Assembly: GCA_964540055.1 (NCBI GenBank)
Contig: CAZILC010000008.1
Coordinates: forward strand, 1-62,779
Reading direction: 5' to 3'
Length of the DNA: 62,779 nt
Source: an uncultured Gammaproteobacteria bacterium
GTDB taxonomy: Bacteria; Patescibacteriota; Microgenomatia; Levybacterales; UBA12049
Shown here in pieces: positions 1-62,779 of this stretch. The notes beneath the pieces were generated by a model, which saw only the letters and a program-made list of their open reading frames with translations, searched no databases and was not told where the DNA came from. The translations under genes were made by a program, and so were the position numbers. Positions within the stretch are counted from its first letter, which is position 1. Every line of letters starts with the position of its first letter.

Positions 1-58
1 GAAAATACAACCAACTAAACTTTTTCATTTCTCTCTACTATACAATAAAATCTCAAGT

Positions 59-87
59 TTGCGTATCGGTTAAAAATTCTCTACAAT
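59..87 (+). promoter_or_regulatory. putative sigma70-type promoter of murB (TTGCGT - 17 nt - TACAAT)
   Basis: The -35 TTGCGT is at 59-64 and the -10 TACAAT at 82-87. The ATG at 99 lies 11 nt after the -10, and no SD is visible. Confidence 0.4.
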
Positions 88-98
88 AAACGTCATAA

Positions 99-1061
99 AT
101 GCAAATTCATAAAGATTTTGATTTATCCAGTGTGTTGTGGTTTAGGATTGGTGGAAAAGCCCGATATTTTCTCCAATGTTCAACTCGCAAAGATATTTTC
201 GAAGCGCTGAATTTTGTTGAAGAGAATAAGCCGGAAAGGATTTTTGTTTGTGGTAAAGGCTCCAACCTCATTTTTACAGATGAATATTTTGACGGTGTTG
301 TTATTCAAATCGTCGCAGGAGAAAAACCGCAAATTAGCTTTCATGACAATCTGGCAACGGCATTTGCAGGCGAAACGCTTGATTCTCTTATTCAACTTGC
401 ATTCAATCACAAATTGTCGGGTCTTGAATGGGCCGGAGGATTACCCGGAACCGTTGGCGCTGGAGTTCGCGGCAATGTGGGTGCGTTTGGGGGGGAATTA
501 AAAGACCGACTCATTGCTGCTGAAGTGCTGCAATTTGATGATAAAAATATTGATGTTCTGGAAATGACTAATGAGGACTTTCATTTTTCCTACCGGCACA
601 GTATTGTGAAAGAAAAGAGAAATATGATAGTTACTGCCGCACAGTTTGAATTAACGCACACGGATCGCGAGCAATTGGTAAAAGCAAGAAGTGTGTATGT
701 CGGAAATAAAGATTATCGTAAATCCCATCATCCGCTGGAGTATCCAAATTGCGGTTCGGTATTTAAAAATATTAAAAACCCCAATGATGTTGCAAAAGTG
801 GTAGATGTCTGGCCTGAAATCCGTCCATTGGTGAAAGAAAAATGGCACGGGAAAGTCTCGATGGGCTATATTATTAATCGTTTAGGATTTAGTGGTTACA
901 CAATTGGCAATGCAAAGGTATCGGAAAAGCATGCGAATTTTATCAATAATTTGGGAGGCGCGACGGCAAAAGATGTTTTGACAATCATAAAACGCATTCA
1001 GGAAATGACTGAAGAAACATTTGCAATCATTCCTGAAGTGGAGGTTGAAATAGTCCAATAG
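99..1061 (+). CDS. murB: UDP-N-acetylenolpyruvoylglucosamine reductase MurB
   Basis: 320-aa ORF. It has an FAD-binding N-terminus (FRIGGKARYF, GKGSNLIF) and a typical MurB C-terminal region (SGYTIGNAKVSEKHANFINN). Confidence 0.9.
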   Translation: MQIHKDFDLSSVLWFRIGGKARYFLQCSTRKDIFEALNFVEENKPERIFVCGKGSNLIFTDEYFDGVVIQIVAGEKPQISFHDNLATAFAGETLDSLIQLAFNHKLSGLEWAGGLPGTVGAGVRGNVGAFGGELKDRLIAAEVLQFDDKNIDVLEMTNEDFHFSYRHSIVKEKRNMIVTAAQFELTHTDREQLVKARSVYVGNKDYRKSHHPLEYPNCGSVFKNIKNPNDVAKVVDVWPEIRPLVKEKWHGKVSMGYIINRLGFSGYTIGNAKVSEKHANFINNLGGATAKDVLTIIKRIQEMTEETFAIIPEVEVEIVQ

Positions 1062-1160
1062 CTCTGGTAGAATAGATGAACAGTATGAATTTCGTTTCAA
1101 ATATTTCAAAGAAGACCAAGAAGCCTTTCTAACGAGGGATTTCTTGTTGTTGTATAAGGA

Positions 1161-1183
1161 CCCCTCGGATGAGGGGTTTTTTT
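1161..1183 (+). terminator. rho-independent terminator after murB
   Basis: Stem-loop CCCCTC-GGAT-GAGGGG followed by a T7 run. Confidence 0.7.
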
Positions 1184-1222
1184 GTGGGAAAGTCAACGTG
1201 GCGTGAGTGAGCAAAAACCAAT

Positions 1223-1277
1223 CTGCTGAGGTTTCGTAAAAGAGTAAAACTATTTTCCTCAGCGGGGAGGTTTTTTT
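1223..1277 (+). promoter_or_regulatory. structured leader hairpin ahead of the GNAT-like/HDAC pair
   Basis: CTGCTGAGG (1223-1231) pairs with CCTCAGCGG (1257-1265), giving 9 bp including one G-U and a 25-nt loop. GGAGG and a T7 run follow. An alternative small stem CCTC/GAGG (1257-60 with 1267-70) would occlude the SD. Confidence 0.35.
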
Positions 1278-1287
1278 GTGGAGAAAT

Positions 1288-2334
1288 ATGGCAAAAGCTG
1301 AAATTGTATCAAGTACAGGATCATTAGGTGCACAAGGACGTTCAGATAAACGTTTTTATATTAACGCGCCCGGATTTGTTGAAAAACCCGCTGAGTTTGC
1401 TGATGGCGTTGATCGGGTAAAACGTATTATCCCATTTGGACGAGCGACGCGGTATGCTTTTCGAGGGATCGTTGGGCCATCAGTTATGGAGCATATCCAT
1501 GGTGATGCGACATTGCGACCTAGGCTGGAAGTAGCGATGCCTTTAAGGGAGTTTACGAACGATCAGTCATGGCTTGTTTCCCTTGCGCATAATGCTCCTG
1601 GAAGACAAGCAATTGTTCCTAAAGAAATTATGCAAAGAGAAGCTTCTGCCGGTCGAGATGAGATAACATCGCCGAGTGGTAAAATGGCTCAATTTATAGA
1701 GAGAGGTTTTCGGTTTTGGGGAACTATTGATAATCGCGATATAGATCAGGTTTATCAGTTATGGGGACCAACGTTTGGATGGGATAGGGAAAAAAGGGAA
1801 GTGGAAGCATTGCAAAGCAGGCTTGCTGCCGGTCGTAAAATGGATCCTGCGAATAGAAATGTATGGGTTAGTATACTGAAAGATCAAGGAGGCACCATTG
1901 CGGGACTTGCAATGGCAGAGTTATTATCCCGGCCTGGACAAAGTGCTTTGCTTGATACCGTTGAATTAACAGAATGGAAAGTTAATCCGGATTATGAGAA
2001 ACAGGGAGTTATGCAGGCAACGATAGGTGGGTTAATCGGTCAAGTTTCGCAAGATCTTCGAAGGAGTCCAAACAAAGGGCCTCTCTATTTTGCAGAATGT
2101 AATTTTGCAACTCGCGCTGATGGTTTGGGTGCTTCCGTTGGTCTTCATAGACCAAGTACGGACTATGCGCCGCAGATTAATGAACAAAATGTTGCTGTTG
2201 GTGACGGGAAAAAATTAGGGACTCGTTTACGGGATTTTACTTTTATGTATATGCCTCAATGGATGCTTGCTACTCATTATTCACCCAATCAAGTAGACAG
2301 AATGAATAATAGTATTAATTTTTCAATGAATTAA
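1288..2334 (+). CDS. hypothetical protein with C-terminal GNAT-like acetyltransferase region
   Basis: The ORF opens at TTG 1276, and an ATG at 1288 is preceded by GGAG. The C-terminal half has a GNAT-like pattern (VELTEWKVNPDYEKQGVMQATIGGLIGQV). The N-terminal ~150 aa are unrecognised. Confidence 0.45.
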   Translation: MAKAEIVSSTGSLGAQGRSDKRFYINAPGFVEKPAEFADGVDRVKRIIPFGRATRYAFRGIVGPSVMEHIHGDATLRPRLEVAMPLREFTNDQSWLVSLAHNAPGRQAIVPKEIMQREASAGRDEITSPSGKMAQFIERGFRFWGTIDNRDIDQVYQLWGPTFGWDREKREVEALQSRLAAGRKMDPANRNVWVSILKDQGGTIAGLAMAELLSRPGQSALLDTVELTEWKVNPDYEKQGVMQATIGGLIGQVSQDLRRSPNKGPLYFAECNFATRADGLGASVGLHRPSTDYAPQINEQNVAVGDGKKLGTRLRDFTFMYMPQWMLATHYSPNQVDRMNNSINFSMN

Positions 2335-2349
2335 GGTAAAATATACACG

Positions 2350-3303
2350 ATGAAAATAATCTATTCACCATTACATAAAAAACACTCTCCAAAATTGGAG
2401 ATGTTGGAAGGGGAAAAAATTCCCTATGCAGAAGTGCCGGAAAGGATTGAATCGATTGTCTCGGAGTTTAAAATACAAGGATTGGGAAAATTAATTCAAG
2501 AACCCCAACAGTTTAGTCTGAGATATATCAATAGTGTGCATCAAGAACATTACATAAATTACCTTAAAAAAAATTCCGAAGTAAATGCAAAAGGATCTGA
2601 TAGTTTCTTTACATCTTTTTTTATCAATGATCAGTGTGCACCTGTTACAACTTCGACCTATGCAGCGGCTGTAGAATCAGTGAATTGTGCGTTAACGGGT
2701 GCAAGACTTCTTAAAAAAGAACCGATTGTGTATACACTTTGCAGACCTCCGGGTCATCATGCGGAAAAAAACAGAATGGGGGGGTATTGTTACTTTAACA
2801 ATGCGGCTGTCGCTTCGGAATACCTTTCTCAAAACGGAAAAGTTGCTATTCTTGATATTGATTTTCATCATGGAAATGGAACACAGCAAATTTTTTATGA
2901 ACGATCCGATGTCTTGTATGTTTCGTTACATATAAATCCAGCTGTCGGATTTCCCTACACGGCCGGGTTTGCAGATGAAGTTGGAGCAGGCTCTGGTAAA
3001 GGTTTTAACAAAAATTTCCCTTTGCCAAAAAGTACATCTGAAGCATTATATGAAAGAAAATTAAAAGAAGCACTTGGTGAGATTAGAGATTTTAAACCTT
3101 CCACTCTTGTAGTTTCCTGTGGGTTTGATACCTATATAAAAGATCCGGTTGGTGGTTTCAAACTCGCTATTCCGTTTTACGAAAAAATAGCGCGAATGAT
3201 TATGGCCTTACAGCTTCCCACGTTGGTAATTCAGGAAGGAGGATATCATGTGGGAGATCTTGGGAAAATTGCTTTTAGTTTTGCGAAAGGATTACAATCG
3301 TAG
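2350..3303 (+). CDS. histone deacetylase-family (AcuC/acetylpolyamine amidohydrolase-like) deacetylase
   Basis: HDAC-family motifs are present: CRPPGHHAE, DIDFHHGNGTQ, CGFDTY and EGGY. Confidence 0.85.
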   Translation: MKIIYSPLHKKHSPKLEMLEGEKIPYAEVPERIESIVSEFKIQGLGKLIQEPQQFSLRYINSVHQEHYINYLKKNSEVNAKGSDSFFTSFFINDQCAPVTTSTYAAAVESVNCALTGARLLKKEPIVYTLCRPPGHHAEKNRMGGYCYFNNAAVASEYLSQNGKVAILDIDFHHGNGTQQIFYERSDVLYVSLHINPAVGFPYTAGFADEVGAGSGKGFNKNFPLPKSTSEALYERKLKEALGEIRDFKPSTLVVSCGFDTYIKDPVGGFKLAIPFYEKIARMIMALQLPTLVIQEGGYHVGDLGKIAFSFAKGLQS

Positions 3304-3336
3304 TTTTTCCTCAACCAAAAAGCTATAATACAAACT

Positions 3337-5574
3337 ATGTTCTGGGCAGATGAAGTTTTAAAAAATAGAAAAGGAAATGAAGTATTGGAAGATGCGTGGA
3401 CGCCTTCGGGTATTGTTCATATGGGCGGTTTGAAAGGTCCTGTTATTCATGATGTTTTATATAAAGTTTTGAGAGAACAAAAAAAAGAGGCGAAATATAT
3501 TTATGGTTTTGATGATTTTGATCCGATCGATGGGTTGCCTCCAGATCTTCAGGAATCTCACAAAGAATATATGGGTGTTCCCACATTTATGGCACCATCT
3601 CCTGATGGAAAAGGAACGTTTGCGGATTATTTTGGTAACAGAATGCGCGATATGTTTAAAAAATTGGGTGTCGAAGCGGAAATTTATTTGGCCTCAGTTA
3701 ATTATAAAAAAGGTCTCTACAACGAAGGCATTAAAAAAATGCTTGATAACGTTACAAAAGTGCGAAAAGTCTATGAAGATATGTATAAGCACTCTGTTAA
3801 AAATGATTGGTATCCATTGCAAGTTATTTGTCCAACATGTGGCAAATTAGGGACAACAAAAGTCACCGACTGGGATGGCAAAGAAGTAACCTTTACTTGT
3901 TTGCCAAATCTGGTTACCTGGGCACAAGGATGTGGCACAAAGGGGAAAATTTCACCATTTGATGGTAATGCAAAAATGCCATGGAAACCTGAGTGGTCAG
4001 TCAAATGGTATACCTTTGGTGTAACGATTGAATGGTCAGGGAAAGATCATATGTCAGCCGGAGGATCGTTTGAAATTGCGGCAAATATTGTGCAAGCTGT
4101 TTTTAATCAAAAGCCTCCAATGGCAAAAGGATATGAATTTTTCTTATGGAATGGCAAAAAAATGTCATCTTCAAAAGGACTTGGTTTAACTGCTGAAGAA
4201 TTGCTTGAAGTTTTGCCTGTGCAAGTAGCACGATTTTTAATGATCAAAACCGAACCGACAAGAGCTGTTGAATTTAATCCTAAAGGCACTTCAATTTTGC
4301 CGACACTTTTTGATGAGTATCAAAAAGCAGCTGATGCATATTTTAATAAAGGAGATGAAGATTTGGCACGTGCGTTTGAACTATCCCAAATTGGTGAAAT
4401 ACTGCAACTCCCGAAAGTTCGTTTCTCAGTTCTTGCGCAATGGGTACAGATGCCAAATATGAAAAAGAAGATCCAAGAAGAAGGACTTGAAGAGTGGGCA
4501 AAATATGCGCGAGTTTATATTGAAAAATATGCACCTGATTCAGAAAAGTTTAGTATCCAAAAAGAATTACCCGAAGCTGCAAAAGATTTAAATGATTTGC
4601 AAAAAGAATTGCTTAAGAAAATTGCTGAAAAATTAGATTCAGAGGAAGATGCAGAAGCTTTTCAAACACACATTTATGATGTCGGTAAAGAGCTAGGTCT
4701 TAACGGGAAAGAAACGTTTGCAGCAATATACAAAGTTTTGATCGGTAAAGATCATGGGCCAAAAGCTGCTTGGTTAATTCTTTCACTGGAAAAAGATTTT
4801 GTGAAAAAACGGTTTGGAGAAGCATTTTCCCAGAAGCAAGAAGCAGGAATTAAGAATAGCGAAAACGTTTCTGTAAAAGTTTTTGATAAACCTGAAATTT
4901 TTTCTTTGGCAAAAGAAGCGGCAGAAAAATTCCCGTCAATTTCAATTGGTATAGCGGTTATAAAAGGAGTTGCAATTACAAAAACACATCCTGATTTGGA
5001 AAAAGAAAAACAGGAACTTCTCGATTCTCTGCAAGGGTTAACTACCGAAGAGCTTGGTCAATATCCGCAAGTGTTAAGTTATCGACAGTTATATAAACAA
5101 ATGGGAGTTGACTGGCATTCACGCCGTCCAAGTCCTGAAGCACTACTTCGTCGCGTTGCACTTAACAAAGGTTTGTATACGATTAATACGTGTGTTGATG
5201 CATACAATCTTTCGGTAATGAGAAATCGAGTATCTGTCGGGGCTTTTGATTTAGATGCAATTGTATTTCCGACTGAGTTACGCTTTGCAAAAGAAGATGA
5301 AGAAATTCTACTTTTAGGTGATTCCGAACCGACAAAATATAAAGATTCGGAACTAGCATATTTTGATCAAAATGGAGGCTACAATATTGATTTTAATTTT
5401 CGCGATGCGCAAAGAACTGCAGTTAAAGAAACAACAAAAAATCTTTATATCAATGTTGATGGTGTGAATAATATTTCTCCTGAACAAGTTGAAAAAACAC
5501 TTAAAGAAGCTTGTGATTTGATAATGAAATATTGTGGAGGAACTCTTGAGGAATTTGGTATTGTAACGCCGTGA
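3337..5574 (+). CDS. lysK: class-I lysyl-tRNA synthetase with C-terminal B3/B4-type domain
   Basis: 745 aa. It has a class-I HIGH-region equivalent (IVHMGGLKGPVIHD), the KMSKS-type motif KMSSSKG and a CxxC...C zinc knuckle (CPTCGK). Residues ~520-745 resemble stand-alone B3/B4 (PheRS-beta-like, COG3382-type) proteins. Confidence 0.85.
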   Translation: MFWADEVLKNRKGNEVLEDAWTPSGIVHMGGLKGPVIHDVLYKVLREQKKEAKYIYGFDDFDPIDGLPPDLQESHKEYMGVPTFMAPSPDGKGTFADYFGNRMRDMFKKLGVEAEIYLASVNYKKGLYNEGIKKMLDNVTKVRKVYEDMYKHSVKNDWYPLQVICPTCGKLGTTKVTDWDGKEVTFTCLPNLVTWAQGCGTKGKISPFDGNAKMPWKPEWSVKWYTFGVTIEWSGKDHMSAGGSFEIAANIVQAVFNQKPPMAKGYEFFLWNGKKMSSSKGLGLTAEELLEVLPVQVARFLMIKTEPTRAVEFNPKGTSILPTLFDEYQKAADAYFNKGDEDLARAFELSQIGEILQLPKVRFSVLAQWVQMPNMKKKIQEEGLEEWAKYARVYIEKYAPDSEKFSIQKELPEAAKDLNDLQKELLKKIAEKLDSEEDAEAFQTHIYDVGKELGLNGKETFAAIYKVLIGKDHGPKAAWLILSLEKDFVKKRFGEAFSQKQEAGIKNSENVSVKVFDKPEIFSLAKEAAEKFPSISIGIAVIKGVAITKTHPDLEKEKQELLDSLQGLTTEELGQYPQVLSYRQLYKQMGVDWHSRRPSPEALLRRVALNKGLYTINTCVDAYNLSVMRNRVSVGAFDLDAIVFPTELRFAKEDEEILLLGDSEPTKYKDSELAYFDQNGGYNIDFNFRDAQRTAVKETTKNLYINVDGVNNISPEQVEKTLKEACDLIMKYCGGTLEEFGIVTP
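4897..5574 (+). other. B3/B4-like domain appended to LysRS
   Basis: The segment SYRQLYKQMGVDWHSRRPSPEALLRRVALNKGLYTINTCVDAYNLSVMRNRVSVGAFDLD matches the conserved core I recall for B3/B4 domain proteins. Confidence 0.6.
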
Positions 5575-6386
5575 CTTATCAATCATTTATCACATCAGCA
5601 CTTACAGACGCAACTGAAATTGCTAAAGAAAAACTTGGCAAAGTAACAGGAACGATAAAAGGCGGAGATAGTAATCAGGTTTTGACCGAAGCAGATATCG
5701 CAATAGGCGCGTTTATTATTCAGAAAATAAAAAAAGAATATCCACAGTACAATATTATCGATGAAGAGGCAGGTGTTATCGATAATACCTCCGAATTTAC
5801 TTGGGTGATTGATCCGATTGATGGGACGAGTAATTTTGCCAATGGGGTGCCGATGTTTGGTATCATGATAGGTTTACTCCATGGATCAACACCAATTGCG
5901 GGCGGTATTTCATTTCCCTTTTTCAATTACATTTGTTATGCGGAGAAAGAGAAAGGAGCTTTTTGTAATGAGAAACAACTAACAGTAACCTCTGAGATAA
6001 ATTTACTTAATACGTTGGTTGCCTATGGCATGGATGCATATCAAAATGAGCCTGTAATTACGCACAATGAAACAAAATTGCTCGCTGAAATTATTTTGGC
6101 AAGTAGAAATTTTCGAACAAGCAATAGTGTATTTGATATTTTGATGGTCGCACAAGGGAATTATGGTGGAGCGCTTAACAGAACGAGTAAAATTTGGGAT
6201 AATGTTGCGCCGCATATTCTCATTGAAGAAGCAGGCGGTTTGTACACTGATTTTTTGGGAAAACCCATTGATTACTCACAGCCGCTTACGAAAATAGATA
6301 CAAATTATACCTTTTGCGCTGCATCGCCACAATTGCATAGGCAATTGCAGGATATTATTCATAAAGCAGGCATTTTTGTAAATTAA
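5571..6386 (+). CDS. inositol monophosphatase (SuhB/IMPase) family protein
   Basis: The GTG start overlaps the lysK stop (GTGA). Motifs WVIDPIDGTSNF and WDNVAP are present. Confidence 0.85.
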   Translation: MTYQSFITSALTDATEIAKEKLGKVTGTIKGGDSNQVLTEADIAIGAFIIQKIKKEYPQYNIIDEEAGVIDNTSEFTWVIDPIDGTSNFANGVPMFGIMIGLLHGSTPIAGGISFPFFNYICYAEKEKGAFCNEKQLTVTSEINLLNTLVAYGMDAYQNEPVITHNETKLLAEIILASRNFRTSNSVFDILMVAQGNYGGALNRTSKIWDNVAPHILIEEAGGLYTDFLGKPIDYSQPLTKIDTNYTFCAASPQLHRQLQDIIHKAGIFVN

Positions 6387-6393
6387 CCATCTC

Positions 6394-6422
6394 TTGACAT
6401 TAGGTGTCAAAACCTCTGTAAT
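6394..6422 (+). promoter_or_regulatory. putative promoter (TTGACA - 17 nt - TGTAAT) with a palindromic -35
   Basis: TTGACA is at 6394-6399 and TGTAAT at 6417-6422. TTGACAttaggTGTCAA (6394-6410) is an inverted repeat. Confidence 0.4.
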
Positions 6423-6436
6423 AAATATACTGATCT

Positions 6437-6868
6437 ATGGTGAATAATCTCGCAACGGCTGCTTCTTTTTTTCGTTCTTTGTCTTATGGTAAAAAACTGA
6501 CAGTTCTTTCAGCGGTTGTTCTGGTCATTAGTCTGCCAACGCTTCTTTTTGTACTTACTCAACCGCAAAATATTGCAAGTAAAGCAGATACGACAACGCT
6601 AATTGAGGCTGAATCGGGTACACTTTCTGGCAATGCCGTTGTAAAATCCAGTGAAACTGCATCTGGCGGGAAATATATCGTACTTAATGCAACAACTCCC
6701 ACCCCTCGACCACCTACGCCCACGTGGAAGCCTTATCCTTCACTTACTCCACGTCCCAGCTTACGACCTACGGTTACTCCAACACCGCGTCCGACAGCAA
6801 CACCTACACCGACTCCAACACCAGGACATGGGTTGGGTAATGATAATAAACCGGGGAATGACCGTTAA
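6437..6868 (+). CDS. secreted/anchored protein with a Pro/Thr-rich tail
   Basis: N-terminal hydrophobic anchor, the segment IEAESGTLSGNAVVKSSETASGGKYIVLN (reads like the first strands of a CBM-like domain), then a PTP/RPT low-complexity tail. Confidence 0.5.
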   Translation: MVNNLATAASFFRSLSYGKKLTVLSAVVLVISLPTLLFVLTQPQNIASKADTTTLIEAESGTLSGNAVVKSSETASGGKYIVLNATTPTPRPPTPTWKPYPSLTPRPSLRPTVTPTPRPTATPTPTPTPGHGLGNDNKPGNDR

Positions 6869-6871
6869 CAT

Positions 6872-8170
6872 ATGAAAAACTTTTTACTGAGAAATAAAAA
6901 ATACCTAACATTTATAGTAGTTTGCGTACTAGTCTATTTAGCGTTTGGTTTACAAAAAACGCATGCGCAATCTATTACCGGGACCACTCCCTCAACTGTA
7001 GTTTCTCAAGCACCAACTGAAGTCCCAACAACTTTGCCAACCCAAGTACCTACTATTTTGCCAACAAATATTCCGACATCGATACCTACTGTTCTGCCAA
7101 CTGATTTGCCAACAGCAGTACCTACAGCTATCCCAACAGTTTGTAATCCATTACCAACCAATACAGGAACTGTTACAACGACCGTCACTCTAGGATCATC
7201 AACCAAATACGCTGTATGGAGCAGAATGATGGCTCCAAATACTAACGCTTCATCCTATTACCTGGTTATTGACAATCAGTGTGGTATAAAGGTTGGGGGA
7301 AATAGTCTCAGTGCTTTTTCCTGGACATGGGTTGGCTATTCGGACGGTTTGCCTGCGGATCGAGTATTACTTGATCTCACAAAAGGTGCGCACATTGTGA
7401 AATTGATTGGTGATACCCCAAATGTTGGTTTGGATAAAATAATTTTTACTCCTGATATGTCGTGTGTGCCAACGGGTCAGGGGAATAATTGTAATCAAAT
7501 AGTTACACCAACTCTTGTTGCAACAGCAACAGGGGCAGCACAACCGACGGTAGTTACCACATCTGTTGCCCCAACTGCACCTATTCCTACCGATACACCT
7601 GCGCCAACCGCTACACCAGTGCCTGGAACACAATTTGCAATAACTGTTTTAGTCCATGGAGTAGGTCACGGCGGAGATAATGTCGCTCCCCAAAGTGAAG
7701 GCAACAATGCACCGATTCATATCCAAAGGACTGCTGCAGTTGAAATATATGACAGTAATAATACGTTGGTAGCAAGTCCAACCGGAACCGTCACTTTTGA
7801 TCCTCATACAGGAATGTATAAGGGCGTTATTGCTGTTGGAAAAGCTCTTCCGGCTGGTGCATATCTTACTAAGATTACTATTGCCCATCATTTGAACAAA
7901 TCAGCAGTTAAGATTGTAACTATAACTAATGGAGAAGCAAATCCCATCGCACTTGATGCTGTCCAATTGGTAGCAGGCGATCTGAATGGTGATGGGAAAT
8001 TAAGCATAGTTGATTTCAATGTCATAATGGGTTGCGTCTCAGATCTTGGACAGGCTAAAAATTGTACCCCTGATAAAAAAGAAGCTGCGGATCTCAATGA
8101 TGACGGTGTTGTAGATCTTTCAGATTTGAATCTCTATTTTAGAGAAGTTGCAGTACAATCCGGTCAATAA
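6872..8170 (+). CDS. secreted protein with xxPT tandem linkers, a beta-sandwich-like region and C-terminal dockerin-like repeats
   Basis: Signal peptide ending HAQ, then 11 xxPT repeats. Two EF-hand-like dockerin repeats are present: GDLNGDGKLSIVDFNVIM and ADLNDDGVVDLSDLNLYF (about 7976-8140). Confidence 0.6.
   Translation: MKNFLLRNKKYLTFIVVCVLVYLAFGLQKTHAQSITGTTPSTVVSQAPTEVPTTLPTQVPTILPTNIPTSIPTVLPTDLPTAVPTAIPTVCNPLPTNTGTVTTTVTLGSSTKYAVWSRMMAPNTNASSYYLVIDNQCGIKVGGNSLSAFSWTWVGYSDGLPADRVLLDLTKGAHIVKLIGDTPNVGLDKIIFTPDMSCVPTGQGNNCNQIVTPTLVATATGAAQPTVVTTSVAPTAPIPTDTPAPTATPVPGTQFAITVLVHGVGHGGDNVAPQSEGNNAPIHIQRTAAVEIYDSNNTLVASPTGTVTFDPHTGMYKGVIAVGKALPAGAYLTKITIAHHLNKSAVKIVTITNGEANPIALDAVQLVAGDLNGDGKLSIVDFNVIMGCVSDLGQAKNCTPDKKEAADLNDDGVVDLSDLNLYFREVAVQSGQ
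7010..7141 (+). repeat. degenerate 12-nt tandem repeat encoding (x-x-P-T) x 11
   Basis: The translation reads APTEVPTTLPTQVPTILPTNIPTSIPTVLPTDLPTAVPTAIPTV. Confidence 0.8.
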
Positions 8171-8234
8171 AAAATCTTCGGGTAACGACCGTTTGGTTTT
8201 CATTTTATCCCTTCAATACGATATAATTTACAAG

Positions 8235-8843
8235 ATGAAAAAAGTACTTATCGCAACCACGAATAAAGGAAAACTACATGAATTATCACTTTTTTTAATG
8301 GATTTACCACTAGAGTTGGTTTCACTTTCAGATGTTGGCATTACCATTGAACCTGAGGAAACCGGGAAAGATTATACGGAAAATTCGCAATTAAAAGCTT
8401 TATTTTACAGTAAAAAAAGTGGATTGCCAGCTATCGCAGATGACGGGGGGCTGGAAATTATGGCTCTGGGAGGCGCCCCAGGTTTGAAATCTCATCGTTG
8501 GCTTGGTCCTGATACGACAGAGAAAGATATTGTTGTACACATGAAAAAAATTGCCAAAACATTGCCGGATGACAACAGAAAAGCTTTTTTCAAAACCGTC
8601 GTGTCAATCGGTTTTCCTGATGGCAAGGCTAAAAGTTTTTATGGAGAAGTTGAAGGTATTATTGCAAAAGAACCATCTATAAAATATGAACCAGGATATC
8701 CTTACCGGTCGTTTTTCTTTGTGCCAAAATTGCATAAATTTTATTTTGAAACAGAATTAACACCAACTGAATTAAAAAAATATAATCATCGGTATAATGC
8801 AGTACAAAAATTGAAAAAGTATCTTCAAAAAGAATTGTTTTAG
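8235..8843 (+). CDS. rdgB: non-canonical purine NTP pyrophosphatase (RdgB/HAM1 family)
   Basis: The protein starts MKKVLIATTNKGKLHE. The ATG at 8235 lies 7 nt after TATAAT (8222-8227). The longer ORF from 8148 overlaps the preceding gene. Confidence 0.85.
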   Translation: MKKVLIATTNKGKLHELSLFLMDLPLELVSLSDVGITIEPEETGKDYTENSQLKALFYSKKSGLPAIADDGGLEIMALGGAPGLKSHRWLGPDTTEKDIVVHMKKIAKTLPDDNRKAFFKTVVSIGFPDGKAKSFYGEVEGIIAKEPSIKYEPGYPYRSFFFVPKLHKFYFETELTPTELKKYNHRYNAVQKLKKYLQKELF

Positions 8844-8898
8844 TTTGTTAATCATAATTACCCTGTGATAAGATACTATATATCCTTTTCACTAGCTC

Positions 8899-9756
8899 AT
8901 GAAGAAAATTATTCTTGTTTTTATACTATCTTTTGTTCTGGCATTAGGGCTTTTTTTGGGAATTCAATATTATCTTAATATTCGAGCAGAAAAAGGAGCG
9001 TTGCAGGTTACATCAAGTCCGGCAAGTAAAGTATATCTCAATGATGAATATTTGGGACAGACGCCGCTTTGTAAATGCCAGGCAGCAGATATGGTCGCGC
9101 CGGGAGATTACACTATTCGTTTGGTTCCCCAAGATAGTACACTTTCGGAATTTCAGGAGAAAATTACTGTTTCTCAAGGAGTGCTTTCAGTTGTTGATAG
9201 AAAATTTGGTAAAAACGGTCAATCCGAAGGAAGCATTATTTCTCTTACTCCGCTGGATGATAAATCGCAATCCCAACTACTTGTCGTTTCTTTCCCGCAA
9301 GGTGCAGGAGTTTCATTGGATGATCAAAATATCGGAACGACACCGTTGGACTCAAGCAATCCTACCGAATCTGATCATGATCTAAAAATTAGTAAAGACG
9401 GTTATAATGAAAAAGAGATTAGAATCCGAACGCCAAAAGGTTACAAGCTGACAGTTGCAGCATATTTGAGCACCAATACGGCAAATCTTGCCCCGTTACC
9501 AGCAAGCAGTTCTGCAATTGCTTCACAAGCGCCGGTCAATGCGACTCCTACTCCTGTTAATCGTGTCACGATTCTTTCTACTCCGACAGGATTCCTGCGC
9601 GTTCGCAAAAGTGCTTCTGTCACGGCTGAAGAAGTTGGACAGGTAACACCGGGAAAGTCTTATGAACTGGTTGATCAGCAAGATGGCTGGTTTGAAGTTA
9701 AGATGGATGATGGGACTACGGGGTGGATAAGTGAGCAGTATGCCAAGAAGAACTAA
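8899..9756 (+). CDS. membrane-anchored PEGA-domain protein with a C-terminal bacterial SH3 domain
   Basis: N-terminal TM helix; PEGA-like segments (VYLNDEYLGQTPL, VSLDDQNIGTTPL); SH3b-like end (GWFEVKMDDGTTGWISEQY). Confidence 0.6.
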   Translation: MKKIILVFILSFVLALGLFLGIQYYLNIRAEKGALQVTSSPASKVYLNDEYLGQTPLCKCQAADMVAPGDYTIRLVPQDSTLSEFQEKITVSQGVLSVVDRKFGKNGQSEGSIISLTPLDDKSQSQLLVVSFPQGAGVSLDDQNIGTTPLDSSNPTESDHDLKISKDGYNEKEIRIRTPKGYKLTVAAYLSTNTANLAPLPASSSAIASQAPVNATPTPVNRVTILSTPTGFLRVRKSASVTAEEVGQVTPGKSYELVDQQDGWFEVKMDDGTTGWISEQYAKKN

Positions 9757-9783
9757 GCTGGTGGTGCTCCCGCCGCGGGCTCT

Positions 9784-9865
9784 GAAAGTTTTTTCTCCGT
9801 TGCGATTCACTGATTTATATTTAAAAAAATAATAGAGGAGTTCAGGCGCAACCGAAAAAACTTTC
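9784..9865. terminator. long interrupted inverted repeat between convergent genes (possible bidirectional terminator)
   Basis: GAAAGTTTTTTC (9784-9795) is the perfect complement of GAAAAAACTTTC (9854-9865). GTTGCG (9799-9804) also pairs with CGCAAC (9847-9852). The loop is about 42 nt. Confidence 0.4.
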
Positions 9866-9890
9866 AAATCCCGCTCTTTTAATGAGAATT

Positions 9891-10832
9891 TTAGGCTTTT
9901 ACAAAATAAAGAAGGACCACAACTAGAACTGTCCAGATAACAACTGAGAGAAGAAGCGGGCGGTCTGAGAAAAGGACGCGCTCAGGGCTTTCTCCTTGTT
10001 GTTTTTCGTAGATTAATTGTAGATATCTCATCAGTCCATAAGCAACAGGCACGATTGTTACCATGAGCCATTTGCGCTGTAAATACGTTCCGAGTGCATC
10101 TGCCGGGAAAATGGTGAGATTGAACTGTAACCCCCGGGGATTTTCAAGAAATGTGAATAGGGAATAGGAAATAAAAGTAGAGGTGGCAAAAATTGATAAA
10201 TAAATATCAAGCAATTTATCCGTGTAATGTGAAAGTGTTTTTCGGGTGTTTAATTGCGGACCTGCCTGATGAGAAAGTAAGGTAATTTCGGATCTTCTTT
10301 TGCCGATAGCAAGAAAAATTGAAATTGAGATTACTGAGAGAAGCAGCCATGCAGAGATATGGGTATCACTGACAATTTCTCCCGCAAAAACCCGAAGCAT
10401 ATAACCGGCAGCAAGTGTCAGGATATCGACGATTTCTATATGTTTGAGCCAGGCGGAGTAGGAAATATGCAATAAGAAAAAGACAATTGCAATAATGAAA
10501 AAGGCAGGTTCAATGAGGAAACTAAAAAGTAATGCCCCCACTCCCAGAATCACAGCCAGGGTGATTGCCATATTGACTGAGACATCGTTATGAGCAATCG
10601 GTCGGAATCTTTTGAAAGGATGAATTCTGTCTTTTTCAACATCAAAAATATCATTGATGATGTAAATTGAGCTTGAAAGCGCGCAGAATATGATGACTCC
10701 ATACGTGGTAAGAATAAAGAGATTTATATTAAAAAGTTGTCCACTGAAGAGTAGCGCTGCATAGAGAGCAAAATTTTTAATCCACTGACGTGGACGGAGC
10801 AGCCGGATAATGTCACGAAGATATTTTTTCAT
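9891..10832 (-). CDS. UbiA-family prenyltransferase (decaprenyl-phosphate phosphoribosyltransferase-like)
   Basis: Polytopic protein with the Asp-rich motif NDIFDVEKDRIH. The start MKKYL at 10832 overlaps the upstream gene end by 20 nt. Confidence 0.8.
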   Translation of the reverse strand: MKKYLRDIIRLLRPRQWIKNFALYAALLFSGQLFNINLFILTTYGVIIFCALSSSIYIINDIFDVEKDRIHPFKRFRPIAHNDVSVNMAITLAVILGVGALLFSFLIEPAFFIIAIVFFLLHISYSAWLKHIEIVDILTLAAGYMLRVFAGEIVSDTHISAWLLLSVISISIFLAIGKRRSEITLLSHQAGPQLNTRKTLSHYTDKLLDIYLSIFATSTFISYSLFTFLENPRGLQFNLTIFPADALGTYLQRKWLMVTIVPVAYGLMRYLQLIYEKQQGESPERVLFSDRPLLLSVVIWTVLVVVLLYFVKA

Positions 10833-11910
10833 TTTTCTTGTTTGTAATCGAATGTAAAAAGAGCAGTGCTCCGCCGGTAACAGCAACGACCATAATAATA
10901 GCAAACAATTTACTTCTGCTTTCCAACAGTAAAGAAAGCATACCTAATATACCAGAGATACTCCAATAAAACAATGCAATCTGTCTTTGATTATATCCTA
11001 ATTTCAGTAAGATGTGATGGAGATGTTTTTTATCGCCTTGAAATGGAGACTTACGAGACAGAATTCTTCTGATAATCGTAAACACAAAATCTACAAGCGG
11101 TACGCCCATAACCAGAATTGCTGTTGCTAATTTCGCACTGCTTAGAATTGAAGCAACGCCAAGTAATAAATATAAAGATGTGGCACCAAATCCGGGGAAT
11201 ATTTTTGCAGGATAAAAATTGAAGAAGAGAAATCCAATTGCAGTGCCGGCTATAATGAAGGAAAGTTGCGCGTCAAAATAGCCGCCATGGCCTGCAGGAT
11301 TTAGTTTGAGACTTAAAATACCAATCACTATTGCAGAAATCGCAACAATGCCGGGCATTTGTCCATCAACTCCTTTACTCCAATTCAGCATATTCATAAT
11401 CCATACAAGCCATAAAATTGAAAGAAGATCTGAGAGATACAATGTTATAGATAAAAATGGCAAATGGATTGCGAAAGCATTTAAATGCATGACACCAATG
11501 CTTACAGGATTGGTAATAAAATGAATTGTGACGCCGCTCGCAACAACAATAATTGCTGCAAAAACCTGAACGAGCGTTCTGAAGTAAGGCGAAATATCTT
11601 TTGACTGAGCGTTTAACTTATCATCAACTATGCCTATTGCCATAACAAGAAAAGCCGCAGAAAAGATGGCAAAAAACGTTTGGCTCATCGGGATAAAAAT
11701 AAAACTTGTCAGTAATGCGCCAAAGAATATCGGCAGTCCTCCTCCACGAGGTATTGGTTTTGCGTGAATAATTGCAGGATGTTTATGTAATTTTGGATCA
11801 TCAAGTAAACCAAATTTTTTACCGAGAGGAATAGCCAGAAATGTGAGTACGGTTGTGATTGCAAGTGCAATAAGAAACGGCAGGAAAGCAACAATGGAAA
11901 GGTTTGGCAT
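10813..11910 (-). CDS. glycosyltransferase family 4 (MraY/WecA-type polyprenyl-phosphate sugar-1-phosphate transferase)
   Basis: About 10 TM segments, with IVDDKLN and an NMLNWSKGVDGQ motif typical of the MraY/WecA family. Confidence 0.8.
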   Translation of the reverse strand: MPNLSIVAFLPFLIALAITTVLTFLAIPLGKKFGLLDDPKLHKHPAIIHAKPIPRGGGLPIFFGALLTSFIFIPMSQTFFAIFSAAFLVMAIGIVDDKLNAQSKDISPYFRTLVQVFAAIIVVASGVTIHFITNPVSIGVMHLNAFAIHLPFLSITLYLSDLLSILWLVWIMNMLNWSKGVDGQMPGIVAISAIVIGILSLKLNPAGHGGYFDAQLSFIIAGTAIGFLFFNFYPAKIFPGFGATSLYLLLGVASILSSAKLATAILVMGVPLVDFVFTIIRRILSRKSPFQGDKKHLHHILLKLGYNQRQIALFYWSISGILGMLSLLLESRSKLFAIIMVVAVTGGALLFLHSITNKKNEKISS

Positions 11911-11911
11911 A

Positions 11912-12265
11912 TTAAAGAATTAGTTGTAATGTTCTTATGACAAATATTGTTGATAAAAGTGTACAAAGGAGTGTTGTGATACCCAGTATGCGCGAAACCA
12001 GCGGCATACTAATATATAATTTTCGGAGTAAAAAGTAATTAAAAAGAAAAAAGGCTGTTGTTATCACAAGGGGTAGAAAGAATTCGTATTTTGCACCAAG
12101 TCTCGTATCACCCCAAGGGAGCTGATTAAATAATGGCACAATAGGTGGTGTTTGCAGGAAAAACGCACCAAGTAAAATAGCCTGCAAAAGGAGAATCACG
12201 AAAGAGAACGTCATTCCCCAACGGATAATTTTGTCTGCTTTAACCAAATTAGAGACTTCGTTCAT
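11912..12265 (-). CDS. small integral membrane protein (3 TM)
   Basis: Hydrophobic 117-aa ORF embedded in the operon. It overlaps the upstream gene by 17 nt. Confidence 0.5.
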   Translation of the reverse strand: MNEVSNLVKADKIIRWGMTFSFVILLLQAILLGAFFLQTPPIVPLFNQLPWGDTRLGAKYEFFLPLVITTAFFLFNYFLLRKLYISMPLVSRILGITTLLCTLLSTIFVIRTLQLIL

Positions 12266-13769
12266 AAATAGTTGCCCCTGTTAAGTTGTAACGCATTATA
12301 TAAAGTGGAATAGCAAAGGGCAAGGGTCCAGATTCATTGAGTACAATAATATATTTGGGGCTTTTTTTATTGATCGCCTCTTGTGTCTCATCAAAAGCAT
12401 TATTTTGCGTAATATGATACGTTACCGTATATTTGCCGATAGGAATTTTATGAGAGAGAGCATATACTTCAGGATTGTTTCCCCAGACAAATACTGGCTC
12501 ATTTGCAGTTGTATGCCTTGAAATAAAATTGGCAACAATATAATCTCTTGGTACTTTTTGATCAAAGTATGATTGGTATGCTTCTACATTTTTTTTACCA
12601 CTCAGAAATTGCATGACGTTTTGATAATAAGTAATTGAGCCTGTGAGATTAAACCGAAATTGATACGTCAGGGCAATGACGAGAATTACAATTGCTGCGA
12701 AGATTTTTGTTTTGGTTACAGAAGGGTAGTTGTTAAAAAGCAATCCAATAAACAGACAAAAACTCGGTAAAAAAACTATCGCGTAATGGGTATATGGTCT
12801 GCCGGAAAAATAGGTGTTAAAAAGTGAGAAAAATAACCATAAAAGAATAAACAATTCTGCTTTTGAGAGGCGATTTCTGTTTTTAACAAGTAATCCGATA
12901 CCGGTTACAAGCAGCACTATTTTTAGTACAAGCCAACCCTGTGGAATACCAAAAAGACTGTTTTTCCATGCAACATAATCTACATTACCCAAGAATACTG
13001 ATTGGAAGAAATCTTTTACCGCGAAATGAAAGGCAAAATAAAGTGTTGTCAAAATAAATGGCAGAACAAAACCCAGAATAATAAAATAGGTATTTGGCAG
13101 CAAAGTTTTTGTCCAAAGTTTAAGATTCAAAAATGCAAATTTTTGGCGTTCAGGAAGTTTTAGAATAATCAAAAAAAGGATAAATGCTGTCAAATCAAAA
13201 ACTGCCACAATTTTTAATAGAAAAGCAAGTCCAAGTAATAGCCCGGCTAGAAAAAGTTTTTTAGGGGTTACCTGTTTGTAGCTGGCAAGGGGGAAATTTT
13301 GTTTTGAACTATAGGTAAATATAAGTAATCCAGCCAGGATGACGGGAAGAAGAATAAAGTCTTCGGCGTTGGCGATGTTCGCTTCAAGCAGAGGAGTTGC
13401 AAAGAGTAGTGCAAAAAGCGCTGTTAAAATAATACGGATTTTTTGTTTGGCAAATAATTTTTGTGAGAGAAAATAAAAAGTTATGATTGTCAGAATTCCG
13501 ACTAGTAACGAGAATGTTTTTACGCTCGCTTGATCGCCATTTGCAAATGCATAAATAACATACAGAAGCGGTGGTTTATTATCCCAGATATCTCGGTAAA
13601 GAAGCCGACCATGATCCATTGATTGTCCAATAACTTCATAAATGCCTTCATCTCCATACCAGTAAGGTTCGATGATTGAAGGAAGACGTAAAAAGAAAAA
13701 TACTACACAAAGAAGAATAAGAACCCAGGCAATTTTTTGTTTTTCAATTTTTGCTAGAAGCTTCATCAT
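12249..13769 (-). CDS. GT-C fold glycosyltransferase (ArnT/PMT, GT39/83-like)
   Basis: Polytopic 506-aa protein with a first-loop YWYGDEGIY (DE motif) and a soluble C-terminal domain. Confidence 0.65.
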   Translation of the reverse strand: MMKLLAKIEKQKIAWVLILLCVVFFFLRLPSIIEPYWYGDEGIYEVIGQSMDHGRLLYRDIWDNKPPLLYVIYAFANGDQASVKTFSLLVGILTIITFYFLSQKLFAKQKIRIILTALFALLFATPLLEANIANAEDFILLPVILAGLLIFTYSSKQNFPLASYKQVTPKKLFLAGLLLGLAFLLKIVAVFDLTAFILFLIILKLPERQKFAFLNLKLWTKTLLPNTYFIILGFVLPFILTTLYFAFHFAVKDFFQSVFLGNVDYVAWKNSLFGIPQGWLVLKIVLLVTGIGLLVKNRNRLSKAELFILLWLFFSLFNTYFSGRPYTHYAIVFLPSFCLFIGLLFNNYPSVTKTKIFAAIVILVIALTYQFRFNLTGSITYYQNVMQFLSGKKNVEAYQSYFDQKVPRDYIVANFISRHTTANEPVFVWGNNPEVYALSHKIPIGKYTVTYHITQNNAFDETQEAINKKSPKYIIVLNESGPLPFAIPLYIMRYNLTGATIYERSL

Positions 13770-13792
13770 TTAAAATACCACGTGTCTCAAGA

Positions 13793-13810
13793 GTATCACG
13801 GGTATCACGG
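13793..13810. repeat. perfect tandem 9-mer GTATCACGG x 2 in an operon spacer
   Basis: Read directly at 13793-13801 and 13802-13810. Confidence 0.8.
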
Positions 13811-13828
13811 GCTTTTCAAGGAAGACTT

Positions 13829-15322
13829 TTATGCTTTATCTGTAACTTTATATTCAAGTCTTTTACCAAGCATCAGTTGCGTGTGAGAGATAAGTGCGGG
13901 CAGTGCTGAAAGAAAAAATCCGACAATCGGCATAAGAAGAAATTCCAGAGGAAAAAGAACTTTGCGATAAAGCGGCAGATTTTTGTTAATCGGGCGGTTT
14001 TTATAATCGATAAAAAGCATGGCAAGAAGCGCAACAAGAGCGATACTCAATATTGATCCCGCAAGCTGCGGCAGGCTGAATCCAAGTGTAGTACGGGAAT
14101 ATACAGGGTTGATAACTGCCATAACGTTTGCAGCAATGGTAATAATGAACCAATATGATGGCCAGAGAATATGATCCCACAGGACGTTGAGAGTTAAATT
14201 TGTTTTTCGCCAGAAAGGCACACCTGGTACTGTCAGCCACCATTTGATGAACAAGGGATTGTCAGATACTCCCCATGACCAGCGACGTTCCTGATGATAT
14301 TTATTTTTAAGACTATTAATATAGCCTTTTGAGAGAGCAGCATCCATTGAGGTTTTGAGGAAAATCGGCTCGACCCAGATATTTCCTTTTTTATTGTAAA
14401 ATGCTTTGAAAAATATCCGGTAATCTTCAGGAATGACATCAACATCCCAGAAATCCACGTCTTTTATGAGTCGCATTGAAAGAGAATAGGTTGCATGAGT
14501 AAGCAATCTATCAGGCTGGATCAAAAGAGCCATGCGGAAGAGATTGCCAAAAAAAGAAGTAATTCTTGTTGGAGCCGGAACTTCCCATATGTTATTGTGA
14601 AATACAATTGCTGATTGCCAGAATTTGTTGTACCGTTTTGGATCTTTCAAAAATTTACAGGTAAGATATGCAAAAAATTGCTTATCAAAAATAGAGTCCG
14701 CATCAACAGAGGAAATTGTCGCATAATCGATATCTAGAGGACCGTTTTTAAAAAGTTTGTCATAGACAACCCTTCCAGCAAATGCTTCATTAGATGATTT
14801 TCCTTTTACTTCACCCGGGACATCGGGATGATAGGTTGCAAAAAAACTGCCGAAGGTATCTTTATATTCTTTTGATAAGACATCAGCACGGTGCTTAGCT
14901 TCTACTTCTCGTTGCTCCATGGCAAGTACAATATGCAATTGTTTGGCAGGAAAGGATTGCTTCGCGAGGACATCTATTGTGGTGCGTAATTTCTCAACAG
15001 ATTCTTTATAATTTAAAATAATCAGAATGTGGTGTACGTCCTTAACATGAGCAAGATTTTGAGCCTTTTCATTCCAATCGGTACGTTCTGCTTCTTTGAT
15101 TTTTCTAAAAGCAATTGTCGCGGTAACCACTAACGCAAATGATTTATAAAGCCAATAGACATCAAAGAAGAGAATAAAGTAAGCTAGCGCTGTTGGAATC
15201 AGGAGGGATCCCCAAAACGGAGATAAAATGAGCATCCATGCAACAAAGCCGGGGAGCATTTCTAACGCCCTTTTTGTTTTTATCGGATAACGGGTAAATA
15301 AATTTTCAAAAAAAGTAGTCAT
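13829..15322 (-). CDS. membrane-embedded processive family-2 glycosyltransferase (synthase-type)
   Basis: GT2 signatures are LIILNYKESVEKL...LAKQSFP, SVDADS (DxD) and QERRW (the QxxRW motif of processive beta-glycan synthases). TM helices flank the domain at both ends. Confidence 0.7.
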   Translation of the reverse strand: MTTFFENLFTRYPIKTKRALEMLPGFVAWMLILSPFWGSLLIPTALAYFILFFDVYWLYKSFALVVTATIAFRKIKEAERTDWNEKAQNLAHVKDVHHILIILNYKESVEKLRTTIDVLAKQSFPAKQLHIVLAMEQREVEAKHRADVLSKEYKDTFGSFFATYHPDVPGEVKGKSSNEAFAGRVVYDKLFKNGPLDIDYATISSVDADSIFDKQFFAYLTCKFLKDPKRYNKFWQSAIVFHNNIWEVPAPTRITSFFGNLFRMALLIQPDRLLTHATYSLSMRLIKDVDFWDVDVIPEDYRIFFKAFYNKKGNIWVEPIFLKTSMDAALSKGYINSLKNKYHQERRWSWGVSDNPLFIKWWLTVPGVPFWRKTNLTLNVLWDHILWPSYWFIITIAANVMAVINPVYSRTTLGFSLPQLAGSILSIALVALLAMLFIDYKNRPINKNLPLYRKVLFPLEFLLMPIVGFFLSALPALISHTQLMLGKRLEYKVTDKA

Positions 15323-15344
15323 ACGGGTTTAACAGGGCCACAAA

Positions 15345-16226
15345 CTATACGCTACGCGCTAACTTCTTAAATATAGTATAGACATTTTTATCTATCTGTA
15401 CTACTAGCTCTTCGAAGGAGATATCTTTGAGTTCTGCAATGAATCGTGCAGTCAGTATAACATACTTCGGCTCATTTCTCTTTCCGCGATGGGGTACCGG
15501 GGTAAGATACGGTGCGTCGGTTTCGATGACAATCCTGTCAAGCGGAGTGAGTTTTACTAATTCAGGCAGCGAAACCGTTTCGCCCGGTGCTACTCCTTTA
15601 TAGGTACTGTTGCCATCAAAACCGATTGAAAAGCCTAAGGAAAGTGCATCGTGTAGGACTTCTTTGGATCCGGCGAAACAATGGAACATACCGGGATTAT
15701 CTAATAGTAAGTTTTTGTTTTGCTTAAGAATTGCAATAACATCTTCTCCTGCCTGTCGATTGTGAATCTGTAATGGCAATTTTGCTCTATGTGCAAGTTC
15801 AATCTGAGCTTGAAATATTTCCCGCTGCAGTTTTGGCTCAACGATACCGTTTGATTTATATGAATAATAATCCATTCCTATTTCACCGATTGCCAAAACT
15901 TTTGGATGTTTTGTTAATTTCTCAAGTTCCAAAAGCCAATAATTGGGGTTGACATGCTCAGGTTCTTTTTTAACATCATCGAGTCCTTCAGTTGCTTCAA
16001 CTACTTCTGGATGCTGTCTAATTTTATCCGCATGATGAGGATGGACGCCAACGATGGCAAACATCTGATCATATTTTTCGGCAAGTTCGACTGCCTTACG
16101 ACTTGAAGAGAGCTGTGTGCCGGTATTAATAATTGCAGTAACTCCTTCATTAAAAGCATCTTGAATGACAGCATCGTAATCTTGCTCGAATGCTTTAAAT
16201 TGGAGATGGCAGTGTACGTCTATCAT
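15345..16226 (-). CDS. tatD: TatD-family metal-dependent hydrolase/DNase
   Basis: The protein starts MIDVHCHLQF and has TatD-like motifs GEIGMDY, HNRQA and ETDAPYL. Confidence 0.85.
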   Translation of the reverse strand: MIDVHCHLQFKAFEQDYDAVIQDAFNEGVTAIINTGTQLSSSRKAVELAEKYDQMFAIVGVHPHHADKIRQHPEVVEATEGLDDVKKEPEHVNPNYWLLELEKLTKHPKVLAIGEIGMDYYSYKSNGIVEPKLQREIFQAQIELAHRAKLPLQIHNRQAGEDVIAILKQNKNLLLDNPGMFHCFAGSKEVLHDALSLGFSIGFDGNSTYKGVAPGETVSLPELVKLTPLDRIVIETDAPYLTPVPHRGKRNEPKYVILTARFIAELKDISFEELVVQIDKNVYTIFKKLARSV

Positions 16227-16230
16227 AAGA

Positions 16231-16260
16231 AGTTAAAAGTACAAAGTGAAAGTTAAAAGT
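16231..16260. repeat. perfect 10-mer AGTTAAAAGT repeated 20 nt apart in the metG-tatD spacer
   Basis: Copies are at 16231-16240 and 16251-16260. Confidence 0.8.
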
Positions 16261-17699
16261 TATGTAAGTCTAGGGAATAATGACTCTCCACTTTTAATTT
16301 TTGGTCCTTTGAAAATATTTAGAATTTTTTCAGATGTTTCTGGCATAAAAGGTTGGATTTGTCTAGCTAAGGAACGAAGCATAGTAATTTCTTGTTGAAG
16401 CGTTACCTTAAGCTTGCTCTCGTCTTTTAGGAGCCAGGGAGCATTATCATTTATATGTTTATCAATTACTGATAAACGGACGTTCCACAGATTTTGTAAT
16501 ACGACATTAAATTCGAATTTCTCAAAAGCATCTTTAACTTCATCTGGATAGATTTCCTGTGCTGGTTTTTCTTCTTCAAATTCAAATCCAGAGTTCTCTG
16601 CAAGTTTTGCCACTCGTGCTACTGCATTACCCAAACCATTTGCCAAGTCTGCGTTATATGCGATTTTGAATTTTTCTTCAGAAAAATCTCCATCTGCAAA
16701 GGGTGAAAAATATTTGAGAAAATAGAACCGTAGTGGATCAGCACCGTATTTGTTGATTAGTTCAATAGGATCAATAACATTGCCAAGTGTTTTTGACATT
16801 TTTTGTCCGTTGACGGTGAAATATTCATGGACTAAAAGTTTTTTCGGCAAGTCAAGACCGGCCGAGAGCAAAAATGCAGGCCAATAAACGGCGTGGAAAC
16901 GAATAATGCCTTTGCCAATAACGTGAACATCCGCAGGCCACCATTTTTTATATTCTTCGTCATTCCAGCCAAAACCGATACCACTTTGATAAATGTTGAG
17001 CGCGTCAAACCAAACATACATTCTCTGACTTTCATCACCGGGAACCGGAACTCCCCAATTTTTGGCGCGTTCATTGCTTCGTGAAATACTGATATCCTCA
17101 AGACCTTTTTTGACAAAAGACAGTACTTCATTGCGTCTGAAATCGGGGACAACTTTGAGCTTATTTGATTGGATTAAATCCAATATTTTATCTGTATAGT
17201 TTGATAATTTGAAGAAATAATTTTCTTCTTCAACTTCTTCAAGTTTTTTTCCGGGATGTTCATAACATTCTCCATTTTCATCAAGCTCCTCGCGGGTATA
17301 GAAAAGTTCGCAGCCTACACAATACAAACCTTTGTATTTCTTTTTATAAATATCACCGTTTCTCTCACATAGTTGCCATAATTTTTGTGATGCTGGAAAG
17401 TGATGCGTCCTATCACTGCCTTTTTGAAAAACATCAAACTGGACATTGAGTTCTTTTGCCAAATTTTCAAAAAGTTTGGTATTTTTATCAATAAATTCCT
17501 GAACGGGAGTTTTTTCTTTCTCCGCTGCTTGTACATTTTTTAAGGCATTTTCATCGCCACCACAAAGGAATCTGGTTTCAAAACCTTTTAATTTGTTATA
17601 TCTTACCACAACATCACCTTGCACAAATTCAAGTGCATGGCCAATGTGAGGTTTGGCATTTACATAGGGAATAGCAGTTGTTATATAAAATTTTGCCAT
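16260..17699 (-). CDS. metG: methionyl-tRNA synthetase (short form)
   Basis: The protein starts MAKFYITTAIPYVNAKPHIGHA (HIGH motif) and has the KMSKS motif KMSKTLGN. The start is set at the internal ATG at 17699. Confidence 0.9.
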   Translation of the reverse strand: MAKFYITTAIPYVNAKPHIGHALEFVQGDVVVRYNKLKGFETRFLCGGDENALKNVQAAEKEKTPVQEFIDKNTKLFENLAKELNVQFDVFQKGSDRTHHFPASQKLWQLCERNGDIYKKKYKGLYCVGCELFYTREELDENGECYEHPGKKLEEVEEENYFFKLSNYTDKILDLIQSNKLKVVPDFRRNEVLSFVKKGLEDISISRSNERAKNWGVPVPGDESQRMYVWFDALNIYQSGIGFGWNDEEYKKWWPADVHVIGKGIIRFHAVYWPAFLLSAGLDLPKKLLVHEYFTVNGQKMSKTLGNVIDPIELINKYGADPLRFYFLKYFSPFADGDFSEEKFKIAYNADLANGLGNAVARVAKLAENSGFEFEEEKPAQEIYPDEVKDAFEKFEFNVVLQNLWNVRLSVIDKHINDNAPWLLKDESKLKVTLQQEITMLRSLARQIQPFMPETSEKILNIFKGPKIKSGESLFPRLT

Positions 17700-17758
17700 A
17701 AGTATGCTAAATTGTAACACAAAAGTGAAGCTGGCGCGAGCGTTTTTAGTTTAAAATA

Positions 17759-18139
17759 CTATTTCGCATTTCCACGGCTGGAGACGAATAATTCAAGTGT
17801 AAAGAATAAGGCGAGTAGTAAGATGAGAAAAAATGGATGCGTGAGATGGAAGAGGCGAAAAAGCAGATAGGTTACAACCAATCCTGCAATTAATATGCCG
17901 TGAGCTTTGCTTTTGAAAATAAATGTACCCATTGAAAAGAAAAATATTGCAATGAGAACAAAGAAAAGTAGTATGGGTGGGAATTGAAGATAGTTATCCA
18001 AAGAAAAAGGTAGGTTTTGTACCGATTGCGGAAACGTGAGGGATGCATTGGGCGCAAAGAAATAGATTAGTGAAGCTAGTGTGAACAAACTAACCAAGCT
18101 GATAAGTAATAGAGAATACGGTCTTGTCCGGTGTCTCAT
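17759..18139 (-). CDS. integral membrane protein (4 TM), unknown function
   Basis: Hydrophobic 126-aa ORF located 3 nt downstream of the Cys-rich pilin-like gene. Confidence 0.5.
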   Translation of the reverse strand: MRHRTRPYSLLLISLVSLFTLASLIYFFAPNASLTFPQSVQNLPFSLDNYLQFPPILLFFVLIAIFFFSMGTFIFKSKAHGILIAGLVVTYLLFRLFHLTHPFFLILLLALFFTLELFVSSRGNAK

Positions 18140-18142
18140 GGG

Positions 18143-19489
18143 CTAATATTGTGAACATGATTGTCCTGAAGGACAACCATTTGAATTGCAGTGACCATTT
18201 TTTGCTTGGCAGAGTTTCGTATCAAAACAGGAACCGGGAGCGCACATTGGTACGTTATTATTGGCACTTCCTCCACCCGGTCCGAATCCTGGAATTTTTA
18301 GAATATCAAATCCAATCAGCTGCAGAAATACGAAGGAGAAAATAAGAAAGACAAGACCGACTATTGCCGCAACAAGCTGCTCTCTGGCATTATTAAGCTT
18401 TTCCGGATTACCTTGGGCGGTCATCATTTGATACCCTGCTTTAATAATCAAGAGCAACGCAATACCACCTGAGACACTAAGAAGTACAGCAAATATTTTT
18501 TCGATAAAACCGCTGGGACTGGTGGAGAAAGCTCCAAAAGTTGACCCGAAAGTAAGGCACACGCCATTATTCCAAGTCAAACAGGGTGGTGATGGGGGTG
18601 GAGGAAGGGTGGGAGGTACGACAGGCTGACAATCCGCGCCCTTGACTTGCTGATTAGCAAAATCGTGTGAATACTGATCTCCTTTCACACACACTTTTGA
18701 GCCGCAGTCGAAATCCTGTTCATCAGGTTGACCTTGCTGGTTTTTTACTCCCGCTCCTGCAGAGCAATGGACGGTATTTTTATCTTTGCAGGTGCAGGTT
18801 GAAGAATTAATACATTCTACACCTCCTGGTGAAGCAGGATTATTTTGACAATAATCTTCGAGATTGCCACAAGAACCACTTTTGCTTTTGTCTGCACATG
18901 TCCAGGAATTATTACCTTGACCAGCTTTGCCATGGGTACCAGCTACGCCTTTTGTACCGTCGCATTTACATGTTTCCTGACAATCAGCTCCGGATATGTT
19001 TTCTCCAAATGATACATGTACCAGATTAGGGCCTGTTGCACATACTTTGTCCGTGCCGCAATCTTTGGCTTGTACTTCATGAGTTAAGTTATTGGTACAT
19101 TTAATTTCTGTATTCTGTCCGCTGCTATTAGGCTTGTCGCATATACATTCTATAGCTTTTTTGCCATTGCTGGCTGTACCTAATTGACATTCGACTCCTA
19201 CATATTTGGTAATCGTTCCGCCTCCTCTGCCTACTGCAGTGTCTTGATGAATTAAATTACCGGCTTTAGTATCACAAGACATTGTTTCATTGGGGCAATA
19301 AGCGTGGTAACTTCCGCATGTGTAGCCATTATTTTTTGCACCAATTTGACCTTCTTTATCACAATGACATTGTACCGTGTTTATATTTGTTGTTTGTGCG
19401 TGTATCACTTGGTTGAAATTAAGCGGGATCTGCAGGAGAAAAAATAGTGAGAAAATAAAGGCAAGAGGGAAAATTAAATACTTTTTCAC
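18143..19489 (-). CDS. secreted cysteine-rich protein fused to a C-terminal two-TM T4SS-pilin-like domain
   Basis: Signal peptide ending HAQ, then a ~270-aa Cys-rich region, a PPTLPPPPSPP linker and a pilin-like domain. That domain, IALLLIIKAGYQMMTAQGNPEKL...FVFLQLIGFDILKIPGF, is paralogous to ORF 27782. Confidence 0.6.
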   Translation of the reverse strand: MKKYLIFPLAFIFSLFFLLQIPLNFNQVIHAQTTNINTVQCHCDKEGQIGAKNNGYTCGSYHAYCPNETMSCDTKAGNLIHQDTAVGRGGGTITKYVGVECQLGTASNGKKAIECICDKPNSSGQNTEIKCTNNLTHEVQAKDCGTDKVCATGPNLVHVSFGENISGADCQETCKCDGTKGVAGTHGKAGQGNNSWTCADKSKSGSCGNLEDYCQNNPASPGGVECINSSTCTCKDKNTVHCSAGAGVKNQQGQPDEQDFDCGSKVCVKGDQYSHDFANQQVKGADCQPVVPPTLPPPPSPPCLTWNNGVCLTFGSTFGAFSTSPSGFIEKIFAVLLSVSGGIALLLIIKAGYQMMTAQGNPEKLNNAREQLVAAIVGLVFLIFSFVFLQLIGFDILKIPGFGPGGGSANNNVPMCAPGSCFDTKLCQAKNGHCNSNGCPSGQSCSQY

Positions 19490-19530
19490 ATCTTCAGCAT
19501 GGCAAAAAACATGAGTAAATGCAAGAGATT

Positions 19531-20262
19531 TTATTTCTTAACGAAGAGGATTAAGCTTACAATTAGTAATATTGCTGCCAATCCATAGAATAGGTAAGCG
19601 GATTTTCGCTCCGAGCTTACCAGTTGATCTTTTGATAATGGTGAAAGAACAAGTGGATAGTCATTCGTTTTTTCAAAAAACTTTTGTTCACCTTCCATAA
19701 TGAGTTCACCAAATACGTTCAAAGTTGATCCGGTAAATATCGTTTTTTCAGTCACCCGTTCTCTGTTTTTGCTGGCAATATTGGTCATCTGAATTGCGGC
19801 TGCAAGGATTTTCATACCGGTTGATTTGGCATTATCGATTGTTCCGGGTTGCAAAAATTGTTGTGTACGATAAATGCCATTAACTTCACAGTTTTCAGGT
19901 TTGATAAGCACTTTGCTCCCTTTGGTATCTTGTAAATAAAAAGGGATTGACTGATGTTCAGGTGAGCCAACTGTTTGCCATTTCCATGTAGTATTGCCCT
20001 TATCATCAGTAGTTTCAACTTCACGTTCTAAAATATAGTCATAGTAGACGCACGGTTTTTGAGTAACAGGTGAGATAAGTGGTTGATCGGCACTTACTGT
20101 TCCTGTGGCTACGACAGGCATGCCAAAGGGGATACCCGTTAAAGAATCTACAGGGACAAATCGTGAGAGATTATTTGATTCACTTGTTTTACGAGACCCA
20201 AAATAAATCATGATGGCGCTCGTTATAGCTAAAGCAATACCCAACAGTATCCCAAAACTCAT
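19531..20262 (-). CDS. two-TM membrane protein (possibly GIDE-like)
   Basis: N- and C-terminal TM helices flank a ~190-aa domain. The resemblance to the GIDE family comes from memory only. Confidence 0.35.
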   Translation of the reverse strand: MSFGILLGIALAITSAIMIYFGSRKTSESNNLSRFVPVDSLTGIPFGMPVVATGTVSADQPLISPVTQKPCVYYDYILEREVETTDDKGNTTWKWQTVGSPEHQSIPFYLQDTKGSKVLIKPENCEVNGIYRTQQFLQPGTIDNAKSTGMKILAAAIQMTNIASKNRERVTEKTIFTGSTLNVFGELIMEGEQKFFEKTNDYPLVLSPLSKDQLVSSERKSAYLFYGLAAILLIVSLILFVKK

Positions 20263-20319
20263 ATTAATCTCAATTATTGACTAATTACCAAGCAATTACA
20301 AATATTTCATAATAAATCC

Positions 20320-20348
20320 TTGACAAGGTTTGGCACTCGTGTTATATT
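20320..20348 (+). promoter_or_regulatory. near-consensus sigma70 promoter of the hrcA-grpE-dnaK operon
   Basis: TTGACA (20320-20325), a 17-nt spacer, then TATATT (20343-20348). Confidence 0.6.
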
Positions 20349-20356
20349 ATTGCTAA
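20330..20356 (+). promoter_or_regulatory. CIRCE-like HrcA operator (degenerate)
   Basis: TTGGCACTC-N9-TATTGCTAA compared with the consensus TTAGCACTC-N9-GAGTGCTAA (8/9 and 7/9 matches). It overlaps the promoter spacer and the -10. Confidence 0.6.
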
Positions 20357-20385
20357 TCCGATTTGCTCACGGATTACAAGAGCTA

Positions 20386-21117
20386 ATGCATAATTTAACG
20401 CAGCGGCAAGTCGAGATACTTCGAAGCGTTATCGAAGAATATATCGACACTGCTGAACCGGTTGGATCCGAAACAATTGAAAAAAAGCACAATTTGAGTG
20501 CAAGTCCTGCAACTATTCGTAATGAAATGGTCAAGTTGTCTGAATACGGATATCTTAAAAAACCGCATTCATCGGCAGGGCGTATTCCGACCGCAATGGG
20601 AATGAAATTCTATGTTCGGGAGCTCATGAAAGAAAAAGAGCTCTCAACAGTTGAAGAAGTTGCATTGAAAGAAAAAGTGTGGGATTACAGAGAGCGAATG
20701 CAGCGTTTTCTTAAAGAAGCGACACGATCGCTTGCTGAAAAGACAAATACGCTCGCAATCGCAACAACAGATGAAGGGGAGATGTATTGTTCAGGATATG
20801 CAAATATCCTTGAAATGCCGGAGTTCTTTGATATAGATGTGACCAAGACACTTCTTGAAGCACTTGATGAATATGATAGTTTTGCAAGTATCTTCACAAA
20901 TACACAAGAAGATGAAGATATTCATGTGCTGATTGAGGATGAATTGAGTGGCAGTCTTCGTGGACCATACGGTTTTATTTTTACCGAATACACGACGCCT
21001 TTGAATGTAAGTGGCCGGATTGGTGTGCTTGGACCTGCACGGTTGCACTACACATCTATCATCCCAACAGTCCGCTATTTTGCGGATCTTATTAAAACAA
21101 GTGCCAAAGGATGGTAA
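20386..21117 (+). CDS. hrcA: heat-inducible transcription repressor HrcA
   Basis: The protein starts MHNLTQRQVEILRSVIEEYIDTAEPVGSETI (wHTH). It sits in the position of the classic hrcA-grpE-dnaK operon. Confidence 0.9.
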   Translation: MHNLTQRQVEILRSVIEEYIDTAEPVGSETIEKKHNLSASPATIRNEMVKLSEYGYLKKPHSSAGRIPTAMGMKFYVRELMKEKELSTVEEVALKEKVWDYRERMQRFLKEATRSLAEKTNTLAIATTDEGEMYCSGYANILEMPEFFDIDVTKTLLEALDEYDSFASIFTNTQEDEDIHVLIEDELSGSLRGPYGFIFTEYTTPLNVSGRIGVLGPARLHYTSIIPTVRYFADLIKTSAKGW

Positions 21118-21129
21118 AATAGATTAACA

Positions 21130-21642
21130 ATGAAAGAAAGAGACGACAAGAAAAGAAACGAAAGCGAACAAGCAAAAGTTGAAGAAGTTTTTAACGAACT
21201 TGAAGCGTTAAAAAAGCAGGTTGAAGAATTTGAAAATAACTATAAAAGAGCACTCGCTGATTATCAGAATTTGCAAAAGCGTGTCCAGGAAGAAAAAAGT
21301 GAGTGGATCCGATCGGGAAACAAAGAACTTATCTTGAGAATTTTACCGGTTTTGGATACACTAATGTTGGCTCAACAGCATATAGAAGATCAGGGACTAA
21401 AAGTTAGTGTTCAACAATTTCTTGATATTTTGAAATCCGAAGGGGTTACCAAAATAGAAACTGTTGGCCACGAATTTGATCCCAATCAAATGGAGTGTGT
21501 CACAACTGAACCAGGTGAAAAAAATAAAGTGTTACAAGAAATTCGGGCAGGATTTATGCAGTACGAAAGAGTACTGAGACCAGCACAAGTAACCGTTGGA
21601 AGAGGAAAAGAGAATAATGTATTTGAAAACGGTAAAAAATAA
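21130..21642 (+). CDS. grpE: nucleotide exchange factor GrpE
   Basis: Coiled-coil N-terminus and the GrpE core (ALADYQNLQKR, LPVLDTL, RPAQV). Confidence 0.9.
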   Translation: MKERDDKKRNESEQAKVEEVFNELEALKKQVEEFENNYKRALADYQNLQKRVQEEKSEWIRSGNKELILRILPVLDTLMLAQQHIEDQGLKVSVQQFLDILKSEGVTKIETVGHEFDPNQMECVTTEPGEKNKVLQEIRAGFMQYERVLRPAQVTVGRGKENNVFENGKK

Positions 21643-21658
21643 TATTTAATATAAAGCT

Positions 21659-23575
21659 ATGGGAAAAATAATTGGTATTGATTTAGGAACAACAAATTCA
21701 TGTGTAGCCGTGATGGAAGGTGGCTCACCAAAAGTGATTCACTCCGCCGAAGGACGAAACACCATTCCATCGGTTGCTGATCCAAAGACGCATGTCGTTG
21801 GCGATGTCGCGAAAAGACAATTGGTTCTCAAACCAAAAGAATCCATCTTTTCAATCAAGCGCCTCATGGGGAAGAAATTCAAAGATCCGACCGTTCAGGA
21901 GGACATCAAATGGCTTCCGTACACAATCAAATCAGGCCGTGATGATATGGCGGTTGTTGAAGTTGACGGTAAGACCTATACCCCACAGGAGATTAGCGCG
22001 ATGATTCTGCAAAAGATCAAAGCTGATGCTGAGGCATATCTTGGAGAAAAAGTTACTCAGGCTGTTATTACTGTTCCGGCGTATTTTGATGACAGTGAAC
22101 GTCAGGCTACCAAGCAGGCCGGTGAGATTGCAGGGCTTGAAGTGTTACGTATTATTAATGAACCGACAGCAGCTGCTTTGGCATATGGTTTGGATAAAAA
22201 GAATGCCCACACGATTGCAGTTTATGACCTTGGTGGTGGAACATTTGATATCTCTATTCTTGAACTCGGAGAAGGCGTTTACGAAGTAAAATCAACCAAT
22301 GGTGATACCCATCTTGGCGGAGATGATTTTGATAAGAAAATTATTGATTATATCGCTGAAGAGTTCAAAAAAGAAAATGATGTCGATCTTCGAAAAGATC
22401 CACAGGCTCTGCAGCGCTTGAAAGAATCTGCTGAAAAAGCAAAGATTGAACTTTCAACCTCTCAGGAAGCACAAATCAATCAGCCTTTTATTACACAAGG
22501 TAAAGACGGTCCACTGCATTTGACGATGACATTAACCCGCGCAAAACTTGAACAGATCGTTGATGGGTTGATTCAGGATTCTCTCAAACCGGTAGAAAAA
22601 GCATTGAAGGATGCCGGCAAAAAAGTTGGGGATATCGATGAAGTCATACTCGTTGGAGGTATGACACGCATGCCAAAAGTTGTTTCGGAGGTTACCAAAT
22701 TCTTCGGTAAAGAGGCTAACCGATCTGTTAATCCTGACGAAGTTGTTGCAATCGGAGCAGCAGTTCAAGCTGGAGTTCTGGGTGGAGAAGTAAAAGATGT
22801 GTTGCTTTTGGATGTGACACCTTTGACATTGGGGCTTGAAACACTTGGTGGCGTTTCAACACCTTTAATCAACCGTAACACAACAATTCCAACTTCCAAA
22901 TCACAAGTTTTCTCAACAGCTGCAGATAATCAAACTCAGGTTGAAATCAATGTTCTCCAGGGTGAGCGGCCAATGGCAGCTGATAACAAATCACTCGGCC
23001 GATTTATCCTAGACGGCATTCCTCCTGCACCACGCGGTGTTCCACAGGTTGAGGTAACATTTGATATTGATGCAAGCGGTATTGTAAGTGTTAAAGCAAA
23101 AGACAAAGCCTCAGGCAAGGAGCAAAGTATCAAGATCACGGGCTCAACAGGACTTTCCAAAGAAGAGGTAGAGAAGATGACCAAAGATGCAGAAGTTCAT
23201 GCAAAAGAAGATGAAGAGAAAAAAGACAAAATTGAAGCTCGCAATCATGCTGATGCACTAATCTTTACCGCAGAAAAAGCACTCAAAGATGGTGGCGATA
23301 AAGTGCCAGCAGATATTAAGTCTGATGTTGAAGGGAAAATAAAAGATCTGAAAGATATTTTGGACAGTGGGAGTAAAGAAGAAATAGAAACTAAGACAAA
23401 AGAGCTCTCAGATACTCTTCAAAAGATCGGCGAAGCAGCATACCAACAAGGCCAGCAGGCACAATCTCAGGAAGAAATTGAGAAAGAAGAAAAAGAAGGT
23501 AAGACTGAGGATGGGGAAGAAAAGAAAGACAAAAAAGACGACGAAAAACCTGTTGAAGGTGAAGTGGTAGAGTAA
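21659..23575 (+). CDS. dnaK: molecular chaperone DnaK (Hsp70)
   Basis: Canonical Hsp70 signatures are [18 protein letters not shown] and [11 protein letters not shown]. The tail is acidic/Lys-rich. Confidence 0.97.
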
Positions 23576-23591
23576 TAATTCCTCACATTTT

Positions 23592-24242
23592 CTATACAGG
23601 TGCTAAATTGCCAGCAACAAACTCCTGAAATTTTGGTATATGAAAGACTCCATGCGTATTGAGTGTATGGGCCCATGCCTTGCCGCGTTCTTGACGAGAT
23701 GGGGTTGGATAAACCTCATGATCTATATGTGACATTGCTTCCTGTGCTCCTGCCATCCAACTAAGTTCAGGAGGGACTATTTCATCCTCTACACCTCGAA
23801 AATGAAGAAAACGCTGATGGGTACTTCCCAAATGGTCGCGCACATCTTTGTCATATCTTCTTTTTAATCCCCACAAAGCAGGAATTGCTGTTTCAATGGC
23901 TCGAAGTTTTGGAGTGTTTTCACGAAATTTTGGCCATTGCAAAGGAGATGCTGATGTAACAATTCTCTGTACAGAAGGATAATTGAATCCTGCAACTATA
24001 GCTAGAAGTCCACCCGCGCTTGGACCGTATAGTACTGTTGGTTGCCATTCATGTAAAAATCTTTGAACTCTTGCGACCTTGTTTTTGGCTCTTTCTCCGG
24101 TAGTCCATCCTCCATCAACGCTGATAACATGAAAACCGGCATCAACGAGTGGTTTAGCACTTCGATTCAAATCCTCTTTTTTGTCGCCAATGCCGCCAAT
24201 AATTCCGACACGAACGTCCCGTTCCAAATTTGCCACCGCCAT
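23592..24242 (-). CDS. alpha/beta-hydrolase-fold protein
   Basis: Nucleophile-elbow-like YGPSAGG and later GVEDEIVP. I prefer the internal start at 24242 over 24371, which would overlap the divergent ATG in a CATG. Confidence 0.5.
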   Translation of the reverse strand: MAVANLERDVRVGIIGGIGDKKEDLNRSAKPLVDAGFHVISVDGGWTTGERAKNKVARVQRFLHEWQPTVLYGPSAGGLLAIVAGFNYPSVQRIVTSASPLQWPKFRENTPKLRAIETAIPALWGLKRRYDKDVRDHLGSTHQRFLHFRGVEDEIVPPELSWMAGAQEAMSHIDHEVYPTPSRQERGKAWAHTLNTHGVFHIPKFQEFVAGNLAPV

Positions 24243-24369
24243 GGTATTTTGCTCACTAAATACAAGCTCAGTATACTCTTTTACCTTTTTTGTTGCAATG
24301 TAACCAAGATTGCAATATTTTCTTTGATATGATATATCCCAATTAGGCGTTTGCAGACATAGTGAGCTC

Positions 24370-25266
24370 ATGATTACTGCAGAAAATTTATTGGCAAATT
24401 ATAAAGTTGTACATGGTGATCCCGCTAATGTACATGGATTAATGACAGCAGTCGATCTTCATCGTCATAGTGGCGGTGGAGGTGATACAACAGCAACTCG
24501 ATGGCAAGTTTTTAGTACACTTGCCAGGCAAGGTGTAGATGTAGCGATAACTAATCACAACCAGTTAGGACATGCTGCAGCTTCAAGATCACGAGATCTT
24601 TTACATCGAGTAACTGGAAAATTTGTTGATATTTATGATGGCGTAGAACTTACCGCAAAATCGCATTTGTCCGGTCGTGATGTACATGTTTTAGTTTATA
24701 AAGCTCCTAAGCCCCGTAAGTTGAAAGCATTTGCTCCGCTTCCTCAATTGCTTGCTCAAATTGCAGATCAAGGTGGATTTGCATTTTTAGCACATCCTGA
24801 GTTGGGAGAAAATATGTCAGTGACACAAGCTGAAGTAGAAGATTTAGCAGAAAGAGGACTCCCGTTTGGGATTGAAGCTCATAATGGTGGAGCTGCACAA
24901 ATAGAAGCATGGTTGCCTATGGTTGATGCTAGAACAAATAATCCTCTCTTTTCATTTATCCGAAAAAGGTTACCGCAAAGTGGATCAAACGGTAGAGCAA
25001 AAGAAATGGCTGTTACTTATGAAGTACCTGTTTCTGGTGGAACTGATTTACATGGGGGAGGCAAAAGTTTTGTATTAACCTGTGCTCCAGCAGGAATCCC
25101 ATTGTTTGAAGCAATTACCACTGGTCGGAGTGTTATCGTTGAAAGTAAAGTTATTCCAAAACCGCAAGCACATGAATTAGTACTAGGAACTATTGGCAGT
25201 CGATTTTCTTCTTGGAGAATGGATAGACGAGTTACCAGATTACAAAGAGGATTGGCCACTGCTTAA
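24370..25266 (+). CDS. PHP-domain metal-dependent phosphoesterase
   Basis: PHP motifs are present: VDLHRHSGGGGD, LAHPE, GIEAHNGG and GGTDLHGG. Confidence 0.6.
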   Translation: MITAENLLANYKVVHGDPANVHGLMTAVDLHRHSGGGGDTTATRWQVFSTLARQGVDVAITNHNQLGHAAASRSRDLLHRVTGKFVDIYDGVELTAKSHLSGRDVHVLVYKAPKPRKLKAFAPLPQLLAQIADQGGFAFLAHPELGENMSVTQAEVEDLAERGLPFGIEAHNGGAAQIEAWLPMVDARTNNPLFSFIRKRLPQSGSNGRAKEMAVTYEVPVSGGTDLHGGGKSFVLTCAPAGIPLFEAITTGRSVIVESKVIPKPQAHELVLGTIGSRFSSWRMDRRVTRLQRGLATA

Positions 25267-25307
25267 CACGATTTTTATTAGCAGAACTAGCTTTGAAATG
25301 CTATTAT

Positions 25308-25316
25308 TGCTATAAT
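25308..25316 (+). promoter_or_regulatory. extended -10 element (TGcTATAAT) 6 nt upstream of the dnaJ ATG
   Basis: TGC is at 25308-25310 and TATAAT at 25311-25316; the ATG is at 25323. Confidence 0.45.
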
Positions 25317-25322
25317 AAAAGC

Positions 25323-26231
25323 ATGGCAGATTCGAATGATTATTATGATATTCTGGGTGTGGGGAAATCTTCGACGCAAGCGGAGATAAAGAGTGCGTAT
25401 CGCAAATTGGCGCTGCAGTATCATCCGGACCGCAATAAAACCAAGGAAGCTGAGGAAAAATTCAAAGAAGTAACCAAAGCGTATGAAGTTTTGGGCAACG
25501 AAGAAAAGCGAAAACAATATGATCAATTCGGTGCTGCAGCTTTTGAGCAAGGTGCTGGTCAGGGACCTTTCGGCGGAGCAGGGGGACCGTTTGGTGGATT
25601 CGGCGGTCAGCAGGGAGGCCAATATGGTCCGTTTACCTACACCTATTCGACAAATGGGCAGGGCTTTGACTTCGGAGGATTCTCAGATCCTTTTGAAATT
25701 TTTGAACAATTCTTTGGCGGCGGAGCCGCGAGGCCGAGACGACCTGTCTATTCGATAACGATTAGTTTTAAAGAAGCAGTAAATGGCATAGAAAAGGAAG
25801 TAACAATTGATGGGAAAAATCAAAAAATTAAAATTCCCGCAGGAGTGGATCGGGGATCCCGGATCCGCTTTACCGATTATGATGTCATAGTTGATGTGAT
25901 GCCTGACAGCAAATTCGCTCGAGAAGGCTACGATATCATTACTGAGGAAGATTTGTCATTTCCTGATGTCTCTCTGGGAAAAGAACTCACAGTTGAAACC
26001 ATTGACGGGTCGGTCAAAATTCGGGTTCCTGCAGGAACGCAGCCAAACACACTGATCAGGCTGTCAGGACGGGGTGTCAGGCGTGTCAGAGGAACCGGTC
26101 GGGGAGATCATTATGTGAAGATCAAAGTAACTGTTCCTAAAAAATTATCCCACAAAGAAAAAAGTCTTCTTGAAGAATTGCAAAAAGAACAGTCAGACGC
26201 ATCTGATGAAAAGAAGAGTAAGTGGTTCTAG
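25323..26231 (+). CDS. dnaJ: J-domain co-chaperone lacking the zinc-finger domain (CbpA/type-II DnaJ-like)
   Basis: J domain (DYYDILGV...HPDRN), a G/F-rich region and C-terminal substrate-binding domains. The protein contains no cysteine residue at all. Confidence 0.85.
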   Translation: MADSNDYYDILGVGKSSTQAEIKSAYRKLALQYHPDRNKTKEAEEKFKEVTKAYEVLGNEEKRKQYDQFGAAAFEQGAGQGPFGGAGGPFGGFGGQQGGQYGPFTYTYSTNGQGFDFGGFSDPFEIFEQFFGGGAARPRRPVYSITISFKEAVNGIEKEVTIDGKNQKIKIPAGVDRGSRIRFTDYDVIVDVMPDSKFAREGYDIITEEDLSFPDVSLGKELTVETIDGSVKIRVPAGTQPNTLIRLSGRGVRRVRGTGRGDHYVKIKVTVPKKLSHKEKSLLEELQKEQSDASDEKKSKWF

Positions 26232-26250
26232 AGTATTGTATACTCAATAC

Positions 26251-27732
26251 ATGACTTCAAGTCAGAAAAGTTTGTCATTACTTATTGGAATTGTAATTCT
26301 TTTTTTTCTTCTTCGAACCATAAATCTCACCATACTTCCAATATTCAACGATGAATCAACCTATATCCGTTTTGGTTTACATCAACTGAATGAGCCTGAC
26401 CATAAGCCGTATTCACTTCTTATCGGAAAAGAGCCGCTGCTTCCCTATCTCTACGCTCTTTTTGGGACAGGTTTTGGAAATTTGCTAGTTGGTGCTCGAT
26501 TGGTGACAATTTTTTTTGGTTTACTAACACTGACAGGCTTATATCTTTATACAAAAACATTTATCGGCGAAGGCGCAGCTTTTTTCACTAGCCTTTTTTA
26601 TTGTCTCGTTCCTTATACTGTTTTTTTCGACCGGTTAGCCATTATGGATAGTGCGGTTAGTACTGTAGCCGTTTGGTCATTATATTTCACCCAACTGTTA
26701 CTCAAAAAATCTCTTTGGTGGTATGCGTTGGGTCTTGGCGCAGTGATGGGGATCGGGATGTGGGTCAAGACATCGGACTTATTTTTTCTTTTTTTGCCGC
26801 TGATTAGTTATGGAATACATTTCTCAAAAGATGATGAGGTTTACACCAAGGCTAAAATGTTGGTCAGCGCTCTGTTTCTTGCGCTTTTCATTTTTGTTCC
26901 GCTTTTCTCAAATCCTTTCTATACAGTACATATGCAACTTTTACAACAATATACCTACCCAATTTATTCTGTATTTTTATTTCCGTTTTCAGTGTGGTGG
27001 AATAATTTTGTGAGTGTCGTCGAATGGCTCTTTTTTTATCTGACGCCGCCGTTATTTTTTCTTGCAATCGGATCAATTGTTCTTATTACCAAACAAAAAA
27101 AGTTCAGTCTTGTAATGCTTTGGTTTTACTTACCATTACTGTATGAAATTTTGTATGCCAAACTTTTTACCTCAAGGCATTTACTTCTTGTACTAGTTCC
27201 GTTATTAATTGCAGCAGGATATGGATTTTTTCTGCTTCTAAAGAAAAAGAAAACCTTTGGAATAATTTTGGGAGTTTGTATAGTGATCTGGTGCTTGTAT
27301 GACACAGAAGTTTTACTCACGTCTCCTCTGAAGTATCCATATGTTTTTGCCGATAGAGCACAGGTTGATGCAACACAATATGTCCACGGATTCTCATCAG
27401 GATATGGAGTAGATGAGGCAGTAGCATACTTACAACAACAAGCAACAGTGCAACCTATTATTGTTTTGATCCGAAATGATTTTGGCAATCCAGAGGATGC
27501 GATGGTTGCATATCTTGATTACAAACCCAATATCCGCGTTGTCCCAATGAACGATCCGGCAACTGATGTTCCGCTAGTTTTCCAAAAAGTCGGGACGAGT
27601 GTCCCTGTCTATTTTGTCGCGCGCGGTGGATACAATGCCGGGCTTGAAAAGTATTTTGCTTCGGAAAAAATATTTGCCAAACCAAATGATAAAGAATTCG
27701 TTGGAGTAGCCAGATTACAACCAGTAAAATAG
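26251..27732 (+). CDS. GT-C fold glycosyltransferase (ArnT/PMT-like), second paralogue
   Basis: Polytopic protein with a first-loop FNDESTY (DE motif) and a soluble C-terminal domain. Confidence 0.6.
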   Translation: MTSSQKSLSLLIGIVILFFLLRTINLTILPIFNDESTYIRFGLHQLNEPDHKPYSLLIGKEPLLPYLYALFGTGFGNLLVGARLVTIFFGLLTLTGLYLYTKTFIGEGAAFFTSLFYCLVPYTVFFDRLAIMDSAVSTVAVWSLYFTQLLLKKSLWWYALGLGAVMGIGMWVKTSDLFFLFLPLISYGIHFSKDDEVYTKAKMLVSALFLALFIFVPLFSNPFYTVHMQLLQQYTYPIYSVFLFPFSVWWNNFVSVVEWLFFYLTPPLFFLAIGSIVLITKQKKFSLVMLWFYLPLLYEILYAKLFTSRHLLLVLVPLLIAAGYGFFLLLKKKKTFGIILGVCIVIWCLYDTEVLLTSPLKYPYVFADRAQVDATQYVHGFSSGYGVDEAVAYLQQQATVQPIIVLIRNDFGNPEDAMVAYLDYKPNIRVVPMNDPATDVPLVFQKVGTSVPVYFVARGGYNAGLEKYFASEKIFAKPNDKEFVGVARLQPVK

Positions 27733-27781
27733 TCCCGTTTGCTATTTGATTTTTGCTCCTTTTCTATGCTACGGTTAAAGT

Positions 27782-28078
27782 ATGGCAGCTTGTAGCCTTA
27801 ATGAGATTTCTACTGATTTTGGGTGTTTTCCCAACGATCCTGTCGGGTTTGTCCAGAAGTTCTACGGAATTGGTCTGAGTTTTGTCGCGGCGTGTGCCCT
27901 CATTGCTTTAATTTATGGTGGGTATGTCGTCATGACTTCACGAGGTAATCCACAACGGGTCAATGACGGGAAGAGTTGGATTTATTATGCGATTGCTGGT
28001 CTGCTTCTCGCAATATTTGGCTTTGTATTTATCCAAACAGTGCTCGTTGATATCCTGCATGTGCCGGGATTTCATTAA
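27782..28078 (+). CDS. two-TM T4SS-pilin-like protein (VirB2/TrbC-like, CPR type)
   Basis: 98 aa. The segment CALIALIYGGYVVMTSRGNPQRVNDGKSWIYYAIAGLLLAIFGFVFIQTVLVDILHVPGF aligns along its whole length with the C-terminus of ORF 18143-19489. Confidence 0.6.
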   Translation: MAACSLNEISTDFGCFPNDPVGFVQKFYGIGLSFVAACALIALIYGGYVVMTSRGNPQRVNDGKSWIYYAIAGLLLAIFGFVFIQTVLVDILHVPGFH

Positions 28079-28132
28079 TCGCGTTTGACGCGACTGAAGA
28101 GAATGTATTTCTACCACGTCAAACGTGGTTTT
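28079..28132 (+). promoter_or_regulatory. pair of 3-nt-loop hairpins with an alternative cross-pairing (attenuator- or operator-like)
   Basis: Hairpin 1 is TCGCGT-TTG-ACGCGA (28079-28093). Hairpin 2 is CCACGT-CAA-ACGTGG followed by TTTT (28114-28132). CGTTTGACG (28082-28090) is the exact complement of CGTCAAACG (28117-28125). Confidence 0.45.
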
Positions 28133-28145
28133 CAGAGTTTATTGT

Positions 28146-31100
28146 ATGAAAAGATTGCTGCCTATATTTATCAGTTTCGTTTGTCTTTTTATTGTTTTAT
28201 TTTCATCGCCGCTCCCCGTTTTCGCACAAAATCTCAATCAGTCCCCGACTGACTCCCGCTGGGTGATTGATCCTGAAGTTACTTTTATCGGTAAAAATGC
28301 CCGCCGATCAGGAGATTTTCTTGACTGGACCCTTCAGAATTACAATTGGGTTTGTGTAAAGCAAATTAACGCCAGACAGTGTGATGATACCAATAATCCG
28401 ATTGAGAAATACTGGTCTCTCATCGTGCTGTATATCGTCGTGCCGATGCTTTTTGTGGTAATTCTTGCGACTTCCATCGTCATTATCGTGACGCGGGGGA
28501 AGAGTTTGACCATAATGCGCTTTATACCACGATTTATCGCAGTCGTTTTGCTGATTGTCTTTTCCTATTCACTTCTACAGTTTTTCTACCAGTTTACCGA
28601 CTTAATACAAGGTTTCTTCCTGCGGTCCAATATCAATAATCCTTGTCCGCCGAATTGTATTTCGGATAAAGATTTGCTCTATGTGGGTTGGGATTATACC
28701 AATTTTGTAGGTTTGCGTTTGCTGGGAGATAAATACGCAGAATCGGCGTTTATTTCGTTACTTCTGACCAAACTTACCGCACTTACTTATTTTGTCATGG
28801 TATTTTTACTGCTCGTTCGGAAAATTATTTTGTGGTTCTTTATCATTGTTTCACCAATTTTCCCGATCCTTCTCCTCTATTATCCCGTCCGTAATACCGG
28901 AAAAATCTGGATTGGGGAATTTTTCCGCTGGTTGTTGTATGCGCCGCTTTTCGCGATTTTTCTTAACGGTTTAGTGTACCTTTGGCGCAATCAAATTCCG
29001 CTTGTTTTTAGCAATCCCAATATTGGAAAAGCTGCCGCCATCGAGTATCCGACAGCAGTTAATATCCTTCTTGGCGGCCCACGCCAGCAGGTGACACCGA
29101 CCAACAGTGTAAATCTTGTTGAAACGTTTGCTCTCTACGTTGTTTCTCTTATTATGCTGTGGATTGTTATTTTGCTGCCGTGGATTCTTCTTCAGATTTT
29201 TCTTGATTACGCGCAAAATTTTGCGCCTGGTGATACTGCTGTCATGAAGACATTAGTAAACATGGCAACCACACCAAAAGGTGGTGGTTCTGGACCTGCG
29301 CCTGCTGAAGGTGGTGGAGGAGCAGCGATAGCGTTGCCGTTTGCTAAGAAATTCAACATTCCGACTAATATCGGGCCAGCGCCGGCCGGAGCTGCTAAAG
29401 AAATGAAGATCGAAAATGTCACTGCTAATCAGGCGACCTTTACCAGACCTGCTCTTATTAATACAGGAGAAATTGCGAATGCAAATGTAAATACCATTGC
29501 AAATGCCAATGTGAACGCTTCGGTCCTGAGTACAGCAAATGTCAAGCTTCCTAGCATGCGCGATATTGCTAAATTTGATATAGCTCTCAGATCAAATGAC
29601 GTATCCAAACAGCAAGAAGTTAGCAGATTCTCCGAACAGTTGGTAAAGATTTCAAATCCAGTCGTTGTTACGAATACGGTTGAAAAAGACAAATACCGTG
29701 AGATTCGGGAAAAACTAGGTCAGCAGAGCGCCACAGGAAATGTCGCTGCCAATAATGTTATGAAAGGCGCAAAAGCCTCAAACAGTAGTCTTAATAATGT
29801 TTCCAACCAGAAAGTGAAGAGCATGCTTGCGCAAATGGCAAATCCTAACTTGGCAACAGGTACCGATAAAGAGAAAATGACACAGCTAAACAGTATGCTT
29901 AAGAGTGCAAGTCAATCAACATCGCAGAGTTCAGTATCCAAGTCCAGTAAATCTACTGCTGCTACGAGCAAAGATTCGAGTTCTCAAATAAGTAGTCAAC
30001 TTGCATCATCTATTCTTAAAGTAAATGACAAAACAAGTGATAAAGAAATTCAAAAGATCAAAGATCAATTGCATCAATCTTCAAGTAACTCGGTAAGTAA
30101 GGCTGTCTCTTCAGCAATTACCACATCTGCCAAAGCTTCTACGCAAATGTCAGAAACACTCAAACAGGTTGCCAATCCAAGTAGTGTTACCAAGATTGAA
30201 GATAAAGCGCGTGTTGAGCAGCTTAGGTCCTCTCTTGAGAAGGCAAGTAAAGAAGGAAATACGCTCGCAAGCTCAATTCTTTCTGTCAGTGATAAAACAT
30301 CTGTCACTGATATTGAAGCACTGCAGCAAAAGATCCAACAGGCAAAAGAGAAAGGAGAACCAATCGCAACAGAAGTAGCAAAAGTGGCAAGTGCTACCAA
30401 TCTAACAACGCTGCCGATGATCAACAAAGTACAAAGTGTGAAGAAAGAAGATTATCAGGCAGTCAAAGATATGTGGAAACAAAACTATCAGGGTCTTGAA
30501 GTACCTCAGGGTATGGCAGGAAGTAGGTCCGAATGGCTTAAAGAAGATATTAAAAGTATTGATGAAACACTTGCACTTCTTTCATCACCGGATCAGGATA
30601 AGCAGCAGCAGGGTATGGATCAGGTTTCCAGTCTCTTACCGTTCCTTTTGGTTGGAGGATTCTCGCAAAATGAAATTATTGATTACTTGAAGGCCAAACA
30701 GGAAGCAGCAAAAGAAGTTTCCACATCACTCGCTGCTGATGAAGAAGATAAAGTCGGCATCACTACAAAAGCAACCCACGCAGTACAAACAATGTCAGCC
30801 TCAATGTCTGAGGGAACTGGCAGTGGAGCATCTGATGAGGACGAAGGTGAAAGTCCATTGACTTCAATCAGTTCAGTATCCAATGTCTCAAATACTACCT
30901 ACACACAGCCTGAAATTTCGAACGAAATTTTGAATATGGTCAATGTTAAAGTACCAAAACTCAGCGATATTGCCAAATTCGAAACCAGTGCTCTGAGGCA
31001 AGATACTTCCAAGACCGCAACGAAAGAGAATTTGCAAAATGTTCTGACAAAGATTGCAAATCCTGCACAAATTACTGACACGTCAGAGCGAAGTAAATTT

Positions 31101-32675
31101 GAACAGATTCATGAGAAATTACTCTCCGAACAACAGAACGGTAATCCAACAGCAGGATTCATTTTGAATGCGGCAATGAGAGCACAAGGCTCGGCACCTG
31201 AATCTGCAAAAGATACGCTTGCAAAGATAGCAAATCCATCCCTTGCTACTGCTGAGGCAGATAAAAAACGATTTAATGCGCTTCATGAATCTCTTGCAAA
31301 AGCAAGTAAAGAAGGAAATTCACTTGCGACCTCAATTCTTAGTACCAATGCAACAACTTCAGCACAAGACATTGAGAAATTGCAATCCAAGATTCAAGAA
31401 GCTCAAGAAAAAGGTGAAACTGTCGCAGCTTCCGTTTCCCCAATCCTTGGGACACAATCTCTGCCAAAAGTTAATAAAGTACAATCTGTCAGTAATGAAG
31501 ATTATCAGGCAGTTAAGAATACCTGGATGCAAAATTATCAAAGTGTGGAAGTGCCAAATGGTGGTAATCGTTCGGAATGGGTCAAGCAGGATATCGCCGA
31601 TATTGATACAACGATTGGACTTCTTTCTTCCGATGATGAACAAAAAGTACAACAAGGAATGGATCAGGTTTCAAGTGTCCTACCATTCTTACTTGCAGGA
31701 GGATTCTCTCAGACTGAAATTATTCAATATTTGAAAGCCAAACAGGATGCAGCAAGGGAAGTTTCATCGCAATTAATGTCAGATGAAGAACAGCAAGTTA
31801 GTGTTTCTTCAGGATCTCAACATACTCAAGCGCAACAGGTAATGACAGCCTCAGTTTCCACTAGTTCACAGGATGCAAATGTATCTGTTGATAACTCAGG
31901 ACCTGGTGAAGAATCTGCGCTTAGTACGCAATCATTGGCTGGTGCACAAGCACCAACGGTTGCGGTACAAAATGACATTCTTGTAAAAGCAGATCTGAAG
32001 ATACCAAGAATGATTGATGTTGCGAAATATGAGACGCGAAAAGTAACGAGCGACAAAGAGGAAGCAAATCGACAGGAAAAAACGCATGATGCACTCATGA
32101 AGATTGCCAATCCTGCAAAATTTGTGACAGAAACAGACAGGCAAAAGTATGAAGATCTTAGAGCAAAATTGGCACAGGACAGTCAAAAAGGAGATCCTAC
32201 TGCGGGTATGATTCTTTCTGCTGCAACAAGTACGAATGAGGGTGATACAGCAGCTGCATTGCCGACAGCCAATCAAACACAAAAAGTCAGCCAACAAGAT
32301 TACGATGAGGTAAGAAAACTTTGGGAAGAAAACTATCGCACATTGCCAATCCCTGCAGAATATGGTACCGACAGAATTGCGTGGATCAAAGCAGATGCTG
32401 CCTATATTGAAGATACGATTACACAATTAACAGCAGCCGATACAGAGAAACAAAAGGAAGGAATGAAACGCGTTTCAGATATTATGCCAATGCTTCTTCT
32501 TGGAGGATTCTCAAACGAGGAAGTTGTCGGATACTTGAATGCAAAAATTGAGGCTGGAAAAACAGTTCTTTTTGAATTGCAAAAAGAGGAAGAAGCAAGT
32601 GTAACAGTTGAGGCAAAAACAGGAGAACAGCAGCAATTACAAGCCAAAGAAGTAGAAGAAAAACCGGAAGAGTAG
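28146..32675 (+). CDS. giant (1509 aa) polytopic membrane protein with a triplicated helical-repeat tail
   Basis: Signal peptide MKRLLPIFISFVCLFIVLFSSPLPVFAQ, about six TM helices (nt ~28410-29205), a Gly-rich linker, then ~1150 aa of K/E/Q/S/A-rich repeats. It ends with tandem stops TAG TAA. Confidence 0.8.
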   Translation: MKRLLPIFISFVCLFIVLFSSPLPVFAQNLNQSPTDSRWVIDPEVTFIGKNARRSGDFLDWTLQNYNWVCVKQINARQCDDTNNPIEKYWSLIVLYIVVPMLFVVILATSIVIIVTRGKSLTIMRFIPRFIAVVLLIVFSYSLLQFFYQFTDLIQGFFLRSNINNPCPPNCISDKDLLYVGWDYTNFVGLRLLGDKYAESAFISLLLTKLTALTYFVMVFLLLVRKIILWFFIIVSPIFPILLLYYPVRNTGKIWIGEFFRWLLYAPLFAIFLNGLVYLWRNQIPLVFSNPNIGKAAAIEYPTAVNILLGGPRQQVTPTNSVNLVETFALYVVSLIMLWIVILLPWILLQIFLDYAQNFAPGDTAVMKTLVNMATTPKGGGSGPAPAEGGGGAAIALPFAKKFNIPTNIGPAPAGAAKEMKIENVTANQATFTRPALINTGEIANANVNTIANANVNASVLSTANVKLPSMRDIAKFDIALRSNDVSKQQEVSRFSEQLVKISNPVVVTNTVEKDKYREIREKLGQQSATGNVAANNVMKGAKASNSSLNNVSNQKVKSMLAQMANPNLATGTDKEKMTQLNSMLKSASQSTSQSSVSKSSKSTAATSKDSSSQISSQLASSILKVNDKTSDKEIQKIKDQLHQSSSNSVSKAVSSAITTSAKASTQMSETLKQVANPSSVTKIEDKARVEQLRSSLEKASKEGNTLASSILSVSDKTSVTDIEALQQKIQQAKEKGEPIATEVAKVASATNLTTLPMINKVQSVKKEDYQAVKDMWKQNYQGLEVPQGMAGSRSEWLKEDIKSIDETLALLSSPDQDKQQQGMDQVSSLLPFLLVGGFSQNEIIDYLKAKQEAAKEVSTSLAADEEDKVGITTKATHAVQTMSASMSEGTGSGASDEDEGESPLTSISSVSNVSNTTYTQPEISNEILNMVNVKVPKLSDIAKFETSALRQDTSKTATKENLQNVLTKIANPAQITDTSERSKFEQIHEKLLSEQQNGNPTAGFILNAAMRAQGSAPESAKDTLAKIANPSLATAEADKKRFNALHESLAKASKEGNSLATSILSTNATTSAQDIEKLQSKIQEAQEKGETVAASVSPILGTQSLPKVNKVQSVSNEDYQAVKNTWMQNYQSVEVPNGGNRSEWVKQDIADIDTTIGLLSSDDEQKVQQGMDQVSSVLPFLLAGGFSQTEIIQYLKAKQDAAREVSSQLMSDEEQQVSVSSGSQHTQAQQVMTASVSTSSQDANVSVDNSGPGEESALSTQSLAGAQAPTVAVQNDILVKADLKIPRMIDVAKYETRKVTSDKEEANRQEKTHDALMKIANPAKFVTETDRQKYEDLRAKLAQDSQKGDPTAGMILSAATSTNEGDTAAALPTANQTQKVSQQDYDEVRKLWEENYRTLPIPAEYGTDRIAWIKADAAYIEDTITQLTAADTEKQKEGMKRVSDIMPMLLLGGFSNEEVVGYLNAKIEAGKTVLFELQKEEEASVTVEAKTGEQQQLQAKEVEEKPEE
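29541..32675 (+). repeat. three in-frame composite super-repeats (A 29541-30938, B 30939-31982, C 31983-32675)
   Basis: Each copy starts VK[LVI]Px[ML]xD[IV]AK[FY][DE], carries IANP units and ends with a ~100-aa GMDQVSS..LPFLL.GGFSQ.EII.YLKAKQ module. Confidence 0.85.
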
Positions 32676-32718
32676 TAAGTCAAAATTGAGGTTTGAGAGT
32701 TGCGATTTGAGTATGAAA

Positions 32719-32745
32719 CCCTATTAGTAGGGCTTGTTCTTTTTG
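32719..32745 (+). terminator. weak hairpin plus T-rich tract after the giant gene
   Basis: CCCTA-TTAG-TAGGG followed by CTTGTTCTTTTT. Confidence 0.3.
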
Positions 32746-32774
32746 AAAATTTAGTATTTAATAGAAAGAGTAGT

Positions 32775-35700
32775 ATGTTTGGTAATATATTTAAAAAGGA
32801 TCCTGAAAATCCATCACAAACAGCCGGAACGAGTACACCAAATGCAAGTGTGCCACAAGCGGGTGCTTCCTCACAACCACCTGCAGTTCAAGCTCCACCA
32901 GTTCAAGATGCATCGGCACAGCCACCACAACAGGCGCCGTCTGCTTTTTCAAATTCGCCTGCACCTTCAGCATTTTCAAATAATCCCGCTCCTGCTCCAA
33001 CTCCTGATCAGGCTCCTCCATCCAATCTTTCTTCGCAACAACCAATCGATCCTGCAGCAAGTTCGCCTGTTGCGTCTGATACTCCGCAGGATGTTTTGCC
33101 TCCGACGCAAGAGCCAATGGATAGTACGCCACCAGCACAACAATATGGAACGGATGCTGGAACCCAACAAGGGGTTTCCTCACCTGATCAACCAGGATCA
33201 TCTCCAGCTTCCAATGGCGGCCCATCGGATTCGTCACAAGGTGGAGAAATGGCAGCACTCAGTCATCTTGATTCCCGCGCAGCACAATCTTTGACGAAAG
33301 CTCAGGAAGAGACCCGAAGAATCAAACAGCAATCAATTGAGCCTGAGCAATTGCTTTTGGGACTGTTATATGATCAACAAGTTTATAACATGCTCAATGA
33401 AATGGGAGCAGACGGGGGTCAGATCTCCAAAGAAATTCAAACTGATGAGAAAATGGGAACATATCAAGCACAACCGACACTTAGTAAAATCTCTTTGGAA
33501 GTATTTGATCAGGCATATCGCGATGCAAAAATGCGAGGCGCAAATTTCGTTGCTCCTGAAGATGTGCTTGTCGTTCTGTTTAATCCAAATTTCAAAACAG
33601 CGCAGTATCTTCAAAAACATAATTTAAAGAAAGAAACAGTTGTTGAGAAATTCTCCAAAAATCCGACAGTATCCTATGGTAAAAAATCAGTACTTGAAAA
33701 ATACGGGACTGATTTGACAAATGAGGCAAAAGAAGGCAAATTGGATCCAGCAGCAGGGCGTGATAAAGAGATTGACCGAATCATTCATATCCTCCTTAGA
33801 CGCACAAAAAATAATCCGATTATTATCGGTGAAACTGGAGTTGGAAAGACTGCGATTGTTGAAGGTTTGGCGCAAAAAATTGTAACAGGTGCAGTACCTA
33901 AAGATTTGTTGGAAAAAAGAATTATCCAGCTTGATGTTGCAGCACTTGTTGCTGGAGCAAGCCATAGAGGAGAGTTTGAAGAAAGACTTCGTGAAGTTAT
34001 TAACGAGGTTTTAGGATCCAACAACAGAATTATTCTTTTCATAGATGAGGTGCATACGCTGATGGCCAATGACGGTGAAGGTGCTTCAGGCGGAGCCGCC
34101 AATATTATCAAACCGCATTTAGCTCGAGGCCATTTCCAGTTGATCGGCGCGACAACGACAATGGAATACCGCAAGAACTTTGAGAAAGATAAAGCTTTTG
34201 AAAGGCGGTTCCAACCAGTAACAGCTGAGGAACCAAGCGAAGAAAATGCGCTTGAGATGCTTAAAGTGCTGCGTCCCAAATATGAGAAATTCCATCATGT
34301 GACGTTGCCGGATGATTCACTCAAAGAATGTATTAAGCTTTCAAAGAAATATATCGGCGAGCGTTATCTTCCGGACAAGGCAGTCGACCTTCTTGATGAG
34401 GCATCTTCTGAAGTGAAGTTACAAATTGATGCTGGCAATCGAGCAAATGGTGATTCGACAGTTAAAAAAGCAGATATCGAAAAAGTAGTCAGTGCGTGGA
34501 CTGGTATCCCAATCACCAAATTGACCGAGGATGAAAGTCAAAAACTCCTAAAACTTGAAGACAGAATTCATCAGCGGCTGATTGATCAGCAAGAAGCTGT
34601 ATCTGCAGTTTCTGAAGCAGTTCGACGCGGAAGAATCGGACTCGCCGCAGCCAATAGACCAATTGCATCATTTATTTTCCTTGGACCAACCGGTGTTGGT
34701 AAGACGGAGCTTGCTAAGACCTTGGCAGAATTATTGTTCGGTCGTGATGATGCAATGGCCAGACTTGATATGTCAGAGTACATGGAAAAGCATGAGGTTG
34801 CCAAATTGATTGGTGCGCCTCCAGGTTATGTCGGGTACGAAGAAGGCGGACAGTTGACCGAAGCAGTTCGTAAAAAACCGTATTCGATTGTTCTCATGGA
34901 TGAAATTGAGAAAGCTCATCCTGACGTGTTTAATATTTTACTGCAGCTTCTTGAGGACGGACGACTGACGGATAACAAAGGCAACACCATTTCCTTTAAA
35001 AACACGATTGTTATTTGTACCTCAAACATCGGTAGCTCAACAATTCAGCAACATTTGAGTAAAATCGATCCCAAAGCTAAGAGATCTCCTGAGGATATGG
35101 AGAAAAGCTTTAAAGAATTGCAGGGAATTGTCCGTGAAGAACTGACGAAATTCCTTCGTCCTGAGGTACTCAACCGTTTTGATGAAGTCGTTATCTTCAA
35201 ACCTCTCATGCCAGAGCATATGGCTGGTATTGCCAGGCTTGGTATTGCCAAGACAGCAAAGCTTTTGAAAGAGCAAGGATTCAATCTCCAGATAACCGAA
35301 CGTGCTATTGCTCAGCTTGCAAAAGATGGATATGACCCGGTTTTCGGTGCGCGCCCGCTTCGACGCTTGATCCAAACGGCTATTGAAAATCCGATTGCAC
35401 TGGCTATCATTTCAAAGAAGTTTGTTCCCGGTGATACGATTGTCATTGATTTCAGCGACAACACCAATGAATTCTTCTTCTCCAAAGGCAGTGGAGTTGG
35501 TGCTGAGGCGATTGCACCGATGACAGATGATCAATTCCGCACATTCCTTCTGGAACTTAACAACCCTGATACTGTTAAGAATGCTAATGACAAGCAACGC
35601 TTTATGGAAGTTCATGATCTCGTGGTTAAAGGTCAATCGGAAAATAACAAGACTGCAAATTCGATTTTAGCCGTCACAGCAGCGACACAATTAACTGATA

Positions 35701-37076
35701 TTGCAACAATTCGAAAGGAACTGGAGATTGGAAAAGGTAAAGGAGATGCAATGAGCCAGGCTGTTTTGGATCTTGCTGCAACCGTTGCACATCAGATTGC
35801 CGCGACAATTAAATTAAAACACATCATTTTAGAAATCATCCAGCCTGACACGATTGTCCAGCCTGTAAAGAAAGCACGCTTTATGCAATTGCATCAGAAA
35901 GTAACTGAGGAAGCGCAGCGCCAGAATGAATTGGCAGTCAAAATTATGGCCGTCAATGATACAACTCCAGCAGAAACAATTGATGAATTGATGGAGATGC
36001 TTAGAACCGGTGCTGCCAACAGCGAGGATCTTGCAACAGAAATTCTCTCAGTGGTTAATAACGAAATTGCTGAGGAAGCAGAGGCAGTTCATGATGCTGA
36101 TCCGGCCATACAGTTTAAAAAAGTACTTCAGCAGCTGATAAATCCATTATATCTTGCAGATCCTGAAGACAAAGCAAAATTCAGCCAAATGTACGATAAA
36201 ATCACCAAAGCAAGTAATTCAGGAAATCCCTTAGCTGCCGAAATTTTGGCAATCACCGATATCACTTCTGATGCGGATATCCAGAAACTCAAAATTGCAC
36301 TCGAGACTGCTGACAAACAAGGTGATCCATTTGCTAAAGAACTTATGGCGGTTATTAACGAAGCTATCGCTCAGGCTCCTATCAGAAAATTGAAACGGGC
36401 AATGCTTCTGATCTCAAATCCTGTTAGTGCCCAGACGCAGCAAGAGCGAGATCAATATACGGAATTACAGACAAAGATCACCTCAGCTAGCCAAAGTGGT
36501 AATCAGCTCGCACCCAAAGTTCTCGCGATTAAAGAAGGATCAACTGATGAAGAAATGAAAGAATTGCTCAAAGGACTGCAGGACGCAAAAGATAAAAATG
36601 ATGAGGTCGCATCCATGATCTTATCTCTGGTTGGCAATGTCACACCAGTTGAACAAACCGCTCCTCAACCTGCACAAGATGCATCTGCTGCACCAACGCA
36701 GGATTCAATACCATCACAGCCGGCTGCAAACTCTTCTTTTGATACAGCACCTGTTGCACCTACTGCAACATCAGCACCGCAACCATCGGTGTCATTCCAA
36801 ACGGCAACTGGTGCAGTAGTTCGACCTTCGCCAAATGTCGGAACAGGTTCCGGCTTCACACCGCCTCCGCCATTACCCGGAGCAGGTCCTATGATCGGAA
36901 CTCAGCCGACATCATCCCCAGTTGACAGCAATCCAGGTGGCGCAGCAGTAAATCCCAATGGCTCAATGATGCAGCCGCAAAATGCCTATAATGCATACAG
37001 TTTCTCAGGCATTCCGGCAAGCGCCCGCCCAATGGGTTATGTCTCTCCTCAAACCAGACAGGAAGATGTCGAGTAG
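32775..37076 (+). CDS. Clp/Hsp100-family double-AAA+ ATPase without M-domain or ClpP loop, with disordered termini and a C-terminal IANP-repeat extension
   Basis: The ATG at 32775 is preceded by AAAGAG. The order is a ~175-aa P/Q/S-rich N-terminus, a Clp_N-like domain, NBD1 ([16 protein letters not shown]), NBD2 ([32 protein letters not shown]), four ~92-aa repeats and a ~145-aa P/S/T-rich tail. Confidence 0.85.
35538..36641 (+). repeat. four IANP-type helical repeats in the Clp ATPase C-terminal extension
   Basis: The units begin [30 protein letters not shown] and [10 protein letters not shown]. Each has the pattern +.+F..(L/V)H/Y, GN..A..IL and T..DI..L shared with the giant protein units. 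Confidence 0.8.
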
Positions 37077-37116
37077 TATTGCAAATTTAATTTAGATCTT
37101 TTATACTGGCTCAACT

Positions 37117-37140
37117 GCCTCTTCATATGAATAAAGAGGC
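37117..37140 (+). terminator. hairpin after the Clp gene (weak terminator candidate) spanning the ATG of the next small ORF
   Basis: GCCTCTT - 10 nt - AAGAGGC. There is no clean T-run. Confidence 0.25.
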
Positions 37141-37312
37141 ACTTCTTAACATTTTACTTCCCGGAATCTTATTACTTATAGCCTGGATCATTACTATCTT
37201 TACGTTTTATATGTACCAAACCCCAAAGACTTCTGTTGAAGGAATTGCGATGCAAAAGTTTTCAAATTTAAATCCATCCCCGATTACCTCACCATCACAA
37301 AGCAATAATTAA
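37127..37312 (+). CDS. possible single-TM small protein (61 aa)
   Basis: One clear TM helix (LLNILLPGILLLIAWIITIFTFYMY). The start is buried in the hairpin, so coding status is uncertain. Confidence 0.3.
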   Translation: MNKEALLNILLPGILLLIAWIITIFTFYMYQTPKTSVEGIAMQKFSNLNPSPITSPSQSNN

Positions 37313-37335
37313 AATATACAATCATTATCCCTATA

Positions 37336-38049
37336 ATGACATTAGAACATGGAATAGAAAAAAGAGGTTTGTTACTATCACCTGCTCGTTTACTTGAAGG
37401 TTTTGGTACAAATCTTTCAAGAACAAAATCCGCTTCTGATCCTACAGTTGTACGTGTTGCTCATGCTGTATTTCATCATATACATGCAATAGAAAATTCT
37501 CATTGGAAAAGAGATACTATATTCCCATCAGTTTTCAGAGCCACACAACCGAATTTTACCAATATTGTACTCATGCCTGGAGCACGAATAAGTGATGTTA
37601 CAGTAAAAATGCCTGATGTACGTGCGTTTGCAGATCCATTGCGTTATGTCAGATTGACAGTTGCTCCTGATGAACCTGCTGTCCTTCAGTTCTCTTTTCA
37701 TGGTACACATCCAGTGATGACTGAAATACCACATCATCCTATCCTTGTTGCGAGTCTTATGGATAAATTCGCTGCTCAAACAGAGCAATACAGCAAACAT
37801 GGGAGCGCTTTTGAAAAAGATCGGGCAAGGAGAGATTCACTAAATGAGGATTTTATAACCGGACCTGTCGAGCAATATCTCGAAGCTAGGTATAAGTCCG
37901 GTGAAATGCATAATGGAGATTATCTAAATTTTTTTCGAGGAGTAAGGAATTTACGAATCAAATATAATGAAGGTTATTTTATCTCACAAGTAAACAAAAA
38001 TAGTCTTAGAGACGTTTTACTTGAAGGACTTGCATGTGTTAGACCTTAA
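37336..38049 (+). CDS. hypothetical soluble protein (237 aa), no recognisable domain
   Basis: Clean ORF with no TM segment and no motif I can name. Confidence 0.5.
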   Translation: MTLEHGIEKRGLLLSPARLLEGFGTNLSRTKSASDPTVVRVAHAVFHHIHAIENSHWKRDTIFPSVFRATQPNFTNIVLMPGARISDVTVKMPDVRAFADPLRYVRLTVAPDEPAVLQFSFHGTHPVMTEIPHHPILVASLMDKFAAQTEQYSKHGSAFEKDRARRDSLNEDFITGPVEQYLEARYKSGEMHNGDYLNFFRGVRNLRIKYNEGYFISQVNKNSLRDVLLEGLACVRP

Positions 38050-38113
38050 ATTTTATAGTTGAGAACTCGTCTCATTGTAATTTCCAACCCATCAACTTAT
38101 ACTAATAATATAA

Positions 38114-38132
38114 CCGCAAGCATTGTGGTTTT
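38114..38132 (+). terminator. small 3-nt-loop hairpin plus TTTT, similar in form to 28114-28132
   Basis: CCGCAA-GCA-TTGTGG (one G-U pair) followed by TTTT, 6 nt before the ATG at 38139. Confidence 0.25.
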
Positions 38133-38138
38133 ATTGCT

Positions 38139-38465
38139 ATGAATTATGTGACTCTGCCTGTCATGCTACTTAAGTTCTGGTTCGTTGAAAGTCCGGTTGC
38201 ACTCTTTAAATTTTTTGCCTCGTTTAATTCCGCATTTTTTGAACTTTTTTCCTTGCCATTAATGTTTCGGACCTATTTTCAGCCACTAAAAAATGAATAC
38301 CGGCAGGGTTTGGTGGGTTTTTCTCGAGCAATTGGGATTTTTATCAAAACGATTTTTATATTTGTTGATCTTTTGATGTTTGCTGTTATTTTAGGTTTGG
38401 AAATTGCGATTTTTGTGTCTTTTGTGATGTTCCCGATAGCGACAGTTGCATTGCTGTTTTATTAA
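38139..38465 (+). CDS. small integral membrane protein (3 TM)
   Basis: Hydrophobic 108-aa ORF. Its stop lies 1 nt before the ATG of the next gene, which suggests translational coupling. Confidence 0.5.
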   Translation: MNYVTLPVMLLKFWFVESPVALFKFFASFNSAFFELFSLPLMFRTYFQPLKNEYRQGLVGFSRAIGIFIKTIFIFVDLLMFAVILGLEIAIFVSFVMFPIATVALLFY

Positions 38466-38466
38466 T

Positions 38467-40875
38467 ATGTTTTTGTACGTTCGATTTTATCAGTTTTATA
38501 GATCTGCTCTGATTCGTAGCATCAGGGCTATGGCTTTTATGCTGCTTTTTGCGCTTATTATCTATCTCATTTTGCATAATGAGTCACCCAAATTTGCGGT
38601 TTTTCTATTCAATCTCGTTGTCATGCTTGAAGTATTCTTTCATTACAAAATAAGCCGCGCTGTGCCCACGATTGAAGTTGCAAAAAATAAAAAAGAAACC
38701 ATGAATGATTCTTTCACGATGCAAGCACTATATGGCTTTGTTACGCAGCCTACCACGGAAGGAGTCATCAAAGAGTTAATTAAATATCCCCAAGTTAAAT
38801 TGGTGATGGAAAAAGCGAATATCACGCATAAAGAACTGGTGTTTAACAACATTGAGAAAGATGTGCTGGCAGAAAGCGCATTTGAGACAGCGCAGACTTT
38901 CAAGGGCAAATTTGTGACAACGCTTGATGTTTTTATCGCTTATCTGTTCCTCATTGAAAAAGATACCAAACTCTTTTTTGCCAAACAACTCAAGACAGCC
39001 GATATTGCAAATATCGTCCATTGGGTTCGCGTTACTATGCCAGAGGAGGAAAATCCCAAGAAATGGCTGATTCATTTTTATGGTGAAGGAATTGGTGAGG
39101 GGTTAGTTTCGGGTTGGACCTATGAAACTAAGAAGTATACCTCGCAGTTTACAAGTTATGCGATTCGGGAGGAGCCGTTGATCGGGGGGCGGGAGAAGGA
39201 ATTTGGAATGATGCTTGAAGCCCTCACCAAAGTCGAGAATAATAATGTACTTTTGATTGGTGACATCGGTTCTGGTAAAGAGACGCTTGTGAAAGCTCTC
39301 GCGTATCACAGTTTCGGGGGAAACTTAGGAGGCTGGCTGAATTACAAACGAGTGTTGCAACTTCTGGTCGGGGCTTTGACAGCTGGTGCGACCAATCGTG
39401 GTGACCTGGAATCCCGTTTACAAAATATCATTGCTGAATTATCTCATGCGCAGGATGTTTTTCTGTATATCCCGGATTTTCAAAATATTCTCGGAGCATC
39501 TGCGTATGGGTTGGATCTATCAGGTGCGATATTACCGTATCTTAAAGATGGAAATATGCCGATCATTGCGACCATGTCTACAGGCAATTTCAAAGCGTAT
39601 ATGGAGAAAAATCCGATAAAAGAAGTCTTTTCAATTATCTCACTTGCTGAACCTGAGCAGGATAATGCAATTCAGATGGTACTCGGGGAAGCTGAGAAAA
39701 TTGAGAAAAAATATGCTGTAATTCTTAGTTATCGGGCAATAATTAGCGCGGTAGAGCTTTCGGAACGGTTTTATCAGGATGAAGTCCTGCCGGGAAGTGC
39801 GGTTGCCCTTTTGGAAGATGTTGCCAATACTGTCGATAAAATGCCTGATCGAAAAACCTATGAGCGCACGCATCACAAGATGGTACTTGAAGAAGATGTG
39901 GTGAAAAAAGTTGAACAGACAAGCCATGTGGCAATTGCGTTGCCGACTGGCGATGAGATTCAGGTTTTGTTACATCTGGAAGAAAAATTGCACGAAAAAG
40001 TGATTGCACAAGATGATGCAATCAAAGCCGTTAGTGAGGCAATGCGCCGACTTCGTTCCGGCATGTCAACAAGTGAACGCCCGATTTCCTTTCTCTTCCT
40101 TGGCCCAACTGGTGTCGGAAAAACAGAAACAGCCAAATCCCTCGCTGATTTTTATTATGGCGGTGAGAAGAATATGATCCGTCTTGATATGAGTGAATAT
40201 ACGGATGAAAACGGCCTTAAACGTTTGCTCGGAGCGCCTCCTGGAGAAGGCAATGAGCGGGGAGAACTCACAGATAAAATTCATGATAATCCGGCGGCGC
40301 TCATTTTGCTTGACGAGTTTGAAAAGGCTAATCCAAAGATTCACAATCTTTTCCTTCAGGTTTTTGATGATGGGAGATTGACTGACAACAAAGGCAATAC
40401 GGTCAGTTTCCGAAACGCAATTATCATCGCAACTTCCAATGCTGGATCTGAATTTATCCGCGAGCAGATAGATAAGGGTGTGAAAATTGATAACAAATTT
40501 GAGCACGCTTTGATGGATCAACTGCAATCAAAAGGCATTTTTAAGCCGGAGCTTCTCAACAGGTTTGACGATGTGGTAATTTTCAAGCCACTCGGTCAGG
40601 AGCAAGTAACCCAAGTGGTGAAGCTGATGCTTGAGAGTTTGAAAAAGGATCTTGAGAAGCAGGATATCAAAGTATACTTTGATGATGCCGTAATTGCAAA
40701 AATCGCCCAAGAAGGCTTCGACAAAGACTTCGGCGCCCGCCCACTTCGCCGCTACATCCAGGATACGATTGAGGACATCATCGCCCAAAAGAAACTCACC
40801 AAAGAAATCGATAGGGGCAAGACTGTCACGTTTTCATTAGATGGAACAGGGGCATTGCGGACGGGGATAGTTTGA
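38467..40875 (+). CDS. membrane-anchored Clp/Hsp100-like protein with degenerate NBD1 and no pore-loop tyrosines
   Basis: Two N-terminal TM helices. NBD1 Walker A reads GDIGSGKE (39259-39282) and Walker B reads YIPDF (D-F at 39475-39480). NBD2 is intact ([17 protein letters not shown]), but the pore loop reads GAPPGEGNERG instead of [12 protein letters not shown]. Confidence 0.8.
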   Translation: MFLYVRFYQFYRSALIRSIRAMAFMLLFALIIYLILHNESPKFAVFLFNLVVMLEVFFHYKISRAVPTIEVAKNKKETMNDSFTMQALYGFVTQPTTEGVIKELIKYPQVKLVMEKANITHKELVFNNIEKDVLAESAFETAQTFKGKFVTTLDVFIAYLFLIEKDTKLFFAKQLKTADIANIVHWVRVTMPEEENPKKWLIHFYGEGIGEGLVSGWTYETKKYTSQFTSYAIREEPLIGGREKEFGMMLEALTKVENNNVLLIGDIGSGKETLVKALAYHSFGGNLGGWLNYKRVLQLLVGALTAGATNRGDLESRLQNIIAELSHAQDVFLYIPDFQNILGASAYGLDLSGAILPYLKDGNMPIIATMSTGNFKAYMEKNPIKEVFSIISLAEPEQDNAIQMVLGEAEKIEKKYAVILSYRAIISAVELSERFYQDEVLPGSAVALLEDVANTVDKMPDRKTYERTHHKMVLEEDVVKKVEQTSHVAIALPTGDEIQVLLHLEEKLHEKVIAQDDAIKAVSEAMRRLRSGMSTSERPISFLFLGPTGVGKTETAKSLADFYYGGEKNMIRLDMSEYTDENGLKRLLGAPPGEGNERGELTDKIHDNPAALILLDEFEKANPKIHNLFLQVFDDGRLTDNKGNTVSFRNAIIIATSNAGSEFIREQIDKGVKIDNKFEHALMDQLQSKGIFKPELLNRFDDVVIFKPLGQEQVTQVVKLMLESLKKDLEKQDIKVYFDDAVIAKIAQEGFDKDFGARPLRRYIQDTIEDIIAQKKLTKEIDRGKTVTFSLDGTGALRTGIV

Positions 40876-40906
40876 CATTAAATCAAGACAGGCATAAAAT
40901 GTCGCT

Positions 40907-41800
40907 ATGGTAAACTCTTCTAAAACCAGGCTGCTGAATCTATATGTTGATGAATCTGGTACATTTTCTTTAACAGAAGCACGATATAGGTATTTCATTT
41001 TGGCAGGAGTAATTCTCTCAAAAAGCCAACATGAATTATTGAATTTACTTTTAAGCAAGTGGAGAACCAAATACCTGAGCAATTCAGATCTTGCTTTCCA
41101 TACTACTGATTTCTTTGAAGATTTTGAGAAAGATTATAAGAGACCACATTTAAAAATAGAAAAACATTTTAAAATTGCTGTAGAGGAACTTATAGATTTA
41201 ATAAAAATGGTAGATTTTAAGGCGAGTGTTTATTATGTAGATCTTCCTAAATTGAGAAATAAACTATCAGTTTCAGAGCCTCCCACGTATCAAAGTAAAT
41301 TTGATAGTCAACAAGAGAAAAAAAATTACAAAAAATCGACTAAAGATTATAAGATAATGCTGGAAAATAATAGAATCGATCACTTATTGCCTTTGGCTAT
41401 CACCCAATTTGCTCTTTTTAAATGGCATGCAGAAGAATTAATTGAAGCTGAAAAAGGAAATACAAGAAATACTAAGGAATATATAAATTTTGAATCATTA
41501 AGTGGCAGTGATGTAGAATCAGTTAAAAACTATCATAGGCTAAAAAACAAAATAAATAAATATAATGAAAAAATTATTGGTCTTAACTTCCATACTAAAA
41601 ATTCAATTGATGGTGGACTTGAACTGGCAGATATTATTTCTTATATTAGCTGTCAAACTTTAAGACTCAAATATTGCAAAACTGAATTAGGTAAGTTAGC
41701 ACAAAATGAGCATTTAAAAGAAGAAATTAGAAAATTAAGAAAGGAAATGAGAGACCGATTCCAAATCAAAATTACGGATGTTACTGATGAGGATATATAG
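40907..41800 (+). CDS. DUF3800-family protein
   Basis: The N-terminal LNLYVDESGTFS...YFILAGVIL is the hallmark DUF3800 start as I recall it. Confidence 0.55.
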   Translation: MVNSSKTRLLNLYVDESGTFSLTEARYRYFILAGVILSKSQHELLNLLLSKWRTKYLSNSDLAFHTTDFFEDFEKDYKRPHLKIEKHFKIAVEELIDLIKMVDFKASVYYVDLPKLRNKLSVSEPPTYQSKFDSQQEKKNYKKSTKDYKIMLENNRIDHLLPLAITQFALFKWHAEELIEAEKGNTRNTKEYINFESLSGSDVESVKNYHRLKNKINKYNEKIIGLNFHTKNSIDGGLELADIISYISCQTLRLKYCKTELGKLAQNEHLKEEIRKLRKEMRDRFQIKITDVTDEDI

Positions 41801-41804
41801 ATAC

Positions 41805-41835
41805 AAAAAAAGCTAGTGAACTCCTAGCTTTCTTT
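41805..41835. terminator. bidirectional-type rho-independent terminator
   Basis: AAAGCTAG (41809-41816) pairs with CTAGCTTT (41824-41831), flanked by an A-run and a T-rich tract. Confidence 0.6.
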
Positions 41836-41897
41836 GGAGAAGTGCTCAGCATCCTTACGGACACGGAATCACCTCCAAGCGCAGCATACTATATTAC

Positions 41898-41922
41898 TTG
41901 ACATATGTCAATATATTGTCAA
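41898..41922. promoter_or_regulatory. perfect 14-bp palindrome TTGACATATGTCAA plus an adjacent TTGTCAA half-site
   Basis: Read directly: the palindrome is at 41898-41911 and the extra TTGTCAA at 41916-41922. Confidence 0.35.
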
Positions 41923-41952
41923 TTGTAGTCTACAAGTTTTTTACTTCTCTGG

Positions 41953-41981
41953 TTGAAGCAAAAGGCCTGATCTGGTATACT
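41953..41981 (+). promoter_or_regulatory. putative nusA promoter (TTGAAG - 17 nt - TATACT)
   Basis: The -10 ends 9 nt before the ATG at 41991, and no SD is present. Confidence 0.45.
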
Positions 41982-41990
41982 TAGCCTAAT

Positions 41991-43316
41991 ATGCCAGCGA
42001 TACAACGCAGTGAATTTGCATTAGCTTTAAATCAGGTCGCCTCCGAGCGGGGAGTTGATGTATCTGTCGTGCTTGATACAGTTCAGAACGCGATTCTTGC
42101 AGCATACCGTAAGGATCATCCCGGTGCAGAGGTTGAAAATTATCGAGCACAGCTTGATCCAAATACCGGGGAAGCTAAGATTTTTGAAGGTGAGAAAGAT
42201 GTCACACCTCCAGGATTTGGCCGTATTGCCGCTCAAACCGCAAAGCAGGTAATCCTTCAGAAGATCCGTGAGAAAGAAAAAGAAGCGATTTTTAGTGATT
42301 ATCGTGACAAAGTCGGTGGGATTGTAAATGGCATGGTACTTCGTTTTGCAGGGCCAAATGTTATTGTCGACCTTGGAAAAGCTGAGGCTATAATGCCTGT
42401 TTCAGAGCAAATCCCCAATGAAAAATATCATCTCAACCAGCGATTGGTTTTTTATCTTTCAGATATTCGTGAAGGTGCAAAGGGTGAGGAAATTGTCGTA
42501 TCTCGTGCGCATATCGGGCTTTTGCAAGGTCTATTTAAGCGTGAAGTTCCGGAAGTTGCTCAAGGAAGTGTTGAGATCAAAGCTGTCGTTCGTGAACCGG
42601 GAAATCGAGCAAAAATTGCTGTTTTTTCAGCACAACCAGGTATTGATCCTGTCGGATCATGCGTCGGACAAAAGGGAGTTCGTGTCCAGGCTATCATCCA
42701 GGAACTCGGAGGACTTGAGAAAATTGATATTATCCAATGGTCAGATGATACGAAGACCTATATCGCGCAAGCTCTTTCTCCAGCAAAAAATGTCCGGGTA
42801 GAGCTTGATGAAAAAGAGAAAATCGCGCATGTCTTTGTTCCTCAGGATGAATTATCACTTGCAATCGGTAAAGACGGTCAGAATGTACGATTGGCTTATA
42901 AGTTGACGCAATATCGTATTGAAATTGAGGGAGAAGGCGGCCCAGCAAAACCTGATGAAACCGCAGCTGAGAAAAAAGAAGATGAAGAAGTCGCAGAAGT
43001 TGAAAATGCTGAAGCCAAAGCAGAGGAAGAAATTGCAGAAGAAGTTGCCGATGATGATGCCAAACCGGTAGTTTCGGCAGCAAAACCAGATGAAGATGTC
43101 CCTGCTACTACGCAAGCAAGTGAAGAAAGTACATCTGAAGCACCAGCTGCTGATGATGCGCAAATGGCAGAGGCGCCAGTTGACCCAGAGGCTGCACCAG
43201 CTGAACCGACAGAAGAAGAAGTCGCATCAACTCCACATGAAGAAATCGCAGAATCAACAGATGCTGAAGCACCAACTGAGACCTCAAAAGCTGACGAAGA
43301 AAAAACAGCTGCTTAA
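41991..43316 (+). CDS. nusA: transcription termination/antitermination factor NusA with an acidic Ala/Glu-rich tail
   Basis: N-terminal domain, S1 and two KH domains (DPVGSCVGQKGVRVQAI, LAIGKDGQNVRLA), followed by a ~110-aa A/E/D-rich tail. Confidence 0.9.
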   Translation: MPAIQRSEFALALNQVASERGVDVSVVLDTVQNAILAAYRKDHPGAEVENYRAQLDPNTGEAKIFEGEKDVTPPGFGRIAAQTAKQVILQKIREKEKEAIFSDYRDKVGGIVNGMVLRFAGPNVIVDLGKAEAIMPVSEQIPNEKYHLNQRLVFYLSDIREGAKGEEIVVSRAHIGLLQGLFKREVPEVAQGSVEIKAVVREPGNRAKIAVFSAQPGIDPVGSCVGQKGVRVQAIIQELGGLEKIDIIQWSDDTKTYIAQALSPAKNVRVELDEKEKIAHVFVPQDELSLAIGKDGQNVRLAYKLTQYRIEIEGEGGPAKPDETAAEKKEDEEVAEVENAEAKAEEEIAEEVADDDAKPVVSAAKPDEDVPATTQASEESTSEAPAADDAQMAEAPVDPEAAPAEPTEEEVASTPHEEIAESTDAEAPTETSKADEEKTAA

Positions 43317-43397
43317 TTTTCAATTTACAAATTACTATATAATGAATCACTGTTTCAGTTTGAAAATTGAAAATTTCAGAGAAATGAGTTTAGCATT

Positions 43398-44855
43398 ATG
43401 TCCAAACACAACGAATCACACACACCAGCCAACTCTTACCCTCCAGTCGTAGCCGTTCTCGGGCATGTTGATCATGGGAAGACGACACTTCTTGATGCAA
43501 TTCGTAAAAGTTCTATTGCAGATCGCGAAAAGGGCGGAATTACCCAGAAAATCGGTGCCTCCGCAGTTGAAATCATGCATGAAGGGAAAGAACGATGGAT
43601 TACGTTTATTGATACTCCCGGGCATGAGGCATTTACCCAAATGCGTTCCCGTGGAGCACAGGCTGCGGATATTTGTTTATTAATAGTATCAGCGGTTGAC
43701 GGAGTAAAACCACAAACAAAAGAAAGTATCGAGGTATTAAAAAAAGCAAAGCTTCCTTATATTGTCGTTTTGACCAAAGCGGATTTACCTACCAAGAACT
43801 CGGAAAAAGCCAAACAGGAACTTCTGGCTGAACAAATTCCCCTCGAAGGGTATGGCGGCGATGTGCCCGTGATGGAAGTTTCGGCAAAGACAAATCTTAA
43901 TATCAAAGAACTTTTGGATTTGATTCTTTTAATGTTTGATTTGCATCCATCAAGTGCAACTGGGAGTGCACCACTTGAGGCTGTTGTTATTGAATCCAAG
44001 CTTGATACTCGGGCTGGCGCTCGTGCGACTGCTGTTATCAAAAAAGGAACGCTTAAGGTCCGGGAAGATGTACATGTGGACGGGAAAATTTTCAAAGTCA
44101 GATCTCTTTTTAACACTGCTGGTAAACCAATTCAGGAGGCAACTGTTGGAGAAGCTGTAGAAGTGTTGGGTTTTACTGAGGTACCCTCTGTTGGAAGTAT
44201 CATTAAAGACAAATCTGCAGAGCTAACAGAGGCACATAGTGAGCAAAAACCACTTACCCGTGAGATGAATTATCAAAGAGAAGAGGAACATAAAGGTATT
44301 TCTGTTGTACTTATTGCAGATACGAAAGGCTCACTTGAAGCGATTATGCATGCATTGCCGGAAGGGATTAAATTAGTATCGCAAAAAACCGGAGAAGTAA
44401 ATGAAGCCGATATTCTTATGGCCAAGTCAACGGGAGGGATAGTTTTGAGTTTTAATACAAAATTAAAACCGGATGTCATGTCGTTTGCGTATACTGAAAA
44501 AGTGTTACTTCGAAATTATGAAATTATTTATGAACTTCTGGATGAGATAAAAGATGCGTTGGAAGGCAAACTTCAGTCGCAAATGGAACAGATTTTCGGC
44601 AGCGCGAAAGTACAAGCCAAGTTCCCGTTTGAAAAAACATTTGCTTTTGGCATAGCAGTCTTAGATGGAAGAATCGCGCGCGGGGATCGAATCCGGATTA
44701 TTCGGGAAGATGAAATAATAGGCGAAACAACTATTCATTCACTTCGTGTCGGCAAAAATCCGACGTCAAAAGTTGAAAAAGGTAACGAAGCCGGGATCGT
44801 TTTAAATGGAGGACTTGACATTCAAGTGGGAGATGTGATATTATCCCATAGTTAA
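43398..44855 (+). CDS. infB: translation initiation factor IF-2 (minimal form)
   Basis: The G domain starts at residue ~15 ([24 protein letters not shown]). There is no N-terminal region. Confidence 0.9.
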
Positions 44856-44890
44856 TACTGCAAAGCTAAACTTTTGCGTTATAGAACACT

Positions 44891-45910
44891 ATGGATAAAA
44901 ATACCATTCAAAAACTCAAAGATGCGATTGGTAAAAGCAATAATATAGGTATTGCTGTCGCCCAAAACCCGTCTATTGACGAAATGGGTGCCGCGCTTTC
45001 ATTGTATTTAATGCTCAGAAGCGCGAATAAACGAGTTACCATCGCAAGTCCAACAGACCCTATAGTAGAGATTTCTTCCCTAGTCGGCATTGACCGAGTA
45101 CAACGTCATTTTGGCGGAGACAGCGGCGATTTGGTTGTTTCTTTCCCGTATAAAGAAGGGGAAATCGAAAAAGTTTCTTATACCCTTGAAAATAATTTTC
45201 TTAACATTATCGTTAAAGCATCTGAACAAGGTCTCTCCTTTGAAGAACAGGATGTCCGCTATACCAGAGGCAGTGGAAGTATCGATTTGTTAATTGTTGT
45301 CGGTGCGCCATCACTTGATCAGATTGGCGATGTTGTTGATTCGCAAAAATTGCGTGATATTTCAGTTATCAATTTTGATAACAATCCAAACAATCAAGGC
45401 TATGGAGATGTTGTTGTTCTTAACCCACAAGCTTCATCACTCAGTGAGCATGTGGCAGATGTTGCCTTAACACTTGGATTTGCAATCGAACAAGATGCTG
45501 CGCAGAATTTGCTCAGCGGAATAATGTTCGCAACTAAGAATTTCCAAGATCCACGAACAAGCTCACTTGCATTTGAAATCGCATCATTTCTTATGAAACA
45601 AGGCGCACAAAGAGCAACCGGCAGACAATATCCGAATAATGCGCCAAGTGTGAATAATGAGCCAGCTGCACAAATGAATGGTGCAAGTCCAATGCCAATG
45701 CCCCAGCCACAAATGAGACAGCCAGTTCAACGCCCGACACAACCTGAACCGGTAAGACAACCGCAATCAGTCCAGCAGCCACAACAACCATCAATGGATT
45801 CAGCGATGAATGATAACTATGATCAGATGGAACAACCTGAAGAACAAAACGAAAAGCCGCCGCTTGATTGGTTAACGCCAAAAGTCTACAAAGGATCTTC
45901 TGAAGTTTAA
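44891..45910 (+). CDS. NrnA/DHH-family homologue with all catalytic motifs substituted and a P/Q-rich tail
   Basis: The protein is collinear with NrnA, but motif I is AQNPSIDEMGAA, motif II VVGAPS, the DHH motif is FDN (45374-45382) and GDTG is FATK. The DHHA1 region is replaced by a P/Q-rich tail. Confidence 0.55.
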   Translation: MDKNTIQKLKDAIGKSNNIGIAVAQNPSIDEMGAALSLYLMLRSANKRVTIASPTDPIVEISSLVGIDRVQRHFGGDSGDLVVSFPYKEGEIEKVSYTLENNFLNIIVKASEQGLSFEEQDVRYTRGSGSIDLLIVVGAPSLDQIGDVVDSQKLRDISVINFDNNPNNQGYGDVVVLNPQASSLSEHVADVALTLGFAIEQDAAQNLLSGIMFATKNFQDPRTSSLAFEIASFLMKQGAQRATGRQYPNNAPSVNNEPAAQMNGASPMPMPQPQMRQPVQRPTQPEPVRQPQSVQQPQQPSMDSAMNDNYDQMEQPEEQNEKPPLDWLTPKVYKGSSEV

Positions 45911-45951
45911 TTTTATCATTGAGTCATTATAAATAGAGAATTGCTCACTAC

Positions 45952-45980
45952 TTGTCCTTCCTTACATTAAATGCTATAAT
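45952..45980 (+). promoter_or_regulatory. putative rpsO promoter (TTGTCC - 17 nt - TGcTATAAT)
   Basis: The extended -10 is at 45972-45980, and the ATG at 45990 lies 9 nt after it. Confidence 0.5.
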
Positions 45981-45989
45981 AGAGTCCTT

Positions 45990-46259
45990 ATGCCGTTGTC
46001 AACGACACAAAAACAAGAAATTATCAATAAATTTCAGACTGGAAAAGGCGACACAGGAAGTCCTGAAGTGCAGATCGCGCTTCTGACCACCAGAATTACC
46101 CGCCTCGCAGAACATTTGAAATCTCACACTCATGATGTACACAGCCGTCGCGGACTGCTCTCAATGATTGCTAAGCGTCGACGTTTGATCAATTTCTTGA
46201 AAAAAGTTGATGAAAAAAGAGTCTCCGGTATTTTGAAAGAAATCGGATTGAAAGACTAA
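45990..46259 (+). CDS. rpsO: 30S ribosomal protein S15
   Basis: 89 aa with a typical S15 sequence (GDTGSPEVQIALLT, HDVHSRRGLL). Confidence 0.95.
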   Translation: MPLSTTQKQEIINKFQTGKGDTGSPEVQIALLTTRITRLAEHLKSHTHDVHSRRGLLSMIAKRRRLINFLKKVDEKRVSGILKEIGLKD

Positions 46260-46297
46260 CTATTTTCTCCCTCATGGATAATGAATAATTGAGAGAA

Positions 46298-46326
46298 TTG
46301 TGTTTAGAGGAATTATCTGCTACAAT
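46298..46326 (+). promoter_or_regulatory. putative pnp promoter (TTGTGT - 17 nt - TACAAT) with a ~60-nt leader
   Basis: The leader contains the direct repeat CATAACGAA twice. Confidence 0.4.
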
Positions 46327-46391
46327 AGAAACATAACGAATTAAAGATTTGTAGCCGCATAACGAAAGGATAGTAAGAAAAAAAGAACTAC

Positions 46392-48782
46392 ATGAATAAA
46401 AATAAAACCACTGTAACTGTAGAATTTGCAGGAAAAACATTAAGTTTCGAAACAGGAGAACTAGCACCACAAGCAACAGCTTCAGTTTTGGCACGCCTCG
46501 GCGATACCATGGTACTTGTTACCATTGTTGAAGGTGGCGAGCGTACTGATATTGATTATTTCCCACTTAGCGTTGAATTTGTCGAAAGACTTTATGCTGG
46601 CGGAAAGATTAAAGGCAGCCGTTGGGTAAAAAGAGAAGGAAGACCATCAGATGAAGCAATTCTTGCAGGACGTTTGATAGATCGTTCTATCAGACCCCTT
46701 TTCCCAAAAAGTTTCAAACACGAAGTTCAGGTAATAGTTACTGTATTATCCGTTGATGCCGAGAATGATCCTGATATCGTAGCTCTTAATGCTGTCTCAG
46801 CAGCTCTTGCAATGTCTCGAATTCCATGGAATGGTCCTATTGCTGCAATCCGCATGGGTTATGTTGAAGAAAATGGCGAACAAGCAGCATTTCTCCCCAA
46901 TCCTACAACCAGTGAAGCAGAACATTCAATTCTTGATATAGTCGTTTCTCAAAGTAAAGAAAAGACCGTTATGATCGAAGCCGGTGCTTTGCAGGTTGCT
47001 GAAGCAGTAGTTGCAGAAGCTGTTCAGAAGGCACATGTTGAGACGCAGCGTGTTCTTGCAGGAATTGAAGAATTGGTGAAAAAAGCAGGCCAGGAAAAAT
47101 TGCCGGTTCCTCAAGATGAATCTCTTGCGAAGGCTGTTGCAGTTTTTGAAAAATCCTATAAAGAAGACATCGCGAAATTGATCGAAATCCGTGTCAAAAA
47201 AGAAGGCGGCGGAAATGAAACAGGAGAACTGGTTGACCGCGTGTATGATGATTTGAAGCTTAAAGATCCGACAGGTGAAGTAGATAAAAAGTCTCTTGCT
47301 GCAGCACTTGAAAAAGTAATGTTCAAGATGATCCGTGCAGATGTCGTGAACAAACAGAAAAGAGTAGACGGACGAAAGGTTGATGAACTTCGTGAAATTA
47401 GTGCACGGGTTGGTGTTCTTCCAAGAACACACGGATCAGCATTATTTAATCGCGGCATTACCCAGGCACTCAGTGTTGTGACCCTTGCGTCACCTCGTCT
47501 TGAGCAGCTTATTGAATCCGCAGAAGGCGAAGAGACAAAGCGATATATTCATCATTATTCAGGACTTCCTTATTCTTTCGGCCAGGCTGGAAGAGTAGGT
47601 GTTGTTTCCAGGCGGGAAATCGGTCATGGGGCACTTGCAGAACGCGCGCTCAAAGCAGTTATTCCAGATCAATCAGTATTTCCTTACACGATTCGTGTGG
47701 TTTCTGAAGTTTTGTCACAAAATGGTTCTAGTTCTATGGCATCAACCTGTGGTTCAACGCTTGCGTTGATGGATGCTGGTGTACCGATCACGGCTCCTGT
47801 TGCCGGTATCTCAATCGGCCGAATGTCCGAGGGCGAAAAAGCAGTTCTTCTTACCGATATCATTGGTTTGGAAGATTTTTCAGGAGACATGGATTTCAAA
47901 GTTGCCGGAACAGAAAAAGGAATTACCGCGATTCAACTTGATGTCAAAATCGACGGGTTGAAAGACGAAGAAATCGTTGAAATTTTTGCCAGAGCACGAA
48001 CAGCACGCATGCAGATTCTTGAAAAGATGCTTGCTGCAATTCCAACAGCACGCACTGAAGTATCAGAATACGCACCAAAGATTGCTGTTCTTCAAGTTCC
48101 GACAGAAAAAATCGGTGAAGTTATCGGACCGGGAGGTAAAAGCATCCGCAACATTATCGCTCAGACTGGTGCTGATGTAGATATTGATGATGATGGTAAA
48201 GTGACAGTTTCAGGCACCTCTGAAGAAGGTGTTCAGAAAGCATATGACTGGATCAGCGGCATGACTCGTGATGTCACACCAGGGGAAGAATTTGAGGGAG
48301 AAGTTAAAAGAATATTACCGTTTGGTGCATTTGTAGAATATCTCCCAGGTCGTGAAGGAATGGTACATGTCTCAAAGATGAGACGAGGATTTGTTAAAGA
48401 TCCAGCAGAAGTTGTCGCAATTGGAGACAAAGTACGGGTCAAAGTCGAAGAACGCGATTCACAGGGACGCATCAATCTGACAATGCTTTTGGGTGATGAC
48501 AATGATCAGCCACATCAACCACAAGGTGATGATCAGCAGCCAAGTTTTGACAGACCACAGGGTGACCGGTCAAGTTTCCGAAGAGATGATCGTGGTGGTC
48601 GTCCTTTCAGACCTCGCAACGACCGTCCCGGGTATGGCCGCAGTAATGATAGACCAGGTTTTGACCGTACCGCACCAAGTGAACGCTCAGCTCATCCATT
48701 GTCACAGCAATTACGAAGAGAGAATGAAGAAAAGACCCGCGGCCCCCGCAAATACGGCCCCAAGAAGAGATTTAGTAGATAA
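46392..48782 (+). CDS. pnp: polyribonucleotide nucleotidyltransferase (PNPase) with an Arg/Gly/Asp/Pro-rich tail
   Basis: Two RNase PH domains, then KH and S1 domains (GEVKRILPFGAFVEY), then a ~100-aa RGD/P-rich extension. Confidence 0.95.
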   Translation: MNKNKTTVTVEFAGKTLSFETGELAPQATASVLARLGDTMVLVTIVEGGERTDIDYFPLSVEFVERLYAGGKIKGSRWVKREGRPSDEAILAGRLIDRSIRPLFPKSFKHEVQVIVTVLSVDAENDPDIVALNAVSAALAMSRIPWNGPIAAIRMGYVEENGEQAAFLPNPTTSEAEHSILDIVVSQSKEKTVMIEAGALQVAEAVVAEAVQKAHVETQRVLAGIEELVKKAGQEKLPVPQDESLAKAVAVFEKSYKEDIAKLIEIRVKKEGGGNETGELVDRVYDDLKLKDPTGEVDKKSLAAALEKVMFKMIRADVVNKQKRVDGRKVDELREISARVGVLPRTHGSALFNRGITQALSVVTLASPRLEQLIESAEGEETKRYIHHYSGLPYSFGQAGRVGVVSRREIGHGALAERALKAVIPDQSVFPYTIRVVSEVLSQNGSSSMASTCGSTLALMDAGVPITAPVAGISIGRMSEGEKAVLLTDIIGLEDFSGDMDFKVAGTEKGITAIQLDVKIDGLKDEEIVEIFARARTARMQILEKMLAAIPTARTEVSEYAPKIAVLQVPTEKIGEVIGPGGKSIRNIIAQTGADVDIDDDGKVTVSGTSEEGVQKAYDWISGMTRDVTPGEEFEGEVKRILPFGAFVEYLPGREGMVHVSKMRRGFVKDPAEVVAIGDKVRVKVEERDSQGRINLTMLLGDDNDQPHQPQGDDQQPSFDRPQGDRSSFRRDDRGGRPFRPRNDRPGYGRSNDRPGFDRTAPSERSAHPLSQQLRRENEEKTRGPRKYGPKKRFSR

Positions 48783-48838
48783 GTTTACTATCCCATATTA
48801 ATTTCAATTCTCATTGAATGATTCATTAAGATTTTACG

Positions 48839-49660
48839 TTATAGTTCGGTAAAACTTTTTAGTATTAATAAGCGTCCCTCATCAAAATCTTTCGGTGATG
48901 TTTCGCCAAGAAATGTAAAAATGTACATTTGTTTTTCCCCTTGGAGAATAATATTATCTTGGGTAAAAAGACCAGTTTTCGGGTCATTAACAATTCTAGG
49001 TGCTTCAAATCCCGATAATCCTCCAAAGTTAACTTGCGTGATAGGTGTACTGCTTATAGGGGATGGGTTGGTTGCTGATATCGGACCACTTACTTTCTCT
49101 GCTGTCCAGGCTATAGTATCTTTAATTTGTTCTGCATGAGACTTTGCTCCAGGTTCAGTGTCATAAAAGAGAGGATAAACTTTTATATCACAAGAGTACA
49201 TTGTTTCTCGATCCTGTGAGCATACGTCTGCTTTCGGGTTATTAGGAACTGTTAGTGCAGCAGTAATTTCATTTAGCGCATATGCCTTCCAGGATGTTAA
49301 ATAAGTAAAACGAAATTTGCCTTGTTTACTGATGAATATAGCTGTTTTACTCGTAATTTGGGGAATTGTAGTTATAGTTTTTTTAACTGCAATTATGGGT
49401 TGTTCTACAGGAGTAGTTTGTTGGGTTACAGATTGTGTAGGAATAGCACTTTCGTATGTTTTGGAAGAAAACGATTTGTGGTTTCCTTTAGTAATAAAAA
49501 TTGCAGATAACATCCCAATGCAAAGTAAAATAATAAAGAGTAAAAGTATAAAAGGGTAAATTTTTTTAGTATTGTTATTAGTATCTAATGTTTTTTGAAT
49601 AATTTGTGGAGTAATTGATGAACTATCAGGAGGTGCAATTTTTGTTTGATGATCGTCCAT
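48839..49660 (-). CDS. membrane-anchored hypothetical protein
   Basis: One TM helix (IYPFILLLFIILLCIGMLSAIFI) and an extracytoplasmic domain. I prefer the start at 49660 (MDDHQ) because a TTGTAT-17-TACACT promoter lies within the longer ORF. Confidence 0.5.
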   Translation of the reverse strand: MDDHQTKIAPPDSSSITPQIIQKTLDTNNNTKKIYPFILLLFIILLCIGMLSAIFITKGNHKSFSSKTYESAIPTQSVTQQTTPVEQPIIAVKKTITTIPQITSKTAIFISKQGKFRFTYLTSWKAYALNEITAALTVPNNPKADVCSQDRETMYSCDIKVYPLFYDTEPGAKSHAEQIKDTIAWTAEKVSGPISATNPSPISSTPITQVNFGGLSGFEAPRIVNDPKTGLFTQDNIILQGEKQMYIFTFLGETSPKDFDEGRLLILKSFTEL

Positions 49661-49668
49661 GTATGATA

Positions 49669-49697
49669 AGTGTAACAACCATCTTTTTCTTATACAA
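49669..49697 (-). promoter_or_regulatory. putative promoter (TTGTAT - 17 nt - TACACT) 8 nt upstream of the ATG at 49660
   Basis: Read on the minus strand: the -10 is at 49674-49669 and the -35 at 49697-49692. Confidence 0.4.
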
Positions 49698-49724
49698 TTA
49701 GGAAATTGAAGTTTCATTGTAACG

Positions 49725-49733
49725 TGATAGAAT
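49725..49733 (+). promoter_or_regulatory. extended -10 (TGaTAGAAT) 9 nt upstream of the ATG at 49743
   Basis: Read directly. Confidence 0.35.
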
Positions 49734-49742
49734 GTCTGTATT

Positions 49743-50606
49743 ATGTATTTGCTTCATATCAAACCCATCTCACCTGAGAAAGCTGAAGGGCGGGTGGCGG
49801 AGGTTTTTCGGGATATTACTCAGACGTTGAATATTGTTGCTGTGCCTTTGGTATTTCAATATATTGCTGTGTATGAACAGTATTTGTTTTATATTTGGGA
49901 TAGGATCAAGCGTAACCTGGAATCGGATAGTTTTAAAGAATCCTGTGCGGAGCTTAAAGAAGTGACGTATCAGACGATTCCAATGCTCAAAACTCCATCA
50001 GATCAATTGAAAAATTTTGTCTGGGGGCTTCATCCATCAGAAAAATATGAGATAACTCAAGTTGTGAATTTGTTGGATGATATCAATATTAAATTAATGC
50101 TTATAACGATTGGCATTCGTGAAAGCATTAAAGGAATTCCGCATATCGCGAAGCTTCTGGAAGAGGATGAAGCATATATCGATGAACAGTTGGGGACATT
50201 GATGCAGCGGGAGCGGTTGGGACTGCAGGGGATGAACAAACATGATATAACGCAGGTGACTCGAATGCTTGCCCCGCTTCTTGGAAATAATACCCTTTTG
50301 ATTTCGCACTATCCGGATTTCTTTGCGACGGTTGCACAAGAGATGGAGAATCTCAAAAATATGCCAGCATATCTGCATCTGCGTGTTGAGATGGAACATA
50401 TGACATTTCAACGAATTGACCTTTTTGAAACACCGCTTGATTGCTCTTTCATTGATTTCATGCGGATGACAGAGGGGAAATCCTATACTGACGAAATTGT
50501 TTTTCTCCTCAAAGATACGTTTCCCTCTCACTTCCCGCATTTGGTTTTGACAACTGCGGTGATGAAGAACGCATTAACCTCAAATGAGAGTTCGCTTGTT
50601 GCCTAA
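49743..50606 (+). CDS. hypothetical protein, possibly DehI-like (halocarboxylic acid dehydrogenase family fold)
   Basis: The N-terminal pattern ISPEKAEGRVAEVFRDITQTLNIVAVPLVFQYIAVYEQYLFYIWDRIK resembles the DehI-family start as I recall it. This is unverified. Confidence 0.35.
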   Translation: MYLLHIKPISPEKAEGRVAEVFRDITQTLNIVAVPLVFQYIAVYEQYLFYIWDRIKRNLESDSFKESCAELKEVTYQTIPMLKTPSDQLKNFVWGLHPSEKYEITQVVNLLDDINIKLMLITIGIRESIKGIPHIAKLLEEDEAYIDEQLGTLMQRERLGLQGMNKHDITQVTRMLAPLLGNNTLLISHYPDFFATVAQEMENLKNMPAYLHLRVEMEHMTFQRIDLFETPLDCSFIDFMRMTEGKSYTDEIVFLLKDTFPSHFPHLVLTTAVMKNALTSNESSLVA

Positions 50607-50645
50607 CTCTTGCAATATATTTGCGTTAACGCTACGCTAAGAAAT

Positions 50646-51539
50646 ATGCTCAACAATCTTAAATTGATCTTTGTTCATGGAGTAAATGATCAGGCAACCA
50701 ACTACTCTCGGGGTTTGTACGAGAATGTTATTGCAATTTGTCGTGACAAACTTGAGCGCAGTGGTCATAAAGGGGTTGAAATTGAGAGAATTGTCCAGCA
50801 TGAGGTATTGTGGGCAAATCTCACAACTGATCTCACCAATCGTTACGAGCAGCTGGCTTCTTCACCGATTGATTATAAGGGGTCATTTATTGTGTTGACA
50901 CTTGTTCCGCTTGCCCTTTTGCTGCTTCTTATGAAATTTAATTTCTTTCGCAAAAGAATGACACCGTGGATTAAACAAAAAATTGTTCAAAATGTCGATC
51001 CGCTCGCAATCCAAATTATGCATTATATTAAAGATAAAGGCGATGAGAAGACAGGGAACATGAATATCTTAAAAGATTTTGATCAGAATATGAAGCGTAT
51101 TTTTTCTAAAGATAACCAAGATGTTGGGTATGATCCGCTTCCCGGAGAAGGGAAAAACATGATCATTGTTGCTCATTCGTTGGGATCGGTAATTGCTTTT
51201 GATTATGTGATGGGATTTCGTAAAGACTGCGCATTGGACAAGCATATAACGCTTAAAAGTTTTGTAACAATGGGTGCGCCTATTCCGATTTTTACCAGCG
51301 CCATGGGTCATCCTGATTCGGATCTGGAGTTGCCTGGAAATATCAAACGCTGGACGAATATCATCAATCCTCTTGATGGCATAGCCCGATCCCTCCCGCT
51401 TTTTTTCCGCAAGATTGCCCTTTTTGAGCGGCAAGTATCATTTGGCGATGATCCGATAAGCGCACATACCGGTTATTGGGATGACAAACGGACAGCCGAA
51501 ATTATTGCACAGGAGGTATTGCTGGCGTTGAAGGGATAG
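50646..51539 (+). CDS. alpha/beta-hydrolase (lipase/esterase-like) with a hydrophobic insertion
   Basis: FVHG oxyanion-type motif, nucleophile elbow AHSLGS, a late DPISAH, and a central hydrophobic stretch FIVLTLVPLALLLLLMKF. Confidence 0.5.
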   Translation: MLNNLKLIFVHGVNDQATNYSRGLYENVIAICRDKLERSGHKGVEIERIVQHEVLWANLTTDLTNRYEQLASSPIDYKGSFIVLTLVPLALLLLLMKFNFFRKRMTPWIKQKIVQNVDPLAIQIMHYIKDKGDEKTGNMNILKDFDQNMKRIFSKDNQDVGYDPLPGEGKNMIIVAHSLGSVIAFDYVMGFRKDCALDKHITLKSFVTMGAPIPIFTSAMGHPDSDLELPGNIKRWTNIINPLDGIARSLPLFFRKIALFERQVSFGDDPISAHTGYWDDKRTAEIIAQEVLLALKG

Positions 51540-51581
51540 ATTGTAATATCAGTTTTATTGAAAATAGTGTAAAATAAGACT

Positions 51582-52916
51582 ATGGATTCTGCCCAAGACC
51601 CTTCTTCAAAAATTCCATCGGTTCCGACCTCCGATCAAGTTGCTTCGCAATCAAGCACCGCTCCTCCATCAACAGGTGGTGGGGCAAATGGTGATAATTC
51701 CACCATAAATGGTGATAAGCCGATCGATAATCTCCCGAGCAATCAAGTAGTAACGCAACAGGAAAGCGTGGACGCGATTAGTGTTCAGAAGACTAATGCC
51801 GCATTACAGTCAAGTTCCCAGCATATTATTCAAGAAACGGCAAAAGACAGTAAGGGACAATCCTACGATCAGATCCGTAAATTGGGTGATATGGTTGAAA
51901 AATCAGCTGTCCCTGATGAGCTTCGGACGATTCTGAACGACCGTATCGCGCGTCTTGCACTTATCCGTTCAGGTGCGGGTTTTATGAGTTCGACATATAT
52001 CCTCGAATATGAATCAACACAACGCTATATCAATTGGGTAACCAGTTTTCCTTGGAAAAACAAAAGCAAAGACTTTTTAGACTTGAAAAAAGCCAAACAG
52101 ATTCTTGATCGTGATCATTATGGATTGGAAATGCTTAAGAATCGTATGCTTGAATACATAGCATCCATTATGCTTAATCTTCAGAATAACGGGCCTGATT
52201 TTGCTACACAGTCGCCGATTCTTTGTTTTGTAGGACTTGCCGGTACTGGTAAAACGACGTTTGCTATGTCTATCGCTGAAGCACTTGGAAGGCAGTTTAC
52301 CCGCATTCCATTTGGAGGAATGGCGGATTCTCGTGTACTTCGTGGTCAATCACGGTTTTTTCCAGATGCTGAACCGGGTCAGGTATATAAAGGTTTAGTT
52401 CGTGGCAAAACGCTTAATCCGGTATTACTTTTTGATGAACTTGATCGTGTGACTGAGACTGCACGTGCTGATATCATGGGCGTTCTCATCGAACTTTTGG
52501 ATCCGGGGCAGAATAATGCATTCTCAGATCACTATATCGATTTTCCCGTGAATCTTTCAAATTGTCTTTTTGTGGCAACAGCCAATAATACAACCGCAAT
52601 TTCGACCGCTGTTTTGGACCGTTTGGAGATTATTCAAATGCCATCATATAACGATGAAGAAAAGACTGTCATTGGTCGTGATTTTGTGTTTCCCAAAACC
52701 AAAAAACTTATTGGTTTGAAGCCTGATCAGTTAACAATCGATGAGCCTGTTTGGGAAGAGGTAATTCGACCACTTGGGTATGATCCCGGAATCCGTGGCC
52801 TTGAGCGATTGATCAACATGATGTGCAGAAAAGCTGCAAGAATGATCGTTTCAGGAGAAGCAAAAAACGTCCGAATCACCATGGATAACTACAAAGTGTT
52901 CACGAGTGAAATCTAA
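51582..52916 (+). CDS. Lon-type AAA+ ATPase module without a protease domain
   Basis: GLAGTGKTTFAMSIAEALGRQFTRIPFGGMADSRVLRGQSRFF...LLFDELDRV is collinear with the LonA ATPase. The ORF ends right after the AAA+ alpha-subdomain. The N-terminus is S/P/Q-rich low complexity. Confidence 0.7.
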   Translation: MDSAQDPSSKIPSVPTSDQVASQSSTAPPSTGGGANGDNSTINGDKPIDNLPSNQVVTQQESVDAISVQKTNAALQSSSQHIIQETAKDSKGQSYDQIRKLGDMVEKSAVPDELRTILNDRIARLALIRSGAGFMSSTYILEYESTQRYINWVTSFPWKNKSKDFLDLKKAKQILDRDHYGLEMLKNRMLEYIASIMLNLQNNGPDFATQSPILCFVGLAGTGKTTFAMSIAEALGRQFTRIPFGGMADSRVLRGQSRFFPDAEPGQVYKGLVRGKTLNPVLLFDELDRVTETARADIMGVLIELLDPGQNNAFSDHYIDFPVNLSNCLFVATANNTTAISTAVLDRLEIIQMPSYNDEEKTVIGRDFVFPKTKKLIGLKPDQLTIDEPVWEEVIRPLGYDPGIRGLERLINMMCRKAARMIVSGEAKNVRITMDNYKVFTSEI

Positions 52917-52933
52917 TGGAAAATACTCGAGTG

Positions 52934-52942
52934 TGCTATACT
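52934..52942 (+). promoter_or_regulatory. extended -10 (TGcTATACT) 7 nt upstream of the rnj ATG
   Basis: Read directly. Confidence 0.4.
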
Positions 52943-52949
52943 ATACAAA

Positions 52950-54650
52950 ATGTCTGACGAGAACAATTCAACTTCTACTAACCAACCAAATGGTACTATC
53001 TCCTTCATCGCCCTCGGCGGATTTGAAGATGTAACTCGTAATATGTATCTGTATGAATATAACGATCAGATATTTATTGTTGATTGTGGGTTGGGTTTTC
53101 CGGATGAGACAATGCTTGGAGTTGATCTGATGCTTCCGGATATTACGTATCTTCTTGAGCAGGTGAAAAAAGGGAAGAAAATTGTGGGTATGGTTCTTTC
53201 TCATGGACATGAAGATCACATCGGGGGGTTACCATTTATTCTGCCCCAATTGCCACAGTTTCCCATTTACGCATCACCTTTGACCGCGGCACTTGCCAAT
53301 GAAAAATTAAAAGATTATAAAGTGCAATCAACTATCAATACCGTTCAGTTCACTGATAAGGAAATTCAGCTGGGGGATTTTGCTTTTTCCTTAGTTCACG
53401 TTACCCATTCAATTCTTGATAGTTCCAATATTATTATCAGGACACCATTGGGAAATTTGTATCATGGAAGTGATTATAAATTTGATCTTACTCCGGCTGA
53501 TGGGAAAAGAACTGATTTTCTCAAAATTACTCAAACTGCACAACAAGGATTTATTGCACTACTATCTGATTGTCTCGGATCAACCCGTGACGGTTTCACT
53601 CCATCTGAACAGTCTCTTGGCCAGCAATTTGAAAAAGAAATGCGTACGAGCCCTGGCAAATTTATCATTACAACGTACTCATCCAATGTCTCACGTCTCA
53701 ATCAGGCAATTCAAGCTGCTGAGATGACGGGGCGCAAAGTATGTTTTGTCGGACGATCAGTTATCAAGGTAAAAGAAGTTGCTGATCGGCTGGGTTACCT
53801 TAAAATCCACGACGGCACTGAGATACGCATCGATGAGCTGCCTAAATTTAAAAGTAAGCAACTCTGTTTGGTCGTTGCGGGAAGCCAGGGACAGGAAAAT
53901 TCCGCGTTGACGCGAATTGCAGAAGGCGATCACCGAGATATTAAATTGGACCCGCAGGATACCGTTGTCTTTTCGTCAGATACTATTCCGGGTAACGAGC
54001 TTTCAGTTAACGCGTTGAGTGATACTATTGCAAAACGTGGTGCGCGAGTTCTATATTCAAATGGAAAAGGAATTTATCATGTCTCGGGTCATGGATCGGC
54101 CGGGGATCATATGCTTTTAATTGCCCTCACGCAACCACGGTTTCTTGTTCCAATTAGCGGAACGTATCGGGATATGGTAGCGTATCGTTTGACTGCCCAG
54201 CAAATGGGATACAAGCGAAATGATGTATTTATCATTGAAAATGGACAAGAGCTTTTAATTTCCCGAAATGCTATTAAGTTCGGAAGAAAAGTTGAAATAA
54301 AACATGTCTATGTGGATGAAGTATCGGGTGAAGAAGTTGAGAATTTTGTCATCAGAGACCGTGAACGGCTCGCAAAAGAAGGAGTGGTTATTGTAATGGC
54401 AGAAGTCAAAGCATCCGATGGGCAGTTGGCACAAAAGCCGGAAGTAATCGCACGTGGATTTTATATGACAGACACCAATGAAATATCCGGACCTTTGACT
54501 GATGAGATTGAAAGGGTGCTTTCACAGCATAAAGAAAAAGTGACGAACTGGTTTCATATCCGAAAAAATATTGGTGAGACTTCGGAAAAATATCTCTCCA
54601 AAAAACTCCGCACCCGCCCACTTGTTTTGCCGGTTGTAATAGAAGTTTAA
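52950..54650 (+). CDS. rnj: ribonuclease J
   Basis: Metallo-beta-lactamase motif HGHEDHIGG, beta-CASP region and an RNase J C-terminal domain; 566 aa. Confidence 0.9.
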   Translation: MSDENNSTSTNQPNGTISFIALGGFEDVTRNMYLYEYNDQIFIVDCGLGFPDETMLGVDLMLPDITYLLEQVKKGKKIVGMVLSHGHEDHIGGLPFILPQLPQFPIYASPLTAALANEKLKDYKVQSTINTVQFTDKEIQLGDFAFSLVHVTHSILDSSNIIIRTPLGNLYHGSDYKFDLTPADGKRTDFLKITQTAQQGFIALLSDCLGSTRDGFTPSEQSLGQQFEKEMRTSPGKFIITTYSSNVSRLNQAIQAAEMTGRKVCFVGRSVIKVKEVADRLGYLKIHDGTEIRIDELPKFKSKQLCLVVAGSQGQENSALTRIAEGDHRDIKLDPQDTVVFSSDTIPGNELSVNALSDTIAKRGARVLYSNGKGIYHVSGHGSAGDHMLLIALTQPRFLVPISGTYRDMVAYRLTAQQMGYKRNDVFIIENGQELLISRNAIKFGRKVEIKHVYVDEVSGEEVENFVIRDRERLAKEGVVIVMAEVKASDGQLAQKPEVIARGFYMTDTNEISGPLTDEIERVLSQHKEKVTNWFHIRKNIGETSEKYLSKKLRTRPLVLPVVIEV

Positions 54651-54651
54651 A

Positions 54652-55122
54652 ATGATAATAGTACCGTTTATTCCCCCGGATCAGGAAGCTACTGCTGTGT
54701 TTATGCGCCAAATTTATTTAGAAATGAAATGGTCAAAGCATCCGTTGATCGGCATTGAAGATCTGGCGAATTTTTTTCATTTGCCGGATGGGGGAGTTTT
54801 GTTTCTCATAAAATTTGATAACAGAATAGTAGGAACAGGCGGTTGGATAAAACTGACCGATACGGATGCACTGCTTAAACGTTTTTTTATAGCCCAGGAA
54901 GTCAGAGGATCGGGGATTGCAGAGGAACTATTTAACAAATTGGTCTCCACTGCAAAGGAGCACAATGTAGCACGATTGCTCATTGATGTCAGCAAGAATA
55001 ACGAAAGGGCGATTCATTTTTTTGAAAAAAACGGGTTTAAACAGTTTGATCAGAAACCTGTTGAGGGTTGGGACGAGACAAAATTACCTGATATTTTTAA
55101 TTATTACACACGAGATGTATAG
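54652..55122 (+). CDS. GNAT-family N-acetyltransferase
   Basis: Motif A is QEVRGSGIAEELF, followed by C-terminal FFEKNGF. The gene starts 1 nt after the rnj stop. Confidence 0.75.
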   Translation: MIIVPFIPPDQEATAVFMRQIYLEMKWSKHPLIGIEDLANFFHLPDGGVLFLIKFDNRIVGTGGWIKLTDTDALLKRFFIAQEVRGSGIAEELFNKLVSTAKEHNVARLLIDVSKNNERAIHFFEKNGFKQFDQKPVEGWDETKLPDIFNYYTRDV

Positions 55123-55126
55123 ATTA

Positions 55127-55963
55127 TTACTGGATTTGTAGATCAATGCAGCCGACACCTCTATCAAAATCCCCATCATGGATGACAAATTCTGCCCTAT
55201 GATTGCCTGAGGTAAGACCTAGGGATGCAATATTCCAGATATATTCTGCGGTGTAGCATTTGAAAAAGTTTGTATTAAGACATGTTGAGGTTTTCCCAGC
55301 AGGAAGAGGGTCTGCAGGAACGGCGGCAGAGGTTATAACAGTCATCACAGGATGTGATGGGTCATTATTGACCTGACCTTTTATATAATTGGGAAAATGA
55401 GGAGTTCCTCCCATTTCGGCGGTGAATGAATCAAGATATAATGCCGGCTCATAAAGATAATTATCATCTGCTTTTGAGGCACGGTTACCCGCAGTTGCGA
55501 TACTGCCATCGGAATTGACAGTTTCCCCCGGTGCTATCATCGGCTCACCTTCATCGGTAACCCATACTTTAACTTGTCCAGTGGGGCTAATTGATTGACC
55601 GCTTGCAGGGAGAGTTGCAGCGATAATTTGCGATTCGTTATTGACACCACCTGGCTGACAAAGTCCACCGGTAACTGGTGGCACCTGTTGAGGTGGAGGG
55701 GCTGCAAGAGTGGGAGTTGGAGCAAGTGTGACGTAACCGAACGTTTTGAGTTGAAGATTGCTATACGAGTTACCGTTAGTAGACGGTGTTACTACAGCTA
55801 CCACTTGACCATTATTGTTGGCAATCTGTGTAGGAAGTCCTCCGACTGCGCTTAATCCGGCAATAATGAGAATGACAAGTACAATGAAGACAAAAAAATT
55901 ACCAACAGAGCCTTTTTGTAATTTTTTAGCAGGGCGCTTTCTCTTTTTCACTTTTACCGGCAT
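55127..55963 (-). CDS. membrane-anchored/secreted hypothetical protein
   Basis: Basic N-terminus plus a TM helix, a Pro-rich linker, then a domain I do not recognise. Confidence 0.5.
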   Translation of the reverse strand: MPVKVKKRKRPAKKLQKGSVGNFFVFIVLVILIIAGLSAVGGLPTQIANNNGQVVAVVTPSTNGNSYSNLQLKTFGYVTLAPTPTLAAPPPQQVPPVTGGLCQPGGVNNESQIIAATLPASGQSISPTGQVKVWVTDEGEPMIAPGETVNSDGSIATAGNRASKADDNYLYEPALYLDSFTAEMGGTPHFPNYIKGQVNNDPSHPVMTVITSAAVPADPLPAGKTSTCLNTNFFKCYTAEYIWNIASLGLTSGNHRAEFVIHDGDFDRGVGCIDLQIQ

Positions 55964-55969
55964 ATATTA

Positions 55970-56041
55970 ATCTAAATTGATTTTAATACACTTGTCAAAT
56001 ATTTAAAAGATATTGACACAAATCAAGTTTGCTATTACGCT
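55970..56041. promoter_or_regulatory. divergent promoter region with back-to-back TTGACA boxes
   Basis: On the minus strand, TTGACA (55998-55993) - 17 nt - TTAGAT sits 6 nt before the ATG at 55963. On the plus strand, TTGACA (56013-56018) - 17 nt - TACGCT is weak. Confidence 0.4.
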
Positions 56042-56057
56042 TAAAGCAGTAACAGTT

Positions 56058-56576
56058 ATGAATAAAAAATATGTAGTAATTTTCGCAGCAGTCATTGTAC
56101 TGCTTATTGGTTTTGTCGTTATGGTTATTTTTCAAGATAAGCCGGATACTACAACGCAGCAGAAAGTTATTGTAAATACTCCTCACAGTATTACCCCATC
56201 ACCAAGTGGCGCAGTTCCAACATTGGCTCTTCCTCCACTTACAGGAAGTGCCAAACAAGTGGCGGTACAGTTTTACAAGTATTACACCACAGCTCCGGAA
56301 AATCCCTTCGCAAATGGTGCGTACAAATCGAGTCCATATTTATCACCTGAATTCCAAATGGTTGTCTCAGCAGGAAATGGTAACGTACCGGTATTTTGCT
56401 CGCAAAATATCAGAAAAAATGTCTCCGCGAGCCAGGAACGGACGTATTATTATGGCAATATGTATCTATCGCAGGAAGTCTTAAGCGATGCCACGACTTC
56501 AAAGGATTTATTCCGAGTTGTATTGGAGAATAAGGATGGAAAATGGCTCATATTTGATATTAATTGTATTAATTAA
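56058..56576 (+). CDS. membrane-anchored hypothetical protein
   Basis: The protein starts MNKKYVVIFAAVIVLLIGFVVMVIF (TM helix), followed by a ~140-aa domain. Confidence 0.5.
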   Translation: MNKKYVVIFAAVIVLLIGFVVMVIFQDKPDTTTQQKVIVNTPHSITPSPSGAVPTLALPPLTGSAKQVAVQFYKYYTTAPENPFANGAYKSSPYLSPEFQMVVSAGNGNVPVFCSQNIRKNVSASQERTYYYGNMYLSQEVLSDATTSKDLFRVVLENKDGKWLIFDINCIN

Positions 56577-56584
56577 TCGGTTTG

Positions 56585-56800
56585 CTATGAGGACATTTGT
56601 ACAAATTGCAATGGGTTGTTGAGATATATTTTATACTGTGAATTTTTTAGTAGTTTTGAGAAATACTTTGCAAGAAATACTCCAACTACAAGTCCTGCAA
56701 ACAACCCAACATTATCCGGATCAAGATGAAAATTTGCTTTTTTAATAAGAGCAAATGCAATTAAGCTTAGAAGCGTTACTAGTTTTATATATACTCTCAT
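56585..56800 (-). CDS. possible small membrane protein (71 aa)
   Basis: Two hydrophobic segments; there is no other support. Confidence 0.3.
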   Translation of the reverse strand: MRVYIKLVTLLSLIAFALIKKANFHLDPDNVGLFAGLVVGVFLAKYFSKLLKNSQYKIYLNNPLQFVQMSS

Positions 56801-56955
56801 ATTTTTTTATTTATTTTATATATATGTTTTATCGCAGAGGTTTGGGAAAGTGTGTAAGAAGAAAGATAATGCATTGTAAGGCAGGGAGAAAAAATATTTT
56901 AATACATCTCAATTGTGATTAATGTTAGAAATTACAATCAAAATAATCCCATAGT

Positions 56956-56984
56956 TTGATTCCCAAGGTAAAATATACTATAAT
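56956..56984 (+). promoter_or_regulatory. putative promoter (TTGATT - 17 nt - TATAAT)
   Basis: The -35 is at 56956-56961 and the -10 at 56979-56984. The ATG at 57004 follows. Confidence 0.5.
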
Positions 56985-57003
56985 AATATTTTCAATTGTG
57001 TAC

Positions 57004-57507
57004 ATGAAAGTCGAACATAAAGGATTGTTAGTACAAAATGAAACTCCATTACAAGCTGCTGGAGTAATTGTTTTTAATGCTAGTGATGAAGTTTTACTGG
57101 TGTGTCATAAAATTGCGCCAAGAGGTATTGGGAATAAAGTTGGCATGTTAGGATTTCCAGCTGGAATTAGAGATCGTGGTAAGACACTGCGGATGACTGC
57201 TCTTGCCGAACTGGAAGAGGAAACAGGCATCATAACCATACCTGAATATCTGGAAGAATTTGCAGGCAATGATCCTCCAGCTTCACTTATACCAAGATCC
57301 AATGGTAAAGAACGATTAATTGCTCATAAAAGTTATTTATACACTGGACCAAAAAAATTCAGTCCTTTTCAACTCAATGCTGAAGTCACTGCGGGATGGT
57401 ACGCTGATAGGCAAGTGAGGCAGTTTAAAAATGGAGGTTTGTTACTTCCAAATGTATTTAATCAGATTCATATCGCTAGAGGCTTTGATAAGCAACTTTC
57501 CAGATAA
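57004..57507 (+). CDS. Nudix-family hydrolase (divergent Nudix box)
   Basis: GFPAGIRDRGKTLRMTALAELEEETGI approximates the Nudix box GX5EX7REUXEEXGU. Confidence 0.55.
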   Translation: MKVEHKGLLVQNETPLQAAGVIVFNASDEVLLVCHKIAPRGIGNKVGMLGFPAGIRDRGKTLRMTALAELEEETGIITIPEYLEEFAGNDPPASLIPRSNGKERLIAHKSYLYTGPKKFSPFQLNAEVTAGWYADRQVRQFKNGGLLLPNVFNQIHIARGFDKQLSR

Positions 57508-57519
57508 ATAGAAATTAGT

Positions 57520-57993
57520 TTACCACCTGAAGTGTGAGAAGGCTTTGTTGGCTTCGGCTTGTTTGAGGGCGATTTCTCTCTTTCTTACTGCTTCTCCTTC
57601 GTTGTTGATCGCTGAGAGCATTTCGGCTGCTAATTTGTCAGCGAATGAATGGAATTCTTTGTTGGATCTTTTACGAGCTGCATCAATCATCCAGCGAAGC
57701 GCGAGTGCCATTCTTCTCTCGTGTTTGACCTCAACAGGAACTTGATAATTTGCGCCGCCGATACGTCGTGCTTTAACTTCAACTTTTGGACCGATATTCT
57801 GAATCGCTTTTTCAAAAGCTTCCAGAGGTTTCTGGCCTTTTTGTTCAAGAATGCTGAAGGCATTGTAAACTTGAGCTTGAGCAACAGTCTTTTTGCCATC
57901 ACGCATGATGTAATTGATAAGTTTGGCAACCTGGACACTGCCGTAAACGGTATCTGGATTAGTTTGTCTTTTTTGTACTTTTGCGTGTCTCAT
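57520..57993 (-). CDS. rpsG: 30S ribosomal protein S7
   Basis: 157 aa with a canonical S7 sequence (GKKTVAQ, VEVKARRIGGANYQVPVEV). Confidence 0.95.
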   Translation of the reverse strand: MRHAKVQKRQTNPDTVYGSVQVAKLINYIMRDGKKTVAQAQVYNAFSILEQKGQKPLEAFEKAIQNIGPKVEVKARRIGGANYQVPVEVKHERRMALALRWMIDAARKRSNKEFHSFADKLAAEMLSAINNEGEAVRKREIALKQAEANKAFSHFRW

Positions 57994-58009
57994 GTTTAGG
58001 TTTTAGTTA

Positions 58010-58432
58010 TTAAGCTGCTTTTGCTTGTGGCCGCTTTGTGCCGTAAATACTTCTACTTGTCATACGCTTTTCAACTCCCAAAAGATCGAATTTACCGCGG
58101 ACTGCATGATATTTTACACCTGGCAAGTCTCGGACACGGCCGCCTTTGACAAGAACAATACCGTGCTCTGAGAGTGAATGTCCGACTCCTTGGATGTAGG
58201 CGGTGACTTCCATTTTATTGGAAAGTTTTACACGAGCAACTTTTCGAAGCGCGGAATTCGGTTTTTTTGGTGTCATTGTCTTAACTAGGGTTACAACTCC
58301 ACGTTTCTGTGGTGATGCAGTGTCAGAATATTTGCGGTCTTTCGCGTTGAACAATCTTTTCAGCGCAGTAGATCGGGTCTTTTTGATCCTTTTTGCTCTT
58401 CCTCTTTTTGCTAATTGTGCAAGCGTTGGCAT
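58010..58432 (-). CDS. rpsL: 30S ribosomal protein S12
   Basis: Contains [14 protein letters not shown] and [13 protein letters not shown]. Confidence 0.95.
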
Positions 58433-58440
58433 AGGTTTGT

Positions 58441-58449
58441 ATTATAGCA
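58441..58449 (-). promoter_or_regulatory. extended -10 (TGcTATAAT, minus strand) 8 nt upstream of the rpsL ATG
   Basis: The plus strand reads ATTATAGCA at 58441-58449. Confidence 0.45.
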
Positions 58450-58455
58450 TAAACG

Positions 58456-58498
58456 AGTATAAAGAGGCTAGTGATTAGTATAAAATATCAAGTATAAA
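58456..58498. repeat. three direct copies of AGTATAAA in the rpoC-rpsL spacer
   Basis: Copies are at 58456, 58477 and 58491. TTAATACTT also occurs twice, further on (58520-58545). Confidence 0.7.
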
Positions 58499-58551
58499 AA
58501 GGTTTTATGCTTCAGTATACTTAATACTTACGTCTTAATACTTTATACTTC

Positions 58552-61500
58552 TTATGCAGCTGGTTGCATTTCAGGTTGAACTACTTCGACTGGTTCTTCT
58601 GTTGCTTCCTGTTTTGCTTCAATTGATTCTTCTGTTTCAAATTTCCCATCAAGACCTGAGACCGGAATTAGCCGTCCGATAATGACATTTTCTTTCAGAC
58701 CCAAAAGTTTGTCAACTCTTCCTTCAAGTGCAGCTTCTGTCAGCACTTTGGTTGTCTCCTGGAAGGATGCAGCTGAAAGCCAACTGTCAGAGAAGAGCGC
58801 AGATTTGGTTATACCAAGAATAACCTGACGTCCTGTTGCTGGTTCTCCGCCTTCTGAAAGAACTTCAGCATTGATTTCTTCAAATCGAGCTTTGGTGACA
58901 AAATCTCCAGGGATAAGTGATGTGTCTCCGACACTTTCAACAATGATCTTGTCAGACATCTTTCGAATAATAACTTCAAAGTGCTTGTCATTAATACCAA
59001 TTCCCTGTGACTCATACACTTTTTGTACTTCTGTGATCAAATAGCGCTGAACCATGAGAAGTCCACCGATCTTGAGTACTTCTTTCGGATCCAAATCTCC
59101 TTCTGCGAGTGGAGTTCCTGCATTAACTTCCTCACCATCCTGAACGCGAAGTGTTGATGACAGCGGAACAAAGTATTCTTGTGATTCGATTGGTTTAATC
59201 CTTGTGTTCTTGACATGAATGTGGTGGCCCTCATCAGTTGTTTCAATTTTGATTTTACCGGTAATTTCAGAAATTGCTGCCATATTCTTTGGCGTTCGCA
59301 TTTCAAAAAGTTCTTCAACGCGGGGAAGACCCTGCGTAACGTCAGACATAACAACTCCTCCGTAATGGCGGACACGCATGGTAAGCTGAGTTCCTGGTTC
59401 TCCGATACTTTGTGCAGCCATAACACCAACTGGTACTCCAAGGCCAACTCGTTTCTTGGTAGAAAGATCCCAACCATAACATGATGCACAGAGTCCATAA
59501 GGAAGAGCACAGAGAAGTGGTGTTCGAAGCAGTACTTCCTGGACTTCGTTTTCTTCCAGGAGTTTGACAGTCTCTTCATTGACTTCATCTCCTGCTTTAA
59601 GAACAATCTTCTTTGATTTTGGCGCAAGCGCGTTTGCTGCAAGGACGCGTCCCATCAAACGATCACTAAATGCTGATGTGCGATCTTTTTCACCGCGAAC
59701 GATTTGGATACCTTCGGCTGTTCCACAATCTTCTTGTCTGATGATAACTTCATGAGCGACATCAACAAGACGTCGAGTCAAATATCCTGCATTTGCCGTT
59801 TTCAAAGCTGAATCGGTAAGACCTTTTCGTGAACCTCGAGCGGAAGCGACATATTCAAAAATTGAGAGACCTTCACGGAAGTTAGATTTAACAGGCAATT
59901 CAACAATTTTACCCATAGGATCAACGATAAGTCCACGAAGCGCTGACAACTGTTTGATCTGCTCAAGTCCTGCACGTGTTCCTCCTGAATCAATACTGAG
60001 TTTGATTGGATTTTGTGGTTTGATAGCTTTCCAAGTAAGATCTGCAACTTCGTTGGTCACTTTAAGCCAGACTTCATTTGAAAGTCTCTTCTTTTCAGAC
60101 AATGTAATAAGTCCTTGCTTGTATTCTTCATCAATAACTTTGACTTTCTTTTCTCCTTCACCAATCATTGCATTTTTTTCAGGAGCGATATCATTATCAA
60201 AAACAGAGACACTAATACCTGAAATTGTTGCGCCGAAGAAACCAAGATTTTTAATCTTATCGATAAGCGCTGCAACAACATCTGATGAATATTGTTTCAT
60301 TGATCGAGTAATGATTTTCTTGATTGCACCTGCATTAATTCCGTCGTTTACGTACCCGAAATCCTCTGGTAGAAGTTCATTAAATCTGATGCGTCCGACT
60401 GTTGTTTCAATAACTGAAGTGTTGCCTTGGTGATCGGTAATTTTAACTTTAATAGGTTCGCGCATTCTGACCTTTTGGATATCATAAGCCAAAAGTGCTG
60501 AATTGGTGTCACTGAAGTAAGGTTGATCATCTTCACTTTTACGTACGCCTTCATCAATGGTTGTCAGGTAATACGTACCAAGAGCCATTTCTTTGTTAGG
60601 AAGCGTGATTGGATCACCTGACGCTGGTTTGAGCAAATTGTGATTTGGCATCATCAGTTCAATTGCTTCTTCTTGTGCTTTTGCAGAAAGTGGGATATGA
60701 ACAGCCATCTGATCACCGTCAAAGTCAGCATTGTAACCAGCACACACACATGGATGCAATTGAATTGCTGATCCTTCGATTAGAACAGGATAGAATGCCT
60801 GGATACCGAGTTTGTGCAAGGTTGGAGCACGGTTCAAAAGTACCGGATGGTTCTTTGTGATTTCCTCAAGAATATCAAAAACTTCAGGTGGACGTTTTTC
60901 GATGTAGCGTTTTGCTGATTTAATATTAGTCGCGAGACCTCGAACAATAACTTCGCGAAGAATGAAAGGTTTGAACATTTCAAGTGCCATTTCTTTAGGA
61001 AGTCCACATTGATTAAGTCTAAGTTCTGGACCAACTACGATAACTGAACGTCCTGAGTAATCAACACGTTTTCCAAGTAGATTTTGTCGGAAACGACCTT
61101 GTTTTCCGCGAAGCATGTCTGAAAGTGAGCGAAGTGCAGAGGAGAGACTCTGGCTTGAGCGCTGTGATGAATCAATAAGTGCATCAACTGATTCCTGAAG
61201 CATGCGTTTTTCGTTTCTCAAAATAATTTCAGGCGCACCGAGTGAGAGAAGATGCTTCAAACGGTTGTTTCTATTAATAACTCTTCGATACAAATCATTC
61301 AAATCAGAAGTTGCAAATCTACCTCCTGAGAGCTGAACCATCGGACGAAGATCAGGTGGGATAACTGCCAATACATCGGTGATCATCGCAGTTGGCGTGA
61401 CATCTGCTTTTCTCATGGATTCAAGAAGTCTCAAGCGTTTGACGATCTTAAGATATCTCTGACTGGATGCTTTTTCAGCTTCGGTTCGAAGATCAGCAAT

Positions 61501-62370
61501 GAGTTTGGTAATATCAAGTCTTGAAACAACTTCCAGAAGTGCTTCAGATCCGGTTTTGATCGTAAAGAAGATTGGTATATCGTATTCAAGAAGTTTGAAA
61601 TACTCATCTTCAGAGAGAACACTTCCAACTCGAAGACTTTTCAAAAGTTTTGTAAAGGTATCTGAGATCTCATCAAGTTTCTTTGATTCATTCTCGAGTG
61701 ATTCTGCATTTCTTGTCAGTTTCTGGCGTGCTGCGAGTTCAATTTCTTGCTCAATGAGTTGTTTTTGCTCAGGACTCTTTTTATCAGAAGCTTCTTTTTT
61801 CTTGTCAGCTGAATCCTTTTCAATTTTCGCTGCTTCGCCATCCATTCGCTCTTTCAATCCGTCTTTTCTCTTGGTAATAGTCTGAATGAAGACTTCAAGC
61901 GCTTCTTTTTTCTTTTCTTCATCAATATTAGTGATCAGGTACGATGCATAGTAAATAATTGATTCAAGACTTTTCTGCTGAATGTCCAAAAGAAGGCTCA
62001 GCGCACTTGATGCACCTTTGAAGAACCAGACATGCGCAACAGGAGATGCGAGCTTGATATGCCCGAGTCTCTCTCGTCGTACACGGGAAAGGGTAACTTC
62101 AACTCCACATTTGTCACAAACAATGCCTCGATAGCGGATTCTCTTGTATTTTCCACAATAACATTCCCAGTCCTTCGTAGGTCCGAAAATTCTTTCGTCA
62201 AAAAGTCCGTCTTTTTCAGGTCGAAGGGTTCGGTAGTTGATAGTTTCAGGCTTGGTTACTTCACCATATGACCAGTTCATGATGTCGTCATTTTTGGCGA
62301 GTAACAATTTCAATGATTTGAAATCTGAAATATTTAAGTCTTTTAAGATGTTTTTGTTTTTATTATTCAT
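58552..62370 (-). CDS. rpoC: DNA-directed RNA polymerase subunit beta-prime
   Basis: Catalytic NADFDGDQM, a zinc-binding CxC...CxxC N-terminus, and a start (MNNKNK) 1 nt after the rpoB stop. Confidence 0.95.
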   Translation of the reverse strand: MNNKNKNILKDLNISDFKSLKLLLAKNDDIMNWSYGEVTKPETINYRTLRPEKDGLFDERIFGPTKDWECYCGKYKRIRYRGIVCDKCGVEVTLSRVRRERLGHIKLASPVAHVWFFKGASSALSLLLDIQQKSLESIIYYASYLITNIDEEKKKEALEVFIQTITKRKDGLKERMDGEAAKIEKDSADKKKEASDKKSPEQKQLIEQEIELAARQKLTRNAESLENESKKLDEISDTFTKLLKSLRVGSVLSEDEYFKLLEYDIPIFFTIKTGSEALLEVVSRLDITKLIADLRTEAEKASSQRYLKIVKRLRLLESMRKADVTPTAMITDVLAVIPPDLRPMVQLSGGRFATSDLNDLYRRVINRNNRLKHLLSLGAPEIILRNEKRMLQESVDALIDSSQRSSQSLSSALRSLSDMLRGKQGRFRQNLLGKRVDYSGRSVIVVGPELRLNQCGLPKEMALEMFKPFILREVIVRGLATNIKSAKRYIEKRPPEVFDILEEITKNHPVLLNRAPTLHKLGIQAFYPVLIEGSAIQLHPCVCAGYNADFDGDQMAVHIPLSAKAQEEAIELMMPNHNLLKPASGDPITLPNKEMALGTYYLTTIDEGVRKSEDDQPYFSDTNSALLAYDIQKVRMREPIKVKITDHQGNTSVIETTVGRIRFNELLPEDFGYVNDGINAGAIKKIITRSMKQYSSDVVAALIDKIKNLGFFGATISGISVSVFDNDIAPEKNAMIGEGEKKVKVIDEEYKQGLITLSEKKRLSNEVWLKVTNEVADLTWKAIKPQNPIKLSIDSGGTRAGLEQIKQLSALRGLIVDPMGKIVELPVKSNFREGLSIFEYVASARGSRKGLTDSALKTANAGYLTRRLVDVAHEVIIRQEDCGTAEGIQIVRGEKDRTSAFSDRLMGRVLAANALAPKSKKIVLKAGDEVNEETVKLLEENEVQEVLLRTPLLCALPYGLCASCYGWDLSTKKRVGLGVPVGVMAAQSIGEPGTQLTMRVRHYGGVVMSDVTQGLPRVEELFEMRTPKNMAAISEITGKIKIETTDEGHHIHVKNTRIKPIESQEYFVPLSSTLRVQDGEEVNAGTPLAEGDLDPKEVLKIGGLLMVQRYLITEVQKVYESQGIGINDKHFEVIIRKMSDKIIVESVGDTSLIPGDFVTKARFEEINAEVLSEGGEPATGRQVILGITKSALFSDSWLSAASFQETTKVLTEAALEGRVDKLLGLKENVIIGRLIPVSGLDGKFETEESIEAKQEATEEPVEVVQPEMQPAA

Positions 62371-62371
62371 A

Positions 62372-62779
<408 letters not shown>

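Follow-up and report, generated by a model that had tools for sequence, protein, structure and literature searches.

A VirB2/VirB6 arm of a patescibacterial type IV secretion system adjoins genes for Clp-type ATPases in a Candidatus Levybacteria genome

Analysis of a chromosomal piece of an uncultured Candidatus Levybacteria genome (Microgenomatia, Patescibacteria) revealed the VirB2-pilin and VirB6 arm of a patescibacterial, Gram-positive-type type IV secretion system (T4SS). The arm is followed by a gene encoding a ClpB-like ATPase (Clp1). This adjacency and a sequence module common to Clp1 and VirB6 suggest a chaperone-type motor that would work with the T4SS. As a whole, the locus is best explained as a T4SS VirB2/VirB6 arm with a Clp1 unfoldase recruited to the VirB6 channel, a reading to which we assign a probability of roughly one-half. 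The window, i.e., the whole stretch of DNA that was analyzed, comprises 62,779 nucleotides. The original prediction had described seven same-strand open reading frames (ORFs) at positions 27782 to 40875, and all seven were found on the plus strand at the same coordinates. The features are as follows.

20320 to 26231, plus strand: hrcA (20320), grpE (21130), dnaK (21659), and dnaJ (25293), assigned by Pfam; context outside the unit, directly upstream
27782 to 28078, plus strand: VirB2-type T4SS pilin, 98 aa, two-transmembrane (TM) hairpin without a signal peptide
28146 to 32675, plus strand: extended VirB6/TrbL-family protein, 1509 aa (homologue Pfam matches, fold of orthologue model)
28413 to 29213, plus strand: VirB6 membrane domain, approximately aa 90 to 356, with five long TM helices assigned from the homologous P0009 model
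29511 to 30785, plus strand: VirB6 tail super-repeat 1 (SR1), aa 456 to 880, with anchor motif, ANP units, and module B (BLASTP, ANP hmmsearch)
30891 to 31820, plus strand: VirB6 tail super-repeat 2 (SR2), aa 916 to 1225 (BLASTP versus SR1)
31941 to 32672, plus strand: VirB6 tail super-repeat 3 (SR3), aa 1266 to 1509 (BLASTP versus SR2; family consensus)
32775 to 37076, plus strand: Clp1, ClpB-like class-1 Hsp100, 1433 aa (Pfam, NCBIfam, PDB alignment)
32775 to 33254, plus strand: Clp1 N-terminal P/Q/S/A-rich low-complexity extension, aa 1 to 160 (sequence; no family match)
35529 to 36659, plus strand: Clp1 C-terminal array of four 92-aa ANP units, aa 919 to 1295 (hmmsearch, 105 to 113 bits per unit)
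36660 to 37073, plus strand: Clp1 C-terminal P/Q/S/A-rich low-complexity tail, aa 1296 to 1433 (sequence)
37127 to 37312, plus strand: 61-aa single-TM ORF in a variable slot (no family)
37336 to 38049, plus strand: 237-aa soluble orphan in the variable slot (no family)
38139 to 38465, plus strand: 108-aa polytopic membrane protein, Clp2 partner, conserved with Clp2 in the loci
38467 to 40875, plus strand: Clp2, membrane-anchored Clp-like protein, 802 aa (Pfam, NCBIfam, motif survey)

The 98-aa ORF had been described as pilin-like with two TM helices. Its score against PF18895 (T4SS_pilin) was 26.5 bits, compared to a gathering cutoff of 26.6, and it matched the NCBIfam Mbov_0395 pilin-like family with an E value of 2.8e-6. 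PF18895 was matched by 16 of 17 orthologues and PF04956 (TrbC/VirB2) by one. The alignment revealed a conserved N-terminal Cys pair (C4/C15), a basic loop (SRGNPQRVNDGK), and a C-terminal PGF motif. On sequence grounds, the ORF encodes a VirB2-type T4SS pilin, in agreement with the earlier description.

The 1509-aa giant comprises a signal peptide, a polytopic part extending to approximately residue 355, and a hydrophilic tail of ~1150 aa. Among its 105 homologues, several carry precomputed PF04610 or PF19590 matches, and PF04610 (TrbL) was matched by 8 of 18 aligned homologues. The AF2 model of the orthologue P0009, which is 52% identical over the query domain (pLDDT 78), was used for structural comparison. 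Its top eight Foldseek matches in the PDB were all TrwI/VirB6 of R388, with probabilities of 0.93 to 1.00. The Pfam matches of the family and the fold identify the giant as an extended VirB6/TrbL protein, and the proposed T4SS-type nature of its polytopic domain was thereby borne out. The model contains five long helices (residues 93 to 123, 130 to 166, 204 to 248, 252 to 288, and 330 to 363) instead of the approximately six TM helices expected earlier, whereas the expected signal peptide and ~1150-aa repeat tail were confirmed.

T4SS of the MPF-FATA type with VirB2-like pilins have been reported from Patescibacteria (Wang et al. 2023, PMC10633639; Quinonero-Coronel et al. 2025, PMC12102498). 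Like these systems, the locus in the window is chromosomal and free of a relaxase gene, and it pairs a PF18895 VirB2-type pilin with an adjacent polytopic protein of the VirB6 type. The pilin and VirB6 pair belongs to the published T4SS, and the machine proposed earlier is not wholly undescribed. A Pfam scan of 47 ORFs of the window, which included every gene-like ORF of more than 143 aa, gave no match to VirB4 or VirD4, as the original prediction had stated, and revealed no relaxase or integrase. VirB4 is likely encoded elsewhere in the Levybacteria genome because it is present in ~80% of Patescibacteria genomes and because Microgenomatia T4SS genes are often dispersed, away from virB4 (PMC10633639, PMC12102498). 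Both papers center on virB4 neighborhoods and contain nothing on Clp or AAA+ proteins, and VirB6 is described there as "scarce" in Microgenomatia. In the locus studied here, by contrast, VirB6 was readily found and is flanked not by VirB4 but by a conserved ClpB paralogue without an M-domain.

The VirB6 tail is composed of three super-repeats containing ANP units and module B. SR1 and SR2 are 51% identical over 253 aa (BLASTP, E = 3.5e-81), SR2 matched SR3 with an E value of 1.4e-39 (BLASTP), and SR3 corresponds to the lone tail module of typical VirB6 family members of ~680 aa. In the giant, this helical C-terminal module of ANP units and module B, usually present once, has been triplicated. 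Comparison of the Clp1 tail with the giant's tail gave an E value of 2.5e-24 (BLASTP), with ten ANP units aligning one by one; the two proteins do have a repeat module in common, as predicted. The 92-aa ANP unit was present in 147 of 1.84e9 representative proteins, and the classifiable matches comprised VirB6-type proteins, of which 96 had the TM domain and 31 were module-B fragments, and 2 Clp1 fusions, with no others. Among these 1.84 billion representative proteins, the ANP unit is restricted to these VirB6 tails and Clp1 tails. In the related loci, it was found in 78 of 81 VirB6 proteins and 22 of 71 Clp1 proteins. Its copy number ranged from 1 to 13 units, and VirB6 tails reached ~2000 aa among the loci; the library maximum was 2790 aa. 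Repeat-number variation of this width is more typical of surface proteins and was counted against the best explanation. The lengths of VirB6 and Clp1 were related with a Spearman coefficient of 0.49. The AF2 model of the Clp1 ANP array was all-helical (pLDDT 82), and a structure search with AF2 models gave no PDB match for the fold of ANP or module B. Other extended VirB6 proteins, such as Rickettsiales RvhB6, Anaplasma VirB6-4, and F-type TraG (reviewed in PMC12857230), likewise combine a VirB6 membrane core with a large C-terminal domain that is hydrophilic, repetitive, and without an assigned function. In contrast to these, the tail in the window is built of ANP units and module B, which occur only in this patescibacterial family, and ANP is also fused to the adjacent ATPase.

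The first Clp-type ORF had been assigned to a double-AAA+ ATPase without an M-domain and a ClpP-docking loop, and the analysis agreed on each point. Pfam domains of Clp1 were Clp_N, AAA, AAA_lid_9, AAA_2, and ClpB_D2-small, and its matches to the ClpB, ClpA, and ClpV families were all below the curated Pfam/NCBIfam cutoffs. The alignment to E. coli ClpB (PDB) skipped residues 410 to 528, jumping from 409 to 529, where the M-domain is missing. The ClpP loop [ILVM]G[FLM] was absent in 58 of 58 Clp1 orthologues. The D1 pore loop carries His in place of Tyr, the D2 pore loop GAPPGYVGY is intact, and both Walker A motifs are kept. These features were conserved across a motif survey of 71 sequences, including Clp1 of the window. 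The best matches of Clp1 were E. coli ClpB (671 bits) and ClpC (664 bits), and it shares two AAA+ modules, Clp_N, D2-small, and the intact D2 pore loop with ClpB (TIGR03346) and ClpA/ClpC. It differs from ClpB in the missing M-domain and the D1 His and from both groups in its long disordered termini and the ANP array, and it is not ClpA/ClpC-like in function because it has no ClpP-docking loop. Clp1 descends from ClpB, has lost the DnaK-binding M-domain, and lacks the ClpP-docking loop; in this sub-lineage it has gained four ANP copies, which could have arisen by duplication of the adjacent gene.

The second Clp-type protein, Clp2, was correctly predicted to be anchored by two TM helices and to lack both an M-domain and a ClpP loop. 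The N-terminal two-TM hairpin spans aa ~18 to 62, and a hydrophobic hairpin was found in 28 of 28 orthologues. Only ~103 aa lie between the lid and the D2 Walker A motif, and the ClpP tripeptide was absent in 26 of 27 Clp2 sequences. The motif survey (n = 29; 28 orthologues and Clp2 of the window) revealed a degenerate D1 (Walker A GSGKE, Walker B region YIPDF), intact catalytic motifs in D2 with the loop GAPPGEGNERGE, and no pore-loop Tyr in either ring. The preceding 108-aa ORF stops 1 nt before the Clp2 ATG, as noted earlier. The median stop-to-ATG gap over 71 loci was 1 nt, with gaps of up to 30 nt in 69 of them. The protein alignment contained 17 invariant positions and matched no Pfam family, VirB3 and PrgI included. 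Its conservation and spacing mark the 108-aa protein as a partner that is always translationally coupled to Clp2. The ORFs of 61 and 237 aa had been included in the proposed machine. Both are present, but tblastn found them in 1 of 165 and 0 of 165 loci, respectively, and they were rejected as components of the conserved unit. Their slot holds secreted S8 and/or M4 proteases in 44 of 78 loci.

Co-occurrence of these genes in related genomes was confirmed. Of 85 related loci with flanking DNA of at least 9 kb on either side, 82 retain the order pilin-VirB6-Clp1. Most loci are from Levybacteria, so the locus counts are not phylogenetically independent. The median gap between the pilin and VirB6 genes was 4 nt (156 loci), and that between the VirB6 stop codon and the Clp1 ATG was 53 nt.

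The same context can be read differently, and the original prediction had itself named syntenic heat-shock genes as an alternative. Clp1 and Clp2 could be general quality-control Hsp100s of an extended hrcA-grpE-dnaK-dnaJ cluster, with pilin-VirB6 inserted between them once and inherited vertically and with the Clp1 ANP array as a duplication by-product that has no secretion role. We consider this explanation less likely, although it is the most serious competitor. The heat-shock genes lie directly upstream. In 77 of 85 loci, no more than 10 kb separate VirB6 from a dnaK gene, and dnaJ follows Clp1, just before the 108-aa ORF and Clp2, in loci such as L033, L035, L042, and L043. ClpB and ClpC are the best sequence matches of Clp1, which may be the only, general-purpose Hsp100 of these genomes, and a link between Hsp100 and T4SS is absent from the searched literature. 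However, Clp1 lacks the M-domain, which canonical ClpB needs for work with DnaK. The pilin-VirB6-Clp1 trio also persists without dnaK nearby in at least six other genomic contexts with different flanks or gene order (L002, L004, L005/L086/L090, L166, L168, L154, L159, and L017/L022/L025), a call based on as little as ~1 kb of upstream DNA in L002 and L168; in L005/L086/L090, the Clp gene is upstream of the pilin array. The tight packing of VirB6 and Clp1 likewise argues against mere neighborhood, as does the persistence of the Clp1 ANP array throughout a clade in which identity between the Clp1 cores has dropped to ~75%. The only CIRCE-like site (20330 to 20356) has 3 mismatches, no CIRCE operator was found near the pilin or Clp genes, and an opposite-strand gene (23592 to 24371) separates dnaK from the downstream gene array.

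The original prediction had also considered assembly of a surface fiber. In that case, the giant's tail would be an extracellular host-contact fiber or adhesin, and the Clp ATPases would power its export or assembly independently of a T4SS. Three observations speak for this reading: tail units occur in widely differing numbers, a common trait of surface proteins; the cluster often encodes secreted S8 and M4 proteases; and VirB4 is missing from the window. The predicted topology of VirB6 makes this explanation improbable. Because five TM helices follow a cleaved signal peptide, the C terminus is predicted to lie inside the cell. The mean net charge in an alignment of 78 sequences, made up of orthologues together with the window protein and P0009 as reference, fits the positive-inside rule: it was +2.8 in loop1, +1.3 in loop3, and +1.7 in the C-flank, all predicted inside, versus -2.4 in the N-domain, about 0 in loop2, and -0.2 in loop4, all predicted outside. 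Cys residues were almost confined to the predicted outside segments (N-domain and loop2), with 3 in 44,577 tail residues versus 174 in the first 400 aa of the proteins (30,800 residues taken together). Moreover, Clp1, which bears the same module, has no signal peptide, and the VirB6 fold with a VirB2-type pilin partner makes a T4SS context simpler. The orthologue AF2 model and the charge statistics predict an N-out/C-in topology with a cytoplasmic tail, and the surface-fiber reading is disfavored for this reason. Of the earlier proposal that an AAA+ remodeler is coupled to a membrane or surface repeat protein, the coupling gained some support from the common module and the conserved linkage, whereas the surface fiber did not, and the heat-shock explanation still competes with it.

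A nonfunctional remnant of an integrated conjugative element is very improbable: conjugation is the ancestral role of VirB2 and VirB6, the pilin has its NCBIfam match in a mycoplasma ICE pilin-like family, and the module has IS elements at its flanks in L001 and L003, but the module keeps a constant chromosomal position between dnaK/dnaJ and nusA/infB in many genomes, its reading frames are intact and conserved, the GC content across the region is unremarkable, and relaxase, integrase, VirB4, and VirD4 are all missing from the window.

Returning to the T4SS arm with a recruited Clp1 unfoldase, the nearest functional precedent for the role envisaged for Clp1 is, by analogy, ClpV/TssH of the type VI secretion system (T6SS) and Francisella ClpB, which acts on the T6SS sheath (PMC7182274). 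There, too, an Hsp100 double-ring ATPase is genetically tied to a secretion apparatus; both act without ClpP, and ClpV is also DnaK independent. In contrast to ClpV/TssH, Clp1 scored 646 bits against a TssH cutoff of 884.95 bits, has no M-domain at all, and is linked to the T4SS by synteny and domain sharing only; the window contains no T6SS genes, and the partner genes are of the T4SS type. No report of an Hsp100 as a T4SS component was found in the searched literature. The linkage of Clp to T4SS genes is likewise absent from that literature and is confounded by the neighboring hrcA-grpE-dnaK-dnaJ cluster, whereas the pilin and VirB6 were already known as patescibacterial T4SS components.

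In the proposed mechanism, the VirB6 tail would lie in the cytoplasm, and VirB4 would be supplied from elsewhere in the genome. Clp2 and its 108-aa partner would make up a second ring, tethered to the membrane and restricted to loci of the Levybacteria type. Judged by its motifs, only D2 of Clp2 would be able to hydrolyze ATP, and threading loops are missing, so Clp2 is more easily seen as a scaffold or regulator than as a translocase. Clp1 would be a hexameric unfoldase independent of DnaK and ClpP, which the tail/ANP module would bring to the VirB6 channel on its cytoplasmic side. At this site, Clp1 may unfold protein substrates and feed them in; alternatively, its task may be the extraction and recycling of assembled pilin or VirB6, in analogy to ClpV or Francisella ClpB in the type VI system.

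Analysis of the window revealed seven ORFs on the forward strand, at the positions given in the original prediction and within a long same-strand gene run.

27782 to 28078 (+), VirB2-type pilin, 98 aa
28146 to 32675 (+), extended VirB6 protein, 1509 aa
32775 to 37076 (+), Clp1, the first of two Clp/Hsp100 proteins
37127 to 37312 (+), 61-aa ORF
37336 to 38049 (+), 237-aa ORF
38139 to 38465 (+), 108-aa membrane protein
38467 to 40875 (+), Clp2, the second Clp/Hsp100 protein

The remaining window genes are housekeeping genes (murB, class I lysS, metG, hrcA-grpE-dnaK, dnaJ, nusA, infB, pnp, RNase J, rpsG, and rpoC), and the GC content is even over the region. A mobile element was rejected on the grounds of the conserved chromosomal position and the lack of an integrase or relaxase. 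A Pfam scan of 47 ORFs, all real-looking ORFs longer than 143 aa among them, detected neither VirB4 nor VirD4 in the 62.8-kb window, as originally predicted, and no type VI secretion system (T6SS) families. VirB4 and VirD4 were also not found in the Pfam-annotated flanks (≤10 kb) of the related loci L001 to L005, L166, and L168. No DNA-level tandem repeats were found between 27.7 and 41 kb; the repeats of the VirB6 tail and of Clp1 are old and visible at the protein level only. Promoter and terminator scans over the cluster gave no excess above the shuffled expectation.

Additional features of the window are the following.

3337 to 5574 (+), 745 aa, class I lysyl-tRNA synthetase (tRNA-synt_1f) that ends in a fused B3/4 domain, known elsewhere from the beta subunit of PheRS
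6872 to 8170 (+) and 8899 to 9756 (+), putative secreted proteins, one with PT repeats and a dockerin-type domain, the other with PEGA and SH3
12249 to 13769 (-) and 26170 to 27732 (+), two PMT_2-type (GT39/ArnT-like) membrane glycosyltransferases; the latter gene lies between dnaJ and the pilin gene in the window genome only (tblastn, 0 of the first 85 related loci, L001 to L085)
17759 to 18139 (-), 126-aa polytopic ORF, next after the 448-aa gene
18143 to 19489 (-), 448 aa, signal peptide, Cys-rich domain of ~300 aa, and C-terminal PF18895 hairpin
51582 to 52916 (+), 444 aa, AAA domain and Lon-type lid with no Lon protease domain match, a stand-alone Lon-like ATPase

The 98-aa product reached 26.5 bits (E = 6.9e-6) on the Pfam model PF18895 (T4SS_pilin), just short of the gathering cut-off of 26.6, and also matched the NCBIfam model "Mbov_0395 pilin-like conjugal transfer." PF18895 was matched by 16 of 17 orthologues at E ≤ 0.01, one orthologue also matched PF04956 (TrbC/VirB2), and precomputed PF18895 matches are available for the orthologues in the related loci L003 and L005. 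The 17 orthologues align over their full length and share an N-terminal Cys pair, a basic loop between the helices, and a C-terminal PGF motif. Hydropathy analysis of the window protein predicted a two-TM hairpin (segments ~28 to 52 and ~68 to 90) with the short basic loop SRGNPQRVNDGK, and this pattern is kept in 17 aligned sequences. A search of PDB sequences with the family profile gave chance-level matches only. By sequence, the family is assigned to VirB2-type type IV secretion system (T4SS) pilins. VirB2 and TraA typically carry an N-terminal signal or leader peptide that is removed on maturation. In contrast, no leader peptide was found in the window pilin family: the ORF cannot extend upstream, and the orthologues begin with M-x-x-C without a hydrophobic leader. 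The family may insert without one. The pilin model, which the original prediction had also proposed for the C terminus of the 448-aa protein, matched there as well (E = 1.2e-9), and this protein reads as a putative pilin fused to a large extracellular head. Both the 448-aa and the 126-aa genes are conserved upstream of hrcA in the close relatives L007, L158, and L014.

The 1509-aa protein begins with a signal peptide, followed by a polytopic domain and a ~1150-aa hydrophilic tail. Its first 400 residues retrieved 105 homologues with a typical length of ~680 aa, many of which carry precomputed PF04610 (TrbL/VirB6) or PF19590 matches. PF04610, suggested originally for the window protein, gave no match on its own domain at E ≤ 0.01 and was matched by 8 of 18 aligned homologues (best E = 2e-6). 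A search of PDB sequences with the VirB6-family profile gave chance-level matches only. An AF2 model was generated for the 690-aa orthologue P0009 (52% identity to the window domain, 38-sequence alignment, pLDDT 78). In the model, the signal peptide is followed by a small N-terminal domain and five long helices, and the tail is folded and all-helical. Foldseek comparison of this model with the PDB placed TrwI/VirB6 chains of the R388 T4SS at ranks 1 to 8 and 13 (probability 0.93 to 1.00, with 0.99 to 1.00 for the first eight; target TM-score 0.40 to 0.53; best E-value 0.014); these matches cover the membrane part only, and none was obtained for the tail modules. The protein is assigned as an extended VirB6, a recognized type with a large hydrophilic C-terminal domain (PMC12857230).

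Clp1 and Clp2 are class-1 Clp/Hsp100 proteins, and both fall short of all curated cut-offs for ClpB, ClpA, ClpV, ClpG, and ClpK. On TIGR03346 (ClpB, NCBIfam; cut-off 1232.1), Clp1 and Clp2 reached 856.7 and 458.4, respectively; Clp1 reached 688.6 on the ClpA model (cut-off 993) and 646 on TIGR03345 (ClpV/TssH; cut-off 884.95). Clp1 core positions 10 to 395 align to Escherichia coli ClpB residues 11 to 409 and core positions 401 to 735 to ClpB residues 529 to 850. ClpB residues 410 to 528 are thus skipped, and Clp2 has only ~103 aa between the lid and the Walker A motif of its second AAA+ module (D2), so that the predicted absence of the coiled-coil M-domain was confirmed for both. In ClpB this domain is an insertion in the small subdomain of the first AAA+ module (D1) and provides the docking site for DnaK. 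A motif survey covered 71 Clp1 sequences, the window protein among them. In 58 of these, the spacing between the lid motif and the Walker A motif of D2 could be measured; it was 101 to 103 aa in 53, as in ClpA. The position of the pore-loop Tyr in D1 is occupied by His in 67 of the 71 sequences and by R or K in the others; 70 of 71 keep an intact D2 loop GAPPGYVGY, and 70 of 71 keep both Walker A motifs. A ClpP-docking loop, scored as an [ILV]G[FL] tripeptide between the sensor-1 and NRxD motifs of D2, had been predicted to be missing from both Clps; this held for Clp1 (0 of 58) and, with one exception in 27 sequences, for Clp2. Because the M-domain and this tripeptide are missing, Clp1 is predicted to be a ClpB derivative that has no canonical DnaK-M-domain route and cannot feed ClpP. 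Judged from its motifs, it should still thread substrate through D2. The Clp1 termini are rich in P, Q, S, and A and disordered, and in the window's clade Clp1 also carries four 92-aa units, here called ANP units, at residues 919 to 1295. The VirB6-linked Clp of the distant lineage L168 (positions 4863 to 6839; VirB6 38% identical) has the His pore loop and keeps a coiled-coil-like insert of ~50 aa at the M-domain site, which suggests that the M-domain was lost stepwise within the family.

The original prediction made its case dependent on the genes occurring together in related genomes, and this was observed. Of 85 loci in which VirB6 has flanks of 9 kb or more on each side, 83 contain the pilin gene, 82 Clp1, and 77 dnaK; because most of these loci come from Levybacteria, they cannot be counted as independent. 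The related loci are overwhelmingly labelled Candidatus Levybacteria/Levyibacteriota or "Patescibacteria group," and the window is accordingly regarded as a chromosomal segment from Levybacteria (Microgenomatia). Many of loci L009 to L085 are titled "uncultured Gammaproteobacteria bacterium" despite a Levybacteria-type gene order and proteins 50 to 80% identical; these titles look like placeholder taxonomy. The packing is operon-like, with a median gap of 4 nt between the pilin and VirB6 genes and 53 nt between VirB6 and Clp1. The most informative loci for the linkage are the rearranged ones, listed next.

Rearranged and dnaK-less loci of the VirB6-Clp1 pair
L002, rearranged, PsiE and AlkZ downstream
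L004, rearranged, SmpB upstream, DnaG and sigma-70 downstream
L005, L086, and L090 (Daviesbacteria type), rearranged, Clp upstream of a four-pilin array and VirB6
L166, rearranged, sigma-70, ArsP, and VWA upstream
L168, rearranged, NifU upstream
L154, L159, and the Levybacteria loci L017, L022, and L025, further rearranged cases

VirB6 and Clp1 stay together, with no dnaK in the available DNA, in all of the loci listed (only ~1 kb is available upstream in L002 and L168), and the pilin gene adjoins VirB6 in all of them except L168. The His pore loop is common to the Clp genes of L002, L004, L005, and L168, and the M-domain-less spacing is found in those of L004, L005, and L166. VirB6-family genes without an adjoining pilin or Clp gene were observed in L036, L038, and L167, the last flanked by CheB/CheR-histidine kinase genes; they may represent second copies or a separate branch of this family.

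The window cluster lies directly downstream of hrcA-grpE-dnaK and dnaJ, dnaJ is located between Clp1 and Clp2 in some genomes, and Hsp100 genes are commonly found near chaperone operons, all of which would fit Clp1 and Clp2 as members of a chaperone neighborhood. However, a window scan revealed a single CIRCE-like inverted repeat (20330 to 20356 [+], 3 mismatches), which overlaps the annotated TTG start of hrcA, and no CIRCE operator near the pilin, Clp1, or Clp2 genes; the true hrcA start is probably further downstream than this TTG. In addition, a gene on the opposite strand lies between dnaK and the array downstream of it. These results do not indicate that HrcA controls the Clp genes directly, although it may do so. 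Membership in the chaperone neighborhood is considered the less likely reading. If it were correct, the locus would be an unusual chaperone neighborhood whose interest lies in the two aberrant Clp families.

The inclusion of the 61-aa and 237-aa ORFs in the predicted machine was not upheld, as tblastn found the former in 1 and the latter in 0 of 165 loci. Their place, between Clp1 and the 108-aa gene (window equivalent 37077 to 38138), is a variable slot. In 44 of 78 loci this slot carries genes for a secreted S8 subtilase and/or an M4 thermolysin-like protease (for example, L043, 14728 to 16482; L017, 18364 to 20055; L056, 15505 to 17787), and in 13 loci it is shorter than ~700 nt. The S8 subtilases have a fervidolysin-type prodomain, and the M4 proteases have SdrD_B or CarboxypepD_reg domains. 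Such proteases might serve as cargo or processing enzymes or might simply occupy an insertion hot spot. In 18 loci (L057, 12237 to 13628; L002, 3230 to 4612; and at least 16 others), VirB6 and Clp1 are separated by a conserved exported protein of ~460 aa, which has an N-terminal anchor, belongs to no Pfam family, and is absent from the window; its C-terminal domain recurs at L168, 3178 to 4791.

The VirB6 tail and the Clp1 C-terminal array have the ANP unit in common, which bears out the repeat module that the original prediction had assigned to both proteins. A typical member of the VirB6 family has one tail module, consisting of an anchor motif (..LP.MRDIA.FE..), one or two ANP units (consensus L..IANP....DK..F..L...L..AS..GN.LA..IL..), and module B of ~100 aa (..DYE.VK..W..NY...LPFLL.GGFS..E...YLKAK). 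The window VirB6 tail comprises three super-repeats, SR1 to SR3; SR1 and SR2 are 51% identical over 253 aa (E = 3.5e-81), and SR2 and SR3 match with E = 1.4e-39. A search of 1.84 billion representative proteins with the ANP profile returned 147 matches, namely 96 proteins with a VirB6 membrane domain, 31 module-B-bearing fragments, 2 Clp1 fusions, and 18 short fragments. Within the loci, 78 of 81 VirB6 proteins carry 1 to 13 units each, as do 22 of 71 Clp1 proteins with 1 to 5 units each, the latter all from the clade nearest the window. These numbers indicate that the module is private to the two adjacent families. A word-indexed homologue search with the Clp1 array returned 4 matches, too few to widen the taxonomic range. 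AF2 modeled the array as a confident all-helical repeat (pLDDT 82); no fold relative was found in the PDB, the best Foldseek match being vinculin (probability 0.23). An origin of ANP as a degenerate Clp_N repeat was rejected after hhalign comparison of 176 units with the Clp1 N-domain alignment (probability 0.7%).

The side of the membrane on which the tail lies was predicted from 78 aligned VirB6 sequences (orthologues, the window protein, and the P0009 reference). The mean net charge is +2.8 in loop 1, +1.3 in loop 3, and +1.7 in the C-flank, compared to -2.4, about 0, and -0.2 in the three predicted outside segments. Cysteines are almost confined to the predicted outside segments, with 3 Cys in 44,577 tail residues. 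Together with the five passes after a cleaved signal peptide, these patterns point to an N-out/C-in topology. VirB6 of Agrobacterium tumefaciens is polytopic, with at least five TM helices, an outside N terminus, and an inside C terminus, and the predicted topology agrees with this arrangement. Next to such a C-in topology, it is very unlikely that the tail forms an extracellular fiber.

Clp2 was surveyed in 29 sequences (the window protein and 28 orthologues). Its D1 is degenerate, with a GxGKE/N-type Walker A motif without Ser/Thr and a Walker B motif without DE; the Walker A and B motifs of D2 are almost invariant, and both pore loops lack the aromatic residue. A hydrophobic hairpin is present at the N terminus of each of the 28 orthologues. 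The N-region shows no similarity to the Clp1 N-domain (BLASTP, E = 40), and a word-indexed search with the N terminus returned 10 matches, too few to widen the taxonomic range. The 108-aa gene always directly precedes Clp2 (median stop-to-ATG gap of 1 nt, frequently a 4-nt overlap), and the pair was found in Levybacteria-type loci only. An identity of the 108-aa protein with VirB3 or PrgI, considered by analogy with VirB3-VirB4 coupling, received no support: 23 orthologues gave zero Pfam matches, the VirB3 and PrgI models included.

The identities of the VirB2-type pilin, the extended VirB6, and two aberrant Hsp100 proteins are well supported. The cluster had been put forward as an undescribed envelope machine. 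This does not apply to the machine as a whole, since the pilin and VirB6 are of a known T4SS type, whereas the conserved Clp association was not found in the literature searched. The cluster reduces to a T4SS pilin/VirB6 module accompanied by a ClpB paralogue that is conserved, lacks the M-domain, and shares a domain with VirB6; Levybacteria add to this a pseudo-Clp pair anchored in the membrane. Published work already covers the patescibacterial T4SS with its VirB2-like pilin arrays and its essentiality (PMC10633639, PMC12102498, PMC12857230); before it, no secretion system had been shown to be indispensable for a patescibacterium growing as an epibiont (PMC10633639). VirB4 is present in 2,417 of 3,035 genomes, about 80% of Patescibacteria, and for Microgenomatia VirB6 was described as "scarce" and VirB3 as mostly not beside virB4 (PMC12102498). 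According to the literature on the patescibacterial T4SS, its components are dispersed in Microgenomatia. Clp or AAA+ proteins are not mentioned in PMC10633639, PMC12102498, or PMC12857230, and the literature searched contained no link of Clp/Hsp100/AAA+ proteins to this system.

The chances that Clp1 is functionally coupled to VirB6 are considered even. The full proposal, in which Clp1 is a dedicated T4SS Hsp100 docked on the cytoplasmic tail of VirB6 and Clp2 and the 108-aa protein form a second regulatory ring, is tentative (probability of roughly 0.3). Clp1 would act as a "ClpV of the type IV system," docking via the ANP/module-B domain on the extended VirB6 tail and supplying an unfolding or recycling activity given by VirD4 or VirB11 in other T4SSs. 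The membrane-anchored Clp2, devoid of pore-loop aromatic residues, and its 108-aa partner would constitute the second ring. Type VI secretion, with ClpV or Francisella ClpB, offers the nearest functional precedent for a link between Clp1 and secretion.

The patescibacterial T4SS is without recognizable relaxase and coupling proteins. Clp1 is a concrete, testable candidate for the missing cytoplasmic T4SS partner in Microgenomatia because it is ClpB derived, conserved, tightly packed against VirB2-VirB6, and has a domain in common with VirB6. VirB6 in Microgenomatia is divergent and not really scarce, and two new Hsp100 subfamilies are defined by sequence, one M-domain-less with a His pore loop and the other membrane anchored without pore-loop tyrosines. 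If the proposal is true, Clp1 would be the first known case of an Hsp100 linked to a type IV system, and Clp1 together with Clp2 and the 108-aa protein would be an unrecognized energizing module of the pilus/T4SS used by Microgenomatia to live on hosts.

Follow-up and report, generated by a model that had tools for sequence, protein, structure and literature searches.

The IANP unit, a segment of about 92 amino acids, constitutes a real and previously undescribed all-helical repeat family. Its original context is the C-terminal extension of a divergent, extended VirB6/TrbL-like membrane protein of Candidatus Levyibacteriota (Levybacteria, ultra-small members of the CPR), the lineage to which the locus analysed here belongs. 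The evidence set out below indicates that full-length-type units were captured once, long ago and in one subclade, by the Hsp100/Clp ATPase encoded next to this protein, Clp1, and then expanded from two to three, four and five copies. The window, i.e., the whole 62,779-nucleotide stretch of DNA analysed, carries both genes, and its relevant features are listed below.

27782..28078, + strand: VirB2-like T4SS pilin gene, directly 5' of the VirB6-like gene; 98 aa, two hydrophobic helices
28146..32675, + strand: putative extended VirB6/TrbL-like membrane protein; likely start M8 (MKRLLP), the mechanical ORF running from GTG 28125 (1516 aa)
28146..29240, + strand: VirB6-like membrane domain, with signal peptide, Cys-containing outside segments and five long hydrophobic helices predicted by AF2
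29625..30419, + strand: VirB6-like tail units g1 (short), g2 (with Ser-rich insertion) and g3 (full), from profile matches
30420..30824, + strand: module 2 copy a, a helical domain of ~120 aa (...EDYQAVK..W..NY...LPFLL.GGFSQ.EII.YLKAKQ)
31029..31478, + strand: VirB6-like tail units g4 (short) and g5 (full), from profile matches
31479..31874, + strand: module 2 copy b
32079..32288, + strand: VirB6-like tail unit g6 (short), from a profile match
32289..32672, + strand: module 2 copy c
32775..37076, + strand: Clp1, class-I Hsp100/Clp AAA+ ATPase with N- and C-terminal extensions; likely start ATG 32775 (MFGNIFKK)
32775..33284, + strand: Clp1 N-terminal conserved peptide followed by a P/S/A/Q-rich low-complexity extension, from composition
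33285..35447, + strand: Clp1 AAA+ core (Clp_N, D1, lid, D2, D2-small), from Pfam and a reading of the pore loops
35532..35807, + strand: Clp tail unit c1, aa 945-1036; only in 4- and 5-unit tails
35811..36086, + strand: Clp tail unit c2, aa 1038-1129; QP replaces the NP motif
36111..36386, + strand: Clp tail unit c3, aa 1138-1229; the most conserved unit (INPLYLA...), with near-invariant motifs
36387..36662, + strand: Clp tail unit c4, aa 1230-1321
36663..37073, + strand: Clp1 C-terminal P/A/S-rich low-complexity tail with a conserved NG(S/T)xMQP motif
38446..40875, + strand: Clp2, a second, degenerate Clp paralogue of the same conserved cluster

A helical repeat shared by two neighbouring proteins

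Four helical units of ~92 aa follow the D2-small domain of Clp1, spanning nucleotides 35532-36662. An earlier sequence-only reading of this DNA had seen four such units in 35538-36641, which falls within the computed span, and had placed the end of the Clp core correctly, at the residues where the Pfam core also ends. The VirB6-like protein carries six units, three of them full-length (one with the Ser-rich insertion) and three short. The homology of the two sets, also proposed in that reading, holds in every comparison: an HMM of the four Clp units finds the VirB6-like neighbour at E 9e-56 (single units up to 54 bits), an HMM of the six neighbour units finds Clp1 at E 2e-44, and hhalign aligns the two profiles with a probability of 98.3% and E 1.2e-14. 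All other six-frame ORFs of the window score at most 5.4 bits with the unit HMMs.

Both regions are helical and rich in K, E, Q, A and S, and pairwise identity is only 18-34% between Clp and neighbour units (17-29% among the Clp units themselves), as would be expected if the resemblance were a compositional or coiled-coil artefact of two low-complexity helical regions. We give this explanation next to no credence. It is refuted by the reciprocal HMMs, by 500 residue shuffles per tail, whose maxima of 8.6 and 8.3 bits lie far below the 182 and 146 bits of the true tails, and by an exhaustive search of 1.84 billion representative proteins with a profile of all ten units, which matches nothing beyond the two families; moreover, the motif positions are in register over 80-90 residues between Clp and VirB6-like units. 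The exhaustive search returned 146 proteins. All those with a recognisable flanking domain are either VirB6-like (transmembrane domain and/or module 2) or Clp tails, and the remainder consists of some short fragments without an assignable family. The repeat is thus far from ubiquitous on unrelated proteins; such ubiquity had been named in the sequence-only reading as fatal to its proposal. In a word-based search the Clp tail retrieved only three proteins, and none of the other ORFs in 84 fetched loci carries a unit.

Neither the unit nor the Clp tail has a match in Pfam or NCBIfam, and the best profile match of the unit to the PDB has an E-value of 0.035. The AlphaFold model of the Clp tail (pLDDT 80, pTM 0.61) has helices that are continuous across unit borders; in this model a unit comprises about four helices, the last of which continues into the first of the next unit to give a rod. 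Foldseek searches of the PDB with the model return only generic helical rods (best probability 0.12, E at least 0.8), and the likeness to talin/vinculin-type rods and designed helical repeats, in which short helical bundles are likewise strung into a rod, is an analogy of shape alone at these scores, sequence relation being absent. The motifs named in the sequence-only reading (NP, GN, T/S..D) lie at helix ends and turns of the model, where they look like determinants of the fold rather than an evident binding surface. Module 2, present in essentially all full-length members of the VirB6-like family, has no meaningful match in Pfam, NCBIfam or PDB sequence searches. Two domain families, the IANP unit and module 2, are newly defined here.

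Clp1, its membrane neighbour and their locus

The Clp1 reading frame (32700..37076, + strand) is unbroken, with a mechanical ORF start at TTG 32700, and the N-terminal peptide M(F/L)GN(I/L)F is kept in 59 of 67 orthologues. The N-terminal extension that follows (P 19%, S 16%, A 15%, Q 11%) is found in all orthologues with a length of 60-170 aa and is probably disordered. Pfam places Clp_N (E 1e-6), AAA (1e-20), AAA_lid_9 (1e-24), AAA_2 (2e-69) and ClpB_D2-small (3e-22) at aa 201-916, and with two AAA+ modules bearing Walker A/B motifs, a Clp_N and a D2-small domain, Clp1 belongs to Hsp100/Clp class I. The pore loop of D2 is GYVG, while that of D1 lacks the usual tyrosine. Three known members of the class were ruled out, namely ClpB (TIGR03346 score 857 against a cut-off of 1232, the match falling in two stretches that skip the M-domain), ClpA/ClpC (TIGR02639, 689 against 993) and ClpV/TssH (TIGR03345, 646 against 885, with no T6SS genes among the ORFs of the window). 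The gap between lid and D2 is only ~60 aa, leaving no M-domain, and the ClpP-docking tripeptide [ILV]G[FL] is absent from the D2 region in 67 of 67 orthologues. Since Clp1 has two intact ATPase rings and the D2 GYVG loop, and lacks both the M-domain and the ClpP-docking loop, its sequence marks it as a putative stand-alone unfoldase or remodeller. The extreme C-terminus is clade-specific (...YN.SGIPAS.RP.GY..PQ..QE.VE.), and orthologues without units end in a comparable C-tail of 60-150 aa, many with ..DGTQMQP.. close to the end.

The membrane "giant" of the sequence-only reading is, judging from its sequence and predicted structure, a T4SS protein of the extended VirB6/TrbL-like kind, and the gene upstream of it encodes a VirB2-like pilin. 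The window's own copy has no match to PF04610 (TrbL/VirB6) at E<=0.01; 14 of 28 family members do match at this threshold (best 8.7e-6), and member P0134 scores 24.1 bits against TrbL/VirB6, where the cut-off is 25.9. The AF2 model of the membrane domain is a bundle of long, mostly hydrophobic helices, as in the VirB6 fold, and its best Foldseek matches in the PDB are TrwI/VirB6 chains (8rt9_F, 8rtd_L, 7o3v), the four highest-ranking chains having probabilities of 0.93-0.99; TM (target) is 0.47-0.53 and the Foldseek E only 0.27. The last hydrophobic helix is followed by a tail of ~1150 aa, which agrees with the definition of an extended VirB6 (PMC12857230). Such proteins, including TraG of the F plasmid and the RvhB6 paralogues of Rickettsiales, share a polytopic domain with at least five hydrophobic helices and a large hydrophilic C-proximal domain, and what their tails do is an acknowledged open question (PMC12857230). 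In contrast to these, the extension here is made of the new repeat and the new module 2, expanded as cassettes that reach 19 units in some relatives; it has a domain in common with an AAA+ ATPase; and the gene lies in a chaperone cluster, with VirB4 and VirD4 absent within the 62.8-kb window. VirB6 homologues have been reported as scarce in Microgenomatia (PMC12102498), and the family described here is probably a divergent VirB6 that was overlooked there. No paper connecting Levybacteria to type IV secretion came up in our literature searches.

The order pilin–VirB6-like–Clp is kept in essentially all 80 species loci examined, and the arrangement conserved across the lineage is (dnaK/dnaJ)-VirB2-like pilin-VirB6-like-Clp1-(x108-Clp2). 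Wherever the locus DNA reaches far enough, Clp1 lies immediately or almost immediately 3' of the VirB6-like gene; this is the case in 67 loci from different species, the two genes adjoining directly except in locus L002, where one ORF intervenes. Two loci found through the Clp tail alone have the identical order. The pilin gene narrowly misses the PF18895 cut-off (26.5 bits against 26.6, E 6.9e-6) and occupies the same place in nearly all loci that extend upstream. The cluster around Clp1 includes dnaK, dnaJ and grpE, as well as Clp2, whose N-terminal helices are hydrophobic and which lacks a GYVG pore loop. For the small neighbours x108 and x237, searches of Pfam, NCBIfam and PDB sequences gave nothing meaningful, and VirB3 and VirB8 were, like VirB4 and VirD4, not recognised in the window. 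Scans for CIRCE elements and terminators did not define operon borders around the VirB6-like/Clp1 pair; the sole candidate of the CIRCE scan is a degenerate site 5' of hrcA.

One old capture by Clp1

Clp1 orthologues elsewhere carry the same in-frame tail, and the 22 tail-bearing proteins form an exclusive bipartition in the tree of the AAA core, with 2-unit tails basal and 4-unit tails in the crown. Unit c3 can be aligned in all Clp tails, except for a fused N-terminal half in locus L024, and c1-c4 are 59-79% identical to the unit at the same position in Clp1 of other species, while no VirB6-like unit exceeds 41% identity to them, which shows that selection has maintained the units as positional orthologues. 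Because the Clp tails, of two, three, four or five units, are positionally orthologous, conserved and confined to one monophyletic subclade, a single old capture with later expansion is indicated. When the C-tails of the other 45 orthologues were searched sensitively for cryptic units, no score exceeded 3.6 bits; the repeat is therefore truly lacking there. Overall, the repeat on Clp is a derived feature of one subclade and no general property of the pair, and the number of units on the VirB6-like proteins of the loci (1-12) is uncorrelated with the presence of units on Clp1.

The units entered after D2-small, ahead of a disordered C-tail that is older than they are. When the Clp tail was compared at the DNA level with the VirB6-like gene and with itself, the best E-values were 0.19-0.2, and in the absence of DNA-level similarity a recent duplication, gene conversion or an assembly artefact is rejected. 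There is also no sign of concerted evolution, the Clp units being as diverged from the VirB6-like units as they are among themselves.

Topology and function of the shared tails

Whether the two tails could meet depends on the membrane topology of the VirB6-like protein. By helix count and the positive-inside rule its tail is probably cytoplasmic, so that contact with Clp is plausible; of the two locations raised in the sequence-only reading, inside is the better supported. Across 79 homologues, the K/R-rich loops TRGKSLTIMR and RNTGK both lie inside only under a model with five crossings, which matches the N-out, C-in topology reported for VirB6 from A. tumefaciens. However, a naive hydropathy count permits six segments and hence a C-terminus outside, and a tail rich in S, T, N and Q with up to 19 units recalls the expansions common in surface proteins. 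Some extended VirB6 proteins, such as F TraG, are thought to have extracytoplasmic C-domains. Further, since only α1 and α2 of the VirB6 helices are membrane-inserted in the solved R388 machine (PMC9259494), helix counting may mislead on the final location of the tail, and a review calls the topology of monoderm VirB6 homologues uncertain (PMC12857230). On these grounds the tail might instead be extracellular, for example as part of an episymbiont surface or host-contact structure, such that the cytosolic Clp copy never meets it and the similarity is only historical. We consider this improbable, given that residues 198-242 form a single continuous helix in the AF2 model and so give five crossings, that a six-segment model leaves the conserved RNTGK loop outside, that cysteines occur in the predicted outside loops and none in the tail, and that the same fold functions in a necessarily cytosolic protein. 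A demonstrably extracellular tail or a lack of relation between the repeat sets would have undone the original proposal, and neither was found.

The shared repeat suggests that Clp1 and the VirB6-like protein cooperate, a link that is plausible from sequence and might work through homotypic docking of the tails or a partner common to both. The sequence-only reading regarded the shared domain as the strongest argument for such cooperation. The domain is real, but it is not the sole argument and perhaps not the strongest, given the synteny and the 45 of 67 Clp1 orthologues that lack the repeat. Because those 45 retain the gene order, the units are dispensable for whatever links the two genes. 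It should also be noted that gene order in small CPR genomes can stay conserved without a functional link.

Taken as a whole, the best explanation, to which we would assign an even chance, is that the shared unit tethers Clp1 to a VirB6-like apparatus that it serves. The six C-terminal rods of a Clp1 hexamer would project from its D2 (exit) side and hold the motor at the VirB6-like complex, whether the units of the two proteins associate with one another or both tails bind one and the same ligand. The ATPase would in this way be concentrated at the pilin/VirB6 apparatus, where it could remodel or extract the pilin or the VirB6-like protein, or feed unfolded substrate. However, the conserved residues common to both sets sit at helix caps and turns and may just preserve the fold. 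This counts against docking and fits a somewhat less probable course of events, in which a local rearrangement copied part of the adjacent gene into the 3' region of clp1 and the rigid rod proved useful to Clp1 itself without contact between the proteins: it might act as a spacer holding the conserved C-terminal peptide off the ring, serve in oligomerisation or regulation, or bind clients specific to Clp1. The insertion of the units ahead of an older disordered tail that already bore the conserved peptide, the equal divergence without concerted evolution and the majority of orthologues without units are all in keeping with such a private use. Yet the donor is exactly the gene that is Clp1's fixed neighbour throughout the lineage, and no other family among the 1.84 billion proteins recruited the domain, which is unexpected if it was captured as a generic spacer.

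The proposed tethering of Clp1 to its neighbour has partial parallels in known systems. ClpV (TssH) is likewise a ClpP-independent Hsp100 encoded with a secretion machine, its D1 pore loop also lacks the usual tyrosine, and it is dedicated to the T6SS and recruited by a dedicated docking element rather than a general adaptor, a role to which that proposed for Clp1 may be likened. In contrast, ClpV has a T6SS setting and docks through its N-domain on a sheath peptide, whereas the candidate docking element of Clp1 is a C-terminal rod of repeats copied from its partner. ClpB with DnaK (via the M-domain) and ClpC with MecA/McsB also exemplify Hsp100 proteins that are targeted or activated by extra docking elements, and here too dnaK, dnaJ and grpE are in the cluster; the extra element of Clp1 is, however, C-terminal, repetitive and homologous to the tail of a membrane protein. 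To our knowledge, secretion-dedicated Hsp100 motors are known for the T6SS (ClpV) and not for T4SS-type components, and our literature searches turned up no description of a Clp ATPase that works with a T4SS. A further likeness is offered by VirB4, the pilin dislocase of T4SS pilus biogenesis, which works on the VirB2 pilin from the cytoplasmic side in concert with VirB6 (model in PMC9259494); it is an ATPase, although not an Hsp100.

A bolder and rather unlikely extension of the tethering model would have Clp1 drive a minimal VirB2-pilin/VirB6 apparatus of Levybacteria as its dedicated motor in the cytoplasm. The Clp1 hexamer would turn its D2 exit face toward the cytoplasmic VirB6-like tails through multivalent unit-unit contacts, or through the conserved terminal peptides in tail-less relatives, and would extract or feed pilin or other substrates at the expense of ATP. 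If true, this would be an Hsp100-powered T4SS-like machine, an analogue of ClpV and the T6SS with a docking domain copied from the partner. The lineage-wide order of pilin, VirB6-like protein and Clp, together with a partner-derived repeat on Clp in one clade, provides a concrete and testable handle in the form of two soluble tails, and bears on how a surface or transfer apparatus of the CPR may be powered or maintained.

A helical repeat common to Clp1 and its VirB6-like neighbour

The proposal of the sequence-only reading, that the Hsp100/Clp ATPase of the window (Clp1, 32775..37076 (+)) and the membrane protein encoded beside it carry the same repeat, has held up, and the units are arranged as follows.

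Repeat units and module 2 copies
28125..32675 (+): upstream VirB6-like ORF (1516 aa), six related units interleaved with three copies of ~120-aa module 2
30420-30824, 31479-31874, 32289-32672 (+): module 2 copies, helical, ...EDYQAVK..W..NY...LPFLL.GGFSQ.EII.YLKAKQ, many near-invariant residues
35532-36662 (+): four Clp1 tail units (c1-c4), 92 aa each (aa 945-1036, 1038-1129, 1138-1229, 1230-1321), after D2-small

An HMM from the four Clp1 units matched the neighbour at E 9e-56 (individual units up to 54 bits), the reverse test with the neighbour's units recovered Clp1 at E 2e-44, and the top score over 500 shuffles per tail was 8.6 bits. Profile-against-profile comparison likewise finds the two repeat sets related (hhalign, 98.3% probability, E 1.2e-14), and together these results rule out a compositional artefact as the source of the likeness. 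The Clp tail and the VirB6-like gene share no similarity at the DNA level, and the unit HMMs matched no further ORF in a six-frame translation of the window.

The repeat is far from ubiquitous on unrelated proteins: scored against 1.84 billion representative proteins at E<=1e-3, a ten-unit profile matched 146, which were sorted locally by domains taken from the window. Those with a recognisable flank belonged either to the neighbour's family, built of a membrane domain, a linker, 1-19 units and at least one module 2 copy, or to Clp tails (P0001, P0018, P0020 and fragments with the Clp C-end); some short fragments were not assignable, and no third family bearing the unit appeared among the 146. 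The unit matched no described family in Pfam, NCBIfam, PDB sequences or PDB folds, module 2 matched no known family, and both are new domain families. Module 2, present in essentially all full-length members of the VirB6-like family, is a candidate universal docking site.

In an AlphaFold model of Clp1 residues 887-1332 (pLDDT 80, pTM 0.61), each unit comprises a helix ending at NP, a second ending at GN, a short third and a fourth beginning at T/S..D; a long fifth helix is continuous with helix one of the unit that follows, and the four units are thus predicted to form one rod. The motifs listed by the earlier reading are indeed present, but since they form helix caps and turns they appear fold-defining, with no obvious binding site.

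The VirB6-like protein

A pilin-like ORF (27782..28078) lies upstream of the VirB6-like gene, the counterpart of a ~98-aa gene matching PF18895 (T4SS pilin) that precedes its relatives, some of which themselves match PF04610 (TrbL/VirB6); of 28 family members, 14 matched TrbL at E<=0.01. The AlphaFold model of residues 8-900 (pLDDT 76) begins with a signal peptide and five long hydrophobic helices, followed after a disordered linker by all-helical units and module 2, and its closest PDB folds are TrwI/VirB6 of the R388 T4SS (probability up to 0.99, target-normalised TM 0.51-0.53, with a weak E of 0.27). On these grounds, the protein is predicted to be an 'extended VirB6', a class in which the function of the extra domains is not known (PMC12857230). 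A survey of Patescibacteria T4SS found few VirB6 homologues in Microgenomatia, with extreme divergence as the suspected cause (PMC12102498); the present family is a likely candidate for the missed VirB6.

Clp1, its locus and the history of its tail

Clp1 and downstream features
32775-33284 (+): Clp1 N-terminal stretch, a conserved peptide, then P/S/A/Q-rich low complexity ahead of Clp_N (60-170 aa in orthologues)
36663-37073 (+): Clp1 C-terminal tail after the units, 137 aa, P/A/S-rich low complexity
37336-38049 (+): 237-aa ORF between Clp1 and x108
38139-38465 (+): x108, small conserved ORF before Clp2, without family match
38446-40875 (+): Clp2, second Clp paralogue, with hydrophobic N-terminal helices and degenerate D1 (GDIGSGKE; pore loop AGATNRGDLE)

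Clp1 is encoded in a single open frame (32700..37076(+)), its likely start being ATG 32775 (MFGNIFKK); 59 of the 67 orthologues share the N-terminal peptide M(F/L)GN(I/L)F..KK, which may act as a short linear motif or bind membranes. Residues 201-916 hold Clp_N, AAA, AAA_lid_9, AAA_2 and ClpB_D2-small (Pfam), with Walker A and B motifs in both rings. All 67 orthologues have GYVG as D2 pore loop and lack the ClpP-docking tripeptide [ILVM]G[FL]. One D1 pore-loop sequence (33285-35447 (+)) is found in 61 of 67, with His at the position of Tyr in ClpB and ClpC and tyrosine in none, which suggests that threading is done by D2. With no M-domain, and attaining none of the NCBIfam equivalog cut-offs for ClpB, ClpA or ClpV, Clp1 is best described as a stand-alone Hsp100 unfoldase of its own subtype.

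A one-genome-per-species scan returned 215 relatives, the best 80 of which, almost all Candidatus Levyibacteriota/Patescibacteria, entered a locus census. Loci L003-L082 are often titled 'uncultured Gammaproteobacteria', 'Sulfotelmatobacter', 'Acidiferrales' or the like despite a Levybacteria-type locus, and such titles are likely taxonomic mislabels of MAGs. The order conserved among these best 80 is dnaK-(dnaJ)-pilin-VirB6-like-Clp1-(dnaJ)-x108-Clp2, and two loci found independently via Clp-tail proteins have the identical order; Clp1 follows the VirB6-like gene in 67/67 loci with enough DNA, with one additional ORF between them in a single locus (L002). The window extends the cluster with hrcA and grpE on its upstream side and nusA and infB on the downstream side; neither VirB4 nor VirD4 was recognised within its 62.8 kb. 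The x108-Clp2 pair is kept in most Levybacteria loci; the D2 pore loop of Clp2 reads GAPPGEGNERG where Clp1 has GYVG, and its hydrophobic helices are a possible membrane anchor. The 237-aa ORF, with no Pfam/NCBIfam match and no counterpart among the other 80+ loci, is probably a lineage-specific insertion.

Elsewhere in the window, a 448-aa ORF (18143-19489 (-)) with a T4SS_pilin domain close to its C-terminus (aa 321-391, E 1.2e-9) has a counterpart ahead of dnaK in many of the loci from the window's clade. The best sigma-70-like promoter before hrcA-grpE-dnaK (TTGACA-17-TATATT) is overlapped by a degenerate CIRCE-like inverted repeat at 20320-20356 (+) (TTGGCACTC-N9-..TTGCTAA; 3 mismatches, chance expectation 0). 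A 432-aa ORF (6872-8170 (+)) combines a PT-rich repeat with a C-terminal dockerin type I domain, unusual for a CPR genome.

Units occur on 22 of 67 Clp1 orthologues (2, 3, 4 or 5 each), and even sensitive search found none in the other 45. A neighbour-joining tree built on the AAA core groups the 22 unit-bearing proteins in an exclusive bipartition, with two-unit tails basal and four-unit tails in a crown group that includes the sole five-unit tail. The units are positional orthologues: c1-c4 of the window share 59-79% identity with the same-position unit of other species, and with VirB6-like units 41% at the highest. The old pair comprises c3 and c4, of which c3 has near-invariant motifs. Of the 60 loci without a detected unit-bearing Clp1, 35 encode VirB6-like proteins with full-length units, so the donor type is older than the capture. 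All Clp1 orthologues possess a P/Q-rich C-tail of 60-150 aa, in many with ..DGTQMQP.. close to the end (window: NGSMMQPQN), and it was between D2-small and this pre-existing tail that the units were inserted. The NG(S/T)xMQP motif is common to many orthologues throughout the lineage; the terminal YN.SGIPAS.RP.GY..PQ..QE.VE is clade-specific. Taken together, the tree, the positional orthology, the donor-type units elsewhere and the older C-tail indicate one old capture from the adjoining gene, followed by stepwise expansion and long retention.

Tail topology and tethering

Whether the two tails could meet depends on the side of the membrane. A naive reading of hydropathy permits six segments in the VirB6-like protein and would place its tail outside, precluding direct contact with Clp1; however, residues 198-242 form one helix in the AlphaFold model, leaving five crossings. 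Across 79 aligned homologues, two short loops are strongly K/R-rich, TRGKSLTIMR and the RNTGK region; only with five crossings do both fall in the cytoplasm, the Cys-containing segments then lying outside. The N-out/C-in topology reported for A. tumefaciens VirB6 equals this model. A caveat is that the bilayer holds only two helices of VirB6 in the assembled R388 machine (PMC9259494). The tail is probably cytoplasmic, and an extracellular one seems quite improbable. The main rival to a tethering role, a rod that serves Clp1 only, as spacer or regulatory element, appears rather unlikely, and the boldest reading, a minimal VirB2/VirB6 machine with Clp1 as its dedicated motor, is doubtful.

Established are the homology of the units, their exclusivity, the lineage-wide adjacency of the genes, a single capture with retention, a ClpP-independent motor and, in the model, a rod-like fold. 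The searchable literature yielded no counterpart of a Clp ATPase fixed beside VirB2/VirB6 genes throughout a CPR lineage, with its partner's tail domain in one clade; the closest analogy is ClpV with the T6SS. We give an even chance to the proposal that the repeat rods tether Clp1 to the VirB6-like tails: six rods per hexamer would project from the D2 side and bind the cytoplasmic tails of a VirB6-like oligomer, via unit-to-unit contacts or a jointly recognised ligand, and the unfoldase would thereby be concentrated at a pilin/VirB6 apparatus.
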